DNA of 64,000 nucleotides, taken from UHGV virus genome UHGV-1455077; one strand, given 5' to 3'. Below the pieces are notes generated by a model that saw only the letters and a list, made by a program, of their open reading frames with translations, did no database searches and had not been told where the DNA came from. The position numbers were made by a program, and so were the translations under genes. This document shows positions 1-64,000 of this stretch, one piece after another. This stretch comes from a virus. The number at the start of each line of letters is the position of its first letter. Positions within the stretch are counted from its first letter, which is position 1.

Positions 1-450
1 ACTTTTTTTCTCTTGATATGCTCGTTCATATATATCAGCTAAAAATTTTGTTAATTCAATTAATTCTTGTTTAGTCATTTCTCTAGCATTTTCTGGTTTA
101 CCACTTACGTCCCAAATAGTTAATGTCATATTATCATCTAAATATTTCTGTAATAAAGTATAATATTGTTGAGAATATTCTGGCTCATACCATAAACCAT
201 TAGTATATTGAACAGGAGTAGTAACAACAAAATCAAACCAATCTTTAACTTTTTGAATTTCTTGTTCTTGAATACTTTTTAAATCAAAAGTAGTGTAAGG
301 ATAACCATTTTCATCAGTTGCTAATGCGTAGCCATTACTCATATCTTCATATAATTTTTTATGTAGTTCTTCTGTAATTTCGACTGCATTTTCTGGAATA
401 TTTGTATTAATTCCTTCAAAATAAAAACCATCTTTATAAAAAATTTTCAT
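1..450 (-). CDS. hypothetical protein, partial (start at 450, runs off the window edge); downstream of the tail-fibre gene, possibly a fibre assembly/accessory protein
   Basis: Open reading frame on the - strand from ATG (448-450) to the window start, MKIFYKDGFYFEGINTN...; no motif recognised. Confidence 0.4.
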   Translation of the reverse strand, partial: MKIFYKDGFYFEGINTNIPENAVEITEELHKKLYEDMSNGYALATDENGYPYTTFDLKSIQEQEIQKVKDWFDFVVTTPVQYTNGLWYEPEYSQQYYTLLQKYLDDNMTLTIWDVSGKPENAREMTKQELIELTKFLADIYERAYQEKKS

Positions 451-451
451 A

Positions 452-3208
452 TTAATATCCTTTTGCTACCCAATTAATTTCTTCAGATATACTTGTATCA
501 ACTGTAAATCCATCATTATCATAAGATAAAATTTTAATACCATTTGCCATTACATACAATAATTTATTTTTATAAGATTCTGGGAATGAAACTTTACCAT
601 TAACAGGTGTTGAAACACCCCATTGTTCTATAATTTTTGTAGCAAATTTATTTTCATCTTGAATCCAGCTTTCAATTTTATTCTCAAATAATGTTCCTGT
701 AAAGCCGCCACTTTGTGCAATAGTATTTAAATCTTGTGTTGGATAATTATTATATAAATGACAAGTATTATTACTTGTGAATGAACCTATTTTAGCATAT
801 CTTGTATAACCATCAGGCAATGTTGGAATTTCACCAGATTCTGTACCAATATCAACAATATCTCCTGTATCATTAGAAATAACAAATACATTAAACTTTG
901 TATTTTTTTTCATAGTTGTTGAAAATATTGCCATAATATCAATTTCATTTGCACCAACAGCATTTCCATATGAATTTTTAATTGTTAAACCAATAGTTTT
1001 GTCTATTTGTGGAGTTGGAATTTCAATGTGTGAGTGACCATAATCTTCATTTAATGCTGTAAATGAAGCAACCACATTTGATGGTTCAGCTACCCAAATA
1101 TCAATATCTTTAGAACGGTTTTCTAATCCAGAACCTTGATTGTAAAAATCAATAGCTGTTACACGTAAAGGATAAATTGCTGTATAATACCAAGTTGCAG
1201 AAGTAACATCTGTTAACCAACCATTACCTGTTTGTTTTAATCCATCCATTGCTCTATAACCTTCACGGTCAATCTGTGCAGATGAAGTTATAACTTTACC
1301 TAATGGTTGTGTATTACTTGTCATTACTGGTTGAATCCAAGTTTCTTGTTCATCTTTTAATGAACTACCATTATTATTTCCATCTTTAAATTTTTTATTT
1401 GGATTTTTAATAATAATTGAATTAATTTTTAATAAAACTGTTCCTGTTGAATCCATAATTGAACCTGGTTGAATAACAAGAGTATCATCAGCTTCATATG
1501 GATGTTCAGGGTATGTATCAGGAATTGTTCCATATATAATTTCTGATGTAAAACCATTTTGTGTATTTCTTAATTTAATATCACCTGCTAAAGTTTTTGT
1601 ATCAACTAAATTAAAATCTGATGCATCTTCATTAACTTGTGGAATTTTACCAGCATTATTAGTAAATGTTGTTAAAGATTTAATATTTAAATCTTCTTTT
1701 AAAGTATCTTTAGTAATTAACTCATAACCACTTTCATCTTGTTTTACTCTTAAATATTCTAATGAATGTGATGTTGGTCTTGGTAATTCTGTATTTATTA
1801 AAGTCATATTACCAAAAATTGTTACTTCAACTCGTGCTCCGCTTTCAATATTATCAGTAAATGTAATAATTGTTCCTGTTGTATCAATATTATAATTATC
1901 AGATTGAATTAAAGTATTACCAATATTAATCATTAATGAATTTTTATCATTAACTGAAACTGGTAATGTAATAGTATTTGTTTCATTAACTATATCAAAG
2001 AAATAATTTAATTTATTATAACCTGCTAAGAGTTGCCATTTTGAATTATCAAAAGGTTCGGAAGCAATATTATCTTCAAGACAAATATACATTGCATTAT
2101 CATAAATACAAACATTTCCTTTTGCAAATGATAATCCGACTTGCCATTGTATAATATTAGCTCTTTCATCATATGTATGCAATACCATATTTCCCATAGA
2201 TAAAACTTCAATTATTACACCAGCTGGAATTGGTTTAATAAAAGTAATTGTTTTATGGTCAGGTTCTAATGTATAATTTTGAGATTGTTGTAAAATGCCC
2301 CCAGCATTAATAATTACAACTTCTTTATTAGGAATTTCATCGGTTAAAGTAATTGAAGTTGTTTCTTCAGTTGCATTATAAAAAAATTCTCTTGCTGCTG
2401 AAAAACCTGCTAAAATTTTCCATTTACTTTCATCAAATCCAACATCAGATGTATGGTCTTCAATACATTCAAATAATGCATTTTCATAAATAACAACCGT
2501 TCCTTGTGAATATTCAGTATTTGGTGTCCAATCAACTAATGTTGCATCATTTGTACCAATAATTGTAAAATTAGGATAATCACCAGTAATAGCAATATTT
2601 TTACCAGGATTTAATGAAATAATTTGGTCAGGTTTAGTATTTGTAACAATATTATCACGAGAAATTGCAATACCATCACCAGCTGTATAACTATTATTAC
2701 TTGCTGAAATTAACACATTGTTTGAATCAGGAGAATATTCAACAGTAATATTTTGATTTCCTGGTTTAATATTTTGTTGAACTAAATATTTAGAACTATC
2801 AGGAAAATTAACTTTAAGTGAAACAGTATTGTCAGTTTCACTTGGAATAACTGATATTGATGAATCTTCAGCTTTAATATCTTCTTTAGTTAAAAAATCT
2901 TCAACAGGATGGTCAGTTGTTGAAATTGTAACTTTATTAGTATCTGGGTCAGTAGTTACAGTAATATTTGCACCTGCAACAATATCTTCAGATTTTAAAT
3001 TATCTTTTGTTAAATCTTCAACATCTTCAGCTGTTAAGTGAATTGATTTATTATCAATGTGTTCTTGAACTGTTTTTTCTGTTTCAGTTGTTGTTCCAGT
3101 AACATCTTCAACAATAGTTGCTAAAGTTTCTGGATTAATTTTTTGATAATCATCACCATTTTTAACAACTAATTCAGCAATTGTTTTATTATCTAAAATA
3201 CTAACCAT
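452..3208 (-). CDS. tail fibre / receptor-binding protein with two CBM5/12-like (chitin-binding type) repeats
   Basis: 918-aa ORF. Repeated motif W..(N/Q)..Y..G..V.Y....(F/Y).C..(D/H)..S......(S/N)KW..LAG occurs twice. Long Thr/Asn/Ser-rich beta-rich N-terminal region typical of fibres. AATAAATA late-promoter-like box upstream at 3240-3247. Confidence 0.6.
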   Translation of the reverse strand: MVSILDNKTIAELVVKNGDDYQKINPETLATIVEDVTGTTTETEKTVQEHIDNKSIHLTAEDVEDLTKDNLKSEDIVAGANITVTTDPDTNKVTISTTDHPVEDFLTKEDIKAEDSSISVIPSETDNTVSLKVNFPDSSKYLVQQNIKPGNQNITVEYSPDSNNVLISASNNSYTAGDGIAISRDNIVTNTKPDQIISLNPGKNIAITGDYPNFTIIGTNDATLVDWTPNTEYSQGTVVIYENALFECIEDHTSDVGFDESKWKILAGFSAAREFFYNATEETTSITLTDEIPNKEVVIINAGGILQQSQNYTLEPDHKTITFIKPIPAGVIIEVLSMGNMVLHTYDERANIIQWQVGLSFAKGNVCIYDNAMYICLEDNIASEPFDNSKWQLLAGYNKLNYFFDIVNETNTITLPVSVNDKNSLMINIGNTLIQSDNYNIDTTGTIITFTDNIESGARVEVTIFGNMTLINTELPRPTSHSLEYLRVKQDESGYELITKDTLKEDLNIKSLTTFTNNAGKIPQVNEDASDFNLVDTKTLAGDIKLRNTQNGFTSEIIYGTIPDTYPEHPYEADDTLVIQPGSIMDSTGTVLLKINSIIIKNPNKKFKDGNNNGSSLKDEQETWIQPVMTSNTQPLGKVITSSAQIDREGYRAMDGLKQTGNGWLTDVTSATWYYTAIYPLRVTAIDFYNQGSGLENRSKDIDIWVAEPSNVVASFTALNEDYGHSHIEIPTPQIDKTIGLTIKNSYGNAVGANEIDIMAIFSTTMKKNTKFNVFVISNDTGDIVDIGTESGEIPTLPDGYTRYAKIGSFTSNNTCHLYNNYPTQDLNTIAQSGGFTGTLFENKIESWIQDENKFATKIIEQWGVSTPVNGKVSFPESYKNKLLYVMANGIKILSYDNDGFTVDTSISEEINWVAKGY

Positions 3209-3239
3209 TTAATAATTCCTCTTGTAAATCTATAAAAGT

Positions 3240-3247
3240 ATTTATTC
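3240..3247 (-). promoter_or_regulatory. T4-type late-promoter-like box AATAAATA upstream of the 918-aa fibre gene
   Basis: - strand reads AATAAATA about 35 nt upstream of the ATG at 3208. Same 8-mer recurs upstream of other structural genes. Confidence 0.4.
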
Positions 3248-3306
3248 ACAGTTTGAAGTATTAAAAAGGTTTGTTCTTATTTATTAAATAAGAACAAAGG
3301 GAATAA

Positions 3307-3714
3307 ATGATGACAGATACAAGTAAATTACCTATTTCACGTGTTGGTGAATTAAATGATAAATTAAGTGAAATTAATAATCATCTTAATTTATTATCTA
3401 ATAAAATAACTGCATTAGAAAATAATTTATCTAATAAAAATTATGTAATGCAATATCCAACTATTACCGAAACAGGAAGAATAACAATTCCTGTCAATAC
3501 TGATTATACATTAACAGAAAATTGCTGGGTATGGTGGGGAAATACTGTTTATGTAGGAGATAGAATTTTTTATATCAATGGTATTATAATAGGAAGGTCA
3601 TATGGTCGTTCTGGAAGCTGGGAAGAATTTAATTCAATGTTTATCCCATTAAAAGCAGGAAATGTTATTAGACATACAGGAGATAATTCTATATGTTACA
3701 TTTATCCTAATTAA
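3307..3714 (+). CDS. hypothetical protein (MMTD-family small protein; paralog of 42669..43058)
   Basis: 135-aa ORF with N-terminal MMTDxSK and a coiled-coil-like segment followed by a Trp/Gly-rich C-terminus. Shares N-terminal signature with 42669..43058. Confidence 0.5.
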   Translation: MMTDTSKLPISRVGELNDKLSEINNHLNLLSNKITALENNLSNKNYVMQYPTITETGRITIPVNTDYTLTENCWVWWGNTVYVGDRIFYINGIIIGRSYGRSGSWEEFNSMFIPLKAGNVIRHTGDNSICYIYPN

Positions 3715-3720
3715 TAACAA

Positions 3721-3742
3721 AGCTCCCAAATGGGAGCTTAAC
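3721..3742 (+). terminator. hairpin aagctccca-aat-tgggagctt followed by T-rich tract
   Basis: Perfect 9-bp inverted repeat immediately after the stop codon of 3307..3714. Confidence 0.5.
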
Positions 3743-3744
3743 TT

Positions 3745-4055
3745 ATTTATGTATTATTTCAGTCGCAGTCATTTCTGTTGCAAGGATAACTGTTTCCCCA
3801 CTAAACATAAAAGCCTTCATCCGTTAGGATTAAGCAGCAATTACATTATAGTTATAGTTAACGTTTTCGTTAGCATTCATTTTATTTTGAACCGATATTG
3901 GTGGTATCTCGCCAGGTACATTATAGCCATTTTCAATAATGTTCAAAATTCCGTCCGCCCCTAATACATTGATTTTTCATAATATTTTCCTGGTGGAGCG
4001 GCTGGGAGTTAAACCCAGGTCACTATCATTTACTTTGGGATAATTTATCAGCACC
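3745..4055 (-). ncRNA. ssrA: tmRNA (ssrA-like), apparently circularly permuted (two-piece). Acceptor piece ends with CCA at 3981; coding piece starts GGGGCGG at 3951; tag ORF at 3874..3829.
   Basis: - strand reads ...CCTGGGTTTAACTCCCAGCCGCTCCACCA (T-arm, 3' acceptor strand, CCA), almost identical to the E. coli ssrA 3' end CGGGTTCAACTCCCGCCAGCTCCACCA. After 30 nt it reads GGGGCGG (complementary to CCGCTCC with one G-U). Then GCT AAC GAA AAC GTT AAC TAT AAC TAT AAT GTA ATT GCT GCT TAA = ANENVNYNYNVIAA*, and GCTGCTTAATCCTAAC resembles E. coli GCAGCTTAATAACC. Exact 5' and 3' boundaries not determined. Confidence 0.6.
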
Positions 4056-4064
4056 ATTCAAAAT

Positions 4065-4095
4065 TATTTATAAATTATTTTATTTTAATTGTCAA
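4065..4095 (-). promoter_or_regulatory. sigma70-like promoter (TTGACA-N16/17-TATAAA) oriented into the tmRNA gene
   Basis: - strand TTGACAattaaaataaaataattTATAAA. Member of a recurring intergenic TTGACA...TATAtt motif family. Confidence 0.4.
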
Positions 4096-4156
4096 TAAAA
4101 TAATTTAGGACATAAATACAGTTATAAGCAATTCACAAATTTAATAAAGGATTATA

Positions 4157-4960
4157 ATGATATATTATGTTTATCAAATAACAAATAAAATTAATAATAA
4201 AATTTACATTGGAAAAAGAAAATATAAAGGAGAAAATCCTTTATTAGATTCATATATGGGGTCAGGAAAATTAATTAAAGAAGCAATTAAAAAATATGGA
4301 AAAAATAATTTTCAAAAAAATATTATTCAAAGTTTTGATAATGAAAATGATGCTTTTAAATTAGAAAAAGAACTTGTAACAAAAGAATTCTGTAACAGAA
4401 AAGATACTTATAATATTCACGAAGGTGGTACAGGAAGTTTTTCTCACATTAATAATAAACCAATTGAAAAAAGAGAAAATATTATAGCTGTTAGAAAATT
4501 ATTAAATTCAGGAGTAAAATTTGGTGGAAAAAAATATTTTACAGAAGAAACTTATCAAAAAATTAGTAATTTTAATAAAGAACGATGGAAAACTTGGAAA
4601 GAAAAACCAGAATTAATGCCAGATTTTTATATAAAACCTCGTACAGAAAAATTTAAACAACATTTATCAGAAATTTTTAAAGGTCAAAATAATCCTAATT
4701 TTGGTAAACATTGGTATATTCATAAAAAAGCTATTAATATTAATGAAAAGAAAATGTTTTTTGATAATGAAATACCACAAGGTTTTATTACAGTAAAAGA
4801 ATGGAAAGATTTACATAAAAATAAGAAAAATAAAGCATATGGAAAACATTGGTATAATGATGGTAAACAAAATTATTTTTTATCCCCAGATGATGAAAAA
4901 ATTAAAATATTAAGTAAAGGGCGTATTGGTACTCTTTTTAAAAAAATTGAAAGTAATTAG
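4157..4960 (+). CDS. GIY-YIG family homing endonuclease (freestanding)
   Basis: N-terminus IYYVYQITNKINNKIYIGK...KYG matches the GIY-YIG module (compare I-TevI GIYQIKN..KVYVGS). 267 aa, Lys-rich C-terminal DNA-binding-like region. Confidence 0.7.
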   Translation: MIYYVYQITNKINNKIYIGKRKYKGENPLLDSYMGSGKLIKEAIKKYGKNNFQKNIIQSFDNENDAFKLEKELVTKEFCNRKDTYNIHEGGTGSFSHINNKPIEKRENIIAVRKLLNSGVKFGGKKYFTEETYQKISNFNKERWKTWKEKPELMPDFYIKPRTEKFKQHLSEIFKGQNNPNFGKHWYIHKKAININEKKMFFDNEIPQGFITVKEWKDLHKNKKNKAYGKHWYNDGKQNYFLSPDDEKIKILSKGRIGTLFKKIESN

Positions 4961-4997
4961 AAAAAGATTTATATTAAATTTTAATGGTTCAAAGTTT

Positions 4998-5113
4998 ATT
5001 CGTTTTGCAAGCTGGTGGTAATTGGAATGATTCATCTAACTACGGAGTTGGTTCACGTAATAGTAACAATTCCCGTGCTAATTTGAATGACAATAACTCG
5101 GTGCGGGGCTTGA
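4998..5113 (+). repeat. DGR template repeat (TR)
   Basis: attcgttttgcaagctggtggtaattggaatgattcatctaactacggagttggttcacgtaatagtaacaattcccgtgctaatttgaatgacaataactcggtgcggggcttga. Matches the reverse complement of 6675-6790 except at 18 TR-adenine positions and one T. In the target frame TR encodes QAGGNWNDSSNYGVGSRNSNNSRANLNDNNSVRGL (Asn AAY-rich). Confidence 0.85.
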
Positions 5114-5119
5114 TATAAT
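5111..5119 (+). promoter_or_regulatory. extended -10-like element TGATATAAT at the TR 3' boundary (possible RT promoter)
   Basis: cttgaTATAATc immediately after the TR/VR homology ends; about 120 nt upstream of the RT start. Confidence 0.25.
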
Positions 5120-5238
5120 CTCTTTTTTGAGCATTAGCTGAATTTTGAACCTTGTCTTAACAGGCTAAACATCAAAAACCAAAAAATAATATTAGTAAAA
5201 GAATTTGAACATATTATTTTTTATTAAGAGTAAAATAA

Positions 5239-6570
5239 ATGAAAAGAATTAATAATTTATGGCACGAATTTACTTCTCAAGAAAATTGGTTTATTGCTCG
5301 TAAAAGAGCTTTACAAGGCAAAGTTAAAAAGTTTTGTGTAAAAGCTATTATGAGAAAAGGTGATGAGTATTTAGAAAAAATTCGCCAAGAAGTAATTAAT
5401 GGAACTTTTGAATTTAAAGGTTATAAAGAACATACAATTTATGAACCTAAAGAAAGAAAAATATATGTTGCTCGGATTGAAGAAAGAATTTATCATTGGG
5501 CATCAATGATGATTGCTGAACGAATTTTTGAGCCAACATTTATTTATGATAGTTATTGTTGTCGTAAAAATAAAGGTCAACATAAATGTTCTGCCAGATG
5601 TAAAGAAATTGTTAAACATAATGATTATTGTTTAAAATTAGATATTTCAAAATTTTATCCAAATATTAATCATAACATATTAAAAGATTGTTTAGCAAGA
5701 AAAATTAAAGATGTAAAATTTTTAAATGCTTTATATGCTATTATTGATAGCCATAATAAAGATACTGGTAAAGGAATACCTATTGGAAATTATTCCTCGC
5801 AATTTTTTGGCAATATTTATATGACTAAATTGGATATGTTTGTTAAACATACTCTAAAATGTAAAAATTATTTAAGATATTGTGATGATTTTTGTCTATT
5901 TTCTAATGATAAAAAATACTTAAATTGGTGCAAAGAAAAAATAATTGAATTTGTTACTAATGAACTTGATATGAAATTAAGTAAATGTGATTTATTTAAA
6001 ACAAAGCAAGGTGTAGATTTTGTTGGATATAGGCATTTTCCACAATATACTTTAGTTAGAAAAAGAACTGCTAAAAAAGTTAAGAAAAGATTATTAAAAA
6101 TTCAATATAAATTGAATAATTGTAATCTTACACAAAAAGAACTTTTTAGAATGAATGGACAAGTTGCCAGCTCTTATGGTTGGTGTAAACACGCTGATTC
6201 ATATAGATTTATGAAAAAATATAAAATAGAAGAAAGCTTAAGGGAGATAATTATGAGATATTCAGAATTTAAAAATAAATTACATACAAATAAAATGTTA
6301 TCAATGAAAATAAACGATTTTATTAATAAAGAAATTACAATAACTGGTTGGGAATATTGTAAAAAGAAAGATGATGATGAAAAAGTTAAAACTGTTAAAA
6401 TCTTTTTACGTTATGATAATGAAGAAAAAATCATTATTACAAAAGCATCAGTTATTATTCGTGATTTAGAAGAAATTTCTCAATTAGAAAAAGAAGAAAA
6501 TACAAAAATATTTCCTTTTGAAACTGTATTGAAAAAAGATACAAAACGGAATTATTTTTATTTTGAATAG
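5239..6570 (+). CDS. DGR reverse transcriptase (Brt-like) with ~110-aa C-terminal extension
   Basis: Collinear with Bordetella phage BPP-1 Brt. N-terminus MKRINNLWHEFTSQENW vs MGKRHRNLIDQITTWENL. IYEPKERKIY vs VYEPKPRLIS. YDSYCCRKNKGQHK vs YTYACRPDKGTH. LKLDISKFYPNI vs LKSDFSKFFPSI. DGR-specific GIPIGNYSSQFFGNIY (IGxxxSQ replaces QGxxSP). Catalytic RYCDDFCLF (YxDD). GVDFVGYRHFP thumb motif. Confidence 0.85.
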   Translation: MKRINNLWHEFTSQENWFIARKRALQGKVKKFCVKAIMRKGDEYLEKIRQEVINGTFEFKGYKEHTIYEPKERKIYVARIEERIYHWASMMIAERIFEPTFIYDSYCCRKNKGQHKCSARCKEIVKHNDYCLKLDISKFYPNINHNILKDCLARKIKDVKFLNALYAIIDSHNKDTGKGIPIGNYSSQFFGNIYMTKLDMFVKHTLKCKNYLRYCDDFCLFSNDKKYLNWCKEKIIEFVTNELDMKLSKCDLFKTKQGVDFVGYRHFPQYTLVRKRTAKKVKKRLLKIQYKLNNCNLTQKELFRMNGQVASSYGWCKHADSYRFMKKYKIEESLREIIMRYSEFKNKLHTNKMLSMKINDFINKEITITGWEYCKKKDDDEKVKTVKIFLRYDNEEKIIITKASVIIRDLEEISQLEKEENTKIFPFETVLKKDTKRNYFYFE

Positions 6571-6660
6571 AGTTGGGCATCACAAGGATGCCCTGCTTAT
6601 AGTATTAAGACCGCACAAGGCGGTCTAAAAAAGAAGGATTTGAGTTTATCACTCAAATCC
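6571..6660. promoter_or_regulatory. three consecutive hairpins between the convergent RT and target genes, immediately 3' of VR
   Basis: gggcatcacaaggatgccc (7-bp stem), agaccgcacaaggcggtct (7-bp stem), ggatttgagtttatcactcaaatcc (10-bp stem overlapping the target stop codon). Confidence 0.5.
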
Positions 6661-7728
6661 TTTAGCATTAGCTGTCAAGCCCCGCACCGAGCTACCGTCA
6701 AGCAAACTAGCACGGGAATAGTCACTCACACGCGAACCAACCCCGCAGTTAGATGAATCACCCCAATAACCACCAGCCCGCAAAACGAATCCTTCACCGT
6801 AAAAAGAACCTTTACCCATATCAGTATTAATTACTGTCCAACCACTTCCACCAGATGCACCAGTTGAATTTAAATATTGCCATAAAGCACCACAACAATC
6901 TTCAATACCATAAACAGAAATCATTCTTCTGCCAGCAGTATCTACGTGTCCACCAGTTGTTACAGGGTCAGCCGCACCTGAAATTGCAGTTCCTTGATTT
7001 GAACCAAATGCATAAACAGTAAATTCATTATCATTTGCTAAATGTTTTCCAACTGAAAATAAATCTTCAACGTGATTTTGATAATAACGTGTATCTGTAA
7101 TTGTACCACCAAATACTGATTTTGTATTTAAACCAGTTCCTGATTGTAAATAAATATCACACCATTTATCAATGGCATCAATATATGCCATACCATCAAC
7201 ATCAGCAAATCTCGGACGGAATGAAATACAAGATACTGAATTTGGTAAAATATCACCTGCATTATATCCTGATAATAAATGACCAGAAATAGTTCCAACA
7301 TTTGCACAAACAGTATGGAATGAAGATAGCCATTGAGTATTTGCTGTGGTATAACCAGTTGGAGCATCCGCATTTAATGAACAAATTAATTCTTTATCAG
7401 AAGTAATATAAATGTAATAAGTTTTTCCTGCCTGTAATGATGAACCAGTATCTAATATTGAAACAGGATTAATTTCTTTTGCTTCATAATTTTCATAATT
7501 AACCAATTCATTATTAAATACTAATGGAATATTACAAGGTTCAATAACAATTGTAGATTTATCAAAACAATTAGTTTTTCCTAATCTAAATAATTGTGCG
7601 TATGATTTACCTTTAATTGTAGTATCTAATTCTTTAATATGAACAAATCTAAAAGTTGGAGCAAATCCGCCTAATAAAGTTTGTAATCCATATATACGAT
7701 TTAATTGTACTTTTGAAATATCTATCAT
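6649..7728 (-). CDS. DGR target (variable) protein; C-terminal C-type-lectin/FGE-like fold carrying the VR; probable receptor-binding (tail fibre tip) protein
   Basis: 359-aa ORF whose last ~40 codons (FVLRAGGYWGDSSNCGVGSRVSDYSRASLLDGSSVRGL) are the VR. C-terminal GG.W...G pattern typical of CLec-fold DGR targets. AATAAATA late box upstream (7754-7761). Gene has noticeably higher GC than its neighbours. Confidence 0.8.
   Translation of the reverse strand: MIDISKVQLNRIYGLQTLLGGFAPTFRFVHIKELDTTIKGKSYAQLFRLGKTNCFDKSTIVIEPCNIPLVFNNELVNYENYEAKEINPVSILDTGSSLQAGKTYYIYITSDKELICSLNADAPTGYTTANTQWLSSFHTVCANVGTISGHLLSGYNAGDILPNSVSCISFRPRFADVDGMAYIDAIDKWCDIYLQSGTGLNTKSVFGGTITDTRYYQNHVEDLFSVGKHLANDNEFTVYAFGSNQGTAISGAADPVTTGGHVDTAGRRMISVYGIEDCCGALWQYLNSTGASGGSGWTVINTDMGKGSFYGEGFVLRAGGYWGDSSNCGVGSRVSDYSRASLLDGSSVRGLTANAKGFE
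6675..6790 (-). repeat. DGR variable repeat (VR) at the 3' end of the target gene
   Basis: Sense strand attcgttttgcgggctggtggttattggggtgattcatctaactgcggggttggttcgcgtgtgagtgactattcccgtgctagtttgcttgacggtagctcggtgcggggcttga. Identical to TR except where TR has A (18 sites) plus one T-to-G. GC-rich 3' end ctcggtgcggggcttga shared with TR, then the sequences diverge. Confidence 0.85.
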
Positions 7729-7753
7729 TCTAATACCTTTTGCTTATATCAAA

Positions 7754-7761
7754 TATTTATT
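7754..7761 (-). promoter_or_regulatory. late-promoter-like AATAAATA box upstream of the DGR target gene
   Basis: - strand ...tttcAATAAATAtttgatataagcaaaaggtattagaATG. Confidence 0.4.
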
Positions 7762-7766
7762 GAAAT

Positions 7767-7800
7767 AAAAATCCACCAGCAATATTGCTGGTGGATTTTT
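7767..7800 (-). terminator. hairpin aaaaatccaccagcaatattgctggtggattttt with flanking A/T runs (bidirectional)
   Basis: 12-bp perfect inverted repeat between 7827..8228 and the DGR target gene. Confidence 0.55.
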
Positions 7801-7826
7801 TAGTATAACAACAATGAAAAATTTTA

Positions 7827-8228
7827 TTACTTTTCTTTTTTAATCAATTCAATCGTCTGTTTACCAAGTTCAGTAATCATTGATTTAACAATATCTTCTT
7901 CGGTTTCACAACGATATTCATTATAAGAACCTTCAGCATTGTGATATTTTAAATTACAAACTATTTCTTCTAAATCTTCAGATGGCAATGTACTTTCATA
8001 AACTTCATCTGTATGTTTATCTTTAATAAAAATTGTAAGTTCATATTCATCTAAATGAGCTTCAATGATTTCAAAATCATTTGACAATTTCATAGGAAAT
8101 GTCTGCTCTACCCCATTAACTGTTTTAACTTCGGTTGAATTGCTAAAAGCAAACCAACTGACACAGCCAACCAAAAATGCAACTAAAATTGTTAAACCTA
8201 AAACCTGAATTTTTTTAATCATCTTCAT
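7827..8228 (-). CDS. putative lipoprotein
   Basis: N-terminal signal peptide with lipobox LVGC (MKMIKKIQVLGLTILVAFLVGC). Confidence 0.5.
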   Translation of the reverse strand: MKMIKKIQVLGLTILVAFLVGCVSWFAFSNSTEVKTVNGVEQTFPMKLSNDFEIIEAHLDEYELTIFIKDKHTDEVYESTLPSEDLEEIVCNLKYHNAEGSYNEYRCETEEDIVKSMITELGKQTIELIKKEK

Positions 8229-8410
8229 TTTTTTTATTCCTTTTCAAAAATACCTTTATAATTACGATATGAATATTTGTCGTTTGGATTAAATTTACAA
8301 CGATAAAATCCATTAAGTTTCTTTAGCCATTTAGCATAATCACGTTTTTCTTTTTCTTTCTGTTTTTTCAATTTTTCTTCTAATGTTTTTTCTTCCATAG
8401 CATACTCCTA

Positions 8411-8692
8411 TTATTTTTTAATAATTTTTCCAATTGAGCGAATACCATAATCCAACTCAAAAGGTATATTTTCGACTGAATTATACTGATATTCAACAAC
8501 ATAATTATTAGTATTGTATTTTTGATACAATCCTCTAATTTTAAAAGATGCATTAACCATTTTCCGACTTCCAACAACCATATTATATGGAATCGTTTCA
8601 ACAATCTGTCTGGTTTTAATATCTTTTATGATAACATTACCAATGATTCTTTGAAGTTTCATCATTATTCCCCTTTCTTTAACAATTACCAT
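8411..8692 (-). CDS. hypothetical protein
   Basis: 93-aa ORF; the overlapping 8380..8604 alternative is less protein-like. Confidence 0.35.
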   Translation of the reverse strand: MVIVKERGIMMKLQRIIGNVIIKDIKTRQIVETIPYNMVVGSRKMVNASFKIRGLYQKYNTNNYVVEYQYNSVENIPFELDYGIRSIGKIIKK

Positions 8693-9168
8693 TCACAATC
8701 ATCATCGTCAGACCAATAATCTGACTCGTCATCATCTTCTCCCCACATCTCATCAGCTTTTTCGGCAAATACCAAACGAGAATCATCGGTATTTTTTTCT
8801 TCAAAAATAGAAGGATTTTCTTTTACATAATTTAAAACATCTTTCGTCAACTGATTTAAAGAATTTTCATAATCATCATCATTACTATTAAAATAATATG
8901 AAGTCATTTTACTAATTTGATTTTTAAATCCTTTATCTGCCAAATAAAGAGCATCACTACCACAAGTTTCTACTCCATAACCAACAAAAAATTTATCTCC
9001 ATCGTTCCACCAACGATACCCAAGACGATTAATTGCACGAATAATCTCACCACCAACTGTTTCACACATCCCAACTTCTGGAACATATTTTTTAAACAAT
9101 TCAACAATTTCATCATCAATTGCTTGTATTTCTTTTTTTGATAGTTTTTCCATTATTTTTCCTTTCAT
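8686..9168 (-). CDS. hypothetical protein, acidic C-terminus
   Basis: 160-aa ORF with RBS-like aaaggaaaa upstream. Confidence 0.45.
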   Translation of the reverse strand: MKGKIMEKLSKKEIQAIDDEIVELFKKYVPEVGMCETVGGEIIRAINRLGYRWWNDGDKFFVGYGVETCGSDALYLADKGFKNQISKMTSYYFNSNDDDYENSLNQLTKDVLNYVKENPSIFEEKNTDDSRLVFAEKADEMWGEDDDESDYWSDDDDCEW

Positions 9169-9204
9169 ATTATAAAAAAGCTCATCATTTGTTGTTTGAT
9201 GAGC

Positions 9205-9235
9205 TTAATATAACAGCTAAAAAATAGTTGTCAAT
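9205..9235 (-). promoter_or_regulatory. sigma70-like early promoter (TTGACA-N17-TATATT)
   Basis: - strand TTGACAactattttttagctgtTATATT. Followed by a hairpin gctcatcaaacaacaaatgatgagc plus a T-run (9175-9204) before the start at 9168. Confidence 0.35.
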
Positions 9236-9243
9236 AGGAAAAT

Positions 9244-9900
9244 TTAAATTTTTTCAAGTTTTTTCATTTTTCGTTCAAATTTATTTAATTTTTCAATAAA
9301 ATAATTACAAGAATAATTACCCCATTCAAAAATAATTTGAGCTTTTTCTTCAATATAATTCTTTTTAATTTTTTGAAACATTTCTTTTGTTCCATCTTCC
9401 CATATAATTATCATATCTTTTTCTTTTATACTTAGAAAATTAAAATTTTCTTCTAAAAAGTTTATAGTAAATACTTCCCCATTAATTTTTGTTAAGTCAA
9501 TACTGGCAAGAACTGATTTACTAAATGTATAATTTAAATTTTCAAATTCTCTTAAATGATAATATAATGATTTAAAATTCCAATAATCACTTTTCTTTAT
9601 GAAATTATATGAACTACAAAACGGATGTTTTTTAAAATAATTTATAAATGTCCAACTATCTGAAAAGCGTAAAATATGAGCTACACAATAAGAATCATTT
9701 AAATAACACTTATATCTATTTAAATTCTGTATATAAACACTTACAATTTCTTCTTGTATAAAATTTTCTATTTCTTTATTTAATTTAATAATGAAATTAT
9801 TTTTATTTGCTTTTAATTTTTTATGATAATTAAAAGCTCTTAATTTATTACTTATTTTATTTTCACTAAAGTAAAATTTTTTAAATAAATTTTTAATCAT
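9244..9900 (-). CDS. hypothetical protein
   Basis: 218-aa ORF. Confidence 0.4.
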   Translation of the reverse strand: MIKNLFKKFYFSENKISNKLRAFNYHKKLKANKNNFIIKLNKEIENFIQEEIVSVYIQNLNRYKCYLNDSYCVAHILRFSDSWTFINYFKKHPFCSSYNFIKKSDYWNFKSLYYHLREFENLNYTFSKSVLASIDLTKINGEVFTINFLEENFNFLSIKEKDMIIIWEDGTKEMFQKIKKNYIEEKAQIIFEWGNYSCNYFIEKLNKFERKMKKLEKI

Positions 9901-10052
9901 TATCTTTGCTCCATTGATGTTTCATCAATCTTTTCATTTTATTTCTATTATATTTCTTTTTAGAAGGAATAACTTTTTGCTTATATAAAGGATTTGACCA
10001 TAATTCAAGTGCCGTTAAATCACGGCGTTTAATTTCTGGTTTTATAACTAAT

Positions 10053-10670
10053 TTAATTATCTTCATTTTTTATTATTCTTTCAACTTCAATCTCAAATTC
10101 ATTATTGATAGAAATAAAGAAAATTACATCACAATCTTTACTCTGTAATATTAAATAATCATCAACCCCGTTATGTTCTATATACACATCAGTTATTTTT
10201 CTACCTAAAATCTCGGCAATATCACTACAATGTTTATTAATTGTATACTTTGATTTAATTCTAAGAACAGTATTTTCTTTTAAAAATACAAAATCAATAC
10301 AATGCTGGTCATAAACAACATAGTTAAGTTCATATTCAGTAAGCATTTTAAGACTATCTTCATTAGCAACTTCAATAACTTTAAGACTTCTATCTAAAAA
10401 ATTTGAAGATTGAATAGCAGATTTCCAACTATCATATTCTTCAATAAAGTTTTCTTCTGAAATATATGAATAATTATCGCCAGTCAATGGATATGATTCA
10501 AATTCAACTTTACCATTATTATAAAATTTATGGATTCCTAAAGTATTATAACCAACTTGATTTGAATTATATGTATCAATATGCGTAATGACAAATTTAT
10601 CATTTAATTCTTGATACACTTGTCCAACTTTAATTTCAAATTTTTTCATCAATTTTCTCCTCACAATCAT
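10053..10670 (-). CDS. hypothetical protein
   Basis: 205-aa ORF. Confidence 0.4.
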   Translation of the reverse strand: MIVRRKLMKKFEIKVGQVYQELNDKFVITHIDTYNSNQVGYNTLGIHKFYNNGKVEFESYPLTGDNYSYISEENFIEEYDSWKSAIQSSNFLDRSLKVIEVANEDSLKMLTEYELNYVVYDQHCIDFVFLKENTVLRIKSKYTINKHCSDIAEILGRKITDVYIEHNGVDDYLILQSKDCDVIFFISINNEFEIEVERIIKNEDN

Positions 10671-10956
10671 AGTTTTTTATTATATATGAAATAATTTTTT
10701 CAAATTTTCGTACATCTTTGTTAAATTCTATATCAAAATTTTCCAATGACATTTTAGAATCATAACGTTTCTTAAAAACATAATGAAAATCATTTACTGA
10801 ATATTCAGCATCTACTGATGTTGACATTTCTTTAAAATATTCACTAAAAAAATGATAACATCTAAAATTAACAGTTATATTATCAATTTTAGTTTTATAA
10901 GAATATTTGTCCAATAAAGTTGATTTTTCAGGAATATCGTTTAATGTTAAACTCAT
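10636..10956 (-). CDS. hypothetical protein
   Basis: 106-aa ORF downstream of promoter 10984-11016. Confidence 0.4.
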   Translation of the reverse strand: MSLTLNDIPEKSTLLDKYSYKTKIDNITVNFRCYHFFSEYFKEMSTSVDAEYSVNDFHYVFKKRYDSKMSLENFDIEFNKDVRKFEKIISYIIKNYDCEEKIDEKI

Positions 10957-10983
10957 ATAAAAATACCTTTAATAAATTTATTA

Positions 10984-11016
10984 AAGGTATTATAGAAACT
11001 TATTTTTTAATTGTCA
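10984..11016 (-). promoter_or_regulatory. sigma70-like early promoter (TTGACA-N17-TATAAT)
   Basis: - strand cTTGACAattaaaaaataagtttcTATAATacc; consensus -35 and -10. Confidence 0.5.
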
Positions 11017-11026
11017 AGAATTTTTT

Positions 11027-11102
11027 TGGCACTCCCAGAGGGATTCTAACCCCCAATTTAACGTCCGTAGCGTTATGGTTTATACAATTAGCCTATGGGA
11101 GC
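11027..11102 (-). tRNA. tRNA-Arg (anticodon ACG), CCA encoded
   Basis: GCTCCCA acceptor paired with TGGGAGT. Anticodon stem TAACG/CGTTA, loop CTACGGA. T-arm GGGGG-TTAGAAT-CCCTC (non-canonical T-loop). 3' GCCA. Confidence 0.5.
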
Positions 11103-11107
11103 GTTTT

Positions 11108-11569
11108 TTATTTACCCCAAAGTTTATTTTGAGCCAACATAACAACATTACCTAATCTTTGTTTAGCAGTTTCTTCATCAATTTTTCCATCTTCCATTGC
11201 ACGATAAATTTCTTCTGCTTTAATTGTTAACTCATCATTTTCTGGTAAATTAGCATTAATAAATTGTAATTGCATCCAAGGATTAACATCAGAATCAAAA
11301 GGTTTTCCTTCTAACAATTTTTTAATAACTGGGTCAGAAATTTCATTTAATTTTGTTTCCATTTCAAAACTTTCTGTTAATTTAGAATATACGCCATCAG
11401 CTAAACCTTCTGCCATTTCAGCATTTTTTAATTTAGCATCTTCAATAACTTTTTCTATTTGGTCAACTGATTTATTTTCAACAATAAATTTACGACCATA
11501 AATATATCCAAATGAGTAATCTCTTGATTTGTCTTTAATTTGTGAAACATCCATAATATTATTCTCCAT
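11108..11569 (-). CDS. hypothetical protein
   Basis: 153-aa ORF. Confidence 0.4.
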   Translation of the reverse strand: MENNIMDVSQIKDKSRDYSFGYIYGRKFIVENKSVDQIEKVIEDAKLKNAEMAEGLADGVYSKLTESFEMETKLNEISDPVIKKLLEGKPFDSDVNPWMQLQFINANLPENDELTIKAEEIYRAMEDGKIDEETAKQRLGNVVMLAQNKLWGK

Positions 11570-11594
11570 TATATATAGTAATATTTATGAAATA

Positions 11595-11954
11595 TTAACA
11601 CGAACGATTTTTTATATGATTAATTAATTTATCAAATGTATCAAAATTCCAATAATCATATCCATAAGATAAAATAAAATCTTTATGAAAATATCCATCA
11701 GATTCTAATTGATTATTAATTTCTTTTAATAATCTTAATTGTTCTCTTGTTTGAATATATCGGTAATCAACCATTAATGTTTGATTGCCATTAACAATTC
11801 TAATCCAGCCTAACTCTAAAGTTTTTGTAGTGGCATCTTCATCACTATCATATGTTTCTCCTAATAAATTTTCAATAAATTTTTTATGACCAAAATCATT
11901 CATTATTGTATAAATTTTGTTATCAGGAGAAATCCAAAATCCATAAGGTTTCAT
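11595..11954 (-). CDS. hypothetical protein (position matches the clamp-loader small subunit of T4-like phages; no sequence support)
   Basis: 119-aa ORF immediately downstream of the gp44-like gene; sigma70-like promoter at 11988-12016. Confidence 0.35.
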   Translation of the reverse strand: MKPYGFWISPDNKIYTIMNDFGHKKFIENLLGETYDSDEDATTKTLELGWIRIVNGNQTLMVDYRYIQTREQLRLLKEINNQLESDGYFHKDFILSYGYDYWNFDTFDKLINHIKNRSC

Positions 11955-11987
11955 TTATATCCTTTAAAAAATAAGGTTATCTAAAAT

Positions 11988-12016
11988 ATGATAACCTTAA
12001 TATAACATATAAATTT
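11988..12016 (-). promoter_or_regulatory. sigma70-like early promoter
   Basis: - strand TTGACAaaagaaatttatatgTTATATTaagg. Confidence 0.35.
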
Positions 12017-12032
12017 CTTTTGTCAATAGAAA

Positions 12033-12986
12033 TTAGCTTTCTAATATAAATTTAATTTCAATTAAGCAAGAAATAAAATTAATATCAGGAAATGCAACAA
12101 AATTATGTTGATATAAATATTTTGCAATAGTTATTAAAATCTTATCATATTTTTTAACATCAGTTGATATTAATTCCAAATGATTATACATAAACTGATA
12201 TAATGGTTCATATTCTTCCATAGCAATTGTTTGTGCTAATTTTTGTTTCATTGATAAGCAAGACATTGTAGATATATTTGTTACAATATCACTAAATTTA
12301 TCAAATGAATATGCGGCATCATTATTTAATGGTTGAAGAACATTATTAATTGTATTTTGGTCAATTGCATTAATGCAAGCTCTTAAATCTGGCTGATAAA
12401 CTTCAACATATTTAACAACATCATTCATATTTTGAACTGTAATTTTTTCATCTTGTAAAATTGTTGCAATTCTTCCAACAAATTCTTCAAATTTTAAAGT
12501 ATTAAAATGATAACGTTGACAACGAGAAGTTATTGCTTCATCAATATGTGAAATATTGTTAGTTGTTAAAATAAATCTACACCAATTTGAATATTCTTCC
12601 AAAACAAATTTTAGCGAACTTTGAGCTTGCTTTGAAGCTCTTTCAAATTCTTCTAAAATAACATATTTAATAACTCCTTCTTGAAATGGTGGTACAGAAG
12701 CATAATCAATTACTTTACGCATATCATCAATAGAAGTTTTATCTGACATATTAAAACGAACATAATCAACAAGTTTTAATTCATTTATTAAAACATTAAT
12801 TGATGAAGATTTTCCTGTTCCAGGAGGCCCAAAGAAAATTAAATGTGTATCAATTTGCCCATTAGCAACCCAACTCTTAAATTTATTCTCATATTCATCA
12901 TTAATAAATACCAAATCATTTACAGTTTTTGGTCTATATTTTTCAGTTAATATCTGATTCATTTTTCCCCTCATTAAGATGTTCAT
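12033..12986 (-). CDS. clamp loader large subunit (RFC-like AAA+ ATPase, T4 gp44-like)
   Basis: LTEKYRPKTVNDL (RFC box II), Walker A FFGPPGTGKSS, DEAD-like ILEEFE, SRC-like TSRCQ. Confidence 0.8.
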   Translation of the reverse strand: MNILMRGKMNQILTEKYRPKTVNDLVFINDEYENKFKSWVANGQIDTHLIFFGPPGTGKSSSINVLINELKLVDYVRFNMSDKTSIDDMRKVIDYASVPPFQEGVIKYVILEEFERASKQAQSSLKFVLEEYSNWCRFILTTNNISHIDEAITSRCQRYHFNTLKFEEFVGRIATILQDEKITVQNMNDVVKYVEVYQPDLRACINAIDQNTINNVLQPLNNDAAYSFDKFSDIVTNISTMSCLSMKQKLAQTIAMEEYEPLYQFMYNHLELISTDVKKYDKILITIAKYLYQHNFVAFPDINFISCLIEIKFILES

Positions 12987-13215
12987 TTAATTTATCCATA
13001 AAATTATACCATACATTTGCATCGGTTAAATCACCAATTCGTTGCATTTCAGACGCTTCAACAATTTCTTTAATCATTGATTTTAAGCAAAATTCAGACA
13101 AATTAGTTAAACCAATTTCATTAATAACATAATCACAAAATGTTTTAGGAGCATATGTACTTCTTCCTAAACAATATCTAAATGCAAACGTTACCATTAA
13201 TTCTTTATCATTCAT
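12943..13215 (-). CDS. hypothetical protein
   Basis: 90-aa ORF overlapping the start of the clamp-loader gene. Confidence 0.35.
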   Translation of the reverse strand: MNDKELMVTFAFRYCLGRSTYAPKTFCDYVINEIGLTNLSEFCLKSMIKEIVEASEMQRIGDLTDANVWYNFMDKLNEHLNEGKNESDIN

Positions 13216-13227
13216 TATCTTAATTCC

Positions 13228-13662
13228 TTAAGAATTTTTATCATTTTCTTCAATAACTTCTAAAGGTTTTGTATCAAAAGAACAACTAACACATAAAGCA
13301 ACTGCCGTCAAATTATAATTAGATATTTTGCCTTCATTGTCAACTTCTCCTATACCAGTTGCACAACAATATACAGGCATTTTTTTATTAGAAATGACAT
13401 CATTAATAGATGCAACTATAATATCATTTTGACTATCAAATGTTGACCCTTCAATCCATAATTCATTGTTTTCAATATATGCTTTTTCAATTTTTCCACA
13501 AATATTATCAAAATCATAAGGGTCATCTGGTAATTCATACAATAGAGGAATATCATTTTCTTGAATATCTTGGTATACTTTTTCAATAATTTCTTGTGAA
13601 TAAATTCTACCATTAGCATTTATTTTGTCTGCTTGAAAACAGCAACTCTTAAATTTTACCAT
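13228..13662 (-). CDS. hypothetical protein
   Basis: 144-aa ORF. Confidence 0.4.
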   Translation of the reverse strand: MVKFKSCCFQADKINANGRIYSQEIIEKVYQDIQENDIPLLYELPDDPYDFDNICGKIEKAYIENNELWIEGSTFDSQNDIIVASINDVISNKKMPVYCCATGIGEVDNEGKISNYNLTAVALCVSCSFDTKPLEVIEENDKNS

Positions 13663-13664
13663 TA

Positions 13665-13946
13665 TTATACCTCACAAATTTGTTGAATATCAATTACATC
13701 TATAACAATAGATGCATCACCTTTAATATAGTTTTCTGAATAATCAATATCAAAACCTTCATCTTTCATTGCTTGTAAAAATCTACGTTCATTAACATCC
13801 TCAACTTCACAAACTTCTTCTACCATTTTCTTTGTAATTAAAATAGTATTTAATCTTCCAGACCCTCTACAATCCATCTGTTGTATTGGAACATAGATTA
13901 TATTTCCACGATAAGGAATTTTACAACGTATTAAATAATTTTCCAT
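13665..13946 (-). CDS. hypothetical protein
   Basis: 93-aa ORF. Confidence 0.4.
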   Translation of the reverse strand: MENYLIRCKIPYRGNIIYVPIQQMDCRGSGRLNTILITKKMVEEVCEVEDVNERRFLQAMKDEGFDIDYSENYIKGDASIVIDVIDIQQICEV

Positions 13947-13952
13947 ATATTT

Positions 13953-14315
13953 TTACCCTATAAAAAATAGTGTTGCTAAACTTATACCTATAATTGATAA
14001 AATTGTCAATATAATTGTTAAAAATGGATGAGATTTCTTCTTTCTTTGACCATACCAGTTTTCCCAATTTTTTTGAACAAAACATTTTAATTCAGTATCA
14101 TTTGGTAAATGGTCTTTTCCAAATAAAGCATATAATTCTGGATATTTTCGTTTATCAAAAATTTTATTTGGTGTCCATTTAATAAAACTTTCAGGAACTG
14201 CTCCATCAACATCCATTGTAAAACCAATAGGTGTGGTATCTTCAATAGGTTTATTTTTATTAAAATCCCACAAATCTTTTCTTTTAGTGGCTTTAATAAC
14301 AGTAATTCTTTCCAT
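13953..14315 (-). CDS. hypothetical membrane-anchored protein
   Basis: C-terminal hydrophobic helix FLTIILTILSIIGISLATLFFIG. Confidence 0.4.
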   Translation of the reverse strand: MERITVIKATKRKDLWDFNKNKPIEDTTPIGFTMDVDGAVPESFIKWTPNKIFDKRKYPELYALFGKDHLPNDTELKCFVQKNWENWYGQRKKKSHPFLTIILTILSIIGISLATLFFIG

Positions 14316-14329
14316 TGATTTAATCCTTG

Positions 14330-14740
14330 TTATATATTATTAAATATTCCAAATACTTTTTCTTTTTCCCAACAAGCAACTGACCCATCTTCACGACCAT
14401 CAGGAAGTTTAAAATATCCTGTTTCTCTTAAAACATCACCTAATGAAGTATATACAAAATGCCATCCTTGTTCTTTTAATTTATTAATTTTTTCTTCTGA
14501 ATCTTTTAAATAATCAATCCATTCTTGATTAAAGGGTAATCCATATTTTTCTGAATCTTCTTTTTGAACTTGAATTTCTTCTTCAATACTTCTAAAATCA
14601 TCTGGAACAGCTAAATCAAATTGTTCTGTATAAACTTCCCATTCTTCAAAATCAGGATATTGTTGTTTACATTTTTCAATTTCTTTTAATAAGGTTTTAA
14701 TTTTCATCTGATACTCTCTTAGCGTGTATTGTTCCACCAT
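14330..14740 (-). CDS. hypothetical protein
   Basis: 136-aa ORF. Confidence 0.4.
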   Translation of the reverse strand: MVEQYTLREYQMKIKTLLKEIEKCKQQYPDFEEWEVYTEQFDLAVPDDFRSIEEEIQVQKEDSEKYGLPFNQEWIDYLKDSEEKINKLKEQGWHFVYTSLGDVLRETGYFKLPDGREDGSVACWEKEKVFGIFNNI

Positions 14741-15166
14741 CTGCCATTACTTTTGTAACTTCAAATAAAATTCCAGAATCTGAATAAAATCTTAATCCTT
14801 TTTTAATAAGGCTTGGAAATAATTGTTTTCTAAATTTCATTTTTGAAGATGAATGATAATACAATGATTCCCAATAATATTCTAATTCTTTAGCATCATC
14901 ATTTGATATTACAACATCATAATATAATGCTCTTTCTTTTTTTGAAAATAACTTTTTTAACCAATTAATCATCGTTTTCTCCTATTAATGCTTGTCTAGC
15001 AACTTCTCCTCTATCTCTAATTTTTTCAATAATTCTACTACCGCCATTCATATAAGCATATTTTAATGTTTCAGTATCGTACTCAATATGACCACATCCA
15101 GCATAAAATCTTAAAGCTTTTTTATATCGTTCAATAGTTTTTAATAATTTATTTAAATCAGTATCC

Positions 15167-15544
15167 TTACTCATCTTCAATTCCAAATTCCTTAAGTTGC
15201 TGGGGCATAATTTTAGAAACTGCCATTAATCCTTCTTTAATTGATTTAGGAGAAACATACCATAATGTTTTATCTTCACCTTTAATTGTCATTGCCATAG
15301 ATGTACTCCAATGACCGTGCCGTAATAATATCCAATCCCCAACATTTACATAATTAATATTAGAAGCCTTATAAACAACTTTTGCCCATCGTGGTCTTGC
15401 AAATCTTCCTTCATAATCCATTTGTTCAGGCGGTAAAATAAAACCAGATTTTAAAGTTCTTTCTCCATATTCAATATTTTTAACAAATAATGAATTTGGT
15501 AAACATTCAATATAATTTGGTATAGTTACTCCATAATCAATCAT
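15167..15544 (-). CDS. hypothetical protein, possibly a GroES/gp31-like co-chaperonin
   Basis: GFILPPEQ...ARPRWAKVV...VGDWILL resembles the GroES mobile-loop and body pattern (GIVLP...GEVVAVG...VGDKVLF); weak. Confidence 0.3.
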   Translation of the reverse strand: MIDYGVTIPNYIECLPNSLFVKNIEYGERTLKSGFILPPEQMDYEGRFARPRWAKVVYKASNINYVNVGDWILLRHGHWSTSMAMTIKGEDKTLWYVSPKSIKEGLMAVSKIMPQQLKEFGIEDE

Positions 15545-15546
15545 TA

Positions 15547-15906
15547 TTAATCCTTATCTTCTTTAATTTCCGAATCCATAATTACTTCTTGAACTTCTTT
15601 CTTTTTCTTTGGCGTTGCAACTTTAATTGTTTGATTTTCAATTAAAGATTCAACAGTTAATTCTTTTAATTCATTTTCAATTTGTTCATTAGCATTAGAA
15701 TCTTTTAAATTAACTTGTGCTTGTTGCATTGTATTAGCATTATAATACTTTTCTAACATTTCTTCACGAGTTTCAATAATTTTTCCACCCTTACCAATTC
15801 TATCTCCACGCCCATTCATATGTGCATTTCCTAATGCAATTGTTTTTTCATTTTTCTTAGCTAAAGAAACCATATCAACTTCTTTACCTCTATAACTTTT
15901 AACCAT
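15547..15906 (-). CDS. hypothetical Lys-rich protein
   Basis: 119-aa ORF. Confidence 0.4.
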   Translation of the reverse strand: MVKSYRGKEVDMVSLAKKNEKTIALGNAHMNGRGDRIGKGGKIIETREEMLEKYYNANTMQQAQVNLKDSNANEQIENELKELTVESLIENQTIKVATPKKKKEVQEVIMDSEIKEDKD

Positions 15907-15915
15907 TTTTTCTCC

Positions 15916-16467
15916 TTATAAATCATATATATTAAATATATCATCAATATTAAAATATTTCAATAACCAAATATTTTTTGATGAAAATATAAAATTATTA
16001 TTTTCTCTTAACAGTTTTTTATCACTATCTAAAGTAATTAATAATGAGTCAGTATTCGGCCCTGTCATTAATTCAATTTCATATTTAGAAAATATTTTAT
16101 CGGGATATTTGTTTTCAATAAATTTTATACATTTATTAGCAAATTCTCTTTTTGTTGTCGAAACATATAAAAAAGTGTTAGTTGGAATGGGATATATCCC
16201 ATATCTTACCCAACCATTATCAAAATCTTCATATGTAAAAGAAAACTCATCATCACTATGTGTTTGTCCATCTTGTAATTCTATTATTTCACCAGATAAA
16301 ACATTATAAAATCCTGCGATTCGGTTAATACCAAATTTTTTTTCAAAAAGATTATAAAATTTTACTTTATTTTTACATCCTGCAATTTTTAATATTGAAT
16401 CAATTTCTCTATTAATTTTAAATTGTTCATCAATTAAAATGTTTCTATTCATTATTGTCCTTATCAA
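15916..16467 (-). CDS. hypothetical protein
   Basis: 183-aa ORF. Confidence 0.4.
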   Translation of the reverse strand: MIRTIMNRNILIDEQFKINREIDSILKIAGCKNKVKFYNLFEKKFGINRIAGFYNVLSGEIIELQDGQTHSDDEFSFTYEDFDNGWVRYGIYPIPTNTFLYVSTTKREFANKCIKFIENKYPDKIFSKYEIELMTGPNTDSLLITLDSDKKLLRENNNFIFSSKNIWLLKYFNIDDIFNIYDL

Positions 16468-16702
16468 ACATTTTACAATGACAATGACCTGTTTTTTCCA
16501 TATCTTCTTGAATGAATATACAAGGACATTTAATATCTTCTAATTCATCAGGTTTATTTTTTTGATATATAGCATATTTACAAGGACAATAACCATCACA
16601 TTTATTAACAGCATCATACATTTTATCAAAAATTTTACCTAACTTATAACCATTTTCATCAGCATAATTTTTATACCATTCTTTTGTATGTAAATCATTC
16701 AT
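16445..16702 (-). CDS. ferredoxin-thioredoxin reductase catalytic-subunit-like (FtrC-like) Cys-rich protein
   Basis: YCPCKYAIYQKNKPDELEDIKCPCIFIQEDMEKTGHCHCKMF matches the FtrC CPC-x16-CPC-x9-CHC-x-LF cluster (compare Synechocystis LCPCRHYEDKEAE...WNCPCVPMRERKECHCMLF). Confidence 0.5.
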   Translation of the reverse strand: MNDLHTKEWYKNYADENGYKLGKIFDKMYDAVNKCDGYCPCKYAIYQKNKPDELEDIKCPCIFIQEDMEKTGHCHCKMFDKDNNE

Positions 16703-17207
16703 TATCTTTTTCCTTTATTTCTAATAAAGAATTTACATCAAAAATAAAACCTTTGCAATATAATTCTCTATTTTCATCATCTTCATCACTTGAATCTTCA
16801 TCAAAAATATTAAACCATATACACGGAATATTTGTTTCATATTCAAATTGAACACCTTGTGGATGTTTAATAGTAATATATGGTAAACATTTATGTCTGC
16901 TATTGTTTATAACCTTCTCAATAGTATCATACAAATCATAAAACTCATCTTCAACATAATTTAACAATTCATCAATTCTGCTTGAAGAAACAAAAGCGTT
17001 GCTATCAGAAAACCAATTTAGCTGTACATTATAAAAACAATCATATTCTTCATTTAAAGCACCAACTAATTCAAATAAATCATCAGAAGCACCAAATGCT
17101 ATGACAACATTATCATTTTTTAATTCATCCATACATTCATAAATAATATCTGTTTGGTCATACTTAAGACCATCAAATTTTTCTTTCCATTTTTGTAATT
17201 TATTCAT
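16695..17207 (-). CDS. hypothetical acidic protein
   Basis: 170-aa ORF. Confidence 0.4.
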   Translation of the reverse strand: MNKLQKWKEKFDGLKYDQTDIIYECMDELKNDNVVIAFGASDDLFELVGALNEEYDCFYNVQLNWFSDSNAFVSSSRIDELLNYVEDEFYDLYDTIEKVINNSRHKCLPYITIKHPQGVQFEYETNIPCIWFNIFDEDSSDEDDENRELYCKGFIFDVNSLLEIKEKDNE

Positions 17208-17940
17208 TTATTCTCTCCTTAGCGATATTAAAATAATTTTCATCTAACTCAATTCCAATGAAATTTCTGTTTAAATTTTTACAAGCTAAACCTGTTGTTC
17301 CACTTCCCATACAGAAATCTAATACTGTATCTCCTTCATTAGTATATGTCTTAATTAAATATTCCATTAATGCTAATGGTTTTTGAGTTGGATGTAAATA
17401 ACAAGTTTGTTTATCACTTTTAAAAATTAAATGATTTCTCGGAAATCTATCTGTATTACCGCCCCCTGAAATTTCTTTAGAGCAATTTCCATAAACAACA
17501 CTTTTATTAACAGTTTTTAAATATTTTGTATATGAATTTATTGGTTTATGCCCATCAGTTTTTTGAGGATTATACATACATTGCTTTTCATAAAACACTA
17601 ATATTTCTTCAATACATCTTAATGGTTGTTTTTTAGCATTAAGAAAACCTGTTGCTTGAGTTTTCTCCCAATACCATTTATACTTAAAATTATCATTTGA
17701 AGAAATTAAATATGATGCGTATGGTTCTTGTGCAAATAACAACATAGGACTTGTTTTATCTGTTAATAAATTTAAACAATTCCACATTGAAGAAATATCA
17801 ATCATTTTATCCCATTTACATTTTTTATTTAATATTTCATACGGCGGGTCAACCATAACAGCATCAACTTTAATTCCTTTATCAATAAGTTGTTGCATTA
17901 CTTCTAAACAATCGCCTTGATATAAATCAATTTGACTCAT
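17200..17940 (-). CDS. beta-class N6-adenine DNA methyltransferase, CcrM-like
   Basis: LYQGDCLEVMQQL...DAVMVDPPY (motif IV near the N-terminus). C-terminal HPTQKPLALMEYLIKTYTNEGDTVLDFCMGSGTTGLACKNLNRNFIGIELDENYFNIAKERI closely parallels the CcrM motif I/FxGxG region. Confidence 0.75.
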   Translation of the reverse strand: MSQIDLYQGDCLEVMQQLIDKGIKVDAVMVDPPYEILNKKCKWDKMIDISSMWNCLNLLTDKTSPMLLFAQEPYASYLISSNDNFKYKWYWEKTQATGFLNAKKQPLRCIEEILVFYEKQCMYNPQKTDGHKPINSYTKYLKTVNKSVVYGNCSKEISGGGNTDRFPRNHLIFKSDKQTCYLHPTQKPLALMEYLIKTYTNEGDTVLDFCMGSGTTGLACKNLNRNFIGIELDENYFNIAKERINE

Positions 17941-18857
17941 ATCATTGCTCCAAATAAAGTATTATAAGCATCATCTAATTCTTTTCTTTTTTGTTTTTCT
18001 TCTTCAGATATTTCTCTTTTAAACCATTCTTCATCAAAAGAAGTTTCCCAAGTATCCGTATCTAAATAAAACATTGGATTCCAATTATAATCTTCTCCAT
18101 ACCGAACATAACCTCGTGGATTAGAAATAACCCGACAATTTCCAATAAGATAATTATTATAATTATGAACGTGTCCGTGAACCCAACATTTAATATTTGG
18201 ATGTTGAATAATAAATCCACCTAAATTAGAAGCATAACCACAATTAACTTTACTATCTTTATAACAAGTTGCTATTGATTGATTAGATGGAGCGTGGTGA
18301 GTAACAATTATAATATCTTTTGTTGGATTTTCTTCAACAGTTTTTTTAATAAATTCAAATGATTCATTAAACATTTGAACGTGATGGTCACCATTCAATC
18401 TTACTAATTTTTCTCCATTAAAATATTTTCCAAGACGGAAATCATTCAATCCTCTTTCAATTAATGATTTACCTCTATATGTTGGAATACCATTTAAATG
18501 GCAATTAGTATATAAAGTTGACCCAATAATCATAATATTACTATCAATAAAAGTATACACATCATTATCCAGAAATCTTATTGTACAACTTTCTGGAAAA
18601 TATTGACGAAGGTCTGCTTTTAAATCTTGTACAGATAATCCATAATTATTATATACTAAATGATTGCCAGCAACTAAAATACCATAAGGACAATTATCTT
18701 TTATCCAATCTATATAATCACGATAATGACCAGCAGTATCGCCTGCAATAAGTGTAAAAGTACCTCTATCTTTATTAGGTAACATTAATGGGTAATCTTG
18801 GTTTACATCTAAATGTAAATCACTAATTATTCTTATTTTCATTAAAATAAACTCCAT
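17937..18857 (-). CDS. calcineurin-like metallophosphoesterase
   Basis: ISDLHLD, GDTAGH, AGNHL, VTHHAP metal-binding motifs. Confidence 0.6.
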   Translation of the reverse strand: MEFILMKIRIISDLHLDVNQDYPLMLPNKDRGTFTLIAGDTAGHYRDYIDWIKDNCPYGILVAGNHLVYNNYGLSVQDLKADLRQYFPESCTIRFLDNDVYTFIDSNIMIIGSTLYTNCHLNGIPTYRGKSLIERGLNDFRLGKYFNGEKLVRLNGDHHVQMFNESFEFIKKTVEENPTKDIIIVTHHAPSNQSIATCYKDSKVNCGYASNLGGFIIQHPNIKCWVHGHVHNYNNYLIGNCRVISNPRGYVRYGEDYNWNPMFYLDTDTWETSFDEEWFKREISEEEKQKRKELDDAYNTLFGAMI

Positions 18858-19033
18858 ACAATAATAAAAATGATGATGAATAAGATAATTCTTTCCCAGT
18901 CTAATTCATCATCAAATGAATCAAATTTTCCTAATTCAATATGGAAATCTGGTTCGTCATCATCTAACATTCAATCACCATAATATATAATTTAATTTTT
19001 AATGTCAAAATATTTTTTATATTTGTTAATTAT

Positions 19034-19711
19034 CTATTTTACCAATTTTATTACATTTTCTTTAAGTTTTTCAATTGTATCGTTATTTTTAATAATATAT
19101 TTTGGATTATCATATCCGACCCATTTCCATTCAGATTCGTGAATATTTTCAAGTTTTTTCCAAAGTTCTTCTGTCATCCAATTATCCCAAGCTTTTGAAT
19201 TTTTTCCCCAATCTTCAACTTCTTTGAACCATTCAGGTAATTTACCACGTTCTACACGCCATATTTCACCACCGATATTTCTAATCATATCAATTTCATT
19301 TGGAAAACGGACATCAGTAATAACAACATTTTTATTAGTTTCCATAATTTTTCTTTCAAGACAATCAACCCAAATATTTTGATGTAATTGATTTCTTAAA
19401 AGATTTGTTCCTAAAAATTGTAATGCATATCTTGGAGTAAAATCTTTACTCATTTTATTTGACCAAAATTTATCAGGTTGTTCTCTTATAAGTCTATCTT
19501 CTGGAGTTTCACCTGCAAGCATTTTTCTATCAAAACCAAATAATAAAGATGTTACATCTTTTAAATGACTGGCAAAAGACATTTTTTCCCAGTTGGAGAT
19601 ATTACCAACAATAATATCTCCAATTGTATCTTTACCCGAACCTGCTAAACCACAAATACCAATAATTTTTTTATTCATTATTTTCCTCATTTGTTTGTTC
19701 ATACATTTCAT
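19034..19711 (-). CDS. P-loop kinase, deoxynucleoside monophosphate kinase-like (T4 gp1-like)
   Basis: GICGLAGSGKDT P-loop, as in T4 dNMP kinase GVKRSGKDT. Confidence 0.5.
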   Translation of the reverse strand: MKCMNKQMRKIMNKKIIGICGLAGSGKDTIGDIIVGNISNWEKMSFASHLKDVTSLLFGFDRKMLAGETPEDRLIREQPDKFWSNKMSKDFTPRYALQFLGTNLLRNQLHQNIWVDCLERKIMETNKNVVITDVRFPNEIDMIRNIGGEIWRVERGKLPEWFKEVEDWGKNSKAWDNWMTEELWKKLENIHESEWKWVGYDNPKYIIKNNDTIEKLKENVIKLVK

Positions 19712-20573
19712 TCATAACTCTTGTATCAATTACTATTGAAAAATCATCTAAAGGTGTAAGCCAGCTTGATTGTGGAATAACACAAATAATGTCATTAACT
19801 TTAAAACCTAATTTAAAATTAATTAAAACAACAAAGTCTTTACGGTCAACTCTTTGTATTGAAAGAGCAATATTTTCAGGGTCAAAATTATCATATACAA
19901 CTTTAATAATATTATTTAAGTTTTTCTTTGTTAATTCATCATTATATTCAACCCATTTACAATTTGTTAAAGAATAAATTTCTTTCATAATTGTTGGCAA
20001 TTGTTTTTTCATTTTTTTATTCAAATATTTAATAAGAAATCTTGTTTTAACTCGATTATCTTGATAATATTTTGGTAAATTATTAAAATATTCATTATAT
20101 TCATTTTGATTTTTATTAATAAAATCATCTAATGCAAAATCATTTACATCAATATATTTGTTTTTATCTTTTGATTCTCTACATTCAGAATAAGCAATTT
20201 TACTATTTAAATCAATAATTTGGTTAACGACTTTATTATATTCATTTTTAGTATCATTTCTGACATCATCTATAACATTTTTTCTAATGACTGGTTTTTT
20301 CTTTAACTGATGTTTGCTAAAGAATAATTTAATTTTATCTAAAAGTTGTTTAGTTTTTTGAACTTTTTTAATTTTTTTAATTGTATGATTTTCAATAGCT
20401 TTATTTAATGATTTTTGAATACCAATTAATTCATCATCCGTAATATCCATTGGATGAACACCGCTGATATAAAGAATTTCACCAAGTTCATCCATAAGTT
20501 GTTTTTCATTTTTTTTAAACATCTTATCTGCCAGTTTTTTATTATTTTTATTAAAAAATTTAAACATTTCCAT
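19671..20573 (-). CDS. hypothetical protein
   Basis: 300-aa ORF. Confidence 0.4.
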   Translation of the reverse strand: MEMFKFFNKNNKKLADKMFKKNEKQLMDELGEILYISGVHPMDITDDELIGIQKSLNKAIENHTIKKIKKVQKTKQLLDKIKLFFSKHQLKKKPVIRKNVIDDVRNDTKNEYNKVVNQIIDLNSKIAYSECRESKDKNKYIDVNDFALDDFINKNQNEYNEYFNNLPKYYQDNRVKTRFLIKYLNKKMKKQLPTIMKEIYSLTNCKWVEYNDELTKKNLNNIIKVVYDNFDPENIALSIQRVDRKDFVVLINFKLGFKVNDIICVIPQSSWLTPLDDFSIVIDTRVMNEMYEQTNEENNE

Positions 20574-20592
20574 CTCCTAAATAATTTTTATA

Positions 20593-20665
20593 TAGGCGAA
20601 GTGGGATTTGAACCCACAAAATTTAGATTTTGAATCTAACACGTATGCCATTCCGTCATTCGCCC
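20593..20665 (-). tRNA. tRNA, anticodon CAA, class I (short variable arm); identity uncertain (Leu-decoding anticodon on a non-Leu scaffold)
   Basis: GGGCGAA...TTCGCCT acceptor. Anticodon stem TTAGA/TCTAA, loop TTCAAAA. T-arm GTGGG-TTCAAAT-CCCAC. 5-nt variable loop. No encoded CCA. Confidence 0.5.
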
Positions 20666-20714
20666 AATTAGTTTATTTAGTATATCTTAAATATAAAATT
20701 AAAACAAAATATTT

Positions 20715-23700
20715 TTATTCCATAAATTTAATTGTTTTTTCAATAAAATCTATTTCTTTCTGATTTAAATTATATTTTTCATATAATTCTTTATCTGTCC
20801 AAGATTTAGAAAAATCAAGCCAAGGTACAAACTGAAAATTATTTGTAGAAATATTCATTCCTGATAACGTTTGTAAAATTAAAAATCTGACAAATTTTGT
20901 TCTTAAATATGTATATATATTCTCTGTTTCTTGATATGTATCAGTAGGACAAATAATTAAATATGATTGATTGCATATTTGATTGGGTTTTAAAATTTCC
21001 ATTCTGCTTAAAACTCTATACATACTATTTCTATCAGGATTACCTGCGTGTTCACAAGATAATTTTGAAATTAAAACTTTAAATTTGTTAATAAAATTTT
21101 TACCTTTCTGTATTTTATTTTTTTCAACATAACCCCAACCAGAGCTACTTAAAATTTCACAATCATCTGGTAATACTTTATCTTCTGTTCCTTTAAATGT
21201 TGATAAAAATCCAAAAGGAGTTTGAGGACTGCAACCACCGTCTTTTGATAAAAAAGAATTACTTTTTGAAACAACTTTATGAACAATAGATAACGCTTCA
21301 TTACGGCGGATTAATATATTAAATTCATTCAATTTTCGAGTAGTTTTTTGTACACCATCTTTTATGACACTAGAAAATTCACATAAACCATTATATTTAC
21401 TATCCCTTAAAAAATAACATATTCCGCCATTGATGTCAACATTAGGAAAGCAAATTTTAGAATCTATAAAATCAACAATATTTTTGATTCTTGTATCAGA
21501 TAGCATTTTTTTTCGAAAATCATTTAATCCTACACCACCAGAAAACCAACGAGCAGGAATAATCATTATTAAATATCTTGGGTTCAATTTTATGGCGTGT
21601 TCAACGAACTTATTATAAAGAGGGATAGCTCCTAATCCTTTGCCTTGTTCATTAACTTGTAATTGATATGGTGGATTTGTAATAATGGTAGTAAAATCTG
21701 TTTTATCCCAATAATCAAATGTTAACGCATCACCATTATGTAAATGTGATTTGATAACTGTTAAAAATTTATCTTCATCAAAATTAACATTATTTTTCTG
21801 ATAAATTTTTCTAACCATATTACACATATTAGCCAGAGTTAAAATATAATTCTTTTCTTGTAATTCAACCCCATAAAGTTGATTAGTTATGATATGATTT
21901 ACACGCTCTATTTCATTAGGAATTTTATTTTCTAATGATTTCATTATTCGTTCAAGCAATAATTGTAAAAATATTCCACTACCACAACACGGTTCAAGAT
22001 ATGTTGAATTTTCATTTTCTAAACAATCTTGTGGTATTAAATCAATCATATTATTTGCTAACCATTCAGGTGTAAACACTTCTCCAAATTCTTTAATAGC
22101 ATTGTTTTCCATTATAATCCTTTTTAAAGCATAGTATTCTTGTGTTCCCCACGTTTTTACTAATGCATTATTTATATGATTTAATTTATTTATAAATTCA
22201 GTTGAATCTATAATTTTATCAATGTTATTAATAATATCTGAAAAACTTTCACTATTTTTATATGATTCTTTTGGAAACCAAACATTATATAATAATTTAT
22301 TATTAAATGGCTGATTTAAAAAATCATTTATACCTGTTACAATCCCTTTTTCTTGAACCAATAAAAGGTCATCAATATTCATAGTAATTAAAATCATAGA
22401 ACAATATGATAAAAGCATATCAAGTAACTTTTTAGCTTGCTCAATATCTTTTTCTGTTAAAATTCTATTTTCATTTGAAACTTCAATAGACTTATCTTGT
22501 CTATTATTATTTTCAATACTAATAACATCAATGCCGTTAGTATACTTTATTTTTGGTTCAAATACATTATTATTTTTCTTTTTAGTAAAAAATTCAAATG
22601 TAAAGTCTTTTAAACTTCCAAATTGTTTAAATACTATGTCATTTGTTAATGAATCAAACAAGTGTTGAATACATTTCGGGCTATAATATGCATCCATCAT
22701 TTGATTAATAAGTTTTGTTTCATCAATCATATTAATTTCTTGATACTGAATTTCCATACAAGTTGAAAGCAAATATTTTAATTCTCTATTATTTTTTGTA
22801 AAATTTCCATTACCATTTGAAGCAATAGATATATTCGCCATTTGAAGAAATCTTTCTTTTAATGGGTCAATAAAAAAAGTAATATGCTGATATTTTCCAT
22901 CATTGTTTTTAAATGCTTGGCGAACTCTCCCCATACATTGCATATAGTTTGAAAATGATTTTGAATCATTCATCATAATAATAGCGTGATTTTTTTTAAT
23001 AGTTGTTCCAATTGTGCATTGTTTTACTGTACAGAAAAATTTTATTCTTCCATTAAAACAATCAAAAAAATTATTAACTCTATCAATTGCTTTTAAATCA
23101 ATTTGATTACTTAATTCTTCCATTATATCTTTATTTGTACAAGAAAAATCAACATCAACACCATAATTTTCTAATTTTTGCAAGCATTTAACAATTAATG
23201 CTAATTCTTCACAATTATTACAAATCATTTGAATATTGGTTGGATATTGAATTGATGGCTCATCATTAAAAATCGTTTTATTATTAAAATGATTACGAAT
23301 AATTTTTTTAAAACCATCAATTTTAATACCTTTCTTTAATGTATTAATTAAAGAAGTTAAAGTTTTTTCAAGATGGATAGGATTTGCAACCATTTCAGAA
23401 ATTGAATTATATTGAACATCAATAGCATTTGTTTCTGGTTGAAACAAACAAGAAATAACTGTTGGATTATTGTAATAATCCATATTACCATTACAAATAT
23501 CATTCAATCTATCAATTTCATCAAACATATAACCATTTTTACCATATAATGAATTTGTATATGGTGTTGCCGAACATAAAATTAATTTACAATCTTTTGG
23601 TAATAAATTAATAATTTTTTGTTGTTTTTCTGAACCATAAGCCAAATGAGCTTCATCATAAACAAATAAATTTGTTTGTTCATAGATTGTTTTAGCTTGT

Positions 23701-24743
23701 GCTTTAATTGATGAATTATAGCTATATTGAACTGACAAAAATACAACATTTAATTTATCTAAACATAATTTAATTTTTTTATCTAAGTTAGTACAAATAT
23801 TAATTTTATCAGGAGAAAAAATCTTTCTAAAATCTTCAATTACACCATTATAAATTTCAGGAATAAAACATTGATAAACTATTGTTTTTCCTTTATAGTT
23901 TTCACCAAAATATCTTTTAATAATTTCTGCACAGATAATTGTTTTTCCTGAACGACAAGGCATATTTAATAACACACTTTTATTACCATTTTGTAAAAGT
24001 TTTAAAATAGTTGTTACGGCTTCTTCTTGTCTTAATCTTAATTTAATAGGTGAATTATTTATGTATATAGTATTGAATACTTTTTCAACATCTCCATATT
24101 CATCAATTATTTTTTGAGCTTTAACATAATACATATTAAAGTCAATAAGTTTAATTGATGAATTATATATTTCATTTTTTGTAATATATTGCTTATTAAT
24201 TTTTCTCATATCTAAAAATACAATAGATAAATCAAAAACATCATTTGTTTCGATACAAGATTTCATTAACTCTAAAATATTAATAGGTAATGATGTAAAA
24301 ATAAGTCCGTGTCTTGTAACATTTAATACATTAGAATATTTTTTCAATTCAGCAGAAATTTCACTATGAGTTACAGAAAGTGTGGATTTACTTTTGCTTA
24401 AAATATTAATTTTTGATGAACCAATGTACCACTCATTTTCAATTAAAAATGATATATCACCATTATGACTACCTGAACAAGGTATTGGTTTATAAATTTT
24501 TTCAATCTTTCCATTAGTTGTAATGGTTTTGATATTTTTATGATTAATTGTAAACACATCTTTAAAAAGTTTCTCAAAAAATTTTCCTGCCAAACCTTTA
24601 TTAGAATTGTATTTACATAATTCTTCAATAATATCAATTAATGTATATAAGTCATTTTTTAAAATAAGTTGAATTAATTTATATTGTGTTGTTTCATCTG
24701 TATTTTTTTTGATATATTGTTTTATATCATTAATAGTTAACAT
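20715..24743 (-). CDS. SF2 helicase / gamma-class N6-adenine methyltransferase fusion protein (Type ISP-like single-polypeptide restriction-modification enzyme, or DarB-like anti-restriction methyltransferase-helicase)
   Basis: 1342 aa. Walker A LLNMPCRSGKT, motif II LFVYDEAHLA (DEAH), motif III CSATP, motif VI QCMGRVRQ. Methyltransferase motif X GEVFTPEWL, motif I YLEPCCGSGIFL, motif IV IITNPPYQ. About 170-aa N-terminal and about 250-aa C-terminal domains unassigned. Confidence 0.7.
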   Translation of the reverse strand: MLTINDIKQYIKKNTDETTQYKLIQLILKNDLYTLIDIIEELCKYNSNKGLAGKFFEKLFKDVFTINHKNIKTITTNGKIEKIYKPIPCSGSHNGDISFLIENEWYIGSSKINILSKSKSTLSVTHSEISAELKKYSNVLNVTRHGLIFTSLPINILELMKSCIETNDVFDLSIVFLDMRKINKQYITKNEIYNSSIKLIDFNMYYVKAQKIIDEYGDVEKVFNTIYINNSPIKLRLRQEEAVTTILKLLQNGNKSVLLNMPCRSGKTIICAEIIKRYFGENYKGKTIVYQCFIPEIYNGVIEDFRKIFSPDKINICTNLDKKIKLCLDKLNVVFLSVQYSYNSSIKAQAKTIYEQTNLFVYDEAHLAYGSEKQQKIINLLPKDCKLILCSATPYTNSLYGKNGYMFDEIDRLNDICNGNMDYYNNPTVISCLFQPETNAIDVQYNSISEMVANPIHLEKTLTSLINTLKKGIKIDGFKKIIRNHFNNKTIFNDEPSIQYPTNIQMICNNCEELALIVKCLQKLENYGVDVDFSCTNKDIMEELSNQIDLKAIDRVNNFFDCFNGRIKFFCTVKQCTIGTTIKKNHAIIMMNDSKSFSNYMQCMGRVRQAFKNNDGKYQHITFFIDPLKERFLQMANISIASNGNGNFTKNNRELKYLLSTCMEIQYQEINMIDETKLINQMMDAYYSPKCIQHLFDSLTNDIVFKQFGSLKDFTFEFFTKKKNNNVFEPKIKYTNGIDVISIENNNRQDKSIEVSNENRILTEKDIEQAKKLLDMLLSYCSMILITMNIDDLLLVQEKGIVTGINDFLNQPFNNKLLYNVWFPKESYKNSESFSDIINNIDKIIDSTEFINKLNHINNALVKTWGTQEYYALKRIIMENNAIKEFGEVFTPEWLANNMIDLIPQDCLENENSTYLEPCCGSGIFLQLLLERIMKSLENKIPNEIERVNHIITNQLYGVELQEKNYILTLANMCNMVRKIYQKNNVNFDEDKFLTVIKSHLHNGDALTFDYWDKTDFTTIITNPPYQLQVNEQGKGLGAIPLYNKFVEHAIKLNPRYLIMIIPARWFSGGVGLNDFRKKMLSDTRIKNIVDFIDSKICFPNVDINGGICYFLRDSKYNGLCEFSSVIKDGVQKTTRKLNEFNILIRRNEALSIVHKVVSKSNSFLSKDGGCSPQTPFGFLSTFKGTEDKVLPDDCEILSSSGWGYVEKNKIQKGKNFINKFKVLISKLSCEHAGNPDRNSMYRVLSRMEILKPNQICNQSYLIICPTDTYQETENIYTYLRTKFVRFLILQTLSGMNISTNNFQFVPWLDFSKSWTDKELYEKYNLNQKEIDFIEKTIKFME

Positions 24744-24858
24744 TTGTAATATCCTTTTTTATTTTAAAATATCATAACATTTTTTTGAATATTTGCAAGC
24801 ATTTTTTATAAAAAAATAGATATATTCACATTTAATATGCAAATATATCTATTCTTAT

Positions 24859-24945
24859 TGGTGGGCTTGGTGGGACTCGAACCCACAAGAGAATACTCCC
24901 GACAGATTTTAAGTCTGTTGCGTATACCAATTCCGCCACAAGCCC
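24859..24945 (-). tRNA. tRNA-Leu (anticodon TAA), class II, CCA encoded
   Basis: GGGCTTGTGGCGGAATTGGTA...ACAGA-CTTAAAA-TCTGT, long variable arm, GGGTTCGAGTCCCAC, CCAAGCCCACCA. Confidence 0.7.
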
Positions 24946-24957
24946 AATGTTTATTAT

Positions 24958-25045
24958 TGGTGGGCATACCGAGAGTCGAACTCGGATGGAGATTACCCCC
25001 GTCAGATTTTAAGTCTGATGCGTCTACCAATTCCGCCATACGCCC
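24958..25045 (-). tRNA. tRNA-Leu (anticodon TAA), second copy with divergent sequence, class II, CCA encoded
   Basis: GGGCGTATGGCGGAATTGGTAGACGCATCAGA-CTTAAAA-TCTGA, long variable arm, GAGTTCGACTCTCGGTATGCCCACCA. Confidence 0.65.
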
Positions 25046-25097
25046 AATTATTTTTTATGAATATATTTATATCATTTATTTTAAATAATGTCAACAA

Positions 25098-25349
25098 TTA
25101 TTTTTTACTATTTGCTAATTTATTTAAAAATTTCATCAATTGTTTTTTATCACAATCTAACAAATCATCAATATTTTTATAACCCATATGATTTAATAAA
25201 TCGTGATAACATCCTTCACAAACTTCAATACCAAAAAGATTAAACATATTTTCGTCATCATCTTCTGGACATAAAAAACATTTTCCAGTTTTATTTAAAT
25301 CATCTTTTTCATATGCAGTCTTTTTAAATTTATTTAAAAAATTAAACAT
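25098..25349 (-). CDS. small zinc-ribbon-like protein
   Basis: CFLCP...CEGCYHD Cys4-like pattern. Confidence 0.4.
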   Translation of the reverse strand: MFNFLNKFKKTAYEKDDLNKTGKCFLCPEDDDENMFNLFGIEVCEGCYHDLLNHMGYKNIDDLLDCDKKQLMKFLNKLANSKK

Positions 25350-25395
25350 TAATTTCTCCTAATTATATAAAAATCTCCATAATTTGTATATGGAG

Positions 25396-25432
25396 ATTAT
25401 ATTATAAATTATTAATTGTCAATATATTATTT
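25396..25432 (-). promoter_or_regulatory. sigma70-like early promoter
   Basis: - strand TTGACAattaataatttataaTATAAT immediately downstream of the tRNA-Cys 3' end. Confidence 0.35.
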
Positions 25433-25519
25433 TGGAAGTCTGGACGAGATTCGAACTCGCATCATCTTTTCAGATATACGGTTTTGCAGACCGCTGTATA
25501 GCCATTCTACCACCAGACT
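25433..25519 (-). tRNA. tRNA with GCA (Cys) anticodon, U73 discriminator and an unusually long (~17-nt) variable arm; CCA encoded
   Basis: AGTCTGG/CCAGACT acceptor. Anticodon stem GCGGT/ACCGT, loop CTGCAAA. Variable arm ATATCTGAAAAGATGAT. T-arm GCGAG-TTCGAAT-CTCGT. 3' TCCA. Confidence 0.5.
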
Positions 25520-25526
25520 TATAAAA

Positions 25527-25601
25527 TGGTACGGTAAGTGGGAATCGAACCCACATATTTAGCTTGGAAGGCTAACGTAATAGCCATTATACCATTACCG
25601 C
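25527..25601 (-). tRNA. tRNA-Gly (anticodon TCC), CCA encoded
   Basis: GCGGTAA...TTAGC-CTTCCAA-GCTAA...GTGGG-TTCGATT-CCCAC-TTACCGT-A-CCA. Confidence 0.6.
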
Positions 25602-25603
25602 AT

Positions 25604-25678
25604 TGGAGCGACTTGCGAGAATCGAACTCGCATCTAAACCTTGGCAAGGTCTTGTATTAACCATTATACGAAAGTCGC
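25604..25678 (-). tRNA. tRNA-Gly (anticodon GCC), CCA encoded
   Basis: GCGACTT...AGACC-TTGCCAA-GGTTT...GCGAG-TTCGATT-CTCGC-AAGTCGC-T-CCA; U8, A14, GG18-19, U33, A37 all present. Confidence 0.65.
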
Positions 25679-25689
25679 ATATATGAAGG

Positions 25690-25985
25690 TTCTTTTCACT
25701 CCGATTAAAAGAACCTACAACTTAACCTAACGGTTGGATAACCTTTATTAACGTATGCTATTTATCCAACAAGTATTCACATACAAAGGTTAGCTTAATG
25801 ATTACATACTACTTTATCGTCTATGTTACAGCCTTGGGCAAGGTTAGGTCAACTGTGTCTTACTGTTTCTGTCTTTCGGTTATCACGACTTACCTAAGAA
25901 AATTCCTATTAGCCTTTTGGATGGTTGCCCCTATCATTCGTGTGTTAGATTTATGTATGTAATCTCCCAAACATAGAATGGGAAA
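25690..25985 (-). ncRNA. ORF-free, hairpin-rich, relatively GC-rich ~300-nt segment inside the tRNA cluster; candidate structured RNA of unknown class
   Basis: No ORF on either strand. GC clearly above flanks. Stems ggttcttttaatcggagtgaaaagaacc (9 bp), ttggataa...ttatccaa (8 bp), ccttgcccaagg, tccca...tggga. Sits between tRNA-Trp and tRNA-Gly on the same strand. Confidence 0.3.
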
Positions 25986-25987
25986 CT

Positions 25988-26061
25988 TGGCAAGGGCAAA
26001 TTGATTTGAACAATTACTGCAAATTTTGGAGATTTGAGTGCTACCGTTACACTATACCCTT
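25988..26061 (-). tRNA. tRNA-Trp (anticodon CCA), CCA encoded
   Basis: AAGGGTA/TGCCCTT acceptor (one G-U). D-arm GTGTAACGGTAGCAC. Anticodon stem CAAAT/ATTTG, loop CTCCAAA as in E. coli tRNA-Trp. T-arm AATTG-TTCAAAT-CAATT. 3' GCCA. Confidence 0.6.
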
Positions 26062-26492
26062 ATTTTATTTATATTTATACTTAATAGATAATTTTTATAA
26101 TAATTATCTTTGTTTGTATTATCATATCTTAATGTTATAGATGTTCTATTAATAAAATCATTTGGTTCAAAAATAAAAACATCAGATGTTATATTATTAA
26201 CACAAAACAAATAATCTATTTCTCCATTTTGATAAGTTTTATAAATCCATTTACCTTGAATTAATCGTGTTGTTTTTAAATTAAATACAATTTTTTCTCC
26301 ATCAAATGTATTGGAAGATTTAACTTGTATTTTATATAATTTACCATTTCCACCATTAGATACAATAATAAAATCATACATTCTGTTATTCATTAAAGAT
26401 TTACATACATCAATATTATTTTTTATTAATTCAGTTGCTACAATCATTTCTCCAATATCACCATTATAGCAATTATTATCATATTTAAACAT
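26052..26492 (-). CDS. PD-(D/E)xK nuclease-like protein (start probably downstream of the annotated one, since it overlaps tRNA-Trp)
   Basis: GDIGEMIVATEL...YDFIIVSNGGNGKLYKIQVKSS fits the D...(E/Q)xK nuclease core. Confidence 0.35.
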   Translation of the reverse strand: MFKYDNNCYNGDIGEMIVATELIKNNIDVCKSLMNNRMYDFIIVSNGGNGKLYKIQVKSSNTFDGEKIVFNLKTTRLIQGKWIYKTYQNGEIDYLFCVNNITSDVFIFEPNDFINRTSITLRYDNTNKDNYYKNYLLSININKIRV

Positions 26493-26598
26493 TAATTATC
26501 CTTAATTGATGATTTTTACTTATTTAAATTAAAAATATTTTTTATAATTTATTAAATATTTTATAATATATAAATTAATGTCCTTCTTTTTATACATA

Positions 26599-27141
26599 TC
26601 ATTTTTCTGTTATAATATCAATATATTTTTTATTAACTTTTTTAACAAGCCAAACATTATTATCTGATAAAAAGAAATCAATATTATCTGCAAACATTTG
26701 TTTTGTATTTATTGATAAAATAATGGTTTTTCCTTTTCTTCTATCACCAACTTTTTTAGCTGTTTCAATATCTTTTGATAAATGAACATATTGTCGTTCC
26801 ATTGGCAATAGTCCTTTTTTCATTATAGATGAAAGATATTCTTCTTTTGTTCCGTGATATAAAATAACAGGTGGAATCTCTTTTTTAAAAGTTATATTAA
26901 CTTTGTTTGTTGTATGTCCTTGATTAGCTCTGATTTTCTTTCCATCTTCAGAAATAGAAAATCTTTGTTTATCATTAGTATTAACGACTTCTTTAATAAT
27001 ATTGTAAGATAATTCCATATTTGAATTATCAATAATATATTGTATGTCTGCCCATCCTTCTTTATCTAATTTTAAATTAATATTTTCAGGTTTATGACGT
27101 AAAATATAACTTAGATATTTACTAATTTCAATATTATTCAT
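26599..27141 (-). CDS. kptA: RNA 2'-phosphotransferase Tpt1/KptA family
   Basis: SKYLSYILRHKPENINLKLDKEGWADI, IRANQGHT, ILYHGT, VHLS signature blocks of Tpt1/KptA. Confidence 0.7.
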   Translation of the reverse strand: MNNIEISKYLSYILRHKPENINLKLDKEGWADIQYIIDNSNMELSYNIIKEVVNTNDKQRFSISEDGKKIRANQGHTTNKVNITFKKEIPPVILYHGTKEEYLSSIMKKGLLPMERQYVHLSKDIETAKKVGDRRKGKTIILSINTKQMFADNIDFFLSDNNVWLVKKVNKKYIDIITEK

Positions 27142-27463
27142 ATTTAATCCTTAAAAATAATGAGTGATTCCTAAATAAATTTAGGATTAAATCTGTCACT
27201 CGCAGATTATAAAAATTAATTTACACCAATCATTTTTCTATATTCAACGACTTCTCCATTTTCTGGAATAACTGATGGCATTTCATTATAAGAAGTTGCT
27301 TCAAGCAAAGGCCCAAAATTTTTAGTATTTTCTGACCAATACTGTGCATAATCAACACCAGTTCTTTTAATAACATAAATATGTTCTGGTCTAACCCATT
27401 CGTTACCTTTTCCAATTTCACTAAACAATTTTTCTTTTACTTCTTCTGACATTTTTTCCTCTC

Positions 27464-27700
27464 TTATTTTGATACTTTAATAGTTTCTTTTAAAAAGCTT
27501 GTTACAAATCCCAAAAATGCTCCGACTTGAAACATTGTAACATTTGTAATTCCCATTTGAGCTAAAATTCCAAGAATTGTATCTTCAAATACAAAACCAA
27601 CAATCCACCCTGCAACTCCGCCAAAAAATGCTGATGCAATACACGAAATTACAATTAAAAACGGAGTTAAAATTGTTAATAACATAAACATTTTACTCAT
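27464..27700 (-). CDS. small membrane protein (two predicted TM helices)
   Basis: Hydrophobic 78-aa ORF. Confidence 0.4.
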   Translation of the reverse strand: MSKMFMLLTILTPFLIVISCIASAFFGGVAGWIVGFVFEDTILGILAQMGITNVTMFQVGAFLGFVTSFLKETIKVSK

Positions 27701-28178
27701 ATCTTTTATCCTTCTCTGTTACGACAAATGAAGTTGCTGTTTCAGAAATAATTTTGTCAGTTTCCTCTACAACAAATCCATTGAATTTAATATTATACTT
27801 AGTTCTACCTTTTTTAAAAATACTATTCTTTTTAAATGTTTTTGTGATAGAAACTACTTCATCTTTATACTTGTAATTTTCAATCAAGTCAAGCAATTTT
27901 TTAAATTTTGGATTAGAATTTAATTCATCTTCACTAAATTTAATTTCTGTTATATTTTCAAGAATAGAATAAGCAAAATCATATCCTGTAATTATATTAC
28001 ACTTATTCCCTTTAAAATAAAAAACAGGTGATTCTTTATCAGTTGGAATATGAACAGTATCTGTTTTATAAACTTCATATCTCCATCCAATTTTTGAATA
28101 AAAATTATGAATATTATCACTCCAAATTACTTCATATGAAGGAGTTTTTGCTTCACAATCTTTAATTATCCAAGCCAC
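27693..28178 (-). CDS. hypothetical protein
   Basis: 161-aa ORF. Confidence 0.4.
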   Translation of the reverse strand: MAWIIKDCEAKTPSYEVIWSDNIHNFYSKIGWRYEVYKTDTVHIPTDKESPVFYFKGNKCNIITGYDFAYSILENITEIKFSEDELNSNPKFKKLLDLIENYKYKDEVVSITKTFKKNSIFKKGRTKYNIKFNGFVVEETDKIISETATSFVVTEKDKRYE

Positions 28179-28181
28179 TAT

Positions 28182-28475
28182 TTATTCTCCCAAATCATTA
28201 AAAGTTAAAACACGATTGATATATCTTTCCAAAGGAACATATGAACCATCTTTCATTTGAATTAAACATTCCGAAAAGATAGGACGTTTTGTATTTTTTT
28301 CATAAGTATAACCAGTATAAGCACACGACACTTTATCAGCCATAAAATTACCAAAACCCCAAAGACAGAAGATTCCCAAAACAATTAATAAAGTGATTTT
28401 AAAATCTCTTTTGGTGTAAGAATCATCTTCATCATAATCTTCCAAATTTTCATCTCTTTTAAACCATTTAAACAT
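28182..28475 (-). CDS. small membrane protein
   Basis: TM helix ITLLIVLGIFCLWGFGNFMA. Confidence 0.4.
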   Translation of the reverse strand: MFKWFKRDENLEDYDEDDSYTKRDFKITLLIVLGIFCLWGFGNFMADKVSCAYTGYTYEKNTKRPIFSECLIQMKDGSYVPLERYINRVLTFNDLGE

Positions 28476-28477
28476 TT

Positions 28478-28864
28478 TTAGTTTCCTTTCTTTTTAGCAT
28501 ATTTCATAAAATTACTGAACATTTCATTTTCTTTTCCATTATGAAAAGTTTTACATATAGAATCAACCAAATAAGGAGCTTTCATACCATATATAACTTC
28601 TTTTATTGAACTTAATGTTTCTGGCATTCCACAAATTAAAATGCTTGGAATAAACATAATAACCATAAATGGAAACATTAACCACGAATAATATGTCTTA
28701 ATAGTTAAATATTTCTCATCTTCATCAAGATAATATTTAAACCTTTTCAACCCATATCTAAAATTCATCGTTGGACACAAACCAAACACTTTTTTATGAT
28801 TTCTTTTTGAAATTATATATTCTTTTATCATTTCAATCTCTCTTTTACTATTATTTTGCATCAA
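28478..28864 (-). CDS. membrane protein
   Basis: TM segment WLMFPFMVIMFIPSILICGM. Confidence 0.4.
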   Translation of the reverse strand: MMQNNSKREIEMIKEYIISKRNHKKVFGLCPTMNFRYGLKRFKYYLDEDEKYLTIKTYYSWLMFPFMVIMFIPSILICGMPETLSSIKEVIYGMKAPYLVDSICKTFHNGKENEMFSNFMKYAKKKGN

Positions 28865-29072
28865 AAGTAAAATAGTTTTTAAGAGTAAAACCTTTTAAAA
28901 TTGGCATATAATAACCATTAGCACCAGTATTTTTTACTCTGTATGTATTTCCAGAAGCATCTTTCATCCAAATACTTTTTTCAGTTACTTTAGTAACAGT
29001 TCTAGTATCTAATACGCTATTAGACCAATCGTGGTATCTTGAAAATGTATCTCCAACTTTAACTTCAGCCAT
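28851..29072 (-). CDS. hypothetical protein; start revised to the internal ATG (MAEVKVG...) because a promoter motif occupies 29112-29147
   Basis: The ORF-track start is GTG at 29150, overlapping the TTGACA/TATATT promoter motif. ATG 26 codons downstream has better context. Confidence 0.35.
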   Translation of the reverse strand: MAEVKVGDTFSRYHDWSNSVLDTRTVTKVTEKSIWMKDASGNTYRVKNTGANGYYMPILKGFTLKNYFTFDAK

Positions 29073-29111
29073 TTTAAAATTCCTTTCATTAAAAACCATT
29101 ATCATCATTTG

Positions 29112-29147
29112 ATAATGGTAATATAACATAGAAAAAATACTTGTCAA
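29112..29147 (-). promoter_or_regulatory. sigma70-like early promoter (member of the conserved ~40-bp intergenic motif)
   Basis: - strand TTGACAagtattttttctatgTTATATTaccattatcaaa; near-identical copy at 33556-33597. Confidence 0.4.
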
Positions 29148-29154
29148 CACATTT

Positions 29155-29604
29155 TTACATAATTTCTAATTTTTCTTTAATTTCTTCCCACGACCAAGGT
29201 TCATAATTATGCGTATCAACCCCAACATCCATACATTTAGTATTTTGATGTGGCATTAATTTTGTAAATTCAGCTAAATTAAATTTTCCGTGGGTATGAC
29301 CATATAAATGAATTGATTGATGCCACGCACAATCCCATTCCGCAATTGGATAATGTGATAAAATAACTCTTTTATCTTCAATTGTAATTCTTTTATAAGG
29401 TACAATTTCTGCCCATACATTTGATTTTTGATGAGGTGTTAGTTTATCGTGATTACCAATTATTAAATATTTAATTCCATTCATTTTAGAAAATGTTTGT
29501 TGAATTTGATTTGAATTCCAACCCCAACAAACATCTCCTAAAACATATACGACATCATTTATATCAATTTTTTTATTCCAACGTTTAATAATTTCTTCAT
29601 TCAT
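29155..29604 (-). CDS. small metallophosphoesterase (Ser/Thr phosphatase-like)
   Basis: YVLGDV, IIGNHD, GHTHG motifs. Confidence 0.55.
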   Translation of the reverse strand: MNEEIIKRWNKKIDINDVVYVLGDVCWGWNSNQIQQTFSKMNGIKYLIIGNHDKLTPHQKSNVWAEIVPYKRITIEDKRVILSHYPIAEWDCAWHQSIHLYGHTHGKFNLAEFTKLMPHQNTKCMDVGVDTHNYEPWSWEEIKEKLEIM

Positions 29605-29777
29605 TTGCTGAACGGATGAAAATGGTCTATTTGAATGTTTAATTGAATTAGTATGGTCTAAATGGAGTCAAAGGTCCGAAGTAAAAAAATACTTCGGACA
29701 TCTACTCCTTTCTATATTTGTTAATCCATCTTTTACCATTTTTATAATCCTCTATTAATTTAATAACTAAATCTTGT

Positions 29778-30584
29778 TCATACCATTCTTTTTTTATAAT
29801 TGATGATTTTATTAAATAATTCCTCTAATGTCAAGTGATTTCCATCAATATATTTTTGTCTTTTTTTCATTATATTATCTCTATTTGTTAATATTTGACA
29901 ATTACAAGGATGTCTTAATATTTCAGGAAAAACACCATTTTCAAAGCCACTTCTTCTACTATACATATGGTCTCTAACAACACCTTTTGGATTTGTAATA
30001 GAATTAAATACATTATAGTCAGTTAATAATTTTAATTGATTTTCATCATCAATTAAATTAAACATATTTTGTTTCCAATTTGCTTCTTTATAATAAATTT
30101 CTTTATCAGCTTTATTTTCTAATGGTATCCAATAACCCAGCGTTTCATACTGCTTTCTCATTCGTTCTTTATATTCAGTAGTAAATTTTTTCTTAGATTT
30201 TTCTCCAATAATTTTTTTAGATTTTTCTGAAAGTTTTTTTCCATACATTGTTGGCTTATGTGTTTTGTAATATTCTTTTAACTTTTTACTTGTTTCAAAT
30301 AATTTTTTACCTTTATTAACTGCACATAATTCTTTTAGTTCTGGTCTTTTAATATATCTCTGTTTTACAATTTCTGATACTTTTTGTTTTGTTTTTTCAT
30401 CCCATTTATTACCATAATTAGGATTGTTTTCTCCTAACATAGAAGTTTTCATATACTCATAAAAACATTTTTTACAACAAAAAACAGCATTTTCATTTCT
30501 AACTGTTGATGGAAATCTAAAAAATGGTTTCTTGCAATTAGAACATATATAATTAGGTTCTTTAATACTTTTCTTTCTACCCAT
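29778..30584 (-). CDS. HNH homing endonuclease with NUMOD3 DNA-binding repeats and N-terminal zinc finger
   Basis: C-terminal VRDHMYSRRSGFENG...NCQILTNRDN (HNH). Repeated YGxKxSEKSK NUMOD3-like motifs. CSNC...CCKKC. Flanked by direct repeats atggtctaaatg at 29653 and 30621. Confidence 0.6.
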   Translation of the reverse strand: MGRKKSIKEPNYICSNCKKPFFRFPSTVRNENAVFCCKKCFYEYMKTSMLGENNPNYGNKWDEKTKQKVSEIVKQRYIKRPELKELCAVNKGKKLFETSKKLKEYYKTHKPTMYGKKLSEKSKKIIGEKSKKKFTTEYKERMRKQYETLGYWIPLENKADKEIYYKEANWKQNMFNLIDDENQLKLLTDYNVFNSITNPKGVVRDHMYSRRSGFENGVFPEILRHPCNCQILTNRDNIMKKRQKYIDGNHLTLEELFNKIINYKKRMV

Positions 30585-30657
30585 ATATTTCTCCTTTTAT
30601 TATATGAGTATTTATTGATTTAATGGTCTAAATGTAAATCGCTTGTAAACCAAATCA

Positions 30658-30951
30658 TTATTTAATCCTATAAATCGTTTTAATTACATTATAGTAATCA
30701 TCAAATGAACAATTTTTCATCAAAAGAATTTCAGTAACTGAACCTGATGCAGGAAAATGTTCAACAACGGAAATTTCTTTTTCATCATCATTGATAAAAA
30801 GTTGTATTCCATTGACATTAACTTCAATATAATTTTCATATACATTTGCATCTTTATTGAGCCAATATTTCAATATTCTTCCATTATTTTTAATAATCAT
30901 TGGCTCAATAATAGTATCTACAAAATCCATAAAATCTTTAAATTCAACCAT
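30658..30951 (-). CDS. hypothetical protein
   Basis: 97-aa ORF. Confidence 0.4.
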   Translation of the reverse strand: MVEFKDFMDFVDTIIEPMIIKNNGRILKYWLNKDANVYENYIEVNVNGIQLFINDDEKEISVVEHFPASGSVTEILLMKNCSFDDYYNVIKTIYRIK

Positions 30952-31760
30952 TATTCAACTCCATACATAATTGGTTCAGCATCATAAAAGTATGTTTCAA
31001 CTTTATTTTCAACTTTTTTCATTATAGGAAGTTGCATTTCTTGAACTTCACTACGGACTACTATACCATTTTCAGGACGTTTATCCAAAGGTATTTTTGA
31101 TAAAGTTTCTTCATCAAGAACTTTATTTACATTTACTCTTTTAAAATAAGAACCTCGTTTTAAATATGGTTTTATATCATTAAAATTTATGCCTTTTTCT
31201 TGAAACAGCATTTCATTCATTTCAGCAGTTGATTTACCTTGAAGTTCTTTATGACTAAAATTAGCTTGTGCAACCATTGATACTGCATTTCTTGCGGCAT
31301 CATTTTCTCTCCAAACAAAAGCATTTGCTAATTCTACCATATTTGGCAATTGAAAAACCCTGCAATCAAAGTTTGGTTTAAGATTTTCAACTTTTTCTGT
31401 AAGTTTTGGATATTTCATACAATTCAAAACAAAAGATACTGTTGCCATTGATGCCAAGACAGAAGTTAATTTAAACAGTCTACCATCAAATGGTGCTTTA
31501 CTCATATCTTCCCAAGCCAAAGAAATTTCATCAGATTGAACATAACCAAGTTTGGCATTAGTTTGTTTAACTAAATCTTTACAAACTTCTCTCATAACCG
31601 CAACAAATTCCATATCAAATGGTTTATCCAAACCACGACAAAAAGTATGAAATGCACGCCCATCTAATCTAACATATACAGGCAATCTTGGCATTAACAT
31701 TGTTGAAGTTGTCAATGCTTCATAAGTTTTCATTCTATCGCCTAAATTATCATTACTCAT
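30951..31760 (-). CDS. Thg1-like protein (tRNA-His guanylyltransferase family / 3'-5' polymerase, tRNA 5'-end repair)
   Basis: MKTYEALTTS...LPVYVRLDGRAFHTFCRGLDKPFDMEFVAVMREVCKDLV follows the Thg1/TLP N-terminal catalytic pattern (...VRIDGRGFHKF...KPND...). Confidence 0.5.
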   Translation of the reverse strand: MSNDNLGDRMKTYEALTTSTMLMPRLPVYVRLDGRAFHTFCRGLDKPFDMEFVAVMREVCKDLVKQTNAKLGYVQSDEISLAWEDMSKAPFDGRLFKLTSVLASMATVSFVLNCMKYPKLTEKVENLKPNFDCRVFQLPNMVELANAFVWRENDAARNAVSMVAQANFSHKELQGKSTAEMNEMLFQEKGINFNDIKPYLKRGSYFKRVNVNKVLDEETLSKIPLDKRPENGIVVRSEVQEMQLPIMKKVENKVETYFYDAEPIMYGVE

Positions 31761-31772
31761 TTATATTCTCCT

Positions 31773-32618
31773 TTAAATTCTTTCCTTATATTCTATATTA
31801 ATTAAAGTATTTGTCAAGAACATATTTGGATAATTATTTGGTACATTCCAACAATGACGGTCTGGAGTACAATATTTTTTACCAAAACATTTAACCCTTC
31901 TTCTTTCCAAATTTTCAAATTTTTTAATCTTCGGATTATATTTTTTAATAAACATAAAATCTTCCCAATTTTCTTCTTGTTCTAATTTTACTTTACCAAA
32001 AAATTCATATCCATTAGAAGTTTGAAGCCAACAAATTTTTTCATCTCCATCATTCATTTCAACAGGAAAATATTGTTTATAATTTTCTTCAATTGTTCTT
32101 AATCGTTTCATAAATGAATGAAAAGATTCATTAATTAGATATGTACAATTATCAAAAGTATTTAAAACTAAAAATTGTTGTTTTGGTATTCCATTATGAG
32201 GAATAGTTGGTATATGTATTCTTTCAATATCTGAATCTGCTACATAATCAAATAATTTATTATATCCAATACCAATAAACAATATATTCATTAAATTAAC
32301 TGTATGAATTTCATTATCTATACCAATAAATTTAATATCTAATGCATTATCATAAAAAATATGCCAGCTTTTTTCTATTGGTTTTTCTTTAGGTATTAAT
32401 TTATTTTTTGAAATATAATCATTTTCATTTATTGTTTTTAATGATTTAAAAACAAATGAATTTGTTTCAGAATTATATATTTGACAATAAGATTTTCTTT
32501 CTTCCATAAAAGAAGATTTCATTTCTTTAATATCATTTTTAATATTTTTTATTTCTTTATTAATATGTGATGTAATAATTTTCTTTGATTTATAATTTCC
32601 TATTTTTTTATTTTTCAA
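31773..32618 (-). CDS. hypothetical protein
   Basis: 281-aa ORF. Confidence 0.4.
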   Translation of the reverse strand: MKNKKIGNYKSKKIITSHINKEIKNIKNDIKEMKSSFMEERKSYCQIYNSETNSFVFKSLKTINENDYISKNKLIPKEKPIEKSWHIFYDNALDIKFIGIDNEIHTVNLMNILFIGIGYNKLFDYVADSDIERIHIPTIPHNGIPKQQFLVLNTFDNCTYLINESFHSFMKRLRTIEENYKQYFPVEMNDGDEKICWLQTSNGYEFFGKVKLEQEENWEDFMFIKKYNPKIKKFENLERRRVKCFGKKYCTPDRHCWNVPNNYPNMFLTNTLINIEYKERI

Positions 32619-33246
32619 TTAAACTTCTCCATCAACCTCAATTTCTTTACATTCATAAAGTTTTAATTTTAATTCTTTGTTTTCAAACATTTCTTTTGAT
32701 TTCTGAAATTCCTCAATTGTTTCGCAAGGTAAAACTTCATTATTTGTATTACCATACTCATCTGTCATAATTAGTTCAATGATATATTTCATAATTTTAA
32801 CTCCTCTTTAAGTGTTTTGTTATATTTTGAAGCATTTAATAAAACTTTGGTAAATGTTTCAACTTCAACCTCACCTGTTTCAGGATTTAAATAATCAGAA
32901 TATGATAAATCACATTTATCACAATAACTACTATCAAGAGATAACTTTGTTTTTTTACCTTCAATAATCAAACCACTTTTTCCAGCAGAAACAGGATTAA
33001 CATCTATAAAATATCGCATTTTTTACTCCTAAAAATCAGATTCAATTTCTATAATTTTATGCTGTGAAGGAAATAATTCTATTGATGATAAGAATTTTTC
33101 AGCATTTTCTTTTGAGCGAAATAAACCTTTAATTTGAAAATCTATTTGACAATCTTCAATTATAGAATCATATTCATCATTTTTAAAATGAACATTTTTC
33201 AATGTATCTATGTAAACAATTGCATATAACATTATTTTATTCCTTA

Positions 33247-33534
33247 TTAAGCAGTTTTGTAACGACAAGAACCAATTTCATAGCCTTTTTTAGCTAACAA
33301 TTCATTAAAATACCATAAATTAGTTCCACCAGTATAATCTTGACGATTTTTTGCTGTCCGAAACATAATAAAATTATTATTTGTCATTGGACAAGTTCTT
33401 ACATCAGCAGTTGAAATGTAGTACAATTGACCATCCAAATTAAAAAATCCTGAACAGTAATAATAGCCAGCTTTTAACTCAATATCTGTTCCACCAATAA
33501 TTTCAATTGCCTTTTTCAAAGAAACTTTTTTCAT
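33247..33534 (-). CDS. hypothetical protein
   Basis: 95-aa ORF downstream of promoter 33563-33597. Confidence 0.4.
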   Translation of the reverse strand: MKKVSLKKAIEIIGGTDIELKAGYYYCSGFFNLDGQLYYISTADVRTCPMTNNNFIMFRTAKNRQDYTGGTNLWYFNELLAKKGYEIGSCRYKTA

Positions 33535-33562
33535 TTTATTAACCTTTCATTGTTGTTTTTGA

Positions 33563-33597
33563 TAAGGTTAATATAACATATAAAAATTACTTGTCAA
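33563..33597 (-). promoter_or_regulatory. sigma70-like early promoter (TTGACA-N16-TATATT)
   Basis: - strand ccTATTGACAagtaatttttatatgtTATATTaacc. Confidence 0.4.
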
Positions 33598-33606
33598 TAG
33601 GAAAAA

Positions 33607-33633
33607 TAAAAAAATCTGCCAAACTTGGCAGAT
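33607..33633. terminator. hairpin aaatctgccaagtttggcagattt flanked by A/T runs (bidirectional)
   Basis: 10-bp perfect inverted repeat. Confidence 0.5.
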
Positions 33634-33639
33634 TTTTGA

Positions 33640-33939
33640 TTATTTAAAAGGTTTAACTTTTGCATATGAAATAATTCTAAATGGATTTTTAAGATACCAA
33701 TCACGATTAAATTTATGTTTAATAGCGTGATAAAACTTACCTTTTGATGGTGATTTAATCCAATCTAAATAATCTTTTCGTGTTAAACCTCTTACAATAT
33801 ATGTTTTTGGATTTTTTTGAACTTTAAATGTGATAATTTCTTCACCTGGAAAAAAACGATTTCGGCGACCATAATAAGATACATCTTTTAACCAAGATGA
33901 ATTAACTAATCTTTCTTGTAACAATGTGCTTACTTTCAT
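33640..33939 (-). CDS. small basic protein
   Basis: 99 aa, Lys/Arg-rich. Confidence 0.4.
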   Translation of the reverse strand: MKVSTLLQERLVNSSWLKDVSYYGRRNRFFPGEEIITFKVQKNPKTYIVRGLTRKDYLDWIKSPSKGKFYHAIKHKFNRDWYLKNPFRIISYAKVKPFK

Positions 33940-33948
33940 TTATATCCT

Positions 33949-36900
33949 TTATTCAACAATAATATTATTTTTACCACGTAAATAGTCAACAGTAATTAAA
34001 ATTGTTCCAGCAGTTGAAACTTGAATTACCGCAGATGAATCATCAACATTACTTAATGGAATGAATTTATTAATTAAATTCATATTTTCATCTAATAATT
34101 CCAAATACAAAGTATAATCAGAAAAATTATATTCTAATGTATAATCAGTATCATCTGCAATAATTTCAAAAGTTGTTGGATTAACTTTTTGTAAATCTCT
34201 TTCAAAGTTAAAAATAAAGTCATAACCTGTTTCTGGGATAACGAACCAATATGTTGAATTAAATAATTCGTGAGCATCAGATGAAGTATGTGCCAATTTA
34301 CATTCATAATATCTATCGCGATAAGCTACTCTATCACCAACTTTGTATTCAACACTTGTAGCCCAATTTTGGTAATACTTACCATTAATATCTCTTTTTG
34401 TTACATCTAATATATTTCTATTAAATAATAAACGAGCTGAATCTTCATTATTTGATGCAACAATAGAAACATATTTAATATCTTTTAAATCAACAGTTAA
34501 TCCCGTGTCAAAATCTTTTCCTTGTGCATAAACATCTTCCCACATTGATATTTTACCAGTTCTGCCTGCATCTTCATCAAAAGATGATGATGAAATATGA
34601 GCTTGACTACACATATAATAATAAGTTTCTTCAACTCCATCATATGTTTCATTATGTTTTACAATATCACCAACAGCATATGATAAATTTGATTCCCAAG
34701 TTAATGTATCTTGATTAATTTTATTCACAATAGAATAAAATGGTCGTCTAATATTAATTGATATTTGTTTTAAATTAACAAAATCTCCATAAATTCCTTT
34801 ATCAAAGAAAATTAAAGGAATTCTTGTTTTATTAATTGTTTGAATAGCTTGATAATCAATACCTAAACGATTTTCAGTTGATGCTAATTTATTAACATAT
34901 TCAACATTAGGAATAGCATCATTATCTGAAGCAATACGTTCAGCATATGATAATCCTGTATGTGTTGAATCATCAATAACTAAATAATTATCTCTTGTTG
35001 TTTGGAAAGTAATCTTTTGTCCACTCTCATAACTACGTATTGGATTACCATTTAAATCTAATGTTTTATCTAATAATATTGATGGAGTATAATAATTTTC
35101 TAATTTCCAATAATTACTATTATCTGTTGTTATATCAGTTGATGAAGTATGAGCTTGTAAGCATACAAAAATTTTATAACCTATTTCAAATGGTATTTGA
35201 ACATAATCATTAACATTATATTCAACTCCAATTTCCCAATCAGGATAAGATATTGAGTTTCCACCTAATTCTAAATGTCCATAAAACCCTGAACCAATAG
35301 AAACATCACCTATTAAATTTGTTCCTGTAACGGCAACTTTATTATTATTAGTTTCATCGCCTTGTTCAATAGTTAAACCATTTGTTAATGGTTTAACAAC
35401 TTCTTGACCATTAACAATTTCAGTATTATAAAGTCCTTTAACTAAATAATCTCCATTTGGAGTTGCTAAATAATCTAAAAATACCCATTTAGGTTGATAA
35501 AAACCAAATTGATAAATTCTTTTTGAACTCATTTCTGGGTCTAATGTATCAATATTATTTAATTCTGAATTATTAGAAAAACGAGTTGCAACAGTATTTG
35601 TTTCAGTAACTTCTTTATCAAATAAAGTATTAATAAATGTTAAATATTCTGTTCTATTACTTAAAGTAATAATATTTTTTCCCAATGAACAATTAGTAAA
35701 TTTATTACTAATAAATGAACCATTAGATGTTTTTCCAGCATCATTAAAGGCAGTAATATTTAACGCTTGATTTGTAATATCTTTAAATAAACAATTATTA
35801 AATAAAAACCAACTTAAATTATTTGATATACTTACACCATTTTTACCATTTTCAAATATGCAATCAAAAAAATGTATATGTGATGAATCTTGTAATCCTT
35901 GTGTTTTGTAAATATTAACTAATGTTGAACCGTTTCCATTTTGAACGTCTGAATAGCCAACAAATTTAACATTTTTAAACCATACATCAAAAGTTGAACC
36001 TAATAGTAAAACAGTTTCTAATGTACTTTCAGATACATCAAATGTCATATCTTCAACAATAATATTATGAGCAATTTCTCCATTAACACCATACTTATTT
36101 GTTGCTGATAAATCACTTAATACATAATTACTGTCTAATGTTGTTAATAATATATTTAAACCATTTTCATAACTATTAGTTTTAATAATTGTTCTATCAA
36201 TTCCTTCACCTTTTAAATGAATACCAGTTGGCAATGCAATAGGTTTAGAATTAATAATGTATTCTCCCGCAGGAACAAGCATTGTTTTATAACAATTTGG
36301 TTTATTATCTGAACAAAAAACAGTTAAAATTGCATTATAAAAACTATCTGAATCATCAGTTGTTCCATCTCCTAACACACCAAAGTTTTTAACTGAACAA
36401 TAATCATCTAAAACTTCTTGAATAGTTCTATCAGATGGCGGATTAGCATTTTCAGTATAACTTGAATCAGTTGTGATACCAATAATATCTAAAATACCAC
36501 CTTGTTCTTGACCTTCTCCATTTTCTAAAACAAGAGTATCTCCATTACTAATTAATTGTATTTTTCCACCTTCAACAACTTGTGCTTTAACATCTAAATT
36601 TAATGAATTAATAATATCACAAAATCCTTGGGCATCAGTTTCTTTATCAAAAGTTATAGTTTGACCATTGATTACAATTGTTGTTCCAGCAGGAATTGAT
36701 GGATATAATTTAGAACCTGTTACAATAATTGGAAGATTGCTTTCACTACCATTTGAAAAAACATATTTTATCATTTCCAAATTATCACTAAATTCAGTTA
36801 ATACTTGAATATTACCATATGGAAAAGTATTTGATTGAATTCTTTCTTTTAATTTTGGATTATTTGGATTACCAATAAAAAGGCTATTAGTATCAGTTGC

Positions 36901-36993
36901 TAAACCAAATTCACCTTCGTGTAAATCAGTCAATTCACTTTGATTTCCACGTCTATGTTGCATTAATGCTATCTGCTTTGTATTCTTTGCCAT
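33949..36993 (-). CDS. tailspike/tail fibre with right-handed beta-helix (pectate-lyase-like) and two CBM5/12-like repeats
   Basis: Beta-helix-like Asn-ladder segment (FDCIFENGKNGVSISNNLSWFLFNNCLFKDITNQALNITAFND). Repeats WEIGVEYNVNDYVQ...CLQAHTSS...YW and WATSVEYKVGDRVAYRDRYYECKLAHTSS...YW. Late box 37024-37031. Confidence 0.6.
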   Translation of the reverse strand: MAKNTKQIALMQHRRGNQSELTDLHEGEFGLATDTNSLFIGNPNNPKLKERIQSNTFPYGNIQVLTEFSDNLEMIKYVFSNGSESNLPIIVTGSKLYPSIPAGTTIVINGQTITFDKETDAQGFCDIINSLNLDVKAQVVEGGKIQLISNGDTLVLENGEGQEQGGILDIIGITTDSSYTENANPPSDRTIQEVLDDYCSVKNFGVLGDGTTDDSDSFYNAILTVFCSDNKPNCYKTMLVPAGEYIINSKPIALPTGIHLKGEGIDRTIIKTNSYENGLNILLTTLDSNYVLSDLSATNKYGVNGEIAHNIIVEDMTFDVSESTLETVLLLGSTFDVWFKNVKFVGYSDVQNGNGSTLVNIYKTQGLQDSSHIHFFDCIFENGKNGVSISNNLSWFLFNNCLFKDITNQALNITAFNDAGKTSNGSFISNKFTNCSLGKNIITLSNRTEYLTFINTLFDKEVTETNTVATRFSNNSELNNIDTLDPEMSSKRIYQFGFYQPKWVFLDYLATPNGDYLVKGLYNTEIVNGQEVVKPLTNGLTIEQGDETNNNKVAVTGTNLIGDVSIGSGFYGHLELGGNSISYPDWEIGVEYNVNDYVQIPFEIGYKIFVCLQAHTSSTDITTDNSNYWKLENYYTPSILLDKTLDLNGNPIRSYESGQKITFQTTRDNYLVIDDSTHTGLSYAERIASDNDAIPNVEYVNKLASTENRLGIDYQAIQTINKTRIPLIFFDKGIYGDFVNLKQISINIRRPFYSIVNKINQDTLTWESNLSYAVGDIVKHNETYDGVEETYYYMCSQAHISSSSFDEDAGRTGKISMWEDVYAQGKDFDTGLTVDLKDIKYVSIVASNNEDSARLLFNRNILDVTKRDINGKYYQNWATSVEYKVGDRVAYRDRYYECKLAHTSSDAHELFNSTYWFVIPETGYDFIFNFERDLQKVNPTTFEIIADDTDYTLEYNFSDYTLYLELLDENMNLINKFIPLSNVDDSSAVIQVSTAGTILITVDYLRGKNNIIVE

Positions 36994-37023
36994 TTTAAAT
37001 AAACCTTTTACATTATATATGAT

Positions 37024-37031
37024 TATTTATT
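37024..37031 (-). promoter_or_regulatory. late-promoter-like AATAAATA box upstream of the 1014-aa tailspike gene
   Basis: - strand attaAATAAATAatcatatataatg...ATG. Confidence 0.4.
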
Positions 37032-37099
37032 TAATAAATGTTTGTATAACCTTATTGATTGGGTTGAAATAAAAATAAAAAGAGAGGATTTTACCTCTC

Positions 37100-37708
37100 T
37101 TAATTTAAATCAATACCTAATTCTTTTGCTTTATTAATCATCTGTACTCTATTAAAACAATTCATTCTTTTTAGTATATTTGTTATATGAACTTTAACCG
37201 TGGATTCAGATATATTTAATTCATAAGCAATTTGTTTATTTGATAATCCTTTATTAATCAACTTAATAACATCTATCTGCTTATTTGTAACAATATTATT
37301 AAATGATTTCATTATTAAGTTATTAGGAAAATAATTTTCATTTAACATAATTAAGTTTATTATATTGAAAATTTTATCATTTGAATACTTTTTAGAAATA
37401 TAACCAGCAACATTAAACGCCATATATGTTTTAACATCTGATGAAATATATTCTGATGTAAAAATAACAATTTTTGATTTCGTATTACTATTTGTAATAG
37501 TTTTAATAAGAGATTGCATATCTATTTTGTTAGTTTTTGTAATAAAAATTAAATCATACATATTAAAATCAACATTATTTTTAACTGCCAAATAATCACA
37601 GTACGCATCAACATCACATTCAATATTAAATCTTTTTAATAATTCTTTTAGTCCAGTAACATATAGTTCCTCATCATCTAAAGTTAGTATTTTCATTCTT
37701 AACCTCAC
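37100..37708 (-). CDS. NarL/FixJ-family response regulator (receiver domain plus LuxR-type HTH), orphan
   Basis: KILTLDDEELYVTGLKELL (acidic pocket), YDLIFI (phospho-Asp position), GYISK (conserved Lys). C-terminal LSNKQIAYELNISESTVKVHITNILKRM LuxR HTH. Confidence 0.65.
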   Translation of the reverse strand: MRLRMKILTLDDEELYVTGLKELLKRFNIECDVDAYCDYLAVKNNVDFNMYDLIFITKTNKIDMQSLIKTITNSNTKSKIVIFTSEYISSDVKTYMAFNVAGYISKKYSNDKIFNIINLIMLNENYFPNNLIMKSFNNIVTNKQIDVIKLINKGLSNKQIAYELNISESTVKVHITNILKRMNCFNRVQMINKAKELGIDLN

Positions 37709-37933
37709 TTCTGTTTGTTATAAAACTATCACAATAATAAAAGAGGTATTAATAATTCTTTAGAAGCGTAGCACATAATTCTTAATATTTAGTTTTCAAT
37801 ATGAAAATAGTTTTAAAAAAAATTTATTAAGTAAAAACAATAAGTTATCTCATTTTTATCTCAAATTTCATTTAATTTTGGTCAATAAATATTTTTGTGA
37901 GAAGGACATCACGATTAAATTGAGAGGTTAAAA

Positions 37934-38392
37934 ATGAATACATCTTATGAAAAATTATCATTTTATAACACCTTTTTTGGTGGTTCAATAGATGGTGATA
38001 ATATTGTTTCAACGGACTTTTATGGCAACAAGCAAATCGTTGGTGTAACAATGAAAAAATATCAAGATACGTTAGATTTATTAAACACATATTATAATAA
38101 ATTGATTGAACTTGGTGTCATTGAAAAGGAGAAAACTCCAGAAGATATTGCTAAAGAGCAACAACAAATGATGCAAGCAATGTTTACCCAAATGCAGATG
38201 ATGCAAGAGAAATTGGATAATTTACAAAAGAATACTGATGAAAATATTATGAAAGGCGAAAATAATGAATATGAATCAAATAGCGAATTTGTTAACACAG
38301 AAATTCAATCTGAATCAAAATCAACAGAGCAACCTATCACAGTCAATAGAAAAAGCAAGAACTCTGCTAAATTCAGTAAACAATCCAACTGA
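37934..38392 (+). CDS. hypothetical Gln/Met-rich protein
   Basis: 152-aa ORF; 3' end overlaps the next ORF in a different frame. Confidence 0.4.
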   Translation: MNTSYEKLSFYNTFFGGSIDGDNIVSTDFYGNKQIVGVTMKKYQDTLDLLNTYYNKLIELGVIEKEKTPEDIAKEQQQMMQAMFTQMQMMQEKLDNLQKNTDENIMKGENNEYESNSEFVNTEIQSESKSTEQPITVNRKSKNSAKFSKQSN

Positions 38393-38657
38393 AGCATTAT
38401 CTAAAGCAAATATTGACCCAGGTTTTTTAGAAAAAATTAAAGGTTACTTAAACAATCCAATGTATAGCTTTTTATTACCTATGATTGGAATAGATAAAAA
38501 AGTTGCCTTACAAAAGATAGATTCATTGGAACAAATGTTGAATAATCAGTCAACTAATCTTACAACATACTCTAATGAATCTCAAACTTCATCATTCCCA
38601 ACGAGTCAGAATGATGATTTAGAAAGATTTAGAAAAGGTCTAAATTCTTTCAAATAG
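38265..38657 (+). CDS. hypothetical protein
   Basis: 130-aa ORF. Confidence 0.4.
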   Translation: MNMNQIANLLTQKFNLNQNQQSNLSQSIEKARTLLNSVNNPTEALSKANIDPGFLEKIKGYLNNPMYSFLLPMIGIDKKVALQKIDSLEQMLNNQSTNLTTYSNESQTSSFPTSQNDDLERFRKGLNSFK

Positions 38658-38709
38658 GACTCAATATTATTATGTTTATTAAAATATTATTATAAAAGGA
38701 GATATTATT

Positions 38710-39294
38710 ATGAACGAAATGATGTCAAATGATACTACATTTAGTTGGGGTTGGGTAATTTTCTTAATCTTAATTTTATGGTTCTTTGTTGGCGGAAACG
38801 GTTTTGGTTTTGGCGGATATGGTAACAGAGCTGGAAGTTTTTTAGCTGGTGATATATTAGGTCAATTACAAGGTCGTGATGCTTCATTAAGTTGCGGAGC
38901 TTCAAACTGTGAAGTTGAAAGACGTGGCTTAATTACTGCCGCTGAAACAAATTATAGAATTATTGACCAAGCTCAGCAAACTCGCAATGTTGTAGAAGCA
39001 ACTTCTGCTACAACAAATGCAAAAATTGACTTCTATGCTTACCAAGATTTAAGAGATAAATTATCTGAATCTCAAAGAGAAAATATGATGTTACAAAACA
39101 AATTATATTCTGATGCGAAATTCGGTGCAATTGAAGCTCAATTAGCTTCTATCTCTTGCAGAATGGCTAAACAACCAGAAGTTTATGCAACAAGTGCTGT
39201 TTGTCCAAATGCCGCTGTAATTAACGGTTTAGGTATCAATGGTATGCCTTACGGTTTTTACGGTTGCGGATGCAATGGTAACGTATTATCTTAA
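38710..39294 (+). CDS. membrane/Gly-rich protein
   Basis: TM helix WGWVIFLILILWFFVGG followed by GNGFGFGGYGN; terminator hairpin at 39312-39340. Confidence 0.4.
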   Translation: MNEMMSNDTTFSWGWVIFLILILWFFVGGNGFGFGGYGNRAGSFLAGDILGQLQGRDASLSCGASNCEVERRGLITAAETNYRIIDQAQQTRNVVEATSATTNAKIDFYAYQDLRDKLSESQRENMMLQNKLYSDAKFGAIEAQLASISCRMAKQPEVYATSAVCPNAAVINGLGINGMPYGFYGCGCNGNVLS

Positions 39295-39365
39295 TTAAGA
39301 TAATATAATTAAATCGGGTGATGATGATTATTCACCATCACCCTTGAATTACAAGGAGAATTATT

Positions 39366-39698
39366 ATGTTTTGTGATATATTACACGTTAAAAGTACAGC
39401 AGTAGCATATAACGCCGCAACTGCTGATGCAACATCTAATTTATTAATTACTTTACCAAATGCTACTTTAACAAATGGTCAAGTTTTTACTTTAGATATT
39501 TGCCAATCAATTCCTGAAATTCCAGCAGGTGATAATCCACAAGTGATGTTAGTAATTAATTCATCACCTTATCCTGTTTATTTACAAATGGGAAATTATG
39601 TACGTGCAAATAGCTTAAAATGTCGTAAAAGATTAACATTAGTGTTTGGAACAGACCCATCACATATGACTGTTTTATCACCTTGTTTGAAATTCTAA
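39366..39698 (+). CDS. hypothetical protein
   Basis: 110-aa ORF. Confidence 0.4.
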   Translation: MFCDILHVKSTAVAYNAATADATSNLLITLPNATLTNGQVFTLDICQSIPEIPAGDNPQVMLVINSSPYPVYLQMGNYVRANSLKCRKRLTLVFGTDPSHMTVLSPCLKF

Positions 39699-39765
39699 AA
39701 TAAAAAGGAATAAGTTGTTGTATGCCTTTATTCTTTATGAGTAAAGGCATCTGAAAAGGATTAAA

Positions 39766-40140
39766 ATGAATTGTAAATTTAATGTTAAAAAATGTCTTAC
39801 TTGTCCAAAATATAATCATTGCTTATTACAAATGGTTTATACAAATACTTTGGGTCTTGCTGATATGATTAATGATTTAGTTGAAAATCAACAAAAATTA
39901 ATTAATACATTATCTAATATTCAAACATCTATCTATCCTAAATCTTTAGAAGATAGTGTTGATTTATCAACAAATGTTGATGAAATATCGACAAAATTAG
40001 ATACATTAACAAGAATGTTTGAAAATAATGAAGATGATAAAAATGAAATGAATATAGACTTATCACAAATACAAGCAACATTATTAAATATTAAATCAAG
40101 AATTGATAATCTTTTATTAGAAAAGGAAAGAGATGCTTAG
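39766..40140 (+). CDS. hypothetical coiled-coil protein
   Basis: 124-aa ORF. Confidence 0.4.
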   Translation: MNCKFNVKKCLTCPKYNHCLLQMVYTNTLGLADMINDLVENQQKLINTLSNIQTSIYPKSLEDSVDLSTNVDEISTKLDTLTRMFENNEDDKNEMNIDLSQIQATLLNIKSRIDNLLLEKERDA

Positions 40141-40301
40141 ATTTATTGGAGATATGTTTATTGGTTGGATACTTTTTACCGATACTGGTAAAAAAACAAT
40201 TAATATGGTAGTGAATAAGGCGTATAAACATATTCAATCAAATGTGTTAAATTCAACACAAATGAAAGATTTATTGTCATTAAAAGATATTTTTATAAAG
40301 G

Positions 40302-40559
40302 ATGAAAATGATAAATCTACCACTAACAATTGAACAAAAAATTGATGAAATTCATACCGAAGTTGTTCAGAACGATAATATGTTAGATGTATTAAATTTA
40401 ATTTCCATTGCATTAGGTTTTTATAACTCATATTTGAATATCCAACAGATTGATAACAACTCTATTATGGCAGAATTAAATAAGCAAGATAAAATTTATT
40501 TTGAACGAATAATTAAATTACTTGAAGAAATAAAAGGAGCAAAAAATGATGATGAGTAA
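40302..40559 (+). CDS. hypothetical protein
   Basis: 85-aa ORF. Confidence 0.35.
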   Translation: MKMINLPLTIEQKIDEIHTEVVQNDNMLDVLNLISIALGFYNSYLNIQQIDNNSIMAELNKQDKIYFERIIKLLEEIKGAKNDDE

Positions 40560-40848
40560 TGGAATGATGCGTGGTAATAACGTTCCTGAAATGTCTGAAG
40601 AAAAGACAGAAATTAAAGTTAAAGATGAAGAAACATCACAAACTCAAATTTGTGAAAACAATGTTGAAATTAAAAAAGATTCTTCAACATCAGATTTTAT
40701 GAATCTTGCAAAACTTTATATTCCATTAGTTACTTCTATGATTAATACAAGTAACGAGTCTTTTGAAATTAAATGTTTACACGAAAAGTTGCACGAATTA
40801 GATAAGAGAATTGCAGTTTGTGAAGCATTAATCCATTCAGGAAAATAA
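40546..40848 (+). CDS. hypothetical protein
   Basis: 100-aa ORF followed by bidirectional terminator aaagaaaagggctgtatagcccttttctttt. Confidence 0.4.
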   Translation: MMMSNGMMRGNNVPEMSEEKTEIKVKDEETSQTQICENNVEIKKDSSTSDFMNLAKLYIPLVTSMINTSNESFEIKCLHEKLHELDKRIAVCEALIHSGK

Positions 40849-40877
40849 AAAGAAAAGGGCTGTATAGCCCTTTTCTT

Positions 40878-42116
40878 TTAGAATTTATAATGTTGAGGAT
40901 ATAATATATAAGGAGCAAATTCATCCGCATATTTTTTTAATTTTTCATCTAAATCTTCATCTTCAATAGCGTTATCAAATTTTTCAATTGATATATATTC
41001 AATACTTAAAGCTCCATCAATTTTACCATCATTATATATTGGAGCTAAAAATATACCTTTAACACCTCGCATATTAAATCTTTCAATAGTATTTGCTCCA
41101 AATTTACTTATATCTGCCGCAATATTACCACTTTTTGACATTATATTTTTAATATTTTTTTCTCTATCATCACTAATCATTTGCACATTTGCAATTTCAC
41201 TTGTTACACCAACAATTGTTGATTCGTAAACTGCTGAATGATAATGTTCTCCATCTTTTGTAAAATATTTAGAAATCATTGCACGAGAACCATTAAATTC
41301 TCTTAAAATTTCATCTAATTTTTCTTTAACAATTAAAGTATAAGTTGGATGAGGTGGTTTTAAAATTGTTTTATAAGATTTACACATTGGTTTTCCATCA
41401 AATAACTCATCTTTTAAATCCCCATTAATAACACCAATCGTTTCACATAAATTATTAAATATTACGTTTAAATAACCATCTATTGTATTAAATGCAAAAT
41501 ACATTTTTGTTGCAGGTGTTGTATCACAACCACGAGAAAATAAATTCTTAACAGAATTAGAAACTAATTTTTCTGTAATATCTGAAAGCATATAAAATTT
41601 ATTTAAAAATTTTACAGGTATCCCTCTTTCTAAAAATTTTCTTTTTTGATTAATGTTATTTTTTGTTAAGCATTCCATTAAATAAGAGCAAGCAACATCA
41701 CAATCTAAATTATCAATATCTATTTCATCAACAAAAGTTTTAAAAGATTCACGAGCATTTTCATATATAATATGAATAACTTCTTTTGCCATTTTTTCTT
41801 TATTTGCCATATAATCTTCATCTTCTGGATGTAAATTATTTTTTAATTTAATTGCATCTATTCCTGTATTTAACCAATAATCTAAATTTCTAAAAATTGG
41901 GTGCTTTAATAAATCTTTTTTGGTATAACTTAAAGAAGTTTTTTTAAAAGTTAATTTATTAATAATAGCTTTAAATAAACCACATATTTGTTCTTTAAAA
42001 TAAACTAAACTAAAAATTGTTAAAAATGCCCAAAAAGAAGGGCCTAAATCTTTAATGTCATTCCATATTAAAAGCCAACCTGAATCGTTTGCTAGTGTTG
42101 GTAAATCTGTCATCAA
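40878..42116 (-). CDS. hypothetical protein
   Basis: 412-aa ORF beginning MMTD. Confidence 0.4.
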   Translation of the reverse strand: MMTDLPTLANDSGWLLIWNDIKDLGPSFWAFLTIFSLVYFKEQICGLFKAIINKLTFKKTSLSYTKKDLLKHPIFRNLDYWLNTGIDAIKLKNNLHPEDEDYMANKEKMAKEVIHIIYENARESFKTFVDEIDIDNLDCDVACSYLMECLTKNNINQKRKFLERGIPVKFLNKFYMLSDITEKLVSNSVKNLFSRGCDTTPATKMYFAFNTIDGYLNVIFNNLCETIGVINGDLKDELFDGKPMCKSYKTILKPPHPTYTLIVKEKLDEILREFNGSRAMISKYFTKDGEHYHSAVYESTIVGVTSEIANVQMISDDREKNIKNIMSKSGNIAADISKFGANTIERFNMRGVKGIFLAPIYNDGKIDGALSIEYISIEKFDNAIEDEDLDEKLKKYADEFAPYILYPQHYKF

Positions 42117-42210
42117 CTTATCCTAAAAATTTTCATTACTAGAATTATTTATACATTTTATAAATTCCATAAATATTCTTATTAAAAAGACATTAAACAA
42201 AGGTTAAAAT

Positions 42211-42672
42211 ATGGATAATCAAATTACAAAAAATTTTACTTTATCAGAATTAACATATTCTGATACTGCAAAAGCTAAAAAATTAGATAATACTCCAACA
42301 GAAATTGAATATAATAATATGAAAAATTTATGTGAAAATGTATTGCAACCTTTAAGAGATGCATTAGGAAAACCAATAAGAGTTAATTCTTGTTATCGTG
42401 GAAAACAACTTAATGAAGCTGTCGGTGGTTCAAAAACTTCTCAACATTGTAAAGGTCAAGCTGCTGATATTGAAATTATTGGTATGAGTAATTATGATTT
42501 AGCTTGCTATATTCGTGATAATTTTGATTTTGACCAATTGATTCTTGAATTTACTGATAATATTAAGAATGATATTAATGCTGGTTGGGTTCACGTATCT
42601 TATGTTTCACCAAGTGTTAATCGTAAACAATGTTTAACAATTAATAAGTCTGGAACAAAATTAGGATTTTAA
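42211..42672 (+). CDS. peptidase M15 family (zinc D-Ala-D-Ala carboxypeptidase-like) cell-wall hydrolase, probable endolysin component
   Basis: SCYRG...SQHCKGQAADIE...WVHVSY matches the H-x6-D ... H zinc ligand pattern of M15A/VanY-like peptidases. Confidence 0.55.
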   Translation: MDNQITKNFTLSELTYSDTAKAKKLDNTPTEIEYNNMKNLCENVLQPLRDALGKPIRVNSCYRGKQLNEAVGGSKTSQHCKGQAADIEIIGMSNYDLACYIRDNFDFDQLILEFTDNIKNDINAGWVHVSYVSPSVNRKQCLTINKSGTKLGF

Positions 42673-43058
42673 TACCCACACGCATACCAATCAATCCCAA
42701 ATACAGCATTATTATATAATCTTATATAAGCACTTGATTTTGTTTTTGCCGTAAAATTTACTGGATTATTTGCATAATATTGTTCATCTGTTGAAGAAGT
42801 TGCATTGGAAGTATTTCCAACGATAATATAGTTTGTATTTGAAAAATTTTTTATAAAATAGATATAATTATGAACAAGTTTATGCCCACCTTGTTCAATC
42901 CAGCCATCTGACCAAACACGATACCATTGACTTCCATCTTCTGATTGACCTGTTTCAATAACATATTTCATTGAATTAAGTTTATTAGTTATTTCTTCAA
43001 GTTTATCAAGTAATCCATTAATTCGTTCCATATCTATTTTACTTACATCAGTCATCAA
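42669..43058 (-). CDS. hypothetical protein (MMTD-family paralog of 3307..3714)
   Basis: MMTDVSKIDMERINGLLDKLEEITNKLNSM parallels MMTDTSKLPISRVGELNDKLSEINNHLNLL. Confidence 0.45.
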   Translation of the reverse strand: MMTDVSKIDMERINGLLDKLEEITNKLNSMKYVIETGQSEDGSQWYRVWSDGWIEQGGHKLVHNYIYFIKNFSNTNYIIVGNTSNATSSTDEQYYANNPVNFTAKTKSSAYIRLYNNAVFGIDWYACGY

Positions 43059-43100
43059 TTTATCCTTTATTTGTATTTAATAAATACAAATAAACCATTA

Positions 43101-43128
43101 AAAAACCGCCTATATAGGCGGTTTTTTA
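43101..43128 (-). terminator. hairpin aaaaaccgcctatataggcggtttttt downstream of the GroEL gene
   Basis: 10-bp stem with flanking T/A runs. Confidence 0.55.
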
Positions 43129-43145
43129 TAAATATTTTCAACTGA

Positions 43146-44780
43146 TTACATTCCCATTTGTGATGGTTTCATTGCCGACATTAACTTTAAATTAGTTTCT
43201 GTATCATCAATAATTAATCCTTCAACAGTAAGCAATGAACCAGCAATAGATGCTCCGTTTTCCAATGCACAACGAACAACTTTCGTTGCATCAAGAATAC
43301 CTGCTTCAATTAAATCACAGAATTTATCATTACGAGCATCATAACCATATGAATAAGTTTCATTATCTTGAACCTTTTCTACAATTACTTCACCAGTTTT
43401 TCCTGCATTTTCAGCAATTTTTTTCATTGGAGCAGATAAAGAATTAAGAACAATACCATATCCTGTCCATTCATCATCTGTTATAGCAAAATCAAGATTA
43501 TTACTAATTTCTTGATATGCTCTTACAAGAGAAACACCACCACCTGGTAAAATACCTTCTTCAAGTGCCGCTCTCGTTGCACATACAGCATCTTCAACAC
43601 GGTCTTTCTTTTCTTTAACTTCGGTTTCTGTTGCACCACCGACTTTAATAACAGCAACGCCTTTAGTCAATTTTGCAAGTCTTTCACGAAGTTTTTCTTT
43701 ATCATATGAAGATTCAGTATTTTCAATTTCAGCAATTAATTGTTCAGCTCTTTCAGAAACAGCATTTTTATCACCGTGTCCACCAATAATAACTGTTTCA
43801 GTTGGTGAAATACGAATTTTATCACAAGAACCTAATGATTCTATTTTAACATCTTCTAATTTATATCCCATTTGTGTTGAGATAAATTCACCACCTGTTA
43901 AAATTGCAATATCTTCCATTTGAAATTTACGAATATCACCAAATGAAGGAGCTTTAACTGCACAAACTTTTAAACCTGCTTTCATTCTATTAATTACTAA
44001 TGTTGACAAAGGTTCATCAGCCATTTCATCTGAAATAAGAACTAATGGTTGACCAATTTGCATAACATCTTCAAGCAATGGCAAAATAGATTGAATTGTA
44101 TTAATTTTACCATCATATAAAAGAATCAATGGATTATCATATTCAACTAATTGTCTTTCTGCATTAGTCATAAAATATGGAGAAAGATAACCTTGGTCAA
44201 ATTGTAAGCCATCAACAACTTCCAATTCAGTTTTTAATCCTTTTGCTTCCTCAACCGTGACAACACCACGTTCACCAACAATTTCAATAGCTTTAGCAAT
44301 AAAATCTCCAATTTCAGCATCGCCGTTTGCAGAAATAGTTGCTAATTGTCTAATTTCTTCATTAGTTTCAACTTTTTTAGAATGAGATTTTAATACTTCA
44401 ACAACATCTTTAACAGCTATATTAATACCTTGCTGAATTTCAGTTGATTTACGACCTTTTGAAATCCATTTTAAGCCTTCTTCAGCAATTGCAGATGCAA
44501 TAATACAAGTAGCTGTTGTTCCATCACCTGCATCTCTATTTGTTTTTTCAGAAGCCTGAACAATTAATTTTGCTCCTTCACCTTCTGCATCCATTAAAGT
44601 AATAGATTTTGCAACTGTTACACCATCTTTAGTAACTTTTGGTGTTCCCCAAGACTGTTGAATTGCAATTGTTCTACCACCAGGGCCTGATGTTTGTGCA
44701 ACAACATCAGAAACTGTTTTTAATCCTTTATATAGCTCTGTACGAGCTTCATCGCCTTTAATAACTTTTTTAATTGGCAT
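43146..44780 (-). CDS. groL: chaperonin GroEL (Hsp60)
   Basis: 544 aa, collinear with GroEL: AVKAPGFGDRRK-like [21 protein letters not shown]-like [10 protein letters not shown]-terminal GGM-type tail MGM. Confidence 0.9.
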
Positions 44781-44840
44781 ATTTTTAACTCCTTATTTTA
44801 ACTTTTCTATTATATTATAAATTATTTTATAAATGCAATA

Positions 44841-45143
44841 TTAATGTAAAATACCTAAAATATCAGTTTCTCTTAAAATGGTTTTTTCTTCTCCATTTAA
44901 TTTGATAACTTGACCAGCAAATTTACCAAATAAAACTCTATCACCAACTTTAACAGTCATTGGCATTGTTTTACCTGTTTCTTCATTATATAAACCATTT
45001 CCACAAGCAATTACAACACCTGTTGATGGTTTTTCCTTGGCATTATCAGGAATAATAATACCTCGGTCAGATACTCCTTTTTCTTCATCTTTTTCAACAA
45101 CCACAAAATTAAATAATGGTTGAATTTCTAATTTATTTTCCAT
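44841..45143 (-). CDS. groS: co-chaperonin GroES (Hsp10)
   Basis: 100 aa; IQPLFNFVVVEKDEEKGVSDRGIIIPDNAKEKPSTGVVIACGNG...VKVGDRVLFGKFAG matches GroES. Confidence 0.85.
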   Translation of the reverse strand: MENKLEIQPLFNFVVVEKDEEKGVSDRGIIIPDNAKEKPSTGVVIACGNGLYNEETGKTMPMTVKVGDRVLFGKFAGQVIKLNGEEKTILRETDILGILH

Positions 45144-45182
45144 AATATTTTCTCCATAAAAAAATAAGCTAACTTGTTTGTT

Positions 45183-45217
45183 AGCTTATTATAACGGAGA
45201 ATGAAAATGATTGTCAA
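45183..45217 (-). promoter_or_regulatory. sigma70-like promoter upstream of groES-groEL
   Basis: - strand TTGACAatcattttcattctccgTTATAAT. Confidence 0.4.
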
Positions 45218-45227
45218 AAATAAAAAA

Positions 45228-45782
45228 TTATTTTTTTATTTCTTTACCCATAGTTGATAAATCAAAATCTTTTGAAGGGTCTTTCATAAAAGTTTGATTA
45301 AATAAATTTGTTTCATCTGTCATATTTTTATAATTAATTAAAACTTTTTCAAAATATGTAACCAATTCTTGTCTTGTTGGAAACTTTTTATATTTTTTAA
45401 AAAATCTTGATAATTTTGGTAAAATAAGTTCTTGTTGAAATGGTATATAAATATCGTTTGTTTGAACATCATTTCCGTCTGTTTCTAAATAGAACATAGG
45501 GATAACAAACTCATATCCTAATAAAATTTTCTTAAATCTTGAATTATCAATAGTTCCACGAGTACCAATGCCAAATGCAATTGTAATTCTTCCTGTTCCA
45601 AAAACTTCTTTAATTACTTCATTAATGAAATTTAGTTTTTTAAAAGAAATATCTTTTGAAAGTTGTTTATAATTTCTGTTAGCCTTAATCGCTGTTCTAA
45701 TTTTTAGTTTATTAAAAATTTTCGAACCATTTTGTTTTTTATTCCATACATTTTTAACTATAAGCATAATATTTTCTTTCAA
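45228..45782 (-). CDS. hypothetical protein
   Basis: 184-aa ORF; promoter-like motif at 45806-45837. Confidence 0.4.
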   Translation of the reverse strand: MKENIMLIVKNVWNKKQNGSKIFNKLKIRTAIKANRNYKQLSKDISFKKLNFINEVIKEVFGTGRITIAFGIGTRGTIDNSRFKKILLGYEFVIPMFYLETDGNDVQTNDIYIPFQQELILPKLSRFFKKYKKFPTRQELVTYFEKVLINYKNMTDETNLFNQTFMKDPSKDFDLSTMGKEIKK

Positions 45783-45845
45783 AAAAAATTAGCACCATTG
45801 CTGATGCTAATTTATTATTATATTTTTTAGTTGTCAAGAACTTTT

Positions 45846-47657
45846 TTAGTTCCATTGTAAATGCCAATAGAATGTTGTTCCTGTACTATCATTTGTAACT
45901 CTGGCAATTGAAAACTTTTTAGTTGATTCAAAATAATTCATTACTTGTTGCATTTCATCTTGTAATACATCATTTTCAATTAATTGTTTCCAAACCTGAT
46001 AATATTTTTTAGACATTGTTGGAGCTTCCATTACATAATTAACTTCAGGAACTTCTGTATATGTACCCCCATTTATTAATTTTGTTTCTAAAATTTTATC
46101 ATTAACAATTCTAACTGTTGCATTTGCATCGCCATCATTAAAGACAACACTTGTTGGATACATATAACCATCACCATAATTATCCATAACAATATATTTA
46201 ATTGTCCATTCTAAATCTGTATCTACTGGTATACGACCTAATAAATAATCATTTAAATTCCATACTTTATTAACAAGTGTCCAATGACCTGCAATTTTAA
46301 CATAAGTTGTATATGCTTCTAATTCTCCAGAATATGCTACAACATCGTGGTCTTCACCCCAATCATCATAAAGTTTAATTTGGTCAAATCTATATTCATT
46401 TTCTGTTTCAACCCAAGACCCATTAATTTTAATTCTATAACGACCTTCATCCCAAATGAATATATCTAAATTTTCACCAAATACATCTGGTGGTAAATTA
46501 TCCCAATCATATTCAACTACAATTTCTTGCCAGATACGATGGCAACATTTATACACTTTATGAGGTATACGATTTATAATATTTCCATCTTCATCATATA
46601 CTAATTCATTGTAATAGCCAACATCATAATCTAAACCATCTTCTGCGGTTGGTTTTCTATCTCCAAAATTCCAAATATTATGTGATAAATTCCATCCACA
46701 ATTTGTTTTTACATAATTTTTTCCAAATACATTATAACAAACTGTTCCTTCAACTCCAAAATTAAATGGTAATTTAAAAGTTTTATAATCATATATTGTT
46801 GAAACTTCAACCCAACCGTCAGATGTTTTTACATATATTTTATCTTGCTCTTTTGTATAAGTATCACTAATCATACCAAATGCTTCTGGTGGTAAAGAAT
46901 TTATATCATAAATTGTTCCAATAGGAAACCAATCAGTTTCACCTGGATATATACTATTACCATTTAAATCTTTAACTTGTTGTTCATTATCTCTTGTAAT
47001 TTGTAAATCTGAAATTAAACCATAATCTGAATCTATATCTAACCAAACAGAATCTCCTGGTTTTATTGTTTCATCATTCCAATATTTCATATTTTTATAA
47101 ACTAATTTAGCCGTATCAAAAATAGTTGTATATTCTCCACGATTAACAATTTCTAAATTAATAATATCTCCGTTATCATTAATTTCTGAAACTCTAAATT
47201 CTAATGGAATAGAATTATTATCATCTTTAACTTGTAAAACTTCTCCAACTCTAAAATAGTTTTTTGGATATATTTTACCAGCAGAATCACCTGCATTTGC
47301 AAAATTTTCAAAAATATTAGTTTCAGAATTACCCCCATCAATAATTTCTTCAAATAATTCAGTTTCAGAATTACCACCATCTACATATTTAATTAATGGT
47401 GAATTATTTAAATCTTCATTTTCATAATCTTTATGAATAGTAACTTTTGATAATTCCATTATACAATGAGATTTTGCTTCTTTAATTGGGTCTGCAAATT
47501 CACGAGCATCTGTCATTACTGTATTATATACATCACATTCAAATTGATTTTCGTCAACCGCTTGCATAATATATTCTTCAATATCATTAATCTCTTTTAA
47601 AATACGAGATTTATTTCGGGCATATTGTTTAGCTTCAGTTGCATTATAAAAATCCAT
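45846..47657 (-). CDS. structural protein with internally duplicated beta-rich domain (probable fibre/baseplate component)
   Basis: Two related about 90-aa repeats (WFPIGTIYDINSLPPEAFG...WNLSHNIWNFG and WDNLPPDVFGENL...WTLVNKVWNLNDYLLG). Late box at 47692-47699. Confidence 0.45.
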   Translation of the reverse strand: MDFYNATEAKQYARNKSRILKEINDIEEYIMQAVDENQFECDVYNTVMTDAREFADPIKEAKSHCIMELSKVTIHKDYENEDLNNSPLIKYVDGGNSETELFEEIIDGGNSETNIFENFANAGDSAGKIYPKNYFRVGEVLQVKDDNNSIPLEFRVSEINDNGDIINLEIVNRGEYTTIFDTAKLVYKNMKYWNDETIKPGDSVWLDIDSDYGLISDLQITRDNEQQVKDLNGNSIYPGETDWFPIGTIYDINSLPPEAFGMISDTYTKEQDKIYVKTSDGWVEVSTIYDYKTFKLPFNFGVEGTVCYNVFGKNYVKTNCGWNLSHNIWNFGDRKPTAEDGLDYDVGYYNELVYDEDGNIINRIPHKVYKCCHRIWQEIVVEYDWDNLPPDVFGENLDIFIWDEGRYRIKINGSWVETENEYRFDQIKLYDDWGEDHDVVAYSGELEAYTTYVKIAGHWTLVNKVWNLNDYLLGRIPVDTDLEWTIKYIVMDNYGDGYMYPTSVVFNDGDANATVRIVNDKILETKLINGGTYTEVPEVNYVMEAPTMSKKYYQVWKQLIENDVLQDEMQQVMNYFESTKKFSIARVTNDSTGTTFYWHLQWN

Positions 47658-47691
47658 TGCTTTATTCCTTATATCATAAACTTTATAATAT

Positions 47692-47699
47692 TATTTATT
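47692..47699 (-). promoter_or_regulatory. late-promoter-like AATAAATA box
   Basis: - strand tatatcAATAAATAatattataaag...ATG. Confidence 0.35.
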
Positions 47700-47739
47700 G
47701 ATATAAAAAAACCGAGAAGTTATAACTTCTCGGTTTTGA

Positions 47740-48288
47740 TTATTTTTTAAATGCCTTTAATGGAATATCAATTTTAATTTGTTTTCCTTCAATTTGACAT
47801 AAAACCGAAGATTCATTTAATGTTAAACAAGGCTTGATTTCTTTAACAACATAATTAACATTTGAAGCTCTTGCCCCTTTATGAATAAAATAGTAGTTAT
47901 CATTTTCATTTAAAACAATATTTTTAGCTGGGATAATATCACCAACATTTATTGTTTCTGAAATATTAATAACTTCTGTATATTCTTTAGATTCAGAAGT
48001 CATTTTTTCTCCAGCTTGGTCAACAGCAGTATCGTGAATTTCATCTTGTGTATCATCTTCTTCATTTTGTTTTTGACCATCAATAATAATTTTATCGTCA
48101 ATAATTTCAGTTACTGCTTTATTATTTGATAATACGTCTTCTAAACCTTGTTCATCAAGCTCAACTCTATATTTTTTATTTAATAAAAGTAAAAAGTTAA
48201 CAGTTGATAATACTTTTACTCCGTGTGAACGTAAAAGATAAATTAAGCTATTAATATTTTGAATTATTCTATCTTCAAAATTAGCCAC
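47740..48288 (-). CDS. hypothetical protein
   Basis: 182-aa ORF followed by terminator hairpin 47709-47737. Confidence 0.4.
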   Translation of the reverse strand: MANFEDRIIQNINSLIYLLRSHGVKVLSTVNFLLLLNKKYRVELDEQGLEDVLSNNKAVTEIIDDKIIIDGQKQNEEDDTQDEIHDTAVDQAGEKMTSESKEYTEVINISETINVGDIIPAKNIVLNENDNYYFIHKGARASNVNYVVKEIKPCLTLNESSVLCQIEGKQIKIDIPLKAFKK

Positions 48289-48290
48289 GA

Positions 48291-48743
48291 TTATTTTTCC
48301 TCTCTATCAATTTCTTCAATTTCAATATCATCTAAATCTAAATCATCATCAGCATTAGGGTCAAATTCATTGAAATCTTCATCTCCACCAAAGTCGTCTT
48401 CAAAATCTCCCATATCTGAATCAACAGAATCTCCAATATTGTCACCATTAAACAATTTAACAACTTCATTATCAATCTCACCTTTAATATCAGTAATTGA
48501 ATTAATGATAGTGTCTAATTTTTGACTAATTGAATCATTAAAAGAATCTGCTTTTTCAATATCACCATCATATTTGATTTTTTTAACTAAATTTGCTAAA
48601 TCTTTAGTTTTAATGTTTGAAATTTTTTCAATCATATTTTGTAATTCATCAGAGATTGATTCAACAGCCAATGCTAATTCAGTTGATTTAATTTCTGATT
48701 CACATAAATTTTTAATAAAATTTGATTTCATTTGTTTCTCCAT
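48291..48743 (-). CDS. hypothetical acidic protein
   Basis: 150-aa ORF with Asp/Glu-rich C-terminus. Confidence 0.4.
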   Translation of the reverse strand: MEKQMKSNFIKNLCESEIKSTELALAVESISDELQNMIEKISNIKTKDLANLVKKIKYDGDIEKADSFNDSISQKLDTIINSITDIKGEIDNEVVKLFNGDNIGDSVDSDMGDFEDDFGGDEDFNEFDPNADDDLDLDDIEIEEIDREEK

Positions 48744-48869
48744 ATTAATTTGAACATTTATAATTATATTTATATAAAAAAATCTAAACCTCTTTATCCA
48801 GATAATAAAATATATTGACTTTTATATTGACAATGTTTATTATACTACTAAAAATTTGAGAAAAAATTT

Positions 48870-49871
48870 ATGAATGATATTTTAGAAACAATATATAACT
48901 TATTACCATCAGATAAAAAACAACGGAATAATGGGTGGATTTTTTTTAATTGCCCATCTTGTTATCATACAGAAAATCCAGATACTAAACATCGTGGAAA
49001 TATTTTATTTACAGATGATGGTTTTGTTTATCAATGTTTTAATTGTAAATTTAAATGTGGATTTACATTAGGTCAATATCTTTCTAAAGATACTACTCAA
49101 TGGTTAAAAGATTTAGGAATTTCAACAAAAGATTTAAATGATTTAAGATTAAAAATTAGAGAATATAATGAAGCAAATTCTGAAAAGCCAAAAGATTCTA
49201 AAATTATTATTAAAAAAAGAGAAATTAAGCAAATTCCTACTGGATATAAATCTATAATTAAATCTTTAAATGAAGGTGAAAATTCATATACTTTTATGGA
49301 AGTATTGAAATATATCAATAATAGAAATCCATATCTATTGGAATGGACAGATTTATTATGGTGTCCAAAACAATTTAATTTTTTAATACCTTGTTATGAA
49401 TATGAAGAAATTGTTGGTTATTCATTAAGAAAATTAACTGATGAAACAAATAACAAATATATTCATTATATACCAACAGGATATATTTATAATTACGATA
49501 ATTTATTAAAGCCACGCAAATATGAAATCGTTTGTGAAGGGCAAACAGATGCAATTGCAATTAATGGTGTATCAATATTAAGTAATACTTTTACTCCAGA
49601 AAGATTAAAAAGAATTTTACCATTCGTTAATGATAAAGAAATTATATTATTACCTGATAGAGATAAAAGTGGCAATAAAATGGTTCAACAATTATTAGAA
49701 GAAAACTTACCTTTTAGTGTTGCTTTTCCAAATTGGGAAAGAGGAATAAAAGATGCTGAACAAGCCGCTAAAAAATATGGAAGATTATATACAATTTACA
49801 GTATATTAAATTCTAAGGAGAATAATAAAGAATTAATTAAAATGAAATCATTAAAATGGTTTAGTATATAA
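48870..49871 (+). CDS. DNA primase (zinc-ribbon plus TOPRIM; T4 gp61/DnaG-like)
   Basis: N-terminal CPSC...CFNC zinc ribbon. TOPRIM EIVCEGQTDAIAI (E..GxxD) and LLPDRDKSGNKM (DxD). Confidence 0.65.
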   Translation: MNDILETIYNLLPSDKKQRNNGWIFFNCPSCYHTENPDTKHRGNILFTDDGFVYQCFNCKFKCGFTLGQYLSKDTTQWLKDLGISTKDLNDLRLKIREYNEANSEKPKDSKIIIKKREIKQIPTGYKSIIKSLNEGENSYTFMEVLKYINNRNPYLLEWTDLLWCPKQFNFLIPCYEYEEIVGYSLRKLTDETNNKYIHYIPTGYIYNYDNLLKPRKYEIVCEGQTDAIAINGVSILSNTFTPERLKRILPFVNDKEIILLPDRDKSGNKMVQQLLEENLPFSVAFPNWERGIKDAEQAAKKYGRLYTIYSILNSKENNKELIKMKSLKWFSI

Positions 49872-50950
49872 AGGAAATAAAATGGGTAAAATAAACATTG
49901 AAACTATAAAAGATAAAAACTATACAATGATAAAATGTGAAGATGAAGATAGTGATGATATAATAATTGGATATAAATCAAATGATAATAATGAATTCGA
50001 ATCTAAAGCATTTTATTTACCAATCATTCCATATGGATATTATTATAAATTAACAAAAGATGTTGATTTAGAAGATGACATTGTATATGCTATGGATGGA
50101 TATAGAACCAAATATGTTAATGGTGTTAAAGTTGGCGTAATGTCTGATGAAGATTTAAAATGGTATGAAGAAAATGTCAAAGAAATTAATATAGAGGAAA
50201 TATATGGCAAATAGTTTATTATTAAATAGTGATTTAGCATATAATAAAATTAAAGATAATTTATCAAAAGATATTAAAAATTCAATATTAAAAGAAGAAT
50301 TTTGTTCATTTTTAGATAAATTACGAAACAAATTTAAAAATGAAAATTTTAGTTCATATGATATAGTGTTTTTTAATAAAATTTTATTGCCTTTAACTAA
50401 AAAAGTTTATCAATTAAAGGAGTAAAAAATGAATTTATTTACAATAAGCGATAATACACAATACTGTGCAAGAAATTTAGATGATGTATTATTAAGAAAA
50501 ACAATTGTTGAAGCGGCACAAATGCTTTCAACAGCAATTATAATTAATGATAAAATTAAAGATAAACCAGAAGGAATTTATAAAAAATATAATGCTAATG
50601 AAGAACATAACCAATGGGTTAGAGAATCAAAATATAACTATAAGTGGACATATATGTATCTTATTGATTGCTTAAATGAATATCAATATAGATTTGATAA
50701 GACACACGATACTCATAAATTAGCCTTTATATTTCCACAATATGAAAATTATTTTCCATTAATTGATATGACTCCATTTACTCGTAAATTTAATCAAAAT
50801 TATGAAAATTATAATCAATTGATGGAAACTAAAAATACGTGTAATGCTTATAAACAGTATTTAATTACAAAATGGAAAAAAGAAACTTTAGATGGTAAAG
50901 CACCAATATGGACAAAACGAGAAAAACCTGATTTTTATAAAGGATAAAAA

Positions 50951-51586
50951 ATGATTATTGAAAAATTAATTGAATTGCATAAAATTCCATCATACACTTT
51001 AGATGGCTGGGAATTAAAAGGTAATCCCATTATAACTTTAGCAAGTTATCAATATAATGGAACTGAATTAAGTCAAGTTAATAATAAAATTATGCAACCT
51101 ATTATAAAATATATTGATATTAATAAATCTAATGAATCTATTATTAAAAAATTATTAATAGATTTATGGAATAATATGTCTTTTCGAGAAGAATTTTATG
51201 AAGTATATCATCGTTTAAAAAGGGAGAAAAACATTAAAAATATCACATATGCAACTAATGAATATTCTCAATTAAGAGAAGATGATATTCAAATAGAATG
51301 GAAAGAAAATAATACTTATAATTCATTTTATGATAATGATTTTTATCCATTTAATGTTAATAAAATAAATGATATTGATGATTTTAAAGTATATATAGAT
51401 ACTATTAAATGCCCTTTCTGTGGATATGATACAAAATTACCTGCAAATTCACCTTTATTCATATCATTACAAAAAGATTTTATCTGTCCAAAATGTAATA
51501 AAATCATTATTCAACATTCTCCTATAACAACATATTGCTTAGATGATGAAAAAATAATTAAAGAATTAGGATTAAAAAATGAGTAA
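50951..51586 (+). CDS. hypothetical protein with C-terminal zinc ribbon
   Basis: CPFCGY...CPKCNK. Confidence 0.4.
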   Translation: MIIEKLIELHKIPSYTLDGWELKGNPIITLASYQYNGTELSQVNNKIMQPIIKYIDINKSNESIIKKLLIDLWNNMSFREEFYEVYHRLKREKNIKNITYATNEYSQLREDDIQIEWKENNTYNSFYDNDFYPFNVNKINDIDDFKVYIDTIKCPFCGYDTKLPANSPLFISLQKDFICPKCNKIIIQHSPITTYCLDDEKIIKELGLKNE

Positions 51587-52034
51587 TTTTACAAACGATT
51601 TACATAAACATAAATTAATTTTACGAGGAGTATTATATAATTTAGCAAATCAATTAAAAGAACGTGCTGATAATCACGACAATTCAAAATATGATAAAGA
51701 AGAAAAAGAAGTATTTGAAAGCATTGATAATATTAAAAGAGAAGATTTTGATTCTTATGAAGAATATTATAATTGTACAAAACCTCTTATTCAAAAAGCA
51801 TTAGACCATCATTATGCTAAAAATAGGCATCACCCTGAACATTTTGAACACGGTGTTGAAGATATGAATCTTTTAGATATTTTAGAAATGGTTGTTGATT
51901 GGGATTCCTCTGCATCTTGCAGAGGAACTGAATTAGATACCGATTATTCTTTTAAAAGATTTAAAATTACCCCACAACTTCAAAAAATTATATTAAATAC
52001 TTTAAAAATACTTTATGATGAAGATAAAAAATAA
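51579..52034 (+). CDS. hypothetical protein, possible HD-domain phosphohydrolase
   Basis: RADNHDNSKYD and HHYAKNRHHPEH His/Asp-rich motifs; weak. Confidence 0.3.
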   Translation: MSNFTNDLHKHKLILRGVLYNLANQLKERADNHDNSKYDKEEKEVFESIDNIKREDFDSYEEYYNCTKPLIQKALDHHYAKNRHHPEHFEHGVEDMNLLDILEMVVDWDSSASCRGTELDTDYSFKRFKITPQLQKIILNTLKILYDEDKK

Positions 52035-52086
52035 TGCAAAAGTATTATAAATTATATATAATGAGTTAAATTTATAAAGGGGTAAA

Positions 52087-53436
52087 ATGATTATACCAAA
52101 TAACTTTGATGAACAAGACCAAAAATCACTAATTCAATTTTTGTTTAGTGAGCCATCTTTGTTTATCCGAGCAAAACCGATTTTAAAACCAGAATATTTT
52201 GATAAAAAATTTCAAGAAACAATTCAATATTTACTTGATTTTTCAACTGAATATAGTACATTGCCAACTGTTGAGCAATTGAATAATAATTCCAGAATTG
52301 ACTATCAAAAAGTTGAAGGTTTATCTGATACAAACATTCAAAAATCTGTATTAGATATGGCGGAATGGTTTTGTAAAAAAAGAGGTTTAGAAATTGCAAT
52401 TGAAGAATGTTATGAACGTATTTCTAAAGGCGATACCTCTGGAATTGACCAACGAATTAGAGAAGCTCAAATGATTTCTTTAACAAGAGATTTAGGTATT
52501 AATTACTGGGATAATACGGCAGAATGGTTACATAAAATTGATAAAGAAATGGGAGTTATTCCAACAGGTTGGACAGAATTTGATAAACTCTTTAATGGTG
52601 GATTTTCTTGGGGTCAATTAAATTATGTTGTTTCTCCATCTGGTGGTGGTAAATCATTATGTATGGCTAATTTAGCATTAAATTGGTCTTTAATGGGTTT
52701 TAATGTTCTTTATTTTACATTAGAATTAGATAGAGAATTAGTCGGTAAAAGAATTATGGCAATGGAAAGAAATGTTGCATATTCTGACATTTCATTAAAA
52801 GCAGATGCATTATGTGAACAAGTTCAAATTAAAAAATTAAAAGACCATCCAGGAGTTATTCAGATTATTGATTTACCTCGTGGTGCAACACCTACTGATA
52901 TACGTTCACAATTACAAAATTTTGAATTAGAAACAAAAATTATTCCAGAAATATTAATATTTGACTATGCTGGAATTATGAATCCTTCTGATAGAAAAGT
53001 TGATGTGAATAATATTCATTTAAGAGACAAAAATATTGCTGAAGAATTACGAGAAATCGCTAGGGAAAGAACTCATAATAATAAAAGAACTATGTGTATA
53101 TCAGCAAACCAAATTACAAAAGATGGTGCTTCTGAAATGGAATTTACTCAAACTGATATTGCAGGCGGTTCAACATTAGTACATACTTGTGATAATTTAT
53201 TTTCAGTAAGAACAAATGAAAGTATGCGGCAACGTGGAGAATATGAATTTAAAATTATTAAAAGTCGTAATGCAGGTTGTACGGATGTTAAATTTAAAAT
53301 GGGATATAATTCTAAAACATTAAGAATTTCAGATTTTTCAATGATAGGAAAAGATATTCCTGATAATTCTAATAATTCAACTTCTGTTTTATCAGCACTT
53401 AAAACATTAGAACAATATAAAGAAAAGGGAGAATAA
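52087..53436 (+). CDS. replicative DNA helicase (DnaB/T4 gp41-like)
   Basis: Walker A SPSGGGKS, Walker B ILIFDYAG, RecA-like core, adjacent to the primase gene. Confidence 0.7.
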   Translation: MIIPNNFDEQDQKSLIQFLFSEPSLFIRAKPILKPEYFDKKFQETIQYLLDFSTEYSTLPTVEQLNNNSRIDYQKVEGLSDTNIQKSVLDMAEWFCKKRGLEIAIEECYERISKGDTSGIDQRIREAQMISLTRDLGINYWDNTAEWLHKIDKEMGVIPTGWTEFDKLFNGGFSWGQLNYVVSPSGGGKSLCMANLALNWSLMGFNVLYFTLELDRELVGKRIMAMERNVAYSDISLKADALCEQVQIKKLKDHPGVIQIIDLPRGATPTDIRSQLQNFELETKIIPEILIFDYAGIMNPSDRKVDVNNIHLRDKNIAEELREIARERTHNNKRTMCISANQITKDGASEMEFTQTDIAGGSTLVHTCDNLFSVRTNESMRQRGEYEFKIIKSRNAGCTDVKFKMGYNSKTLRISDFSMIGKDIPDNSNNSTSVLSALKTLEQYKEKGE

Positions 53437-53448
53437 ATTCTCCCTTTT

Positions 53449-54891
53449 TTATATTTCAACTCCAGCAATTCGTAAAGTTTCATTAATTTCATCATCAAAT
53501 TCACTTGTATCATTACATTCTGATACTTTATATCCATTGGCAAACATAGCTTTTCTTTGAGCATCAGCGGCTTTTTTAGTTTTAAATTTACCGTGTGTTC
53601 CTTCTTTACCTTTATTTGTCCAACCTGAACCTGATTTAACTGTATCTTCTTCTAATTCATCATCTTTTTCAAATAATTCTTCTTTATCTAATTCTTTTGA
53701 TTGTTTATTTTTATAATCACTAAAATCTTTTTTTAATTTTTCGTGTTTATCTTTAATTCTTTTCATTTTTTCATCTTCGCATTTATTACATTCTTTATCA
53801 GAATCTTCTGCTTCTTCAAAAGGTTGTGTTGCTCCATCTAAATAAGGGTCTTCACCTTTCATTAATCTTTCAAATTCTTCTCGTGTCCATTCATTACCAT
53901 ATTGGTCAACAATTGTTCCATCTGATTTAACATTTTTTATCATTGGTTTTTCATCTTGAACTTGTTCATAAGAATCTTCAAAAGGTTGTGTTGCTCCATC
54001 TAAATAAGGGTCTTCAATACCGTGAGCATTTCCTGCTAAAGCTCCTGCCATTGCCGCACCTGCAATTGCACCTTTAGCAAATTTACCAGCTTTTTTCAAA
54101 CCACTTTTAAAATCTTCATCAATTTCTTTAGATTTTCCAAATATTCTTTTATATTCTGCATAATATTCATCAAAATTATCTAAATCATCTTTAGAAACTC
54201 TACCAAATCTATCACCTTGAGCATATTTTACTTTAGCAATAATTTTAGCTTTTTTAATTTGTTCAGGATTACCTTGCCCAAAAAATGCACCCTCTTTTTT
54301 ATTAGAATTTTCATCTCTAATAAATCCTGCCTTTGGAATATAATCCATAACTGATTCATTTACTTTTTTTTCATCATCTTTATTTTCTGATTTTTCTTCT
54401 TTAGAATCTTCTTTTTCACTTTTTACTGAATCTTCTTTATTAGTATCTTCTGATTTTTCTTCATATTTAAATTCTGAAAAATTTGGACTTACTTTTTTAG
54501 ATTGTGAAGATTCAGAATTATCTGTTTTCACAGAAGATTTTTCAATTTTTGGAGTTTCAGCTTTATCTGCACTTTCACTTGATTTTGAAAATTCAAAAGA
54601 AGCATTATTTTTAAATACTCCTGAATTTCCTGTTGGTAAAATTTGTTCACCTTTTTCACCATCGCTATCTATATCTCCAAATGCAGAAGCATCTAATTGT
54701 TCCCAACCTTTTGATGTTGAAGCCTTTGGTAATTTCACAGGCTTATCATTATAAGGCATATCGGCTTCCATAACTGCTTTAATTTTATGATTATTAACTG
54801 TCATAAAATTAACAAATTCATTTAAATCATTGAAATGTTTAATTCCTTTTCTTCCTGAATTTGTTTCAATTGCCATTCTAAAACTATTCAT
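53449..54891 (-). CDS. Lys/Glu-rich low-complexity protein with internal tandem duplication
   Basis: 480 aa. EDPYLDGATQPFE repeated twice. About 40-bp perfect nucleotide direct repeat at about 53827-53869 and 53971-54013. Confidence 0.45.
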   Translation of the reverse strand: MNSFRMAIETNSGRKGIKHFNDLNEFVNFMTVNNHKIKAVMEADMPYNDKPVKLPKASTSKGWEQLDASAFGDIDSDGEKGEQILPTGNSGVFKNNASFEFSKSSESADKAETPKIEKSSVKTDNSESSQSKKVSPNFSEFKYEEKSEDTNKEDSVKSEKEDSKEEKSENKDDEKKVNESVMDYIPKAGFIRDENSNKKEGAFFGQGNPEQIKKAKIIAKVKYAQGDRFGRVSKDDLDNFDEYYAEYKRIFGKSKEIDEDFKSGLKKAGKFAKGAIAGAAMAGALAGNAHGIEDPYLDGATQPFEDSYEQVQDEKPMIKNVKSDGTIVDQYGNEWTREEFERLMKGEDPYLDGATQPFEEAEDSDKECNKCEDEKMKRIKDKHEKLKKDFSDYKNKQSKELDKEELFEKDDELEEDTVKSGSGWTNKGKEGTHGKFKTKKAADAQRKAMFANGYKVSECNDTSEFDDEINETLRIAGVEI

Positions 54892-55025
54892 TGTATTTAA
54901 TCCTTTAAAAAGTCTATATTTGATATTATTATTTATGCTATTTTAATGTTAGTTAATATTTTTTATGAATTATAATAAATATATTCAGATACAAAAATTT
55001 GTATCATTAATTTAAGGAGAAAAAA

Positions 55026-55433
55026 ATGGATTATGGTTTCGGTAAAACTTATACACTTCCTAACAAATTTACTGCTTTGAACGGTTGTGTACAATATTAT
55101 ACAGTTGTATTCACAAATGTTGTTGTTGATAAAACTCAATCAGCATTAGATACAGATGCTAAAAAAGCAGAAGCAGAAGCAAACTTATTAAGAGCTTTAG
55201 AAGTTTTAAGAACATATGGTGGTCAGCCAATTATCACCGTTGTTGATAACAAAACAATTAAATTCACTTTAGAACAAGCTAATGTTTATGGTGATGCTTC
55301 TAAAACTCAACCATCTGCTAAAAATTTATTAACTGATGCTGAAGCTCAAATTGAAGCTTTATTTGCTAATTTAAAAGCAGTTGATGGCTCAACATCATTT
55401 GCTTGTACAGCAACTGTTGAAGAAGTATTTTAA
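55026..55433 (+). CDS. small probably highly expressed late protein
   Basis: Strong RBS aaggagaaaaaaATG, late box 54974-54981, strong terminator hairpin 55463-55494. Confidence 0.45.
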   Translation: MDYGFGKTYTLPNKFTALNGCVQYYTVVFTNVVVDKTQSALDTDAKKAEAEANLLRALEVLRTYGGQPIITVVDNKTIKFTLEQANVYGDASKTQPSAKNLLTDAEAQIEALFANLKAVDGSTSFACTATVEEVF

Positions 55434-55554
55434 TTTAGGATTATAAGTTAAAACATTTAAAAAGAGAGAGTTTAATAACTCTCTCTTTTCTTTTATCCAA
55501 TACTGTATTCAATAAATAATTCTATATAGATAAAAATTTATTAGAGGATTAATT

Positions 55555-57942
55555 ATGAATCAATTATATAAACTTTTTAATGTAAAATCAGATAGAGAAT
55601 ATAGAAAAGTTATGGAAAATATGGATTTATCTCCATATGATATGTTTAAAATTGAAGATATTGCAAACAACGGACAAGATTTAACTGAACAACGTCAATT
55701 AGTTTTAAGTTTGCTTGCATTGACAACTAATGATAATTATAAATTTTGCAAAAATCAATTTAATAAAAACAATACTCCACGTAAATTAAAAGAAAATGTT
55801 ACTGTTCCACAAGAACAATCATTAACATTAAATGACATTATGGAACTTAATGATATAATTGATTTAGTTGCAAAAAAATGCCATAATAATAAGATGGCAT
55901 ATCAACAATTATATCAAGTTGTTGCAAAATCAACAAGTAAAAATATTGCTAACGCATTTTTTAATATGGCATTTAACGCTCAAAATACAGATGACAATTT
56001 AAAATTTAATACAGATTTAGTTGTTGATAATCAAAATGTTGCTCAAGCAATTTATCAAATTAAATCATTAATTAAATCAGCACTTAATTCAATTCAAGAA
56101 CCAAAAAAAGAAGAAAAAATTAATGAATCTGTTTTAAATGAAGATAACTTTCCTGAAGCAGTAAAAAATATATATGCTTTATTTCACAGCAATAATAATG
56201 TTGATGATTTAAATAAAATTATTTCAATGTTGGATAATAAAATTAATGTTTCTCGTTCAACAAAAGAAAAGAATTTTTTTAATTCTATTAAAACAAATGT
56301 AATTGCAAAATTAAATAAATTAAAAAAAGATAATGTTACAGAATGTTTAGCAAGTAATGTTGTTTCTACTGCTGTTGAAGAAGATACATTTAATGGCTTA
56401 TTAGATGATTTAGCAAAGCCAACTATTATTAATATAACTGTTAATAAAGAAACAGGAAATATTGATGATGTTCAACCAGTTTTAAATGATACACCAAATA
56501 TGGATTTAATTAATGGTGTTCAAGCTGTTCAGCCTTTAACATTATCACCAACTGCAATTGATGCTCCAATTTTACAAAAACCAGACCAAGCATCTGTTGT
56601 TTCTGCATTATCAGCATTATCTTCACATTTAAATGATACTAAATCAGATTCTCGTGAAAATAATTTAGAATGTTTACAAACAATCAATACATTATTAAAT
56701 CAAATATCATCATATTTTAATAGTTTACTTTCAGAAAGCAAAATGAAAATTAACAATGATGGCGTAATGGAACTTAATGAAGCAGATATTTTTGAACATA
56801 ATGCAAAACCTGATTTCACATATACTTTTCAAACACCAGATAATCACTATATTGAATTTAGTGGATATAAATTAAATGATAATTCATATGATATTGATTT
56901 AATGGATGAAGATTATAATTATATTACAACTTCTGAATTTACAAAAAATGGAGCTTCGGATAATAATATTAAAAATAATATTATTAAAATGAAACAAAAT
57001 TGGAATTTAATTGAAAAAGCATTAATAAACAAAATTAATACTTATAATGAAGATTTTCAACTTTCAGAAGATGTTGATTCAAAAAAACTTTTCAAAAATG
57101 ATGATGCAATAGCTCGTTTACAAAATGAAATTATTCGTCTTAAACAAAAATTAAAAGAACCAACATCTGATAAAAAATACTATGGTGTTAAATTATCATA
57201 TGCTGAAACTAAATTAAGAAAATTATTAGCCAAAAATGATGAAATAATGAATGAAGAAACTGTTTTTGACCATTCTTGGTATGAAAATGATGATGGAGAT
57301 TTTCCAAAAAGAACAAAAGAAGGTGTAATCATTGAAGATGAAGAAGTTGATGAAACTTGTTCTGCTGGAGCTACTGGGGCAGGAAATGTTGCAATGACAT
57401 CTCTTCCGATTGGTAAAAAAAGAAAATTATCAATAGGAGAATCTTTATTATTAAAATTTATTAAAGAAGGTCGTGATTGTACATCAATTTTTGATGGTCA
57501 TCATTATATGTTAAAAAATGGCTATCTTTATAAAGATGCTCAATTAGTAAAAACAAAAAACTTAAATGAAATGGTTGAATTTATTCAAGGAAATGTTGAT
57601 TTACCAATATTAGATGGGTTTTTACCAATGCATTTAGATATGATGTTAGAAGAAGATGTTAATAATCCAAATGAACTTTCAGATATGGATTTAACTCCTG
57701 AACAACGTCAATTAAAACAAAAGCAAGAACAAGATTTAGATACTCGTATTGATTCGGGGACAGATACAAAAGTATCTGTTGAAAATACAGATGATAATAA
57801 GATTGAATTAAATCAAGAATTAGTTGGCGTTGATGATACAGATATTAACAATAAACAATATGTTGTAAAAAATCCATCAACAAATAAAATTAAAATTGTT
57901 AAATCAAGTCAAATTAAAACTACTGATGACCAAGGAATTTAA
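55555..57942 (+). CDS. hypothetical large protein
   Basis: 795-aa ORF; late box 55511-55518. Confidence 0.45.
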   Translation: MNQLYKLFNVKSDREYRKVMENMDLSPYDMFKIEDIANNGQDLTEQRQLVLSLLALTTNDNYKFCKNQFNKNNTPRKLKENVTVPQEQSLTLNDIMELNDIIDLVAKKCHNNKMAYQQLYQVVAKSTSKNIANAFFNMAFNAQNTDDNLKFNTDLVVDNQNVAQAIYQIKSLIKSALNSIQEPKKEEKINESVLNEDNFPEAVKNIYALFHSNNNVDDLNKIISMLDNKINVSRSTKEKNFFNSIKTNVIAKLNKLKKDNVTECLASNVVSTAVEEDTFNGLLDDLAKPTIINITVNKETGNIDDVQPVLNDTPNMDLINGVQAVQPLTLSPTAIDAPILQKPDQASVVSALSALSSHLNDTKSDSRENNLECLQTINTLLNQISSYFNSLLSESKMKINNDGVMELNEADIFEHNAKPDFTYTFQTPDNHYIEFSGYKLNDNSYDIDLMDEDYNYITTSEFTKNGASDNNIKNNIIKMKQNWNLIEKALINKINTYNEDFQLSEDVDSKKLFKNDDAIARLQNEIIRLKQKLKEPTSDKKYYGVKLSYAETKLRKLLAKNDEIMNEETVFDHSWYENDDGDFPKRTKEGVIIEDEEVDETCSAGATGAGNVAMTSLPIGKKRKLSIGESLLLKFIKEGRDCTSIFDGHHYMLKNGYLYKDAQLVKTKNLNEMVEFIQGNVDLPILDGFLPMHLDMMLEEDVNNPNELSDMDLTPEQRQLKQKQEQDLDTRIDSGTDTKVSVENTDDNKIELNQELVGVDDTDINNKQYVVKNPSTNKIKIVKSSQIKTTDDQGI

Positions 57943-57951
57943 GGATAAAAA

Positions 57952-60486
57952 ATGAAATTAGAACAAATTATTACAGAGAATTTTCAAACTGTTTCTATTA
58001 ATGGTATTCTTTATTCATTAAATACTGATGAAAAAGCAATTTATGATAAAATTAAAAAAGAAGAAAATAAAAAATTATTTAAAAAAGATTTAGATGAATT
58101 TAGTCAAAGAATTGCTTCTGGATTAGTTACTAAAGGTATTTTACAACGTAGAAAAAATCCACAACACGAAATTTATTTTACAACTCGTGGACGTAGAAAA
58201 AATGCTGTTTTCAATAGACCATTGGAAGAAGTTGCTCCACCAGATATTGCAAGTGAAAAATGGATTAATAAAAATAAAGAAAAATTTAAAGAAAAATATG
58301 GAAGTAATTATAAAAAATATCTTTATGGTAAAGCTTGGAATATGTATAATGGAAAAGGTTTATCAGAAAGTTATAATGTTTTACTTGAAGGCATTACTGA
58401 ATTACAAAAATATTTTCCAAAAATTCCTTTAAAAAGAATTCAGGAATTAGTCGCTCTTGACCCAACATATAAGGGTGGTAATGAATTGGGTACATATGGT
58501 AAATGGATTTTAAAATTAGTTAATAATAATTTAAAAAATGAAGAAAATATTAAACAATTTGAAGAACTTAAAAAGAAATATCCAGATGGAATTAATCCAA
58601 AATCAGGTCAACCATTTATGCAACCAAAATTATTACCAGCTATTAAAGATGAAGACTTATATAAAATTACTGATTCATTAAAGCAATATAATATTAATAA
58701 AAAAGAAATTGGTAAGCCAATTGATTCTTTTCAAACATTACAAGATTTGGATAAAGAATTAAGCACTATTAAACAATCTGGAATACCAACAAATGAATTA
58801 GCATTAAAACGTTACAATATTGCTAAAAAAGGCGTTGAAAAAGGATTTAAAATAGTATACGAAGATGCAGATTGGTTAGTTGGTATTCCAACAACTAAAG
58901 AATCATCTTGTTTATTTGGTGATGATACATCTTGGTGTACAACTTCACCAGGTCAAAGTTATTATGAACATTATACAAAAGATGGGCCTTTATATATTAA
59001 TTTAAATAAAAATACAGGTCAACTATATCAATTCCATTTTGAAACAGATTCTTTTATGGATGAACACGATAATGAAGTTAATATTTTGAAATTATCTCGT
59101 AAATTTTCAAACGATTTAGTTAAATTTTATGATAATGTTGTTAAAAATGGAATTAACAATAATAAAACTAAAGATAAATTTATTCAATATCGTTATTTAT
59201 TTAATGATGATGATTTTGAAAATAATGATTTAGAAGATTATAAAGAAACACTCAAAAGTCGCCCATATTCTATTCAGTATATTCGTAACCCAACACAAGA
59301 ACTTATTGATATAGCAATCCAAGTATCTCCTTCAGTTATTAAATATATTGAACATCCAACACAAGAACAAATAGATTTATATATTAAAGAAAATCCAAGA
59401 GAAGCCATACATTTTATGGATACATTTTCGGATGAAAAATTATTAGAAATTATAAAAGAAAGAAATGATTTATTTAAATATTTTTATAATAAAGATGTTT
59501 CTCGTTTTACACCTGATTTATTTAATAAAGCATTAGATGTTTTAGATTTAACAAAAGATGATGATATTTTAAATACTAATTTTTCAGAAAAAGATGTATT
59601 TACAATTGTTAATAAATTTTTTAATATTAAAAATACAGACTATTATTCTAAAGAAAATTTAAAACTTTGTGTTAGATTATCAAAAATTGATATTAACAAT
59701 GTGCCAGAAGATATGAGATATAAATTATTAGTTATATATCCAAAACTTTTTGAAAACCTTAATGAAATTAGAGAAATTGATATGCAAGCACTCGTAGATA
59801 CTGCTAAAAATCAATATAATATTGGCGATACATCTGATTTAGAAATTAATTCAAATATTAAAACTATTTCAAAAAAATGTATTAATTTATTATTTAAATA
59901 TGTAAAAATAATAATACAAAAAGGTTTTAGTGTTTATATATCATCATTTTATGAATTTTTTAGTGTTGAAGATGCTATAAAATTTATAAAAATATTACCA
60001 GGTAATTTAACAAATATTGTATATAGCTTTGTTGAAGATACTGATAAATTTATTTCATTAATTAATACTTTATTTACATCTGAATTTGATTTTATAAAAT
60101 CTAATTATGTTAACAATGGATTGCTAAATAGATTAAGAAACTTAATTTTAAATGATATTCTTCCTGTTTATAATCGTTTAGATGAAGATGCCAAAAATAA
60201 TATTTTAGAGGTATTTATTGATAATATGGTATCAAAAGAACATAAATATTCAAGAGATTATAAATTATTAAAGAGATTTAATATTGACATACCTTATAAA
60301 TTACAAAAGAAAATAGCCGTTTTATCACCTGAAAGCGTTGTTGGAATTAAAAATTTAGATATTAGACTTCAAAAAGCATTGATTGAAAAAAATCCATTTA
60401 ATATTAAATTTATAAATAATCCAGATGCCGAAATTATTAAAATGGCATATGAAAAAGACCCTGATACAAAAAATTATATTAGATAG
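57952..60486 (+). CDS. hypothetical large protein
   Basis: 844-aa ORF. Confidence 0.45.
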   Translation: MKLEQIITENFQTVSINGILYSLNTDEKAIYDKIKKEENKKLFKKDLDEFSQRIASGLVTKGILQRRKNPQHEIYFTTRGRRKNAVFNRPLEEVAPPDIASEKWINKNKEKFKEKYGSNYKKYLYGKAWNMYNGKGLSESYNVLLEGITELQKYFPKIPLKRIQELVALDPTYKGGNELGTYGKWILKLVNNNLKNEENIKQFEELKKKYPDGINPKSGQPFMQPKLLPAIKDEDLYKITDSLKQYNINKKEIGKPIDSFQTLQDLDKELSTIKQSGIPTNELALKRYNIAKKGVEKGFKIVYEDADWLVGIPTTKESSCLFGDDTSWCTTSPGQSYYEHYTKDGPLYINLNKNTGQLYQFHFETDSFMDEHDNEVNILKLSRKFSNDLVKFYDNVVKNGINNNKTKDKFIQYRYLFNDDDFENNDLEDYKETLKSRPYSIQYIRNPTQELIDIAIQVSPSVIKYIEHPTQEQIDLYIKENPREAIHFMDTFSDEKLLEIIKERNDLFKYFYNKDVSRFTPDLFNKALDVLDLTKDDDILNTNFSEKDVFTIVNKFFNIKNTDYYSKENLKLCVRLSKIDINNVPEDMRYKLLVIYPKLFENLNEIREIDMQALVDTAKNQYNIGDTSDLEINSNIKTISKKCINLLFKYVKIIIQKGFSVYISSFYEFFSVEDAIKFIKILPGNLTNIVYSFVEDTDKFISLINTLFTSEFDFIKSNYVNNGLLNRLRNLILNDILPVYNRLDEDAKNNILEVFIDNMVSKEHKYSRDYKLLKRFNIDIPYKLQKKIAVLSPESVVGIKNLDIRLQKALIEKNPFNIKFINNPDAEIIKMAYEKDPDTKNYIR

Positions 60487-60495
60487 GAATATACA

Positions 60496-61536
60496 ATGAT
60501 AAGAATGATAAAATTAGTTAACCAAAAACCTTTACATAAACAAATTATCCAAGAAGATTGGGGTAAACTTATTGTTCTTGATAAAAATGTACGTAATATT
60601 CTTTCAGGATGGAACACATCATCTTCTGATTTAGGAAAAGATGCTGAAGTAAAAGTTGTTCAAACATCAGGAAAAGAATTATGGTCTATATTAAATGAAG
60701 ATAATATATTAGGTGTTGTTATTAGATATAAGCAAGACAGTTTAATTCTTATTACAAATAATTATTCTAATGAATTTAAAATTAGAGAATTAGCTGATTT
60801 AGAAGATATTAATTCAAATATTACCTATTATGAAAATCGTTTATCTGTGCCAAGAACTTTTAAAAGTGAATCAGGATGTGTAAAATTATGTAATTCTATT
60901 ATTAAGTTTTTAGCATCATTATCATCGGTTAATCCTGATGAATTTTCTGACATTCCTAATACAACAAAAGAAATTGCATCTAAAATTAATTTTCAAATTG
61001 TTTATGAAGATTTAGAAAGAAATAAAAAACAGGCAGAAAGAAAAAAACTATCGTCATATAAAAATACAGTTAATCGAAATAATATTTCTACACCTTCAAA
61101 TTATGCAATGGAATCAGGAACTTTAAAACAACGTTTAAAGGATTTCCTTGAAAATAGATTACCTAATTATAATGATATTTCACAACTTCCAAAAGATATG
61201 AAGTTATTTAAAGAAAATACTCAATTTAAATTATTTGGTTGTGTTTATAAATTTGAAGGTTATAATAGCAGTTCATTGAAAAAACTTCTATTAAATAAAA
61301 CTGGTTATATTAATTTTGAGAATGAATATCGTTATAATTATAAAGACCACTTTAATGAATATCCAAAAGATATTGTATTTGAAATTGGTTTAAATAATCA
61401 ATATCAATTATATGTTAAAAATATATATTTTTATGCTGGTAGCAATTATTCATATTCTATTGATGAATTACAACCAATAGAACAATTTACAGCTTATATA
61501 GCTAATATAAAAAATAAATCTAATGACGAAGAATAA
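60496..61536 (+). CDS. hypothetical protein
   Basis: 346-aa ORF. Confidence 0.4.
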   Translation: MIRMIKLVNQKPLHKQIIQEDWGKLIVLDKNVRNILSGWNTSSSDLGKDAEVKVVQTSGKELWSILNEDNILGVVIRYKQDSLILITNNYSNEFKIRELADLEDINSNITYYENRLSVPRTFKSESGCVKLCNSIIKFLASLSSVNPDEFSDIPNTTKEIASKINFQIVYEDLERNKKQAERKKLSSYKNTVNRNNISTPSNYAMESGTLKQRLKDFLENRLPNYNDISQLPKDMKLFKENTQFKLFGCVYKFEGYNSSSLKKLLLNKTGYINFENEYRYNYKDHFNEYPKDIVFEIGLNNQYQLYVKNIYFYAGSNYSYSIDELQPIEQFTAYIANIKNKSNDEE

Positions 61537-61585
61537 TTAATTTATTTAAACTATAAATATTAAAAAATCCATCATAAATATTATT

Positions 61586-62032
61586 ATGATGGATTTTTCT
61601 GAAATTAAACAAAAGATTTTAACTGATGATAATGTTGCATCAGCGTTTGAATATATGCTATCAAAAATGATTTTTGAAAATCCTGTAAAACCATTACAAT
61701 TCATATATAAGAAATGTAAAATTGCTACGGGAAAAAATAATTTATATTCAATATATGATGCTAAGACAGGCGTTAAATTATATAATAAAATTTATTTTCA
61801 AGAAGTTGCCAAATATGTAGTCGATAATCTTAATTGTTATGGAAAAATTTCTCATATATTATTTTTAGAAAATGAGCTTATTAGATATAAAGAAAAAATA
61901 GATTTTTTTAAAAAATATTATATGCAGAAAAAAACAGATATTTTAGGAATTAAATTATCTGCAATGTATGATTCATATTTTCAAATTAAAAATAGTTTAT
62001 TAAATGTTCTTAAAGAGAATATTGGATATTAA
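61586..62032 (+). CDS. hypothetical protein
   Basis: 148-aa ORF. Confidence 0.4.
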   Translation: MMDFSEIKQKILTDDNVASAFEYMLSKMIFENPVKPLQFIYKKCKIATGKNNLYSIYDAKTGVKLYNKIYFQEVAKYVVDNLNCYGKISHILFLENELIRYKEKIDFFKKYYMQKKTDILGIKLSAMYDSYFQIKNSLLNVLKENIGY

Positions 62033-62489
62033 TTATTTCGTATTCATTATCATTATATTCAAAATAATCATTCAATGATAATCCAATCATTTCTTTAACA
62101 AATGGTGCTTGAATAGATATTAACCCATTGCTTATATCAGATTCATACGTACTAACAATAGTATATCTTTTAATTTCTTCAGTTTCAGTATTTATAAATG
62201 TAACTGTTGCTCCAAATCCAATTTTATAATTTCCTTTTTCATTATAACAAATCATTGTTTTTTCAAATATTCGAGAATCTCTTAAAATATCTTGTAAATC
62301 TGATATTTTTTTTTCAATTCTATTTTGAAAATCTATGGCTTGTAAATATTCAGGCGGAAATTCATCTGAAACACCAATTGGACGTGTTTCCTCAAGCATT
62401 TGATAGGCTTTGGGTCTTTCATTATGAACTAGCTCATTTAGTTCATTACTTAATTTATCATATCCTTTTCTTGTTATAATTATTGTCAT
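62010..62489 (-). CDS. GreA/GreB-family transcription elongation factor-like protein
   Basis: N-terminal coiled-coil TRKGYDKLSNELNEL. C-terminal GATVTFINTETEEIKRYTIVSTYESDISNGLISIQAPFVKEMIGLSLND parallels GreA [26 protein letters not shown]...ISVNSPIARGLIGKEEDD. Confidence 0.55.
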   Translation of the reverse strand: MTIIITRKGYDKLSNELNELVHNERPKAYQMLEETRPIGVSDEFPPEYLQAIDFQNRIEKKISDLQDILRDSRIFEKTMICYNEKGNYKIGFGATVTFINTETEEIKRYTIVSTYESDISNGLISIQAPFVKEMIGLSLNDYFEYNDNEYEIINIQYSL

Positions 62490-62887
62490 ACATTTTTTCC
62501 ATTCTAAATATAATGGTCAGATATATAAATTATAAATCTAACCATTATATAATTAATTTATGGTAATATTTATTACATATTATACAAAATACTTAATCCT
62601 GTTTCAACTTCATCTAAAACAGTTTTTGTTTTTTCAATATCTTCTTTATTTTTCATTTTTGATTTAGCCATTTTTTTAATTAATGCAGGCTTAATCATCA
62701 ACTCTTTATCATCAATACCTTCATTTAATGATTCACATCTTGACTTAATATCATCATTCATACTATCAGTTAAGTCTTTAATTTCTTCTAATGCAGTAAT
62801 GGCACTTTCAATAACATTTTTTAGTTTTGTTCGGTCTTCTGCATTAAAATTTCTTTCTTCAAAAATATTCATAATCTTTTTTTCTCC

Positions 62888-63205
62888 TTATATAATTTTT
62901 AATGATGAGCCAATCCATTCATCTAACTCATCTAAATCCATAGCAATTGAACTATCTAACAATTCTGCTTTTATATGAGATGTAATAAGCATAACAACAG
63001 GAACAGCATTATAACCTAATTGTGTTATAATATCAATATTAGAACATTCGTAAAAATCTAAATCATATTTCTTTGAATTTTCAATTTCTTCAAGATTTTC
63101 TTGAGTCATTTTACAAGGAATACAATTTGGCTGTCCAAATTTTACAAGTGATGGTCTAATACCTGTAAGAGCATTTAGTTCTTCCATCGTTTTAATTTCT
63201 TTCAT
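62888..63205 (-). CDS. thioredoxin/glutaredoxin-like redox protein
   Basis: CIPC active-site-like motif after a beta-strand (VKFGQPNCIPCK); cis-Pro-like AVPVV later. Confidence 0.35.
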   Translation of the reverse strand: MKEIKTMEELNALTGIRPSLVKFGQPNCIPCKMTQENLEEIENSKKYDLDFYECSNIDIITQLGYNAVPVVMLITSHIKAELLDSSIAMDLDELDEWIGSSLKII

Positions 63206-63711
63206 TAGTATTCTCCATATTTAATTTTATTATAGCTTGATGAAATTAAATTAACCATCATTGGTATATCCTTAATACCATTATGTGTTTTTTTCATCAT
63301 TGGTAAATTTGAAATATAGCATAAAGTGCTTATATCTTTAAATTTATACATTGTTGGCCCTTTAAAATTTAATGTATCATAGGCATTTAAAAGTATTGGA
63401 GCATCAAATGAAGTATTACACCATACATTTGTATTCCATATATCATCTCCATTGATTTCATTTAATACATTAAATAATGGTTGGGAATTTGAAAAAAATG
63501 TTTCTTGAACATCTTTATCTAAAGTTTCAATCCAATTAATTGTTTCAGCATCAATATCAAACAGTTGAATATCAATTAAATTTGCATCAACATTTAAATG
63601 TTTTTCAAGGAATATCTCTCCATTTTCAATATCAAACATTGCGTACGATATTCTTGCAATCGCCGCATTTCTTTTTAATGAAAATGTTTCTAATGTTAAT
63701 ACAGTTTCCAT
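63205..63711 (-). CDS. hypothetical protein (possible DEDD-type exonuclease)
   Basis: AMFDIENGE near N-terminus resembles exo motif I; weak. Confidence 0.3.
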   Translation of the reverse strand: METVLTLETFSLKRNAAIARISYAMFDIENGEIFLEKHLNVDANLIDIQLFDIDAETINWIETLDKDVQETFFSNSQPLFNVLNEINGDDIWNTNVWCNTSFDAPILLNAYDTLNFKGPTMYKFKDISTLCYISNLPMMKKTHNGIKDIPMMVNLISSSYNKIKYGEY

Positions 63712-64000
63712 ATTAAAATATTCCTATAATTGTGATTTTATTTTATTTAATACATCAAAATCAATATTTTCTAAATAATTATCAGAATTTTCTTTTTTTA
63801 CAACCCAGCCAAGAGTTTTTTTACCGTTACCTTTATCAATCCGTCTACGTAAAAAAACATAATTATCTCTTTTAACAGTATTTTTCAAATAATTTATAGT
63901 TTTTTCTAAATCTGACATAGTTTTCCTTACATTAAATGTCTATATGAATTTGGAGTATATGCAAGTAATTTTATTTCAATGATGTCAGCATCATCGCCAT

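Follow-up and report, generated by a model that had tools for sequence, protein, structure and literature searches.

The reverse transcriptase (RT) of the diversity-generating retroelement (DGR) of Bordetella phage BPP-1 requires the accessory protein Avd, and to our knowledge all mechanistic work on DGRs to date has been built on this Avd-dependent enzyme. Between a quarter and a third of known DGRs do without a recognised accessory gene (29% in the survey of Wu et al. 2018, PMC5758913), and in about 20% the RT carries an unexplained C-terminal extension of up to 150 aa. Architecture A of that survey is a TR-RT core with no accessory gene. In the archaeal viruses ANMV-1 and Methanosarcinales virus vir525, which have an Mtd-like target and the canonical order target-TR-RT, the RT is directly followed by a separate gene of ~98 aa annotated as hypothetical (PMC4372165). 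The hankyphage-type phages (Bacteroides phage BX-TP1, and p00) are temperate phages of ~43 kb that also carry a DGR.

Here we analyse a locus in a 64-kb stretch (64,000 nucleotides, hereafter the window) of the virus genome UHGV-1455077, in which an inverted pair of adenine-variable repeats had been flagged from the letters alone. We conclude with high confidence that this locus is a functional DGR of an uncultivated, AT-rich jumbo phage of ~285 kb (features in Table 1). The flagged pair is a textbook DGR signature, and the locus represents one further tropism-switching cassette, here in a jumbo phage. It belongs to a well-known kind of system and could already be recognised from public annotation; what deserves following up instead is that the cassette lacks Avd and has an OB-like domain fused to its RT.

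The closest characterised system is that of BPP-1. Its bRT is the best solved-structure relative of the RT in the window (PDB-code: 8ub7, E 3.5e-35), and the targets of both are Mtd homologues of the same fold. Both TRs are rich in AAY codons (116 nt in the window, 134 nt in BPP-1), both TR/VR pairs show A-specific mismatches and a common GC-rich 3' end, and in both a hairpin follows just after VR and the RNA between TR and RT is structured. On the other hand, the window has no Avd, and its RT has an extra OB-fold-like C-terminal domain. In BPP-1 the target lies upstream on the same strand; in the window it comes after the RT, on the other strand and in convergent orientation. The host genome of the window is that of a ~285-kb jumbo phage of 26% GC. 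The RTs of the hankyphage-type phages can be aligned over 98% of the length, including the C-terminal domain, but with 26% identity, and their target protein and cassette order are different. The gene after the RT of ANMV-1 and vir525 is a free-standing homologue of the same domain; there, however, it is a gene of its own, in a virus of an archaeal host. Like Architecture A, the window has a TR-RT core without avd, and like the extended RTs of the same survey, its RT continues for about 100 aa beyond the thumb with no recognised motif. The difference is that this extension can be assigned to a conserved family whose members also stand alone beside the RT or in the position of avd.

Table 1. 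Features of the DGR locus, in coordinates of the window
Feature	Position	Strand	Description
Candidate sigma-70-like promoter	4947..4975	+	TTGAAA-17-TATATT, 10/12 consensus matches, about 20 nt upstream of TR
TR	4998..5113	+	template repeat of 116 nt with 31 adenines and 10 AAY codons; invariant donor, hardly differing among 6 related genomes
TR GC-rich 3' block	5097..5113	+	17 nt, CTCGGTGCGGGGCTTGA, 71% GC; identical to VR 6675-6691; IMH*-like end
Spacer RNA (Sp)	5114..5238	+	125 nt, TR to RT; conserved long hairpin, internal UAGUA...GAA motifs
DGR RT ORF	5239..6570	+	443 aa, Pfam RVT_1
RT core	5239..6249	+	aa 1-337; IGNYSSQ aa 182-188, YCDD from aa 214, R73 = bRT R74
Putative RT C-terminal accessory domain	6250..6570	+	~105 aa, in-frame fusion; predicted OB-fold topology b1-b2-b3-alpha-b4-b5
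Hairpin, CTTGT loop	6575..6593		GGGCATC-ACAAG-GATGCCC; loop CTTGT on VR-sense strand
Hairpin, CTTGT loop, second copy	6608..6626		AGACCGC-ACAAG-GCGGTCT; conserved in L001-L003
Terminator-like hairpin	6634..6662	-	12 bp then T-run; overlaps target stop codon, starts 13 nt after VR end
Target gene	6649..7728	-	359-aa Mtd-like receptor-binding (tail) protein, C-type-lectin-type variable C-terminus
11-mer	6664..6674		AGCATTAGCTG; immediately 3' of VR; also + strand 5130-5140, in the spacer, 16 nt after TR
VR	6675..6790	-	variable repeat; in frame, encodes aa 313-351 of the 359-aa target (C-terminus)

The TR/VR pair and its mismatches

A repeat search of the window returned a single long inverted pair of 116 nt, 84% complementary. 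The coordinates under which the pair had originally been reported, 6675-6790, are those of VR (- strand), and TR sits at 4998-5113 (+ strand), in non-coding DNA upstream of the 443-aa RT ORF. No additional VR was detected on either strand of the 64 kb when the A positions of TR were wild-carded and at least 70% identity was demanded at the remaining positions.

Aligned without gaps, TR and VR are mismatched at 19 sites, of which 13 are A>G, 4 A>T, one A>C and one T>G. Rather than being spread evenly over the four TR bases, a pattern that had been named beforehand as refuting the adenine restriction, 18 of the 19 fall on TR adenines, which is the number originally given (P(≥18/19) = 6.1e-12, hypergeometric, with 31 A among 116 TR bases). 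The same adenine bias is present in the TR/VR differences of five related genomes. In VR 58% of the TR adenines are changed, in agreement with the mutation density of ~50% of adenines published for BPP-1 and Bacteroides DGRs, and we count this in favour of a functional DGR.

At the level of codons, the examples of changes given in the original prediction and the peptide it derived from TR in the target frame are all correct. It had further attributed most of the changes to eight AAY codons for Asn. TR has ten of these, and the nine that are altered hold 14 of the 19 substitutions, so that the concentration in AAY codons holds, with a corrected count. None of the 38 TR codons can be turned into a stop codon by an A>N change, as was expected of an AAY design, and the theoretical coding potential of TR amounts to 4^31 DNA variants, or about 7e14 peptides.

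The lone non-A mismatch, already noticed in the prediction as aat versus gtg, is the T>G at TR 5061 / VR 6727. It affects the third position of a codon (AAT>GTG) and is silent, GTG being synonymous with GTT (Val). Could this base be a mistake of sequencing or assembly? Only one base of a sequence derived from a metagenome is concerned, and as the change is silent, identical proteins in other assemblies are no confirmation of it. Nevertheless, we consider an error rather unlikely, because the related locus L002 has an independent T>G of the same type (GAT>GGG; third codon position, immediately 3' of a mutated A), because at least one non-A difference is present in 23% of curated DGRs (PMC5758913), and because misincorporation by bRT at U, C and G amounts to 0.4-1.7% (PMC7826257). 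Across four TR/VR pairs, 2 of 80 differences are non-A changes. The frequency of the single T>G fits the non-A background error of bRT and ordinary mutation equally well, and neither of these sources can be told apart from a sequencing error; whichever applies, the DGR interpretation is unaffected.

Natural variation and direction of transfer

Scans for the VR-allele pattern yielded four loci in metagenomes and three in IMG/VR, and members of protein clusters were taken instead: 29 natural alleles of the target from two clusters at 90% identity (400 and 314 members). All 29 C-terminal VR peptides are unique, in proteins that are otherwise about 92% identical. Twelve positions show four or more residue types, and all of them correspond to TR codons whose first or second base is A. 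The entropy is 2.27 bits at these positions, compared to 0.06 at the remaining VR codons and 0.07 elsewhere in the protein. In this comparison of VR alleles across related phages, which the original prediction had proposed as a check, hypervariability in the population is therefore restricted to A-encoded TR codons. In six related genomes with RTs about 90% identical, the layout is the same and the TRs are almost identical, while the VRs differ at TR-adenine positions; across alleles, each of the four bases occurs at the same VR sites.

The pairs also co-vary outside the adenines. Three non-A polymorphisms of TR (TCA/TCT, TCC/TCT and AAT/AAC) are mirrored in the cognate VR, each in 5/5 genomes; a TR base that is A is found mutated in the VR. 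Moreover, the TR of the window is one base short in a G-run (GCGGGGC vs. GCGAGGGC), and its VR has the matching 1-nt deletion, after which the reading frame is restored just downstream, beyond the repeat. Since the cognate VR of each lineage has taken over non-A variants specific to its TR, an indel among them, transfer went on after the lineages split. The first and last adenines of TR (A4998 and A5113) are both variable among VR alleles, and the transferred segment is thus 116 nt or slightly more; this variability also shows that the cDNA covers the GC-rich block.

These observations bear on the possibility that the locus is a relic, a formerly active DGR that no longer homes and whose VR differences are old alleles shuffled by phage recombination. 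The non-A substitutions, one in the window and one in L002, and the failure to find Avd in the 64-kb window would be compatible with decay. However, the RT ORF is intact with its catalytic and signature motifs conserved, TR has remained constant while every VR peptide is different, and the lineage-specific copying of non-A variants and of the indel is that of an element that kept transferring. We therefore regard a relic as improbable. The weakest alternative, an inverted duplication of non-retroelement origin whose copies diverged through ordinary mutation, adenine-specific DNA damage or deamination, is effectively refuted. A>G dominates (13 of 18), as deamination would have it, but A>T and A>C occur too, and the same sites hold all four bases in different alleles. 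Moreover, only one of the copies ever varies, the two flank a DGR-clade RT, variation is limited to positions 1 and 2 of A-containing TR codons, and the A bias has a chance probability of 6e-12.

The interpretation of the pair as a DGR, as originally put forward, is supported by the DGR-clade RT, the Mtd-like target, the A-specific mismatches, the stop-free codon design and the allele variation. Judged from alleles compared between related genomes, the DGR looks active in nature.

The target protein and the phage

The target contains the second domain of Mtd (major tropism determinant; PF21916, E 6e-10), matches the tail protein family phrog_11262 (PHROG) and, in a sequence search of the PDB, aligns with the BPP-1 Mtd chains over aa 95-337 (E 1e-15). 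Its AlphaFold model has a pTM of 0.82, with the VR segment at low pLDDT. A Foldseek search with this model places five Mtd crystal structures first (PDB-code: 1yu0, E 5e-23; TM 0.65-0.66 over 336 columns), followed by other DGR variable proteins and by FGE-type C-type-lectin folds. Members of the 90% cluster of the target in NCBI nr already bear the name “MAG TPA: major tropism determinant”.

The window has a GC content of 25.7% and encodes eight tRNA genes, GroEL/GroES, DnaB and other phage genes. Contigs that carry the exact target protein reach 288.6 kb, and those of relatives in IMG/VR measure 203-282 kb, from which we take the host to be an uncultivated jumbo phage (~285 kb, 26% GC). A megablast search with 24 kb of the window found no near-identical phage in GenBank, and nothing similar is present in the GenBank phage collection. 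In a blastn search with the cassette, the sole match was a gene for a GIY-YIG endonuclease. This gene was considered as a part of the DGR and rejected, as it is absent from L006, L007 and the more distant loci.

The reverse transcriptase and its C-terminal domain

The RT ORF is intact and the catalytic YCDD is present, and the DGR signature [I/V/L]GxxxSQ takes the form given in Table 1. The enzyme keeps the equivalents of bRT R74 and I181, two residues shown to promote adenine mutagenesis (PMC7826257).

None of the 56 ORFs of 85-230 aa in the window, which covers 64 kb of the ~285-kb genome, matches the Pfam bAvd models (PF22296 / PF05635) at E ≤ 1e-3; as controls, BPP-1 Avd and the Avd of the related locus L076 score about 1e-35. 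An avd gene may thus lie in another part of the genome. Most homologous RTs are about 340 aa long, and a subclade that includes the RT of the window has about 100 extra residues at the C-terminus (hereafter the tail domain). The structure of this domain is predicted with a pLDDT of 85.8. In L008, a separate ORF of 97 aa that overlaps the RT stop codon is a homologue of the tail. Within the RT ORF of the window, a strong internal Shine-Dalgarno sequence (AAGGGAG) and an ATG at 6253 have been kept from the stand-alone form, so that the domain may also be made separately.

Searches of Pfam, PHROGs and the PDB with the RT tail sequence gave nothing, and a single-sequence search against 1.8 billion representatives returned four matches, so that a profile of RT C-termini was needed. 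With an HMM built from RT tails, homologues of the domain were detected in 75 of the 88 related DGR loci. The domain is arranged in three ways. Usually it is a gene of ~100 aa directly after the RT; it is fused to the RT in 12 loci and in the window; and in about ten loci it lies between VR and TR, which is the usual position of avd. The same HMM matches the hypothetical gene after the RT of ANMV-1 (E 3e-20) and residues 351-434 of the RT of the hankyphage-type BX-TP1 (E 3e-10), and it finds no match in BPP-1. Avd and the tail domain never occur together in the loci examined, the avd-bearing BPP-1 and L076 both being without the tail domain. The literature searched contains no description of this family.

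It is possible, if far from assured, that the ~105-aa domain belongs to an unrecognised and widespread accessory family with a predicted OB fold, which replaces Avd in a large clade of DGRs of phages and archaeal viruses. The synteny and the mutual exclusivity seen in about 100 loci suggest such a substitution rather than prove it. What would the family offer if this were the case? It is a concrete candidate for the missing factor of Avd-less DGRs that can be detected with an HMM and has a confident fold prediction. These properties, together with its presence in culturable phages of the hankyphage type, make the working of Avd-less DGRs directly testable. Furthermore, the fusion of RT and tail could give a single-polypeptide enzyme, RT plus accessory, for engineered targeted mutagenesis.

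The GC-rich block, promoter and spacer RNA

The original prediction compared the GC-rich 3' end of the repeats, followed by divergence, to an IMH/IMH* pair. The likeness holds only in part. TR and VR share the 17 nt of CTCGGTGCGGGGCTTGA and diverge completely beyond it. It does not extend to the 21-bp IMH/IMH* near-repeat of BPP-1, as none is found after TR or VR in the window and direct similarity between the TR and VR flanks is not enriched. TR and VR of the window do not differ within the block; it is the close relatives that have a fixed A/G difference there, TR having GCGAGGGC and VR GCGGGGGC in 6/6. From its constancy, this A (TR) versus G (VR) looks like a fixed difference of the IMH/IMH* type rather than the outcome of random mutagenesis.

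The candidate promoter upstream of TR could drive a transcript of TR, spacer and RT, although sites resembling promoters are common in such AT-rich DNA (35 in the region vs. 27 expected in shuffles). The segment 5120-5223 of the spacer gives a full-length match to RF02921 (RT-14) with 41.1 bits, below the gathering score of 48.1 (E 2e-4 in a search of 351 nt), and the spacers of close relatives likewise score below this threshold; the spacer thus resembles RT-14 and is not a certified member. The spacers of BPP-1 and L053 match Rfam Phage_DGR and RT-17, respectively, so that BPP-1 differs from the window in this element too. RT-14 belongs to the set of RT-associated motifs described by Weinberg et al., who assigned RT-10 to the TR-RT spacer of BPP-1 and speculated that other RT motifs serve other DGRs (PMC5737381). 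A consensus fold of the spacer with those of L001 and L003-L006 consists of a long hairpin with 10 pairs supported by compensatory changes. Covariation is confined to this spacer hairpin, and the minimum free energy of the whole TR-spacer RNA is not unusual (z = -0.68).

Hairpins beside VR and complementarity to the spacer

The hairpin at 6634-6662 is the sole terminator-like match in the region 4100-7900, and relatives have hairpins of other sequence at the same place. It probably acts as the intrinsic terminator of the target gene and is possibly also the counterpart of the BPP-1 cruciform (PMC3240598).

The two CTTGT-loop hairpins, both with stems of 7 bp, are the only hairpins with such a loop in the 64 kb, and relatives retain the loop on stems of other sequence. 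The RT gene of L004 and L005 is flipped with respect to TR and VR, and there the orientation of the CTTGT-loop hairpin stays with VR. Since the orientation tracks VR and not the RT, the hairpin belongs to the target side and not to RT expression.

The 11-mer AGCATTAGCTG is found on the same DNA strand in the spacer and beside VR, and hence the spacer RNA is complementary to the sense strand of the target at the 3' junction of VR. Comparable complementarity with other sequences occurs in L001-L007, L010, L038, L053, L077 and L064. Among 67 dereplicated loci, which are not all independent (about 6-7 families), a complementary match of at least 7 nt was seen in 10 same-locus pairs (P 5e-5), compared to 3.2% of cross-locus controls, and one of at least 8 nt in 7, compared to 0.6% of controls; matches in direct orientation were not enriched in same-locus pairs. 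BPP-1 itself has a 9-nt case that involves the 3' arm of its cruciform. The BPP-1 spacer segment concerned belongs to the Avd-binding stem-loop (10.1101/2023.10.23.563531), so that this match may have another cause. That complementarity between the spacer and the target strand at the VR junction is a meaningful feature is, on these counts, a hypothesis only.

Proposed mechanism

By homology with BPP-1, we propose the following cycle. A transcript containing TR and the structured spacer would be bound by the RT encoded just downstream, which would make a cDNA of TR with any nucleotide inserted opposite adenines and the other bases copied faithfully. The cDNA would then replace VR at the 3' end of the convergent gene for the Mtd-like tail fibre, so that as many as 15 codons of the ligand-binding face would be rewritten and a stop codon would never arise. 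On the 3' side, homing would be limited by the common GC-rich block and would probably make use of the hairpins just downstream of VR. The role of Avd, holding or positioning the RNA or cDNA for the RT, would most likely be taken by the OB-fold-like C-terminal domain of the RT. If the tail family is indeed such a replacement, the CTTGY-loop hairpins together with the complementarity of spacer and target would point to docking of RNA and cDNA through recognition of single-stranded nucleic acid.

Arrangement of the cassette in relatives

In all of the ~66 more distant relatives with a detected TR/VR pair, the target with VR, TR and RT follow each other in this canonical order on one strand. L004 and L005 have the target and RT followed by an inverted TR. 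We considered that their RT had been flipped by recombination between TR and VR and rejected this explanation, as the spacer stays with TR and the hairpins with VR, the RT gene alone being inverted. The order of TR and RT followed by a convergent target is restricted to the window, L001-L003, L006 and L007. Surveys have recorded DGRs whose components lie on different strands (PMC5758913).

A conserved companion domain of the reverse transcriptases

A conserved OB-fold-like domain or gene of approximately 100 amino acids accompanies the DGR reverse transcriptases (RTs) in 75 of the 88 related loci, and it occurs in one of three arrangements: fused to the RT, encoded by a gene immediately following the RT, or placed in the avd position. 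The domain was matched by no Pfam or PHROG family, and in no locus examined was it found together with Avd, the accessory protein of BPP-1-type DGRs. Among the 88 related loci, L076 alone bears Avd, and this locus is also one of the few without the OB-like domain (see table).

Locations and database matches of the features in the window and in related DGR loci
Feature	Location	Strand	Match or remark
OB-fold-like domain, window	6250-6570	+	
OB-fold-like domain, L008	7010-7303		
OB-fold-like domain, L099 (ANMV-1)	3980-4276		
OB-fold-like domain, L098 (BX-TP1)	RT aa 351-434		
Bona fide Avd, L076	3337-3666		between VR and TR; Pfam bAvd, E 1e-35
Two 7-bp hairpins, common ACAAG/CTTGT loop, window	6575-6593, 6608-6626		
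Second adenine-biased repeat pair, L083	903-1202 (TR 1109-1202, VR 903-996)		
Permuted (two-piece) tmRNA gene, window	3761-4099	-	Rfam tmRNA_permuted, 87.5 bits; alpha_tmRNA, 77.9 bits
Permuted tmRNA gene, L002	4520-4859		
Permuted tmRNA gene, L003	4520-4858		
GIY-YIG/NUMOD3 homing endonuclease, SegE/SegH-like, window	4157-4960	+	phrog_314, E 6e-39
GroEL, window	43146-44780	-	phrog_5725, E 5e-152
tRNA genes, window	24859-26061, 20592-20666, 11027-11102	-	

Elements of the spacer and the VR side

The 11-mer AGCATTAGCTG is present in two identical copies, one in the spacer (5130-5140) and one directly abutting the VR (6664-6674), and the spacer RNA is therefore complementary to the sense strand of the target at the VR junction. 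Related DGRs show a statistical enrichment of such complementarity, and a comparable spacer/VR-side match of 9 nt is present in the DGR of the Bordetella phage BPP-1. On the same side of the VR, the two hairpins are the only ones with the ACAAG/CTTGT loop within the 64-kb window. Across the relatives L001-L005 this loop is conserved while the stems covary, and the orientation of the hairpins tracks the VR rather than the RT.

In two of these relatives, the independent contigs L004 (1-1850; RT 65% identical) and L005 (1-1870; RT 59% identical), the RT gene has the reverse orientation with respect to both the TR-spacer module and the VR-hairpin module, giving the order target-VR-hairpin-RT(+) followed by spacer-TR on the minus strand. 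In this layout the TR RNA would be transcribed antisense to the RT gene, with the two transcription units converging. In the related locus L083, the second repeat pair, with 13 of 14 mismatches at adenines, precedes the main TR/VR pair by about 2.6 kb on the upstream side; this extra pair may represent either another DGR cassette or an additional template.

Genomic neighbourhood and other phage genes

The GIY-YIG/NUMOD3 endonuclease gene is flanked by the tmRNA gene on one side and the TR on the other. It is kept in the 90% relatives and is missing from L006, L007 and the more distant DGR loci; we therefore rejected it as a DGR component and regard it as a neighbour. Directly upstream of it, the Rfam matches to a permuted tmRNA indicate that this jumbo phage carries a tmRNA gene, which was not detected by ARAGORN and is overlain by a 100-aa ORF (3662..3964) that we judged spurious.

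In addition to GroEL, a scan of small ORFs in the window gave hits to Cpn10, a Tpt1/KptA-family RNA 2'-phosphotransferase (E 2e-49), GreA/GreB and a dNMP kinase. One ORF matched a LuxR-type regulator domain and one a response-regulator receiver domain; these two domains may belong to the same protein or to separate proteins. Auxiliary genes of this kind are typical of jumbo phages. The window also contains eight tRNA genes (three Leu, two Gly, and one each for Cys, Trp and Arg), six of which form a cluster at 24.9-26.1 kb.

Follow-up and report, generated by a model that had tools for sequence, protein, structure and literature searches.

A Thg1-like protein and a Tpt1 homologue next to the tRNA genes of a T4-like phage: candidate enzymes for keeping the tRNA pool usable

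Introduction

Do the genes next to a phage tRNA array form a pathway for the repair of tRNA? The question is raised by a stretch of 64,000 nucleotides of viral DNA (UHGV-1455077, hereafter the window), which is part of a T4-like phage with a genome of about 290 kb and 25.6% GC. The phage is common in apparently human-gut metagenome assemblies (origin judged by sample names). A first-pass annotation had read four ORFs, all of which lie on the minus strand, as a possible joint RNA-repair module acting against host tRNA nucleases: a PD-(D/E)xK nuclease-like protein, Tpt1/KptA, a small metallophosphoesterase (MPE) and a Thg1-like protein (TLP). All four ORFs are present where they had been placed and HMM searches back every family assignment. 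The joint module, however, does not hold together: the PD-(D/E)xK ORF is of a mobile endonuclease type and the MPE gene is split.

Organization of the locus

The features of the region, from high to low coordinates, are as follows.

31790..31817, minus strand: sigma-70-like promoter, near-consensus TTGACA-N16-TAGAAT, ~30 nt 5' of the TLP start codon
30951..31760, minus strand: TLP, 269 aa, predicted bacterial TLP-type templated 3'-5' RNA polymerase (PF04446 and PF14413)
30658..30951, minus strand: 97-aa ORF, start overlapping the TLP stop and stop overlapping the MPE start
30620..30658, minus strand: MPE 5' fragment, 12 codons MIWFTSDLHLDH (codons at 30658-30623), then a TAA stop
29653..30622, minus strand: mobile cassette of 970 bp inside the MPE gene, delimited by comparison with the L046/L001 allele
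29155..29664, minus strand: MPE 3' part with motifs II-V (ATG-defined ORF 29155-29604)
29095..29147, minus strand: promoter-like TTGACA-N16-TATATT with TG upstream, followed by a hairpin, directly past the MPE stop
27216..29072, minus strand: six small conserved ORFs of about 73, 117, 97, 161, 78 and 78 aa
26599..27141, minus strand: Tpt1/KptA, 180 aa, predicted NAD+-dependent RNA 2'-phosphotransferase, the final protein gene ahead of the tRNA array
26052..26492, minus strand: PDDEXK_5 nuclease (PF11645), 146 aa, free-standing gene of homing-endonuclease type
24859..26061, minus strand: tRNA array downstream of Tpt1, with Trp(CCA), Gly(GCC), Gly(UCC), Cys(GCA) and two Leu(UAA)

The module had been described as lying downstream of the tRNA cluster, but in the direction of transcription its genes are upstream. 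Neither do they form one operon, since promoter-like sites split the region into separate units. Between 24700 and 34000, where 0.66 +/- 0.79 would be expected, four such sites match at 11 or more of 12 positions (P ~0.003), and all four are on the coding strand. This layout suggests two adjacent units of an early type that read into the phage tRNA array. The first would run from a promoter-like site through TLP and the 97-aa ORF to MPE. The second, whose start is probably marked by the site at 29095..29147, would comprise the six small ORFs, Tpt1 and tRNA-Trp, Gly, Gly, Cys, Leu and Leu. Tpt1 is separated from TLP/MPE by these six ORFs, which are small and conserved, and by one or more promoter-like sites.

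The 97-aa ORF is found across this phage species, is missing in the relative L001 and has no Pfam match. All six small ORFs are kept in L001 and L002 (40-84% identity), and none of them matches Pfam or PHROG. At least two look membrane-spanning when the sequence is judged by eye. Gene content also changes from strain to strain: two endonuclease genes, an ORF of 281 aa and a restriction-modification-like gene of 1342 aa occur in some and not in others.

The Thg1-like and Tpt1 proteins

The Thg1-like assignment of ORF 30951-31760 stood up to the HMM check. PF04446 (Thg1) is matched at 4e-31, together with Thg1C (PF14413) and phrog_4717 (8e-82), and the active site is intact, with D33, D77 and E78 invariant across 16 phage TLPs. 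The closest solved relative is the Bacillus thuringiensis TLP (4kgk), aligned with residues 4-204 of 269 at 1.3e-41, whereas Candida Thg1 reaches only 3e-18 and the Thg1-specific HINNLYN segment is missing. True tRNA-His guanylyltransferase identity was rejected on these grounds. A dN/dS of 0.07-0.12 indicates purifying selection. An identical protein is indexed for 237 blocks of the collection, and identity to homologues from isolated phages is ~45% at most.

The same check confirmed ORF 26599-27141 as Tpt1/KptA, with 1.6e-49 to PF01885 and 7e-63 to phrog_5470; NCBIfam NF002014 gives 227 bits, below the cut-off of 239. The nearest solved match is the Tpt1 of Runella slithyformis (7kw8, 7e-44), whose R16-H17-R64-R119 align with R15-H16-R60-R116 of the phage enzyme. 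These four residues are invariant in our alignment A2 and the active site is intact; dN/dS (0.14-0.17) again points to purifying selection. Identified by profiles and by matches to solved structures, with complete catalytic residues and strong purifying selection, TLP and Tpt1 are intact RNA-end enzymes that are probably functional.

In the literature that we searched, neither enzyme has a described activity, substrate or phenotype in any phage. Bacterial and archaeal TLPs prefer the repair of 5'-truncated tRNAs in vitro, and only one physiological role of TLPs has been proven, in which they restore the nucleotides at the start of the acceptor stem (PMC6471195). Tpt1 takes off internal 2'-phosphates. 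Terminal 2'- or 3'-phosphates are removed only by a subset of these enzymes, an ability that is not readable off the sequence, and the Runella enzyme cannot remove them (PMC6573784).

The split metallophosphoesterase and the endonuclease genes

Of the small metallophosphoesterase at 29155-29604 the family stands, with 1e-4 and 23.1 bits to Metallophos PF00149 (cut-off 21.5) and 7e-35 to phrog_547 (profile positions 58-199), but the ORF is not a whole gene: it is the 3' piece of a 177-codon one. Metal motif I (DxH) is in the 5' fragment. The uninterrupted allele, present in L046 (177 aa) and L001, reads through as ...HLDHTNSI.... When the two pieces are joined, the resulting 177 aa align with aq_1665 (1xm7) from the first residue on (5e-11). 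The cassette is bordered by a 12-bp direct duplication (CATTTAGACCAT at 30634-30623 and 29664-29653), and the TAA stop after codon 12 is a product of the insertion. The cassette brings along a Shine-Dalgarno sequence, an ORF for a NUMOD3 endonuclease (29778-30584; PF07460 at 3e-5, phrog_23051 also matched) and a 10-bp hairpin (29699-29674), and is missing in L046, L001 and L002. Its ORF, 293 aa long in other strains, is cut to 268 aa by an additional A in a run of A. This endonuclease gene was not mentioned in the first-pass annotation.

Translationally coupled to TLP, the MPE would be a candidate partner for healing phosphate ends. Being split by the endonuclease cassette it is probably inactive in this genome and therefore dispensable, and because the gene is disrupted in five of the six strains shown it cannot be an obligatory partner.

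The PD-(D/E)xK ORF belongs to the nuclease family that had been proposed (PDDEXK_5, PF11645: 7.7e-14, 52.3 bits, cut-off 26.1), but not to a repair module. It is missing in strain L046, whose TLP is identical, and L001 has another, zinc-finger endonuclease-like ORF at this site. A homologue between tRNA genes (L126:5664-6290) is a fusion of PDDEXK_5 and NUMOD1. Presence and absence between strains and this NUMOD1-fused homologue led us to reject the ORF as a repair component. Its final 10 nt overlap tRNA-Trp, which is divergent in the allele bearing the ORF; both arrived together. Like the NUMOD3 ORF, it is probably a selfish homing endonuclease.

Proposed role and alternative explanations

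All six tRNAs of the array have an intact 7-bp acceptor stem and an encoded CCA. With stems this perfect, 5' repair is not needed for the tRNAs of the phage itself, a point against the repair role proposed below. In the endonuclease-free allele of L046, tRNA-Trp starts 23 nt past the Tpt1 stop codon. Tpt1 lies 35 nt from tRNA genes in the relative L128, 23 nt from them in L126 and 2 nt after an array of 32 tRNAs in L097. A tRNA is found within 1 kb in 7 of 35 Tpt1 lineages and within 10 kb in 12, although the enrichment is modest (20% against 13% in random segments of the same loci, <=1 kb). Such close adjacency of Tpt1 to tRNA genes, found at this locus as well as in several unrelated phages, makes a role connected with tRNA plausible. 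This much of the counter-defence idea survives; the four-gene module does not, as two members are excluded and the genes are not in one operon.

We somewhat favour the reading that TLP and Tpt1 keep the tRNA pool usable under damage by host nucleases or stress, with the MPE and the endonucleases outside. From family biochemistry we infer the following steps. Templated by the 3' strand, TLP would add nucleotides in the 3'-to-5' direction and refill tRNAs with a shortened 5' acceptor strand. Tpt1 would move an RNA 2'-phosphate (internal, or a terminal 2'/3'-phosphate in some family members) to NAD+, clearing a phosphate that blocks tRNA function or later end processing. Together with the phage tRNAs, both enzymes would leave the pool usable despite host nucleases and stress responses. 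A single pathway for the two, or one working without a ligase, is at most a possibility, and so is the proposed difference from the T4 Pnkp/Rnl1 pathway, given that the ligase search covered about 84 of about 289 kb.

It is possible, if on the unlikely side, that TLP and Tpt1 are independent accessory genes which share a hypervariable, endonuclease-rich region by the tRNA array and no joint pathway. The genes are in separate promoter-like units, the region shows the strain turnover described above, and in L128 order and linkage are broken: TLP and Tpt1 are 9 kb apart with the tRNA array between them. Tpt1 is within 10 kb of TLP in none of the 24 other phage TLP lineages and in none of 79 cellular TLP loci; the majority of TLP loci lack Tpt1 and vice versa, and records of the two from isolated phages overlap little (organism tallies and 40 listed records each). 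Nonetheless, despite the rarity of both genes in phages, they are less than 2 kb apart in two unrelated lineages (1.2-1.6 kb in contigs L050 and L126), in L126 both within a 9-tRNA array. Counted by lineage, the neighbours of phage Tpt1 are YqeY (7), Macro (5, from 39 loci, assigned by a match to PDB 5m31), RlaP (4), isochorismatase (4) and TLP (4, equal to three independent lineages). Counted by locus, those of phage TLP are CCA-adding enzyme (6), MPE (5) and RlaP (4); an MPE of the phrog_547 type is additionally beside TLP in L027 and in this lineage. RlaP, a marker of RNA repair, and tRNA arrays repeatedly adjoin both TLP and Tpt1, which argues against independence.

Rather unlikely, in our view, is break-and-seal repair of anticodon-loop breaks by an Rnl1, Rnl2 or RtcB ligase encoded in the remaining ~205 kb. 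A 2H enzyme would leave a 2'-phosphate that Tpt1 removes, the phosphoesterase would heal ends and TLP would restore 5' nucleotides. Two surveys (PMC7824862, PMC9503650) have published such a model for the KptA of jumbo phages, in which they call RNA ligases common. Our profile search of the window, covering ~86 ORFs with a minimum length of 55 aa, agrees with the first-pass annotation that the window holds no RNA ligase; kinase-phosphatase, 2H, Macro and CCA-adding families were not found among them either, nor was an enzyme of the window that would make 2'-phosphates (2H/LigT, yeast-type ligase). With ~20 kb flanks, in which ligase, kinase, 2H and Macro domain were likewise unseen, about 84 of the about 289 kb genome is covered, which at just ~29% speaks in favour of this alternative. 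None appears among the Pfam-scanned neighbours of L050, L126 and L128 or in the families that recur most often next to phage TLP and Tpt1 (a minority of ORFs being profiled in both cases), and the RNA-repair neighbours of TLP are the end-rebuilding CCA-adding enzyme and RlaP, not ligases.

We consider it improbable that Tpt1 serves as an ADP-ribosyltransferase that caps 5'-phosphate RNA ends or acts on NADP(H) or ADP-ribose metabolites, redirecting host RNA metabolism or hampering NAD-based defences. According to the available text of PMC10622864 and PMC9458441, Tpt1 enzymes can in vitro both ADP-ribosylate RNA at a 5'-phosphate end and work on NADP(H), and the Macro, isochorismatase (nicotinamidase-like), Nudix and SLOG neighbours of phage Tpt1 point to NAD/ADP-ribose chemistry. 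The window, however, has none of these four; the consistent neighbour here is the tRNA array, and the complete phosphotransferase tetrad is kept.

Even less credible is a function of TLP in tRNA-His maturation, with G-1 added opposite C73 on phage or host tRNA-His instead of repair. Some TLPs catalyze this addition in vitro (PMC6471195), and TLP has a tRNA-His gene in its vicinity in L128 (1.5 kb away) and in L126 (0.8 kb). But the phage protein is of the TLP type without HINNLYN, there is no tRNA-His gene in the window, and the tRNA-His gene of L128 already encodes, in the bacterial manner, the G at -1 that faces C73, so addition is unneeded.

Very improbable, finally, is that the 970-bp insert leaves the RNA via an unrecognised self-splicing element and that MPE is made and pairs with TLP: many phage introns likewise interrupt coding sequence at a conserved catalytic motif, and a harmless insert would more readily account for its presence in most sampled strains, but the cassette shows no group I intron signature, Rfam group I and group II families are unmatched even at E<=10, the non-coding part is just ~150 nt, its own ribosome-binding site and terminal hairpin are traits of a free-standing gene, and the group I rule (U ahead of the 5' splice site, G ending the intron) is broken since the 12-bp duplication makes the last exon and last insert base the same in all registers but one, where they are A and C.

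Comparison with known systems

The phage TLP has the catalytic Asp/Asp-Glu motifs (RxDG, SDE) and the TLP-type WR(Q/E)xDAxxN segment in common with the B. thuringiensis enzyme, and its expected chemistry is likewise templated 3'-5' addition onto 5'-truncated tRNAs (PMC6471195). Unlike bacterial TLPs it is phage-encoded, by a gene coupled to a metallophosphoesterase gene. Dictyostelium DdiTLP3, which acts in mitochondrial tRNA 5'-editing, represents the proven acceptor-stem rebuilding by TLPs, but the six clustered tRNAs of the window have no acceptor-stem mismatches that call for editing. Tpt1 aligns over its full length with the Runella and Clostridium thermocellum enzymes (the latter 6e3a, 3e-35) and keeps their catalytic Arg-His-Arg-Arg tetrad. 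It differs from these enzymes in that its gene has a fixed position at the 5' side of a tRNA array and that the window is without a fungal-type ligase for the canonical 2'-phosphate junction.

Among homing endonucleases, I-Ssp6803I is located in a tRNA intron and is presumably included in PF11645; no direct sequence match between it and the PDDEXK_5 ORF was obtained. It is a PD-(D/E)xK homing endonuclease (PMC3384342). As with enzymes of this type and free-standing phage homing endonucleases, the PDDEXK_5 ORF is small, strain-mobile and placed on a tRNA gene, and its homologue bears NUMOD1, a DNA-binding module of homing endonucleases. Unlike I-Ssp6803I it is free-standing rather than intron-encoded.

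T4 Pnkp and Rnl1 repair the anticodon loop and thereby counter PrrC. Both there and here a phage would answer tRNA damage with end-healing chemistry and supplementary tRNAs. No polynucleotide kinase-phosphatase or ligase is present in the 84 kb inspected here, however, and TLP and Tpt1 target other end chemistries (5' recession and 2'-phosphate).

A close parallel is the predicted jumbo-phage RNA-repair repertoire described by Iyer, Anantharaman, Krishnan, Burroughs and Aravind in 2021 (PMC7824862) and Iyer et al. in 2022 (PMC9503650). In the available text of these comparative genomics surveys, KptA and Thg1 are already predicted as RNA-repair enzymes, alongside calcineurin-like phosphoesterases and tRNA genes, with countering host attack on tRNA as the proposed role. 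The locus thus belongs to an already predicted phage tRNA-repair repertoire and the idea is not new; the juxtaposition of TLP and Tpt1, seen here in three independent lineages, is unmentioned in that text. There, KptA is said to cooperate with 2H, Macro and RNA ligases, and Thg1 to occur sporadically; the present locus has no such partners close by, and its consistent companion is the tRNA array.

Two of four genes of the proposed repair module

The first-pass annotation had combined four genes beside the tRNA cluster into one possible tRNA-end-healing module, a counter-defence unlike the T4 Pnkp/Rnl1 pathway. A tRNA-related role is partly supported for two of them, a Thg1-like protein (TLP) and the RNA 2'-phosphotransferase Tpt1, but neither the other two parts nor the single operon hold up: of its four parts, one is a selfish endonuclease and another a gene that such an endonuclease has disrupted.

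Genes of the proposed module (coordinates, strand, assignment and profile matches)
26052-26492, minus strand: PDDEXK_5 ORF; PF11645 7.7e-14
26599-27141, minus strand: Tpt1/KptA; PF01885 1.6e-49, phrog_5470 7e-63
29155-29604, minus strand: Metallophos (metallophosphoesterase, MPE); PF00149 1e-4, phrog_547 7e-35
30951-31760, minus strand: TLP (Thg1 and Thg1C); PF04446 4e-31, phrog_4717 8e-82

For TLP and Tpt1 the earlier coordinates are exact, and the profile searches then suggested (PF04446 and PF01885) uphold both families. TLP scores 108 bits against PF04446 (N-terminal catalytic domain, cut-off 29.2) and 29.3 bits against PF14413 (C-terminal domain, cut-off 26.3). The metal-binding carboxylates of its palm domain (D33, D77 and E78) are invariant in 16/16 diverse phage TLPs aligned and, in 4kgk and 3wbz, correspond to the motifs RxDG and SDE. 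Its best structural relative is the Bacillus thuringiensis Thg1-like protein 4kgk (1.3e-41), whereas genuine tRNA-His guanylyltransferases (Thg1) match far more weakly (3e-18 to 1e-13). The Thg1-specific anticodon-recognition segment HINNLYN is also missing, TLP reading ...WRENDAARNAV.. where Candida Thg1 has ...WRQVDCHINNLYN. On sequence grounds we assign the product to the TLP branch of the Thg1 superfamily, not to the bona fide Thg1 enzymes. An apparent triple TLP in another locus (L019) was rejected as a regex artefact.

Tpt1 matches PF01885 over residues 3-167 of 180 with 168.8 bits (cut-off 26); with the NCBI equivalog-level model NF002014 it reaches 227.2 bits, slightly short of the cut-off of 239. 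It aligns end to end with the enzymes of Runella (7e-44) and Clostridium thermocellum (3e-35). Residues R15, H16, R60 and R116 coincide with the catalytic tetrad of Runella Tpt1 (R16, H17, R64 and R119), and this Arg-His-Arg-Arg tetrad is invariant in all five diverse phage Tpt1s aligned. Against two related phages, L001 and L128, dN/dS amounts to 0.07-0.12 for TLP (95% and about 88-89% identical, respectively) and 0.14-0.17 for Tpt1 (81% and about 84-85%). Such low ratios argue that both are functional, constrained genes. The closest homologues from isolated phages are for either protein approximately 45% identical.

The PDDEXK_5 endonuclease and its tRNA-Trp

The first-pass annotation was right about the position and nuclease type of the PD-(D/E)xK ORF (PF11645), but not about its part in repair: the ORF behaves as a homing endonuclease gene, its cleavage activity being predicted. 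Among strains of the same species it is found in L041-L045 and is missing in L046, with TLP identical in all; in L001 the site is taken by a different, zinc-finger endonuclease-like ORF. The final 10 nt overlap tRNA-Trp (25988-26061, minus strand), which differs from the L046 copy (14274-14347) at many positions; the changes affect its acceptor, anticodon and T stems, and directly downstream the two alleles are identical. This pattern suggests that the endonuclease travels with a cleavage-resistant variant of the tRNA. In the unrelated phage contig L126 a homologue is fused to a NUMOD1 DNA-binding module and placed between tRNA genes. A link of the ORF to I-Ssp6803I is presumed, with the NUMOD1 fusion in its favour; a phmmer search of PDB sequences gave no meaningful match for the protein.

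An interrupted metallophosphoesterase gene

Position and Metallophos family likewise stand for the small metallophosphoesterase, which is nonetheless not an intact gene but a 3' fragment: its match to phrog_547 begins at profile position 58. The N-terminus MIWFTSDLHLDH, holding metal motif I, lies approximately 1 kb upstream, where its codons (30658-30623) end at a stop. Motif I (SDLHLDH) thus sits on a 12-codon fragment, parted from motifs II-V by a 970-bp insert, so that the five motifs (DxH, GDxxD, GNH[D/E], H and GHxH) are not found in one polypeptide in the window. All five, the mark of a calcineurin-like metallophosphoesterase, occur together in the intact alleles of L046 and L001; the uninterrupted gene of 177 aa is present in the relatives L001 and L002 and in L046, whose TLP is identical to that of the window.

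In the interrupted allele an insert of 969/970 bp lies between two copies of a duplicated 12-bp target, CATTTAGACCAT (29653-30634, minus strand). Without it the coding sequence would join as ...CATTTAGACCAT followed directly by ACTAATTC.... The insert contains its own ribosome-binding site, a NUMOD3 endonuclease-like ORF (29778-30584) and a terminal hairpin. Removal as a group I intron was considered and rejected: Rfam returned only noise and no intron family (E<=10, 29500-30750), and the 12-bp duplication leaves no register with the U that group I introns require ahead of the 5' splice site together with their terminal G. In every register but one the last exon base equals the last insert base, and the exception pairs A with C. 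Ribosomal bypassing as in T4 gene 60, here from one 12-bp repeat to the other, was rejected as well, the gap measuring 970 nt against approximately 50 nt in T4. We conclude that the insert is a free-standing homing-endonuclease cassette which split the gene, most likely inactivating it.

The cassette is present in 5/6 strains shown. Its endonuclease measures 268 aa in the window against 293 aa elsewhere, one extra A in an A-run truncating the former. Insertions of homing endonuclease genes or introns do not usually come with a 12-bp target duplication of this kind. Within the 3' end of the endonuclease ORF lies a near-consensus promoter-like site facing outward (29834-29806). The window encodes a second metallophosphoesterase, of 306 aa (17937-18857).

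Transcription units and the tRNA array

Between 24700 and 34000 we find four near-consensus sigma-70-type sites (at least 11/12 matches), every one of them on the coding strand. A first-order Markov model expects 0.66 +/- 0.79 (P approximately 0.003 for the observed four). One lies 30 nt upstream of TLP; another directly follows the MPE stop codon and is itself followed by a hairpin. TLP, a 97-aa ORF and MPE make up one compact unit in which the stop codon of each gene overlaps the start of the following one, and the next unit comprises six small unknown ORFs and Tpt1. With two separate units, each having its own promoter-like site, the TLP, MPE, Tpt1 and PDDEXK_5 genes are therefore not one operon.

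Of the eight tRNA genes of the window, six form a cluster at 24859-26061, sharing the strand of Tpt1. No terminator is detectable between the Tpt1 unit and this array, and in the endonuclease-free strain L046 tRNA-Trp starts 23 nt past the Tpt1 stop codon. The order in L128 is Tpt1, tRNA-Trp ... YqeY, tRNA-His, tRNA-Leu ... TLP, with no phosphoesterase; here TLP and Tpt1 are each attached to the tRNA array and not to each other. The array also includes a tRNA-Cys(GCA) (25433-25519, minus strand) whose variable arm is long and class-II-like; positions 1 and 72 form an A-U pair, and the discriminator is U73. This form, 87-89 nt in length, is kept in all close relatives (L001 14941-15027, L046 14814-14900, L128 2129-2217); the more distant phage L003 has an ordinary tRNA-Cys of 76 nt.

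Neighbours in other genomes

Around TLP we surveyed 26 IMG/VR loci for genes that recur at up to 5 kb from it. Six loci have a CCA-adding enzyme (PolyA_pol + HD), five a 237-aa metallophosphoesterase (plus one of the phrog_547 type in L027) and four RlaP, an RNA-repair nucleotidyltransferase; tRNA genes occur within 10 kb in 10/24 loci. The Tpt1 survey covered 80 IMG/VR loci, corresponding to approximately 35 lineages, and neighbours were counted per lineage: YqeY in seven, a Macro domain protein in five (39 loci), and RlaP, an isochorismatase/nicotinamidase-like protein, a SLOG protein and TLP in four each. The four TLP lineages represent three independent cases (this lineage, L126, and L050 on a contig of 416 kb). 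In several contigs Tpt1 almost touches a tRNA gene.

Distance from Tpt1 to the nearest tRNA gene
L097: 2 nt, after a 32-tRNA array
L126: 23 nt, with a 9-tRNA array surrounding TLP as well as Tpt1
L128: 35 nt
L046: 23 nt

Overall, a tRNA lies within 1 kb of Tpt1 in 20% of cases against 13% for random segments of the same loci, a modest excess. Tpt1 was not found near TLP in 24 other TLP lineages. Nor does it occur within 10 kb of TLP at any of 79 cellular loci, the only match (L128) being a relative of this phage, and a general TLP-Tpt1 link in cellular genomes was rejected on this count. Among isolated phages the two seem seldom to share a genome, judging from organism tallies and from the 40 matches listed for each; around Tpt1 in phiCD211, KpLz-2_45 and pEa_SNUABM_30 nearly all genes are annotated 'hypothetical protein'.

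A YqeY-like gene (PF09424, GatB/YqeY domain) is the commonest conserved neighbour of Tpt1 (L095, L096, L097, L101, L106, L121 and L127), and in L128 one precedes tRNA-His directly (7566-8018). The pairing with Tpt1 was not found in the passages retrieved from two jumbo-phage catalogues (PMC7824862, PMC9503650). The deposited record of L128 itself (CASEYV010000001.1, 283,511 bp) is an 'uncultured bacterium' bin, which a GTDB-based collection uses as a species genome; it appears to be a phage genome entered among bacterial MAGs. Predicted suppressor-type tRNAs (anticodons UUA, UCA and CUA) are seen in three Tpt1/TLP contigs (L126 10857-10929, L097 4428-4503, L021 17158-17233), which suggests stop-codon reassignment or suppression.

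Genome setting and search for a ligase

The window has a GC content of 25.7% and replication genes of the T4 type (clamp loader, DnaB-like helicase, primase-like Toprim and dNMP kinase). On one flank are head genes resembling those of T4 (gp23, prohead protease and portal), and on the other are tail-fibre genes. In the assembly collection 237 indexed blocks contain the exact TLP protein; the contigs that carry it span 272-291 kb (mostly 286-291 kb) and come from samples whose names look like human-gut cohorts. Megablast of 26000-32000 yields no DNA-level match among isolated phages.

Pfam scans of the approximately 86 window ORFs of at least 55 aa reveal no RNA ligase, in line with the first-pass annotation, and no polynucleotide kinase, 2H/LigT, Macro or CCA-adding enzyme. 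No family match in these ORFs points to a source of 2'-phosphates for Tpt1 (Trl1-type ligase, 2H or LigT). A search elsewhere in the genome had been proposed; precomputed annotation of flanks of approximately 20 kb contains neither an RNA ligase (T4-type or RtcB) nor a 5'-kinase/3'-phosphatase, which brings the part covered to approximately 84 of 289 kb.

Several other features of the window are worth recording. A permuted (two-piece) tmRNA gene (3761-4099, minus strand) scores 87.5 bits with Rfam tmRNA_permuted and 77.9 with alpha_tmRNA, both above the gathering scores, and is not reported by ARAGORN; in a phage of 25.7% GC, apparently from the gut, such a gene might also hint at the host. 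A diversity-generating retroelement (4157-7728) comprises a reverse transcriptase (5239-6570, plus strand) and an Mtd-like target (6649-7728, minus strand), with a GIY-YIG/NUMOD3 SegE-like endonuclease gene (4157-4960) beside it and tail-fibre genes adjoining. At 20715-24743 (minus strand) a ResIII/DEAD helicase is fused to an Eco57I-type N6-adenine methylase in a protein of 1342 aa that resembles single-polypeptide restriction-modification enzymes; it is split into ORFs of 589 and 754 aa in strain L041, and no homologue is found in the 20-kb loci of L001 and L002. A response regulator (37100-37708, minus strand; receiver domain and LuxR/GerE helix-turn-helix) varies in called length between strains (154, 178, 198 or 202 aa), some lacking one domain. 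Also encoded are GroEL (Cpn60; 43146-44780, minus strand), GroES (Cpn10), a GreA/GreB homologue (approximately 62010-62489) and a Rv2179c-like 3'-5' exoribonuclease-domain protein (63205-63711).

Proposed role and comparison with known systems

The TLPs of bacteria and archaea act preferentially on 5'-truncated tRNAs, restoring them through templated addition in the 3'-5' direction, and the physiological substrates of the bacterial type are an acknowledged open question (PMC6471195). Tpt1 moves an internal RNA 2'-phosphate to NAD+; the C. thermocellum and A. pernix orthologues, but not the Runella and human enzymes, also strip terminal 2'/3'-phosphates, and its role in organisms without a fungal-type tRNA ligase is likewise open (PMC6573784). 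We infer that TLP and Tpt1 would act as tRNA-maintenance enzymes, expressed early together with the phage tRNAs and keeping a damaged tRNA pool usable. Maturation roles for TLP are unlikely, because the tRNA-His of L128 already encodes G-1 opposite C73, by which G-1 supply was rejected. Editing of 5' ends was rejected too, 6/6 clustered tRNAs having perfect acceptor stems and an encoded CCA.

A more specific and rather doubtful possibility is that TLP, Tpt1 and (where intact) the coupled MPE constitute a ligase-independent route of tRNA acceptor-end repair, wired transcriptionally to the tRNA array. Tpt1, MPE or both would clear damaged tRNA ends of blocking 2'/3'-phosphates, and TLP would rebuild the 5' strand of the acceptor stem with the 3' strand as template. 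The 3' tail would be restored by the host CCA-adding enzyme (in other phages by an adjacent phage one). In this way the phage would counter defences whose target is the tRNA end, not the anticodon loop. Cas12a3, which cuts tRNA CCA tails, is a recent case of bacterial immunity against acceptor ends (PMC12851939). In the literature searched we found neither a defence that shortens tRNA 5' ends nor any experiment on a TLP or Tpt1 from a phage. If true, the route would give bacterial-type TLPs, and Tpt1 in organisms without a fungal-type tRNA ligase, their first physiological role.

Our analysis adds the removal of two false components, strain-level endonuclease polymorphisms, and recurrent juxtapositions of Tpt1 with tRNA arrays and of TLP with Tpt1, the latter in three independent lineages. 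The juxtapositions, together with the CCA-adding enzyme, RlaP and phosphoesterase genes found with TLP, give testable structure to a prediction so far resting on gene catalogues. With both genes under strong purifying selection and tied to a tRNA array, this metagenome-widespread phage offers a concrete test system for tRNA-end repair. Annotated homologues of TLP and Tpt1 exist in many isolated phages. Two surveys list KptA and Thg1 as predicted jumbo-phage RNA-repair enzymes, together with tRNAs, ligases, RlaP, CCA-adding enzymes and calcineurin-like phosphatases (PMC7824862, PMC9503650). Because KptA and Thg1 are already catalogued there, the genes of the window fit this known, predicted repertoire and do not represent a new kind of system.
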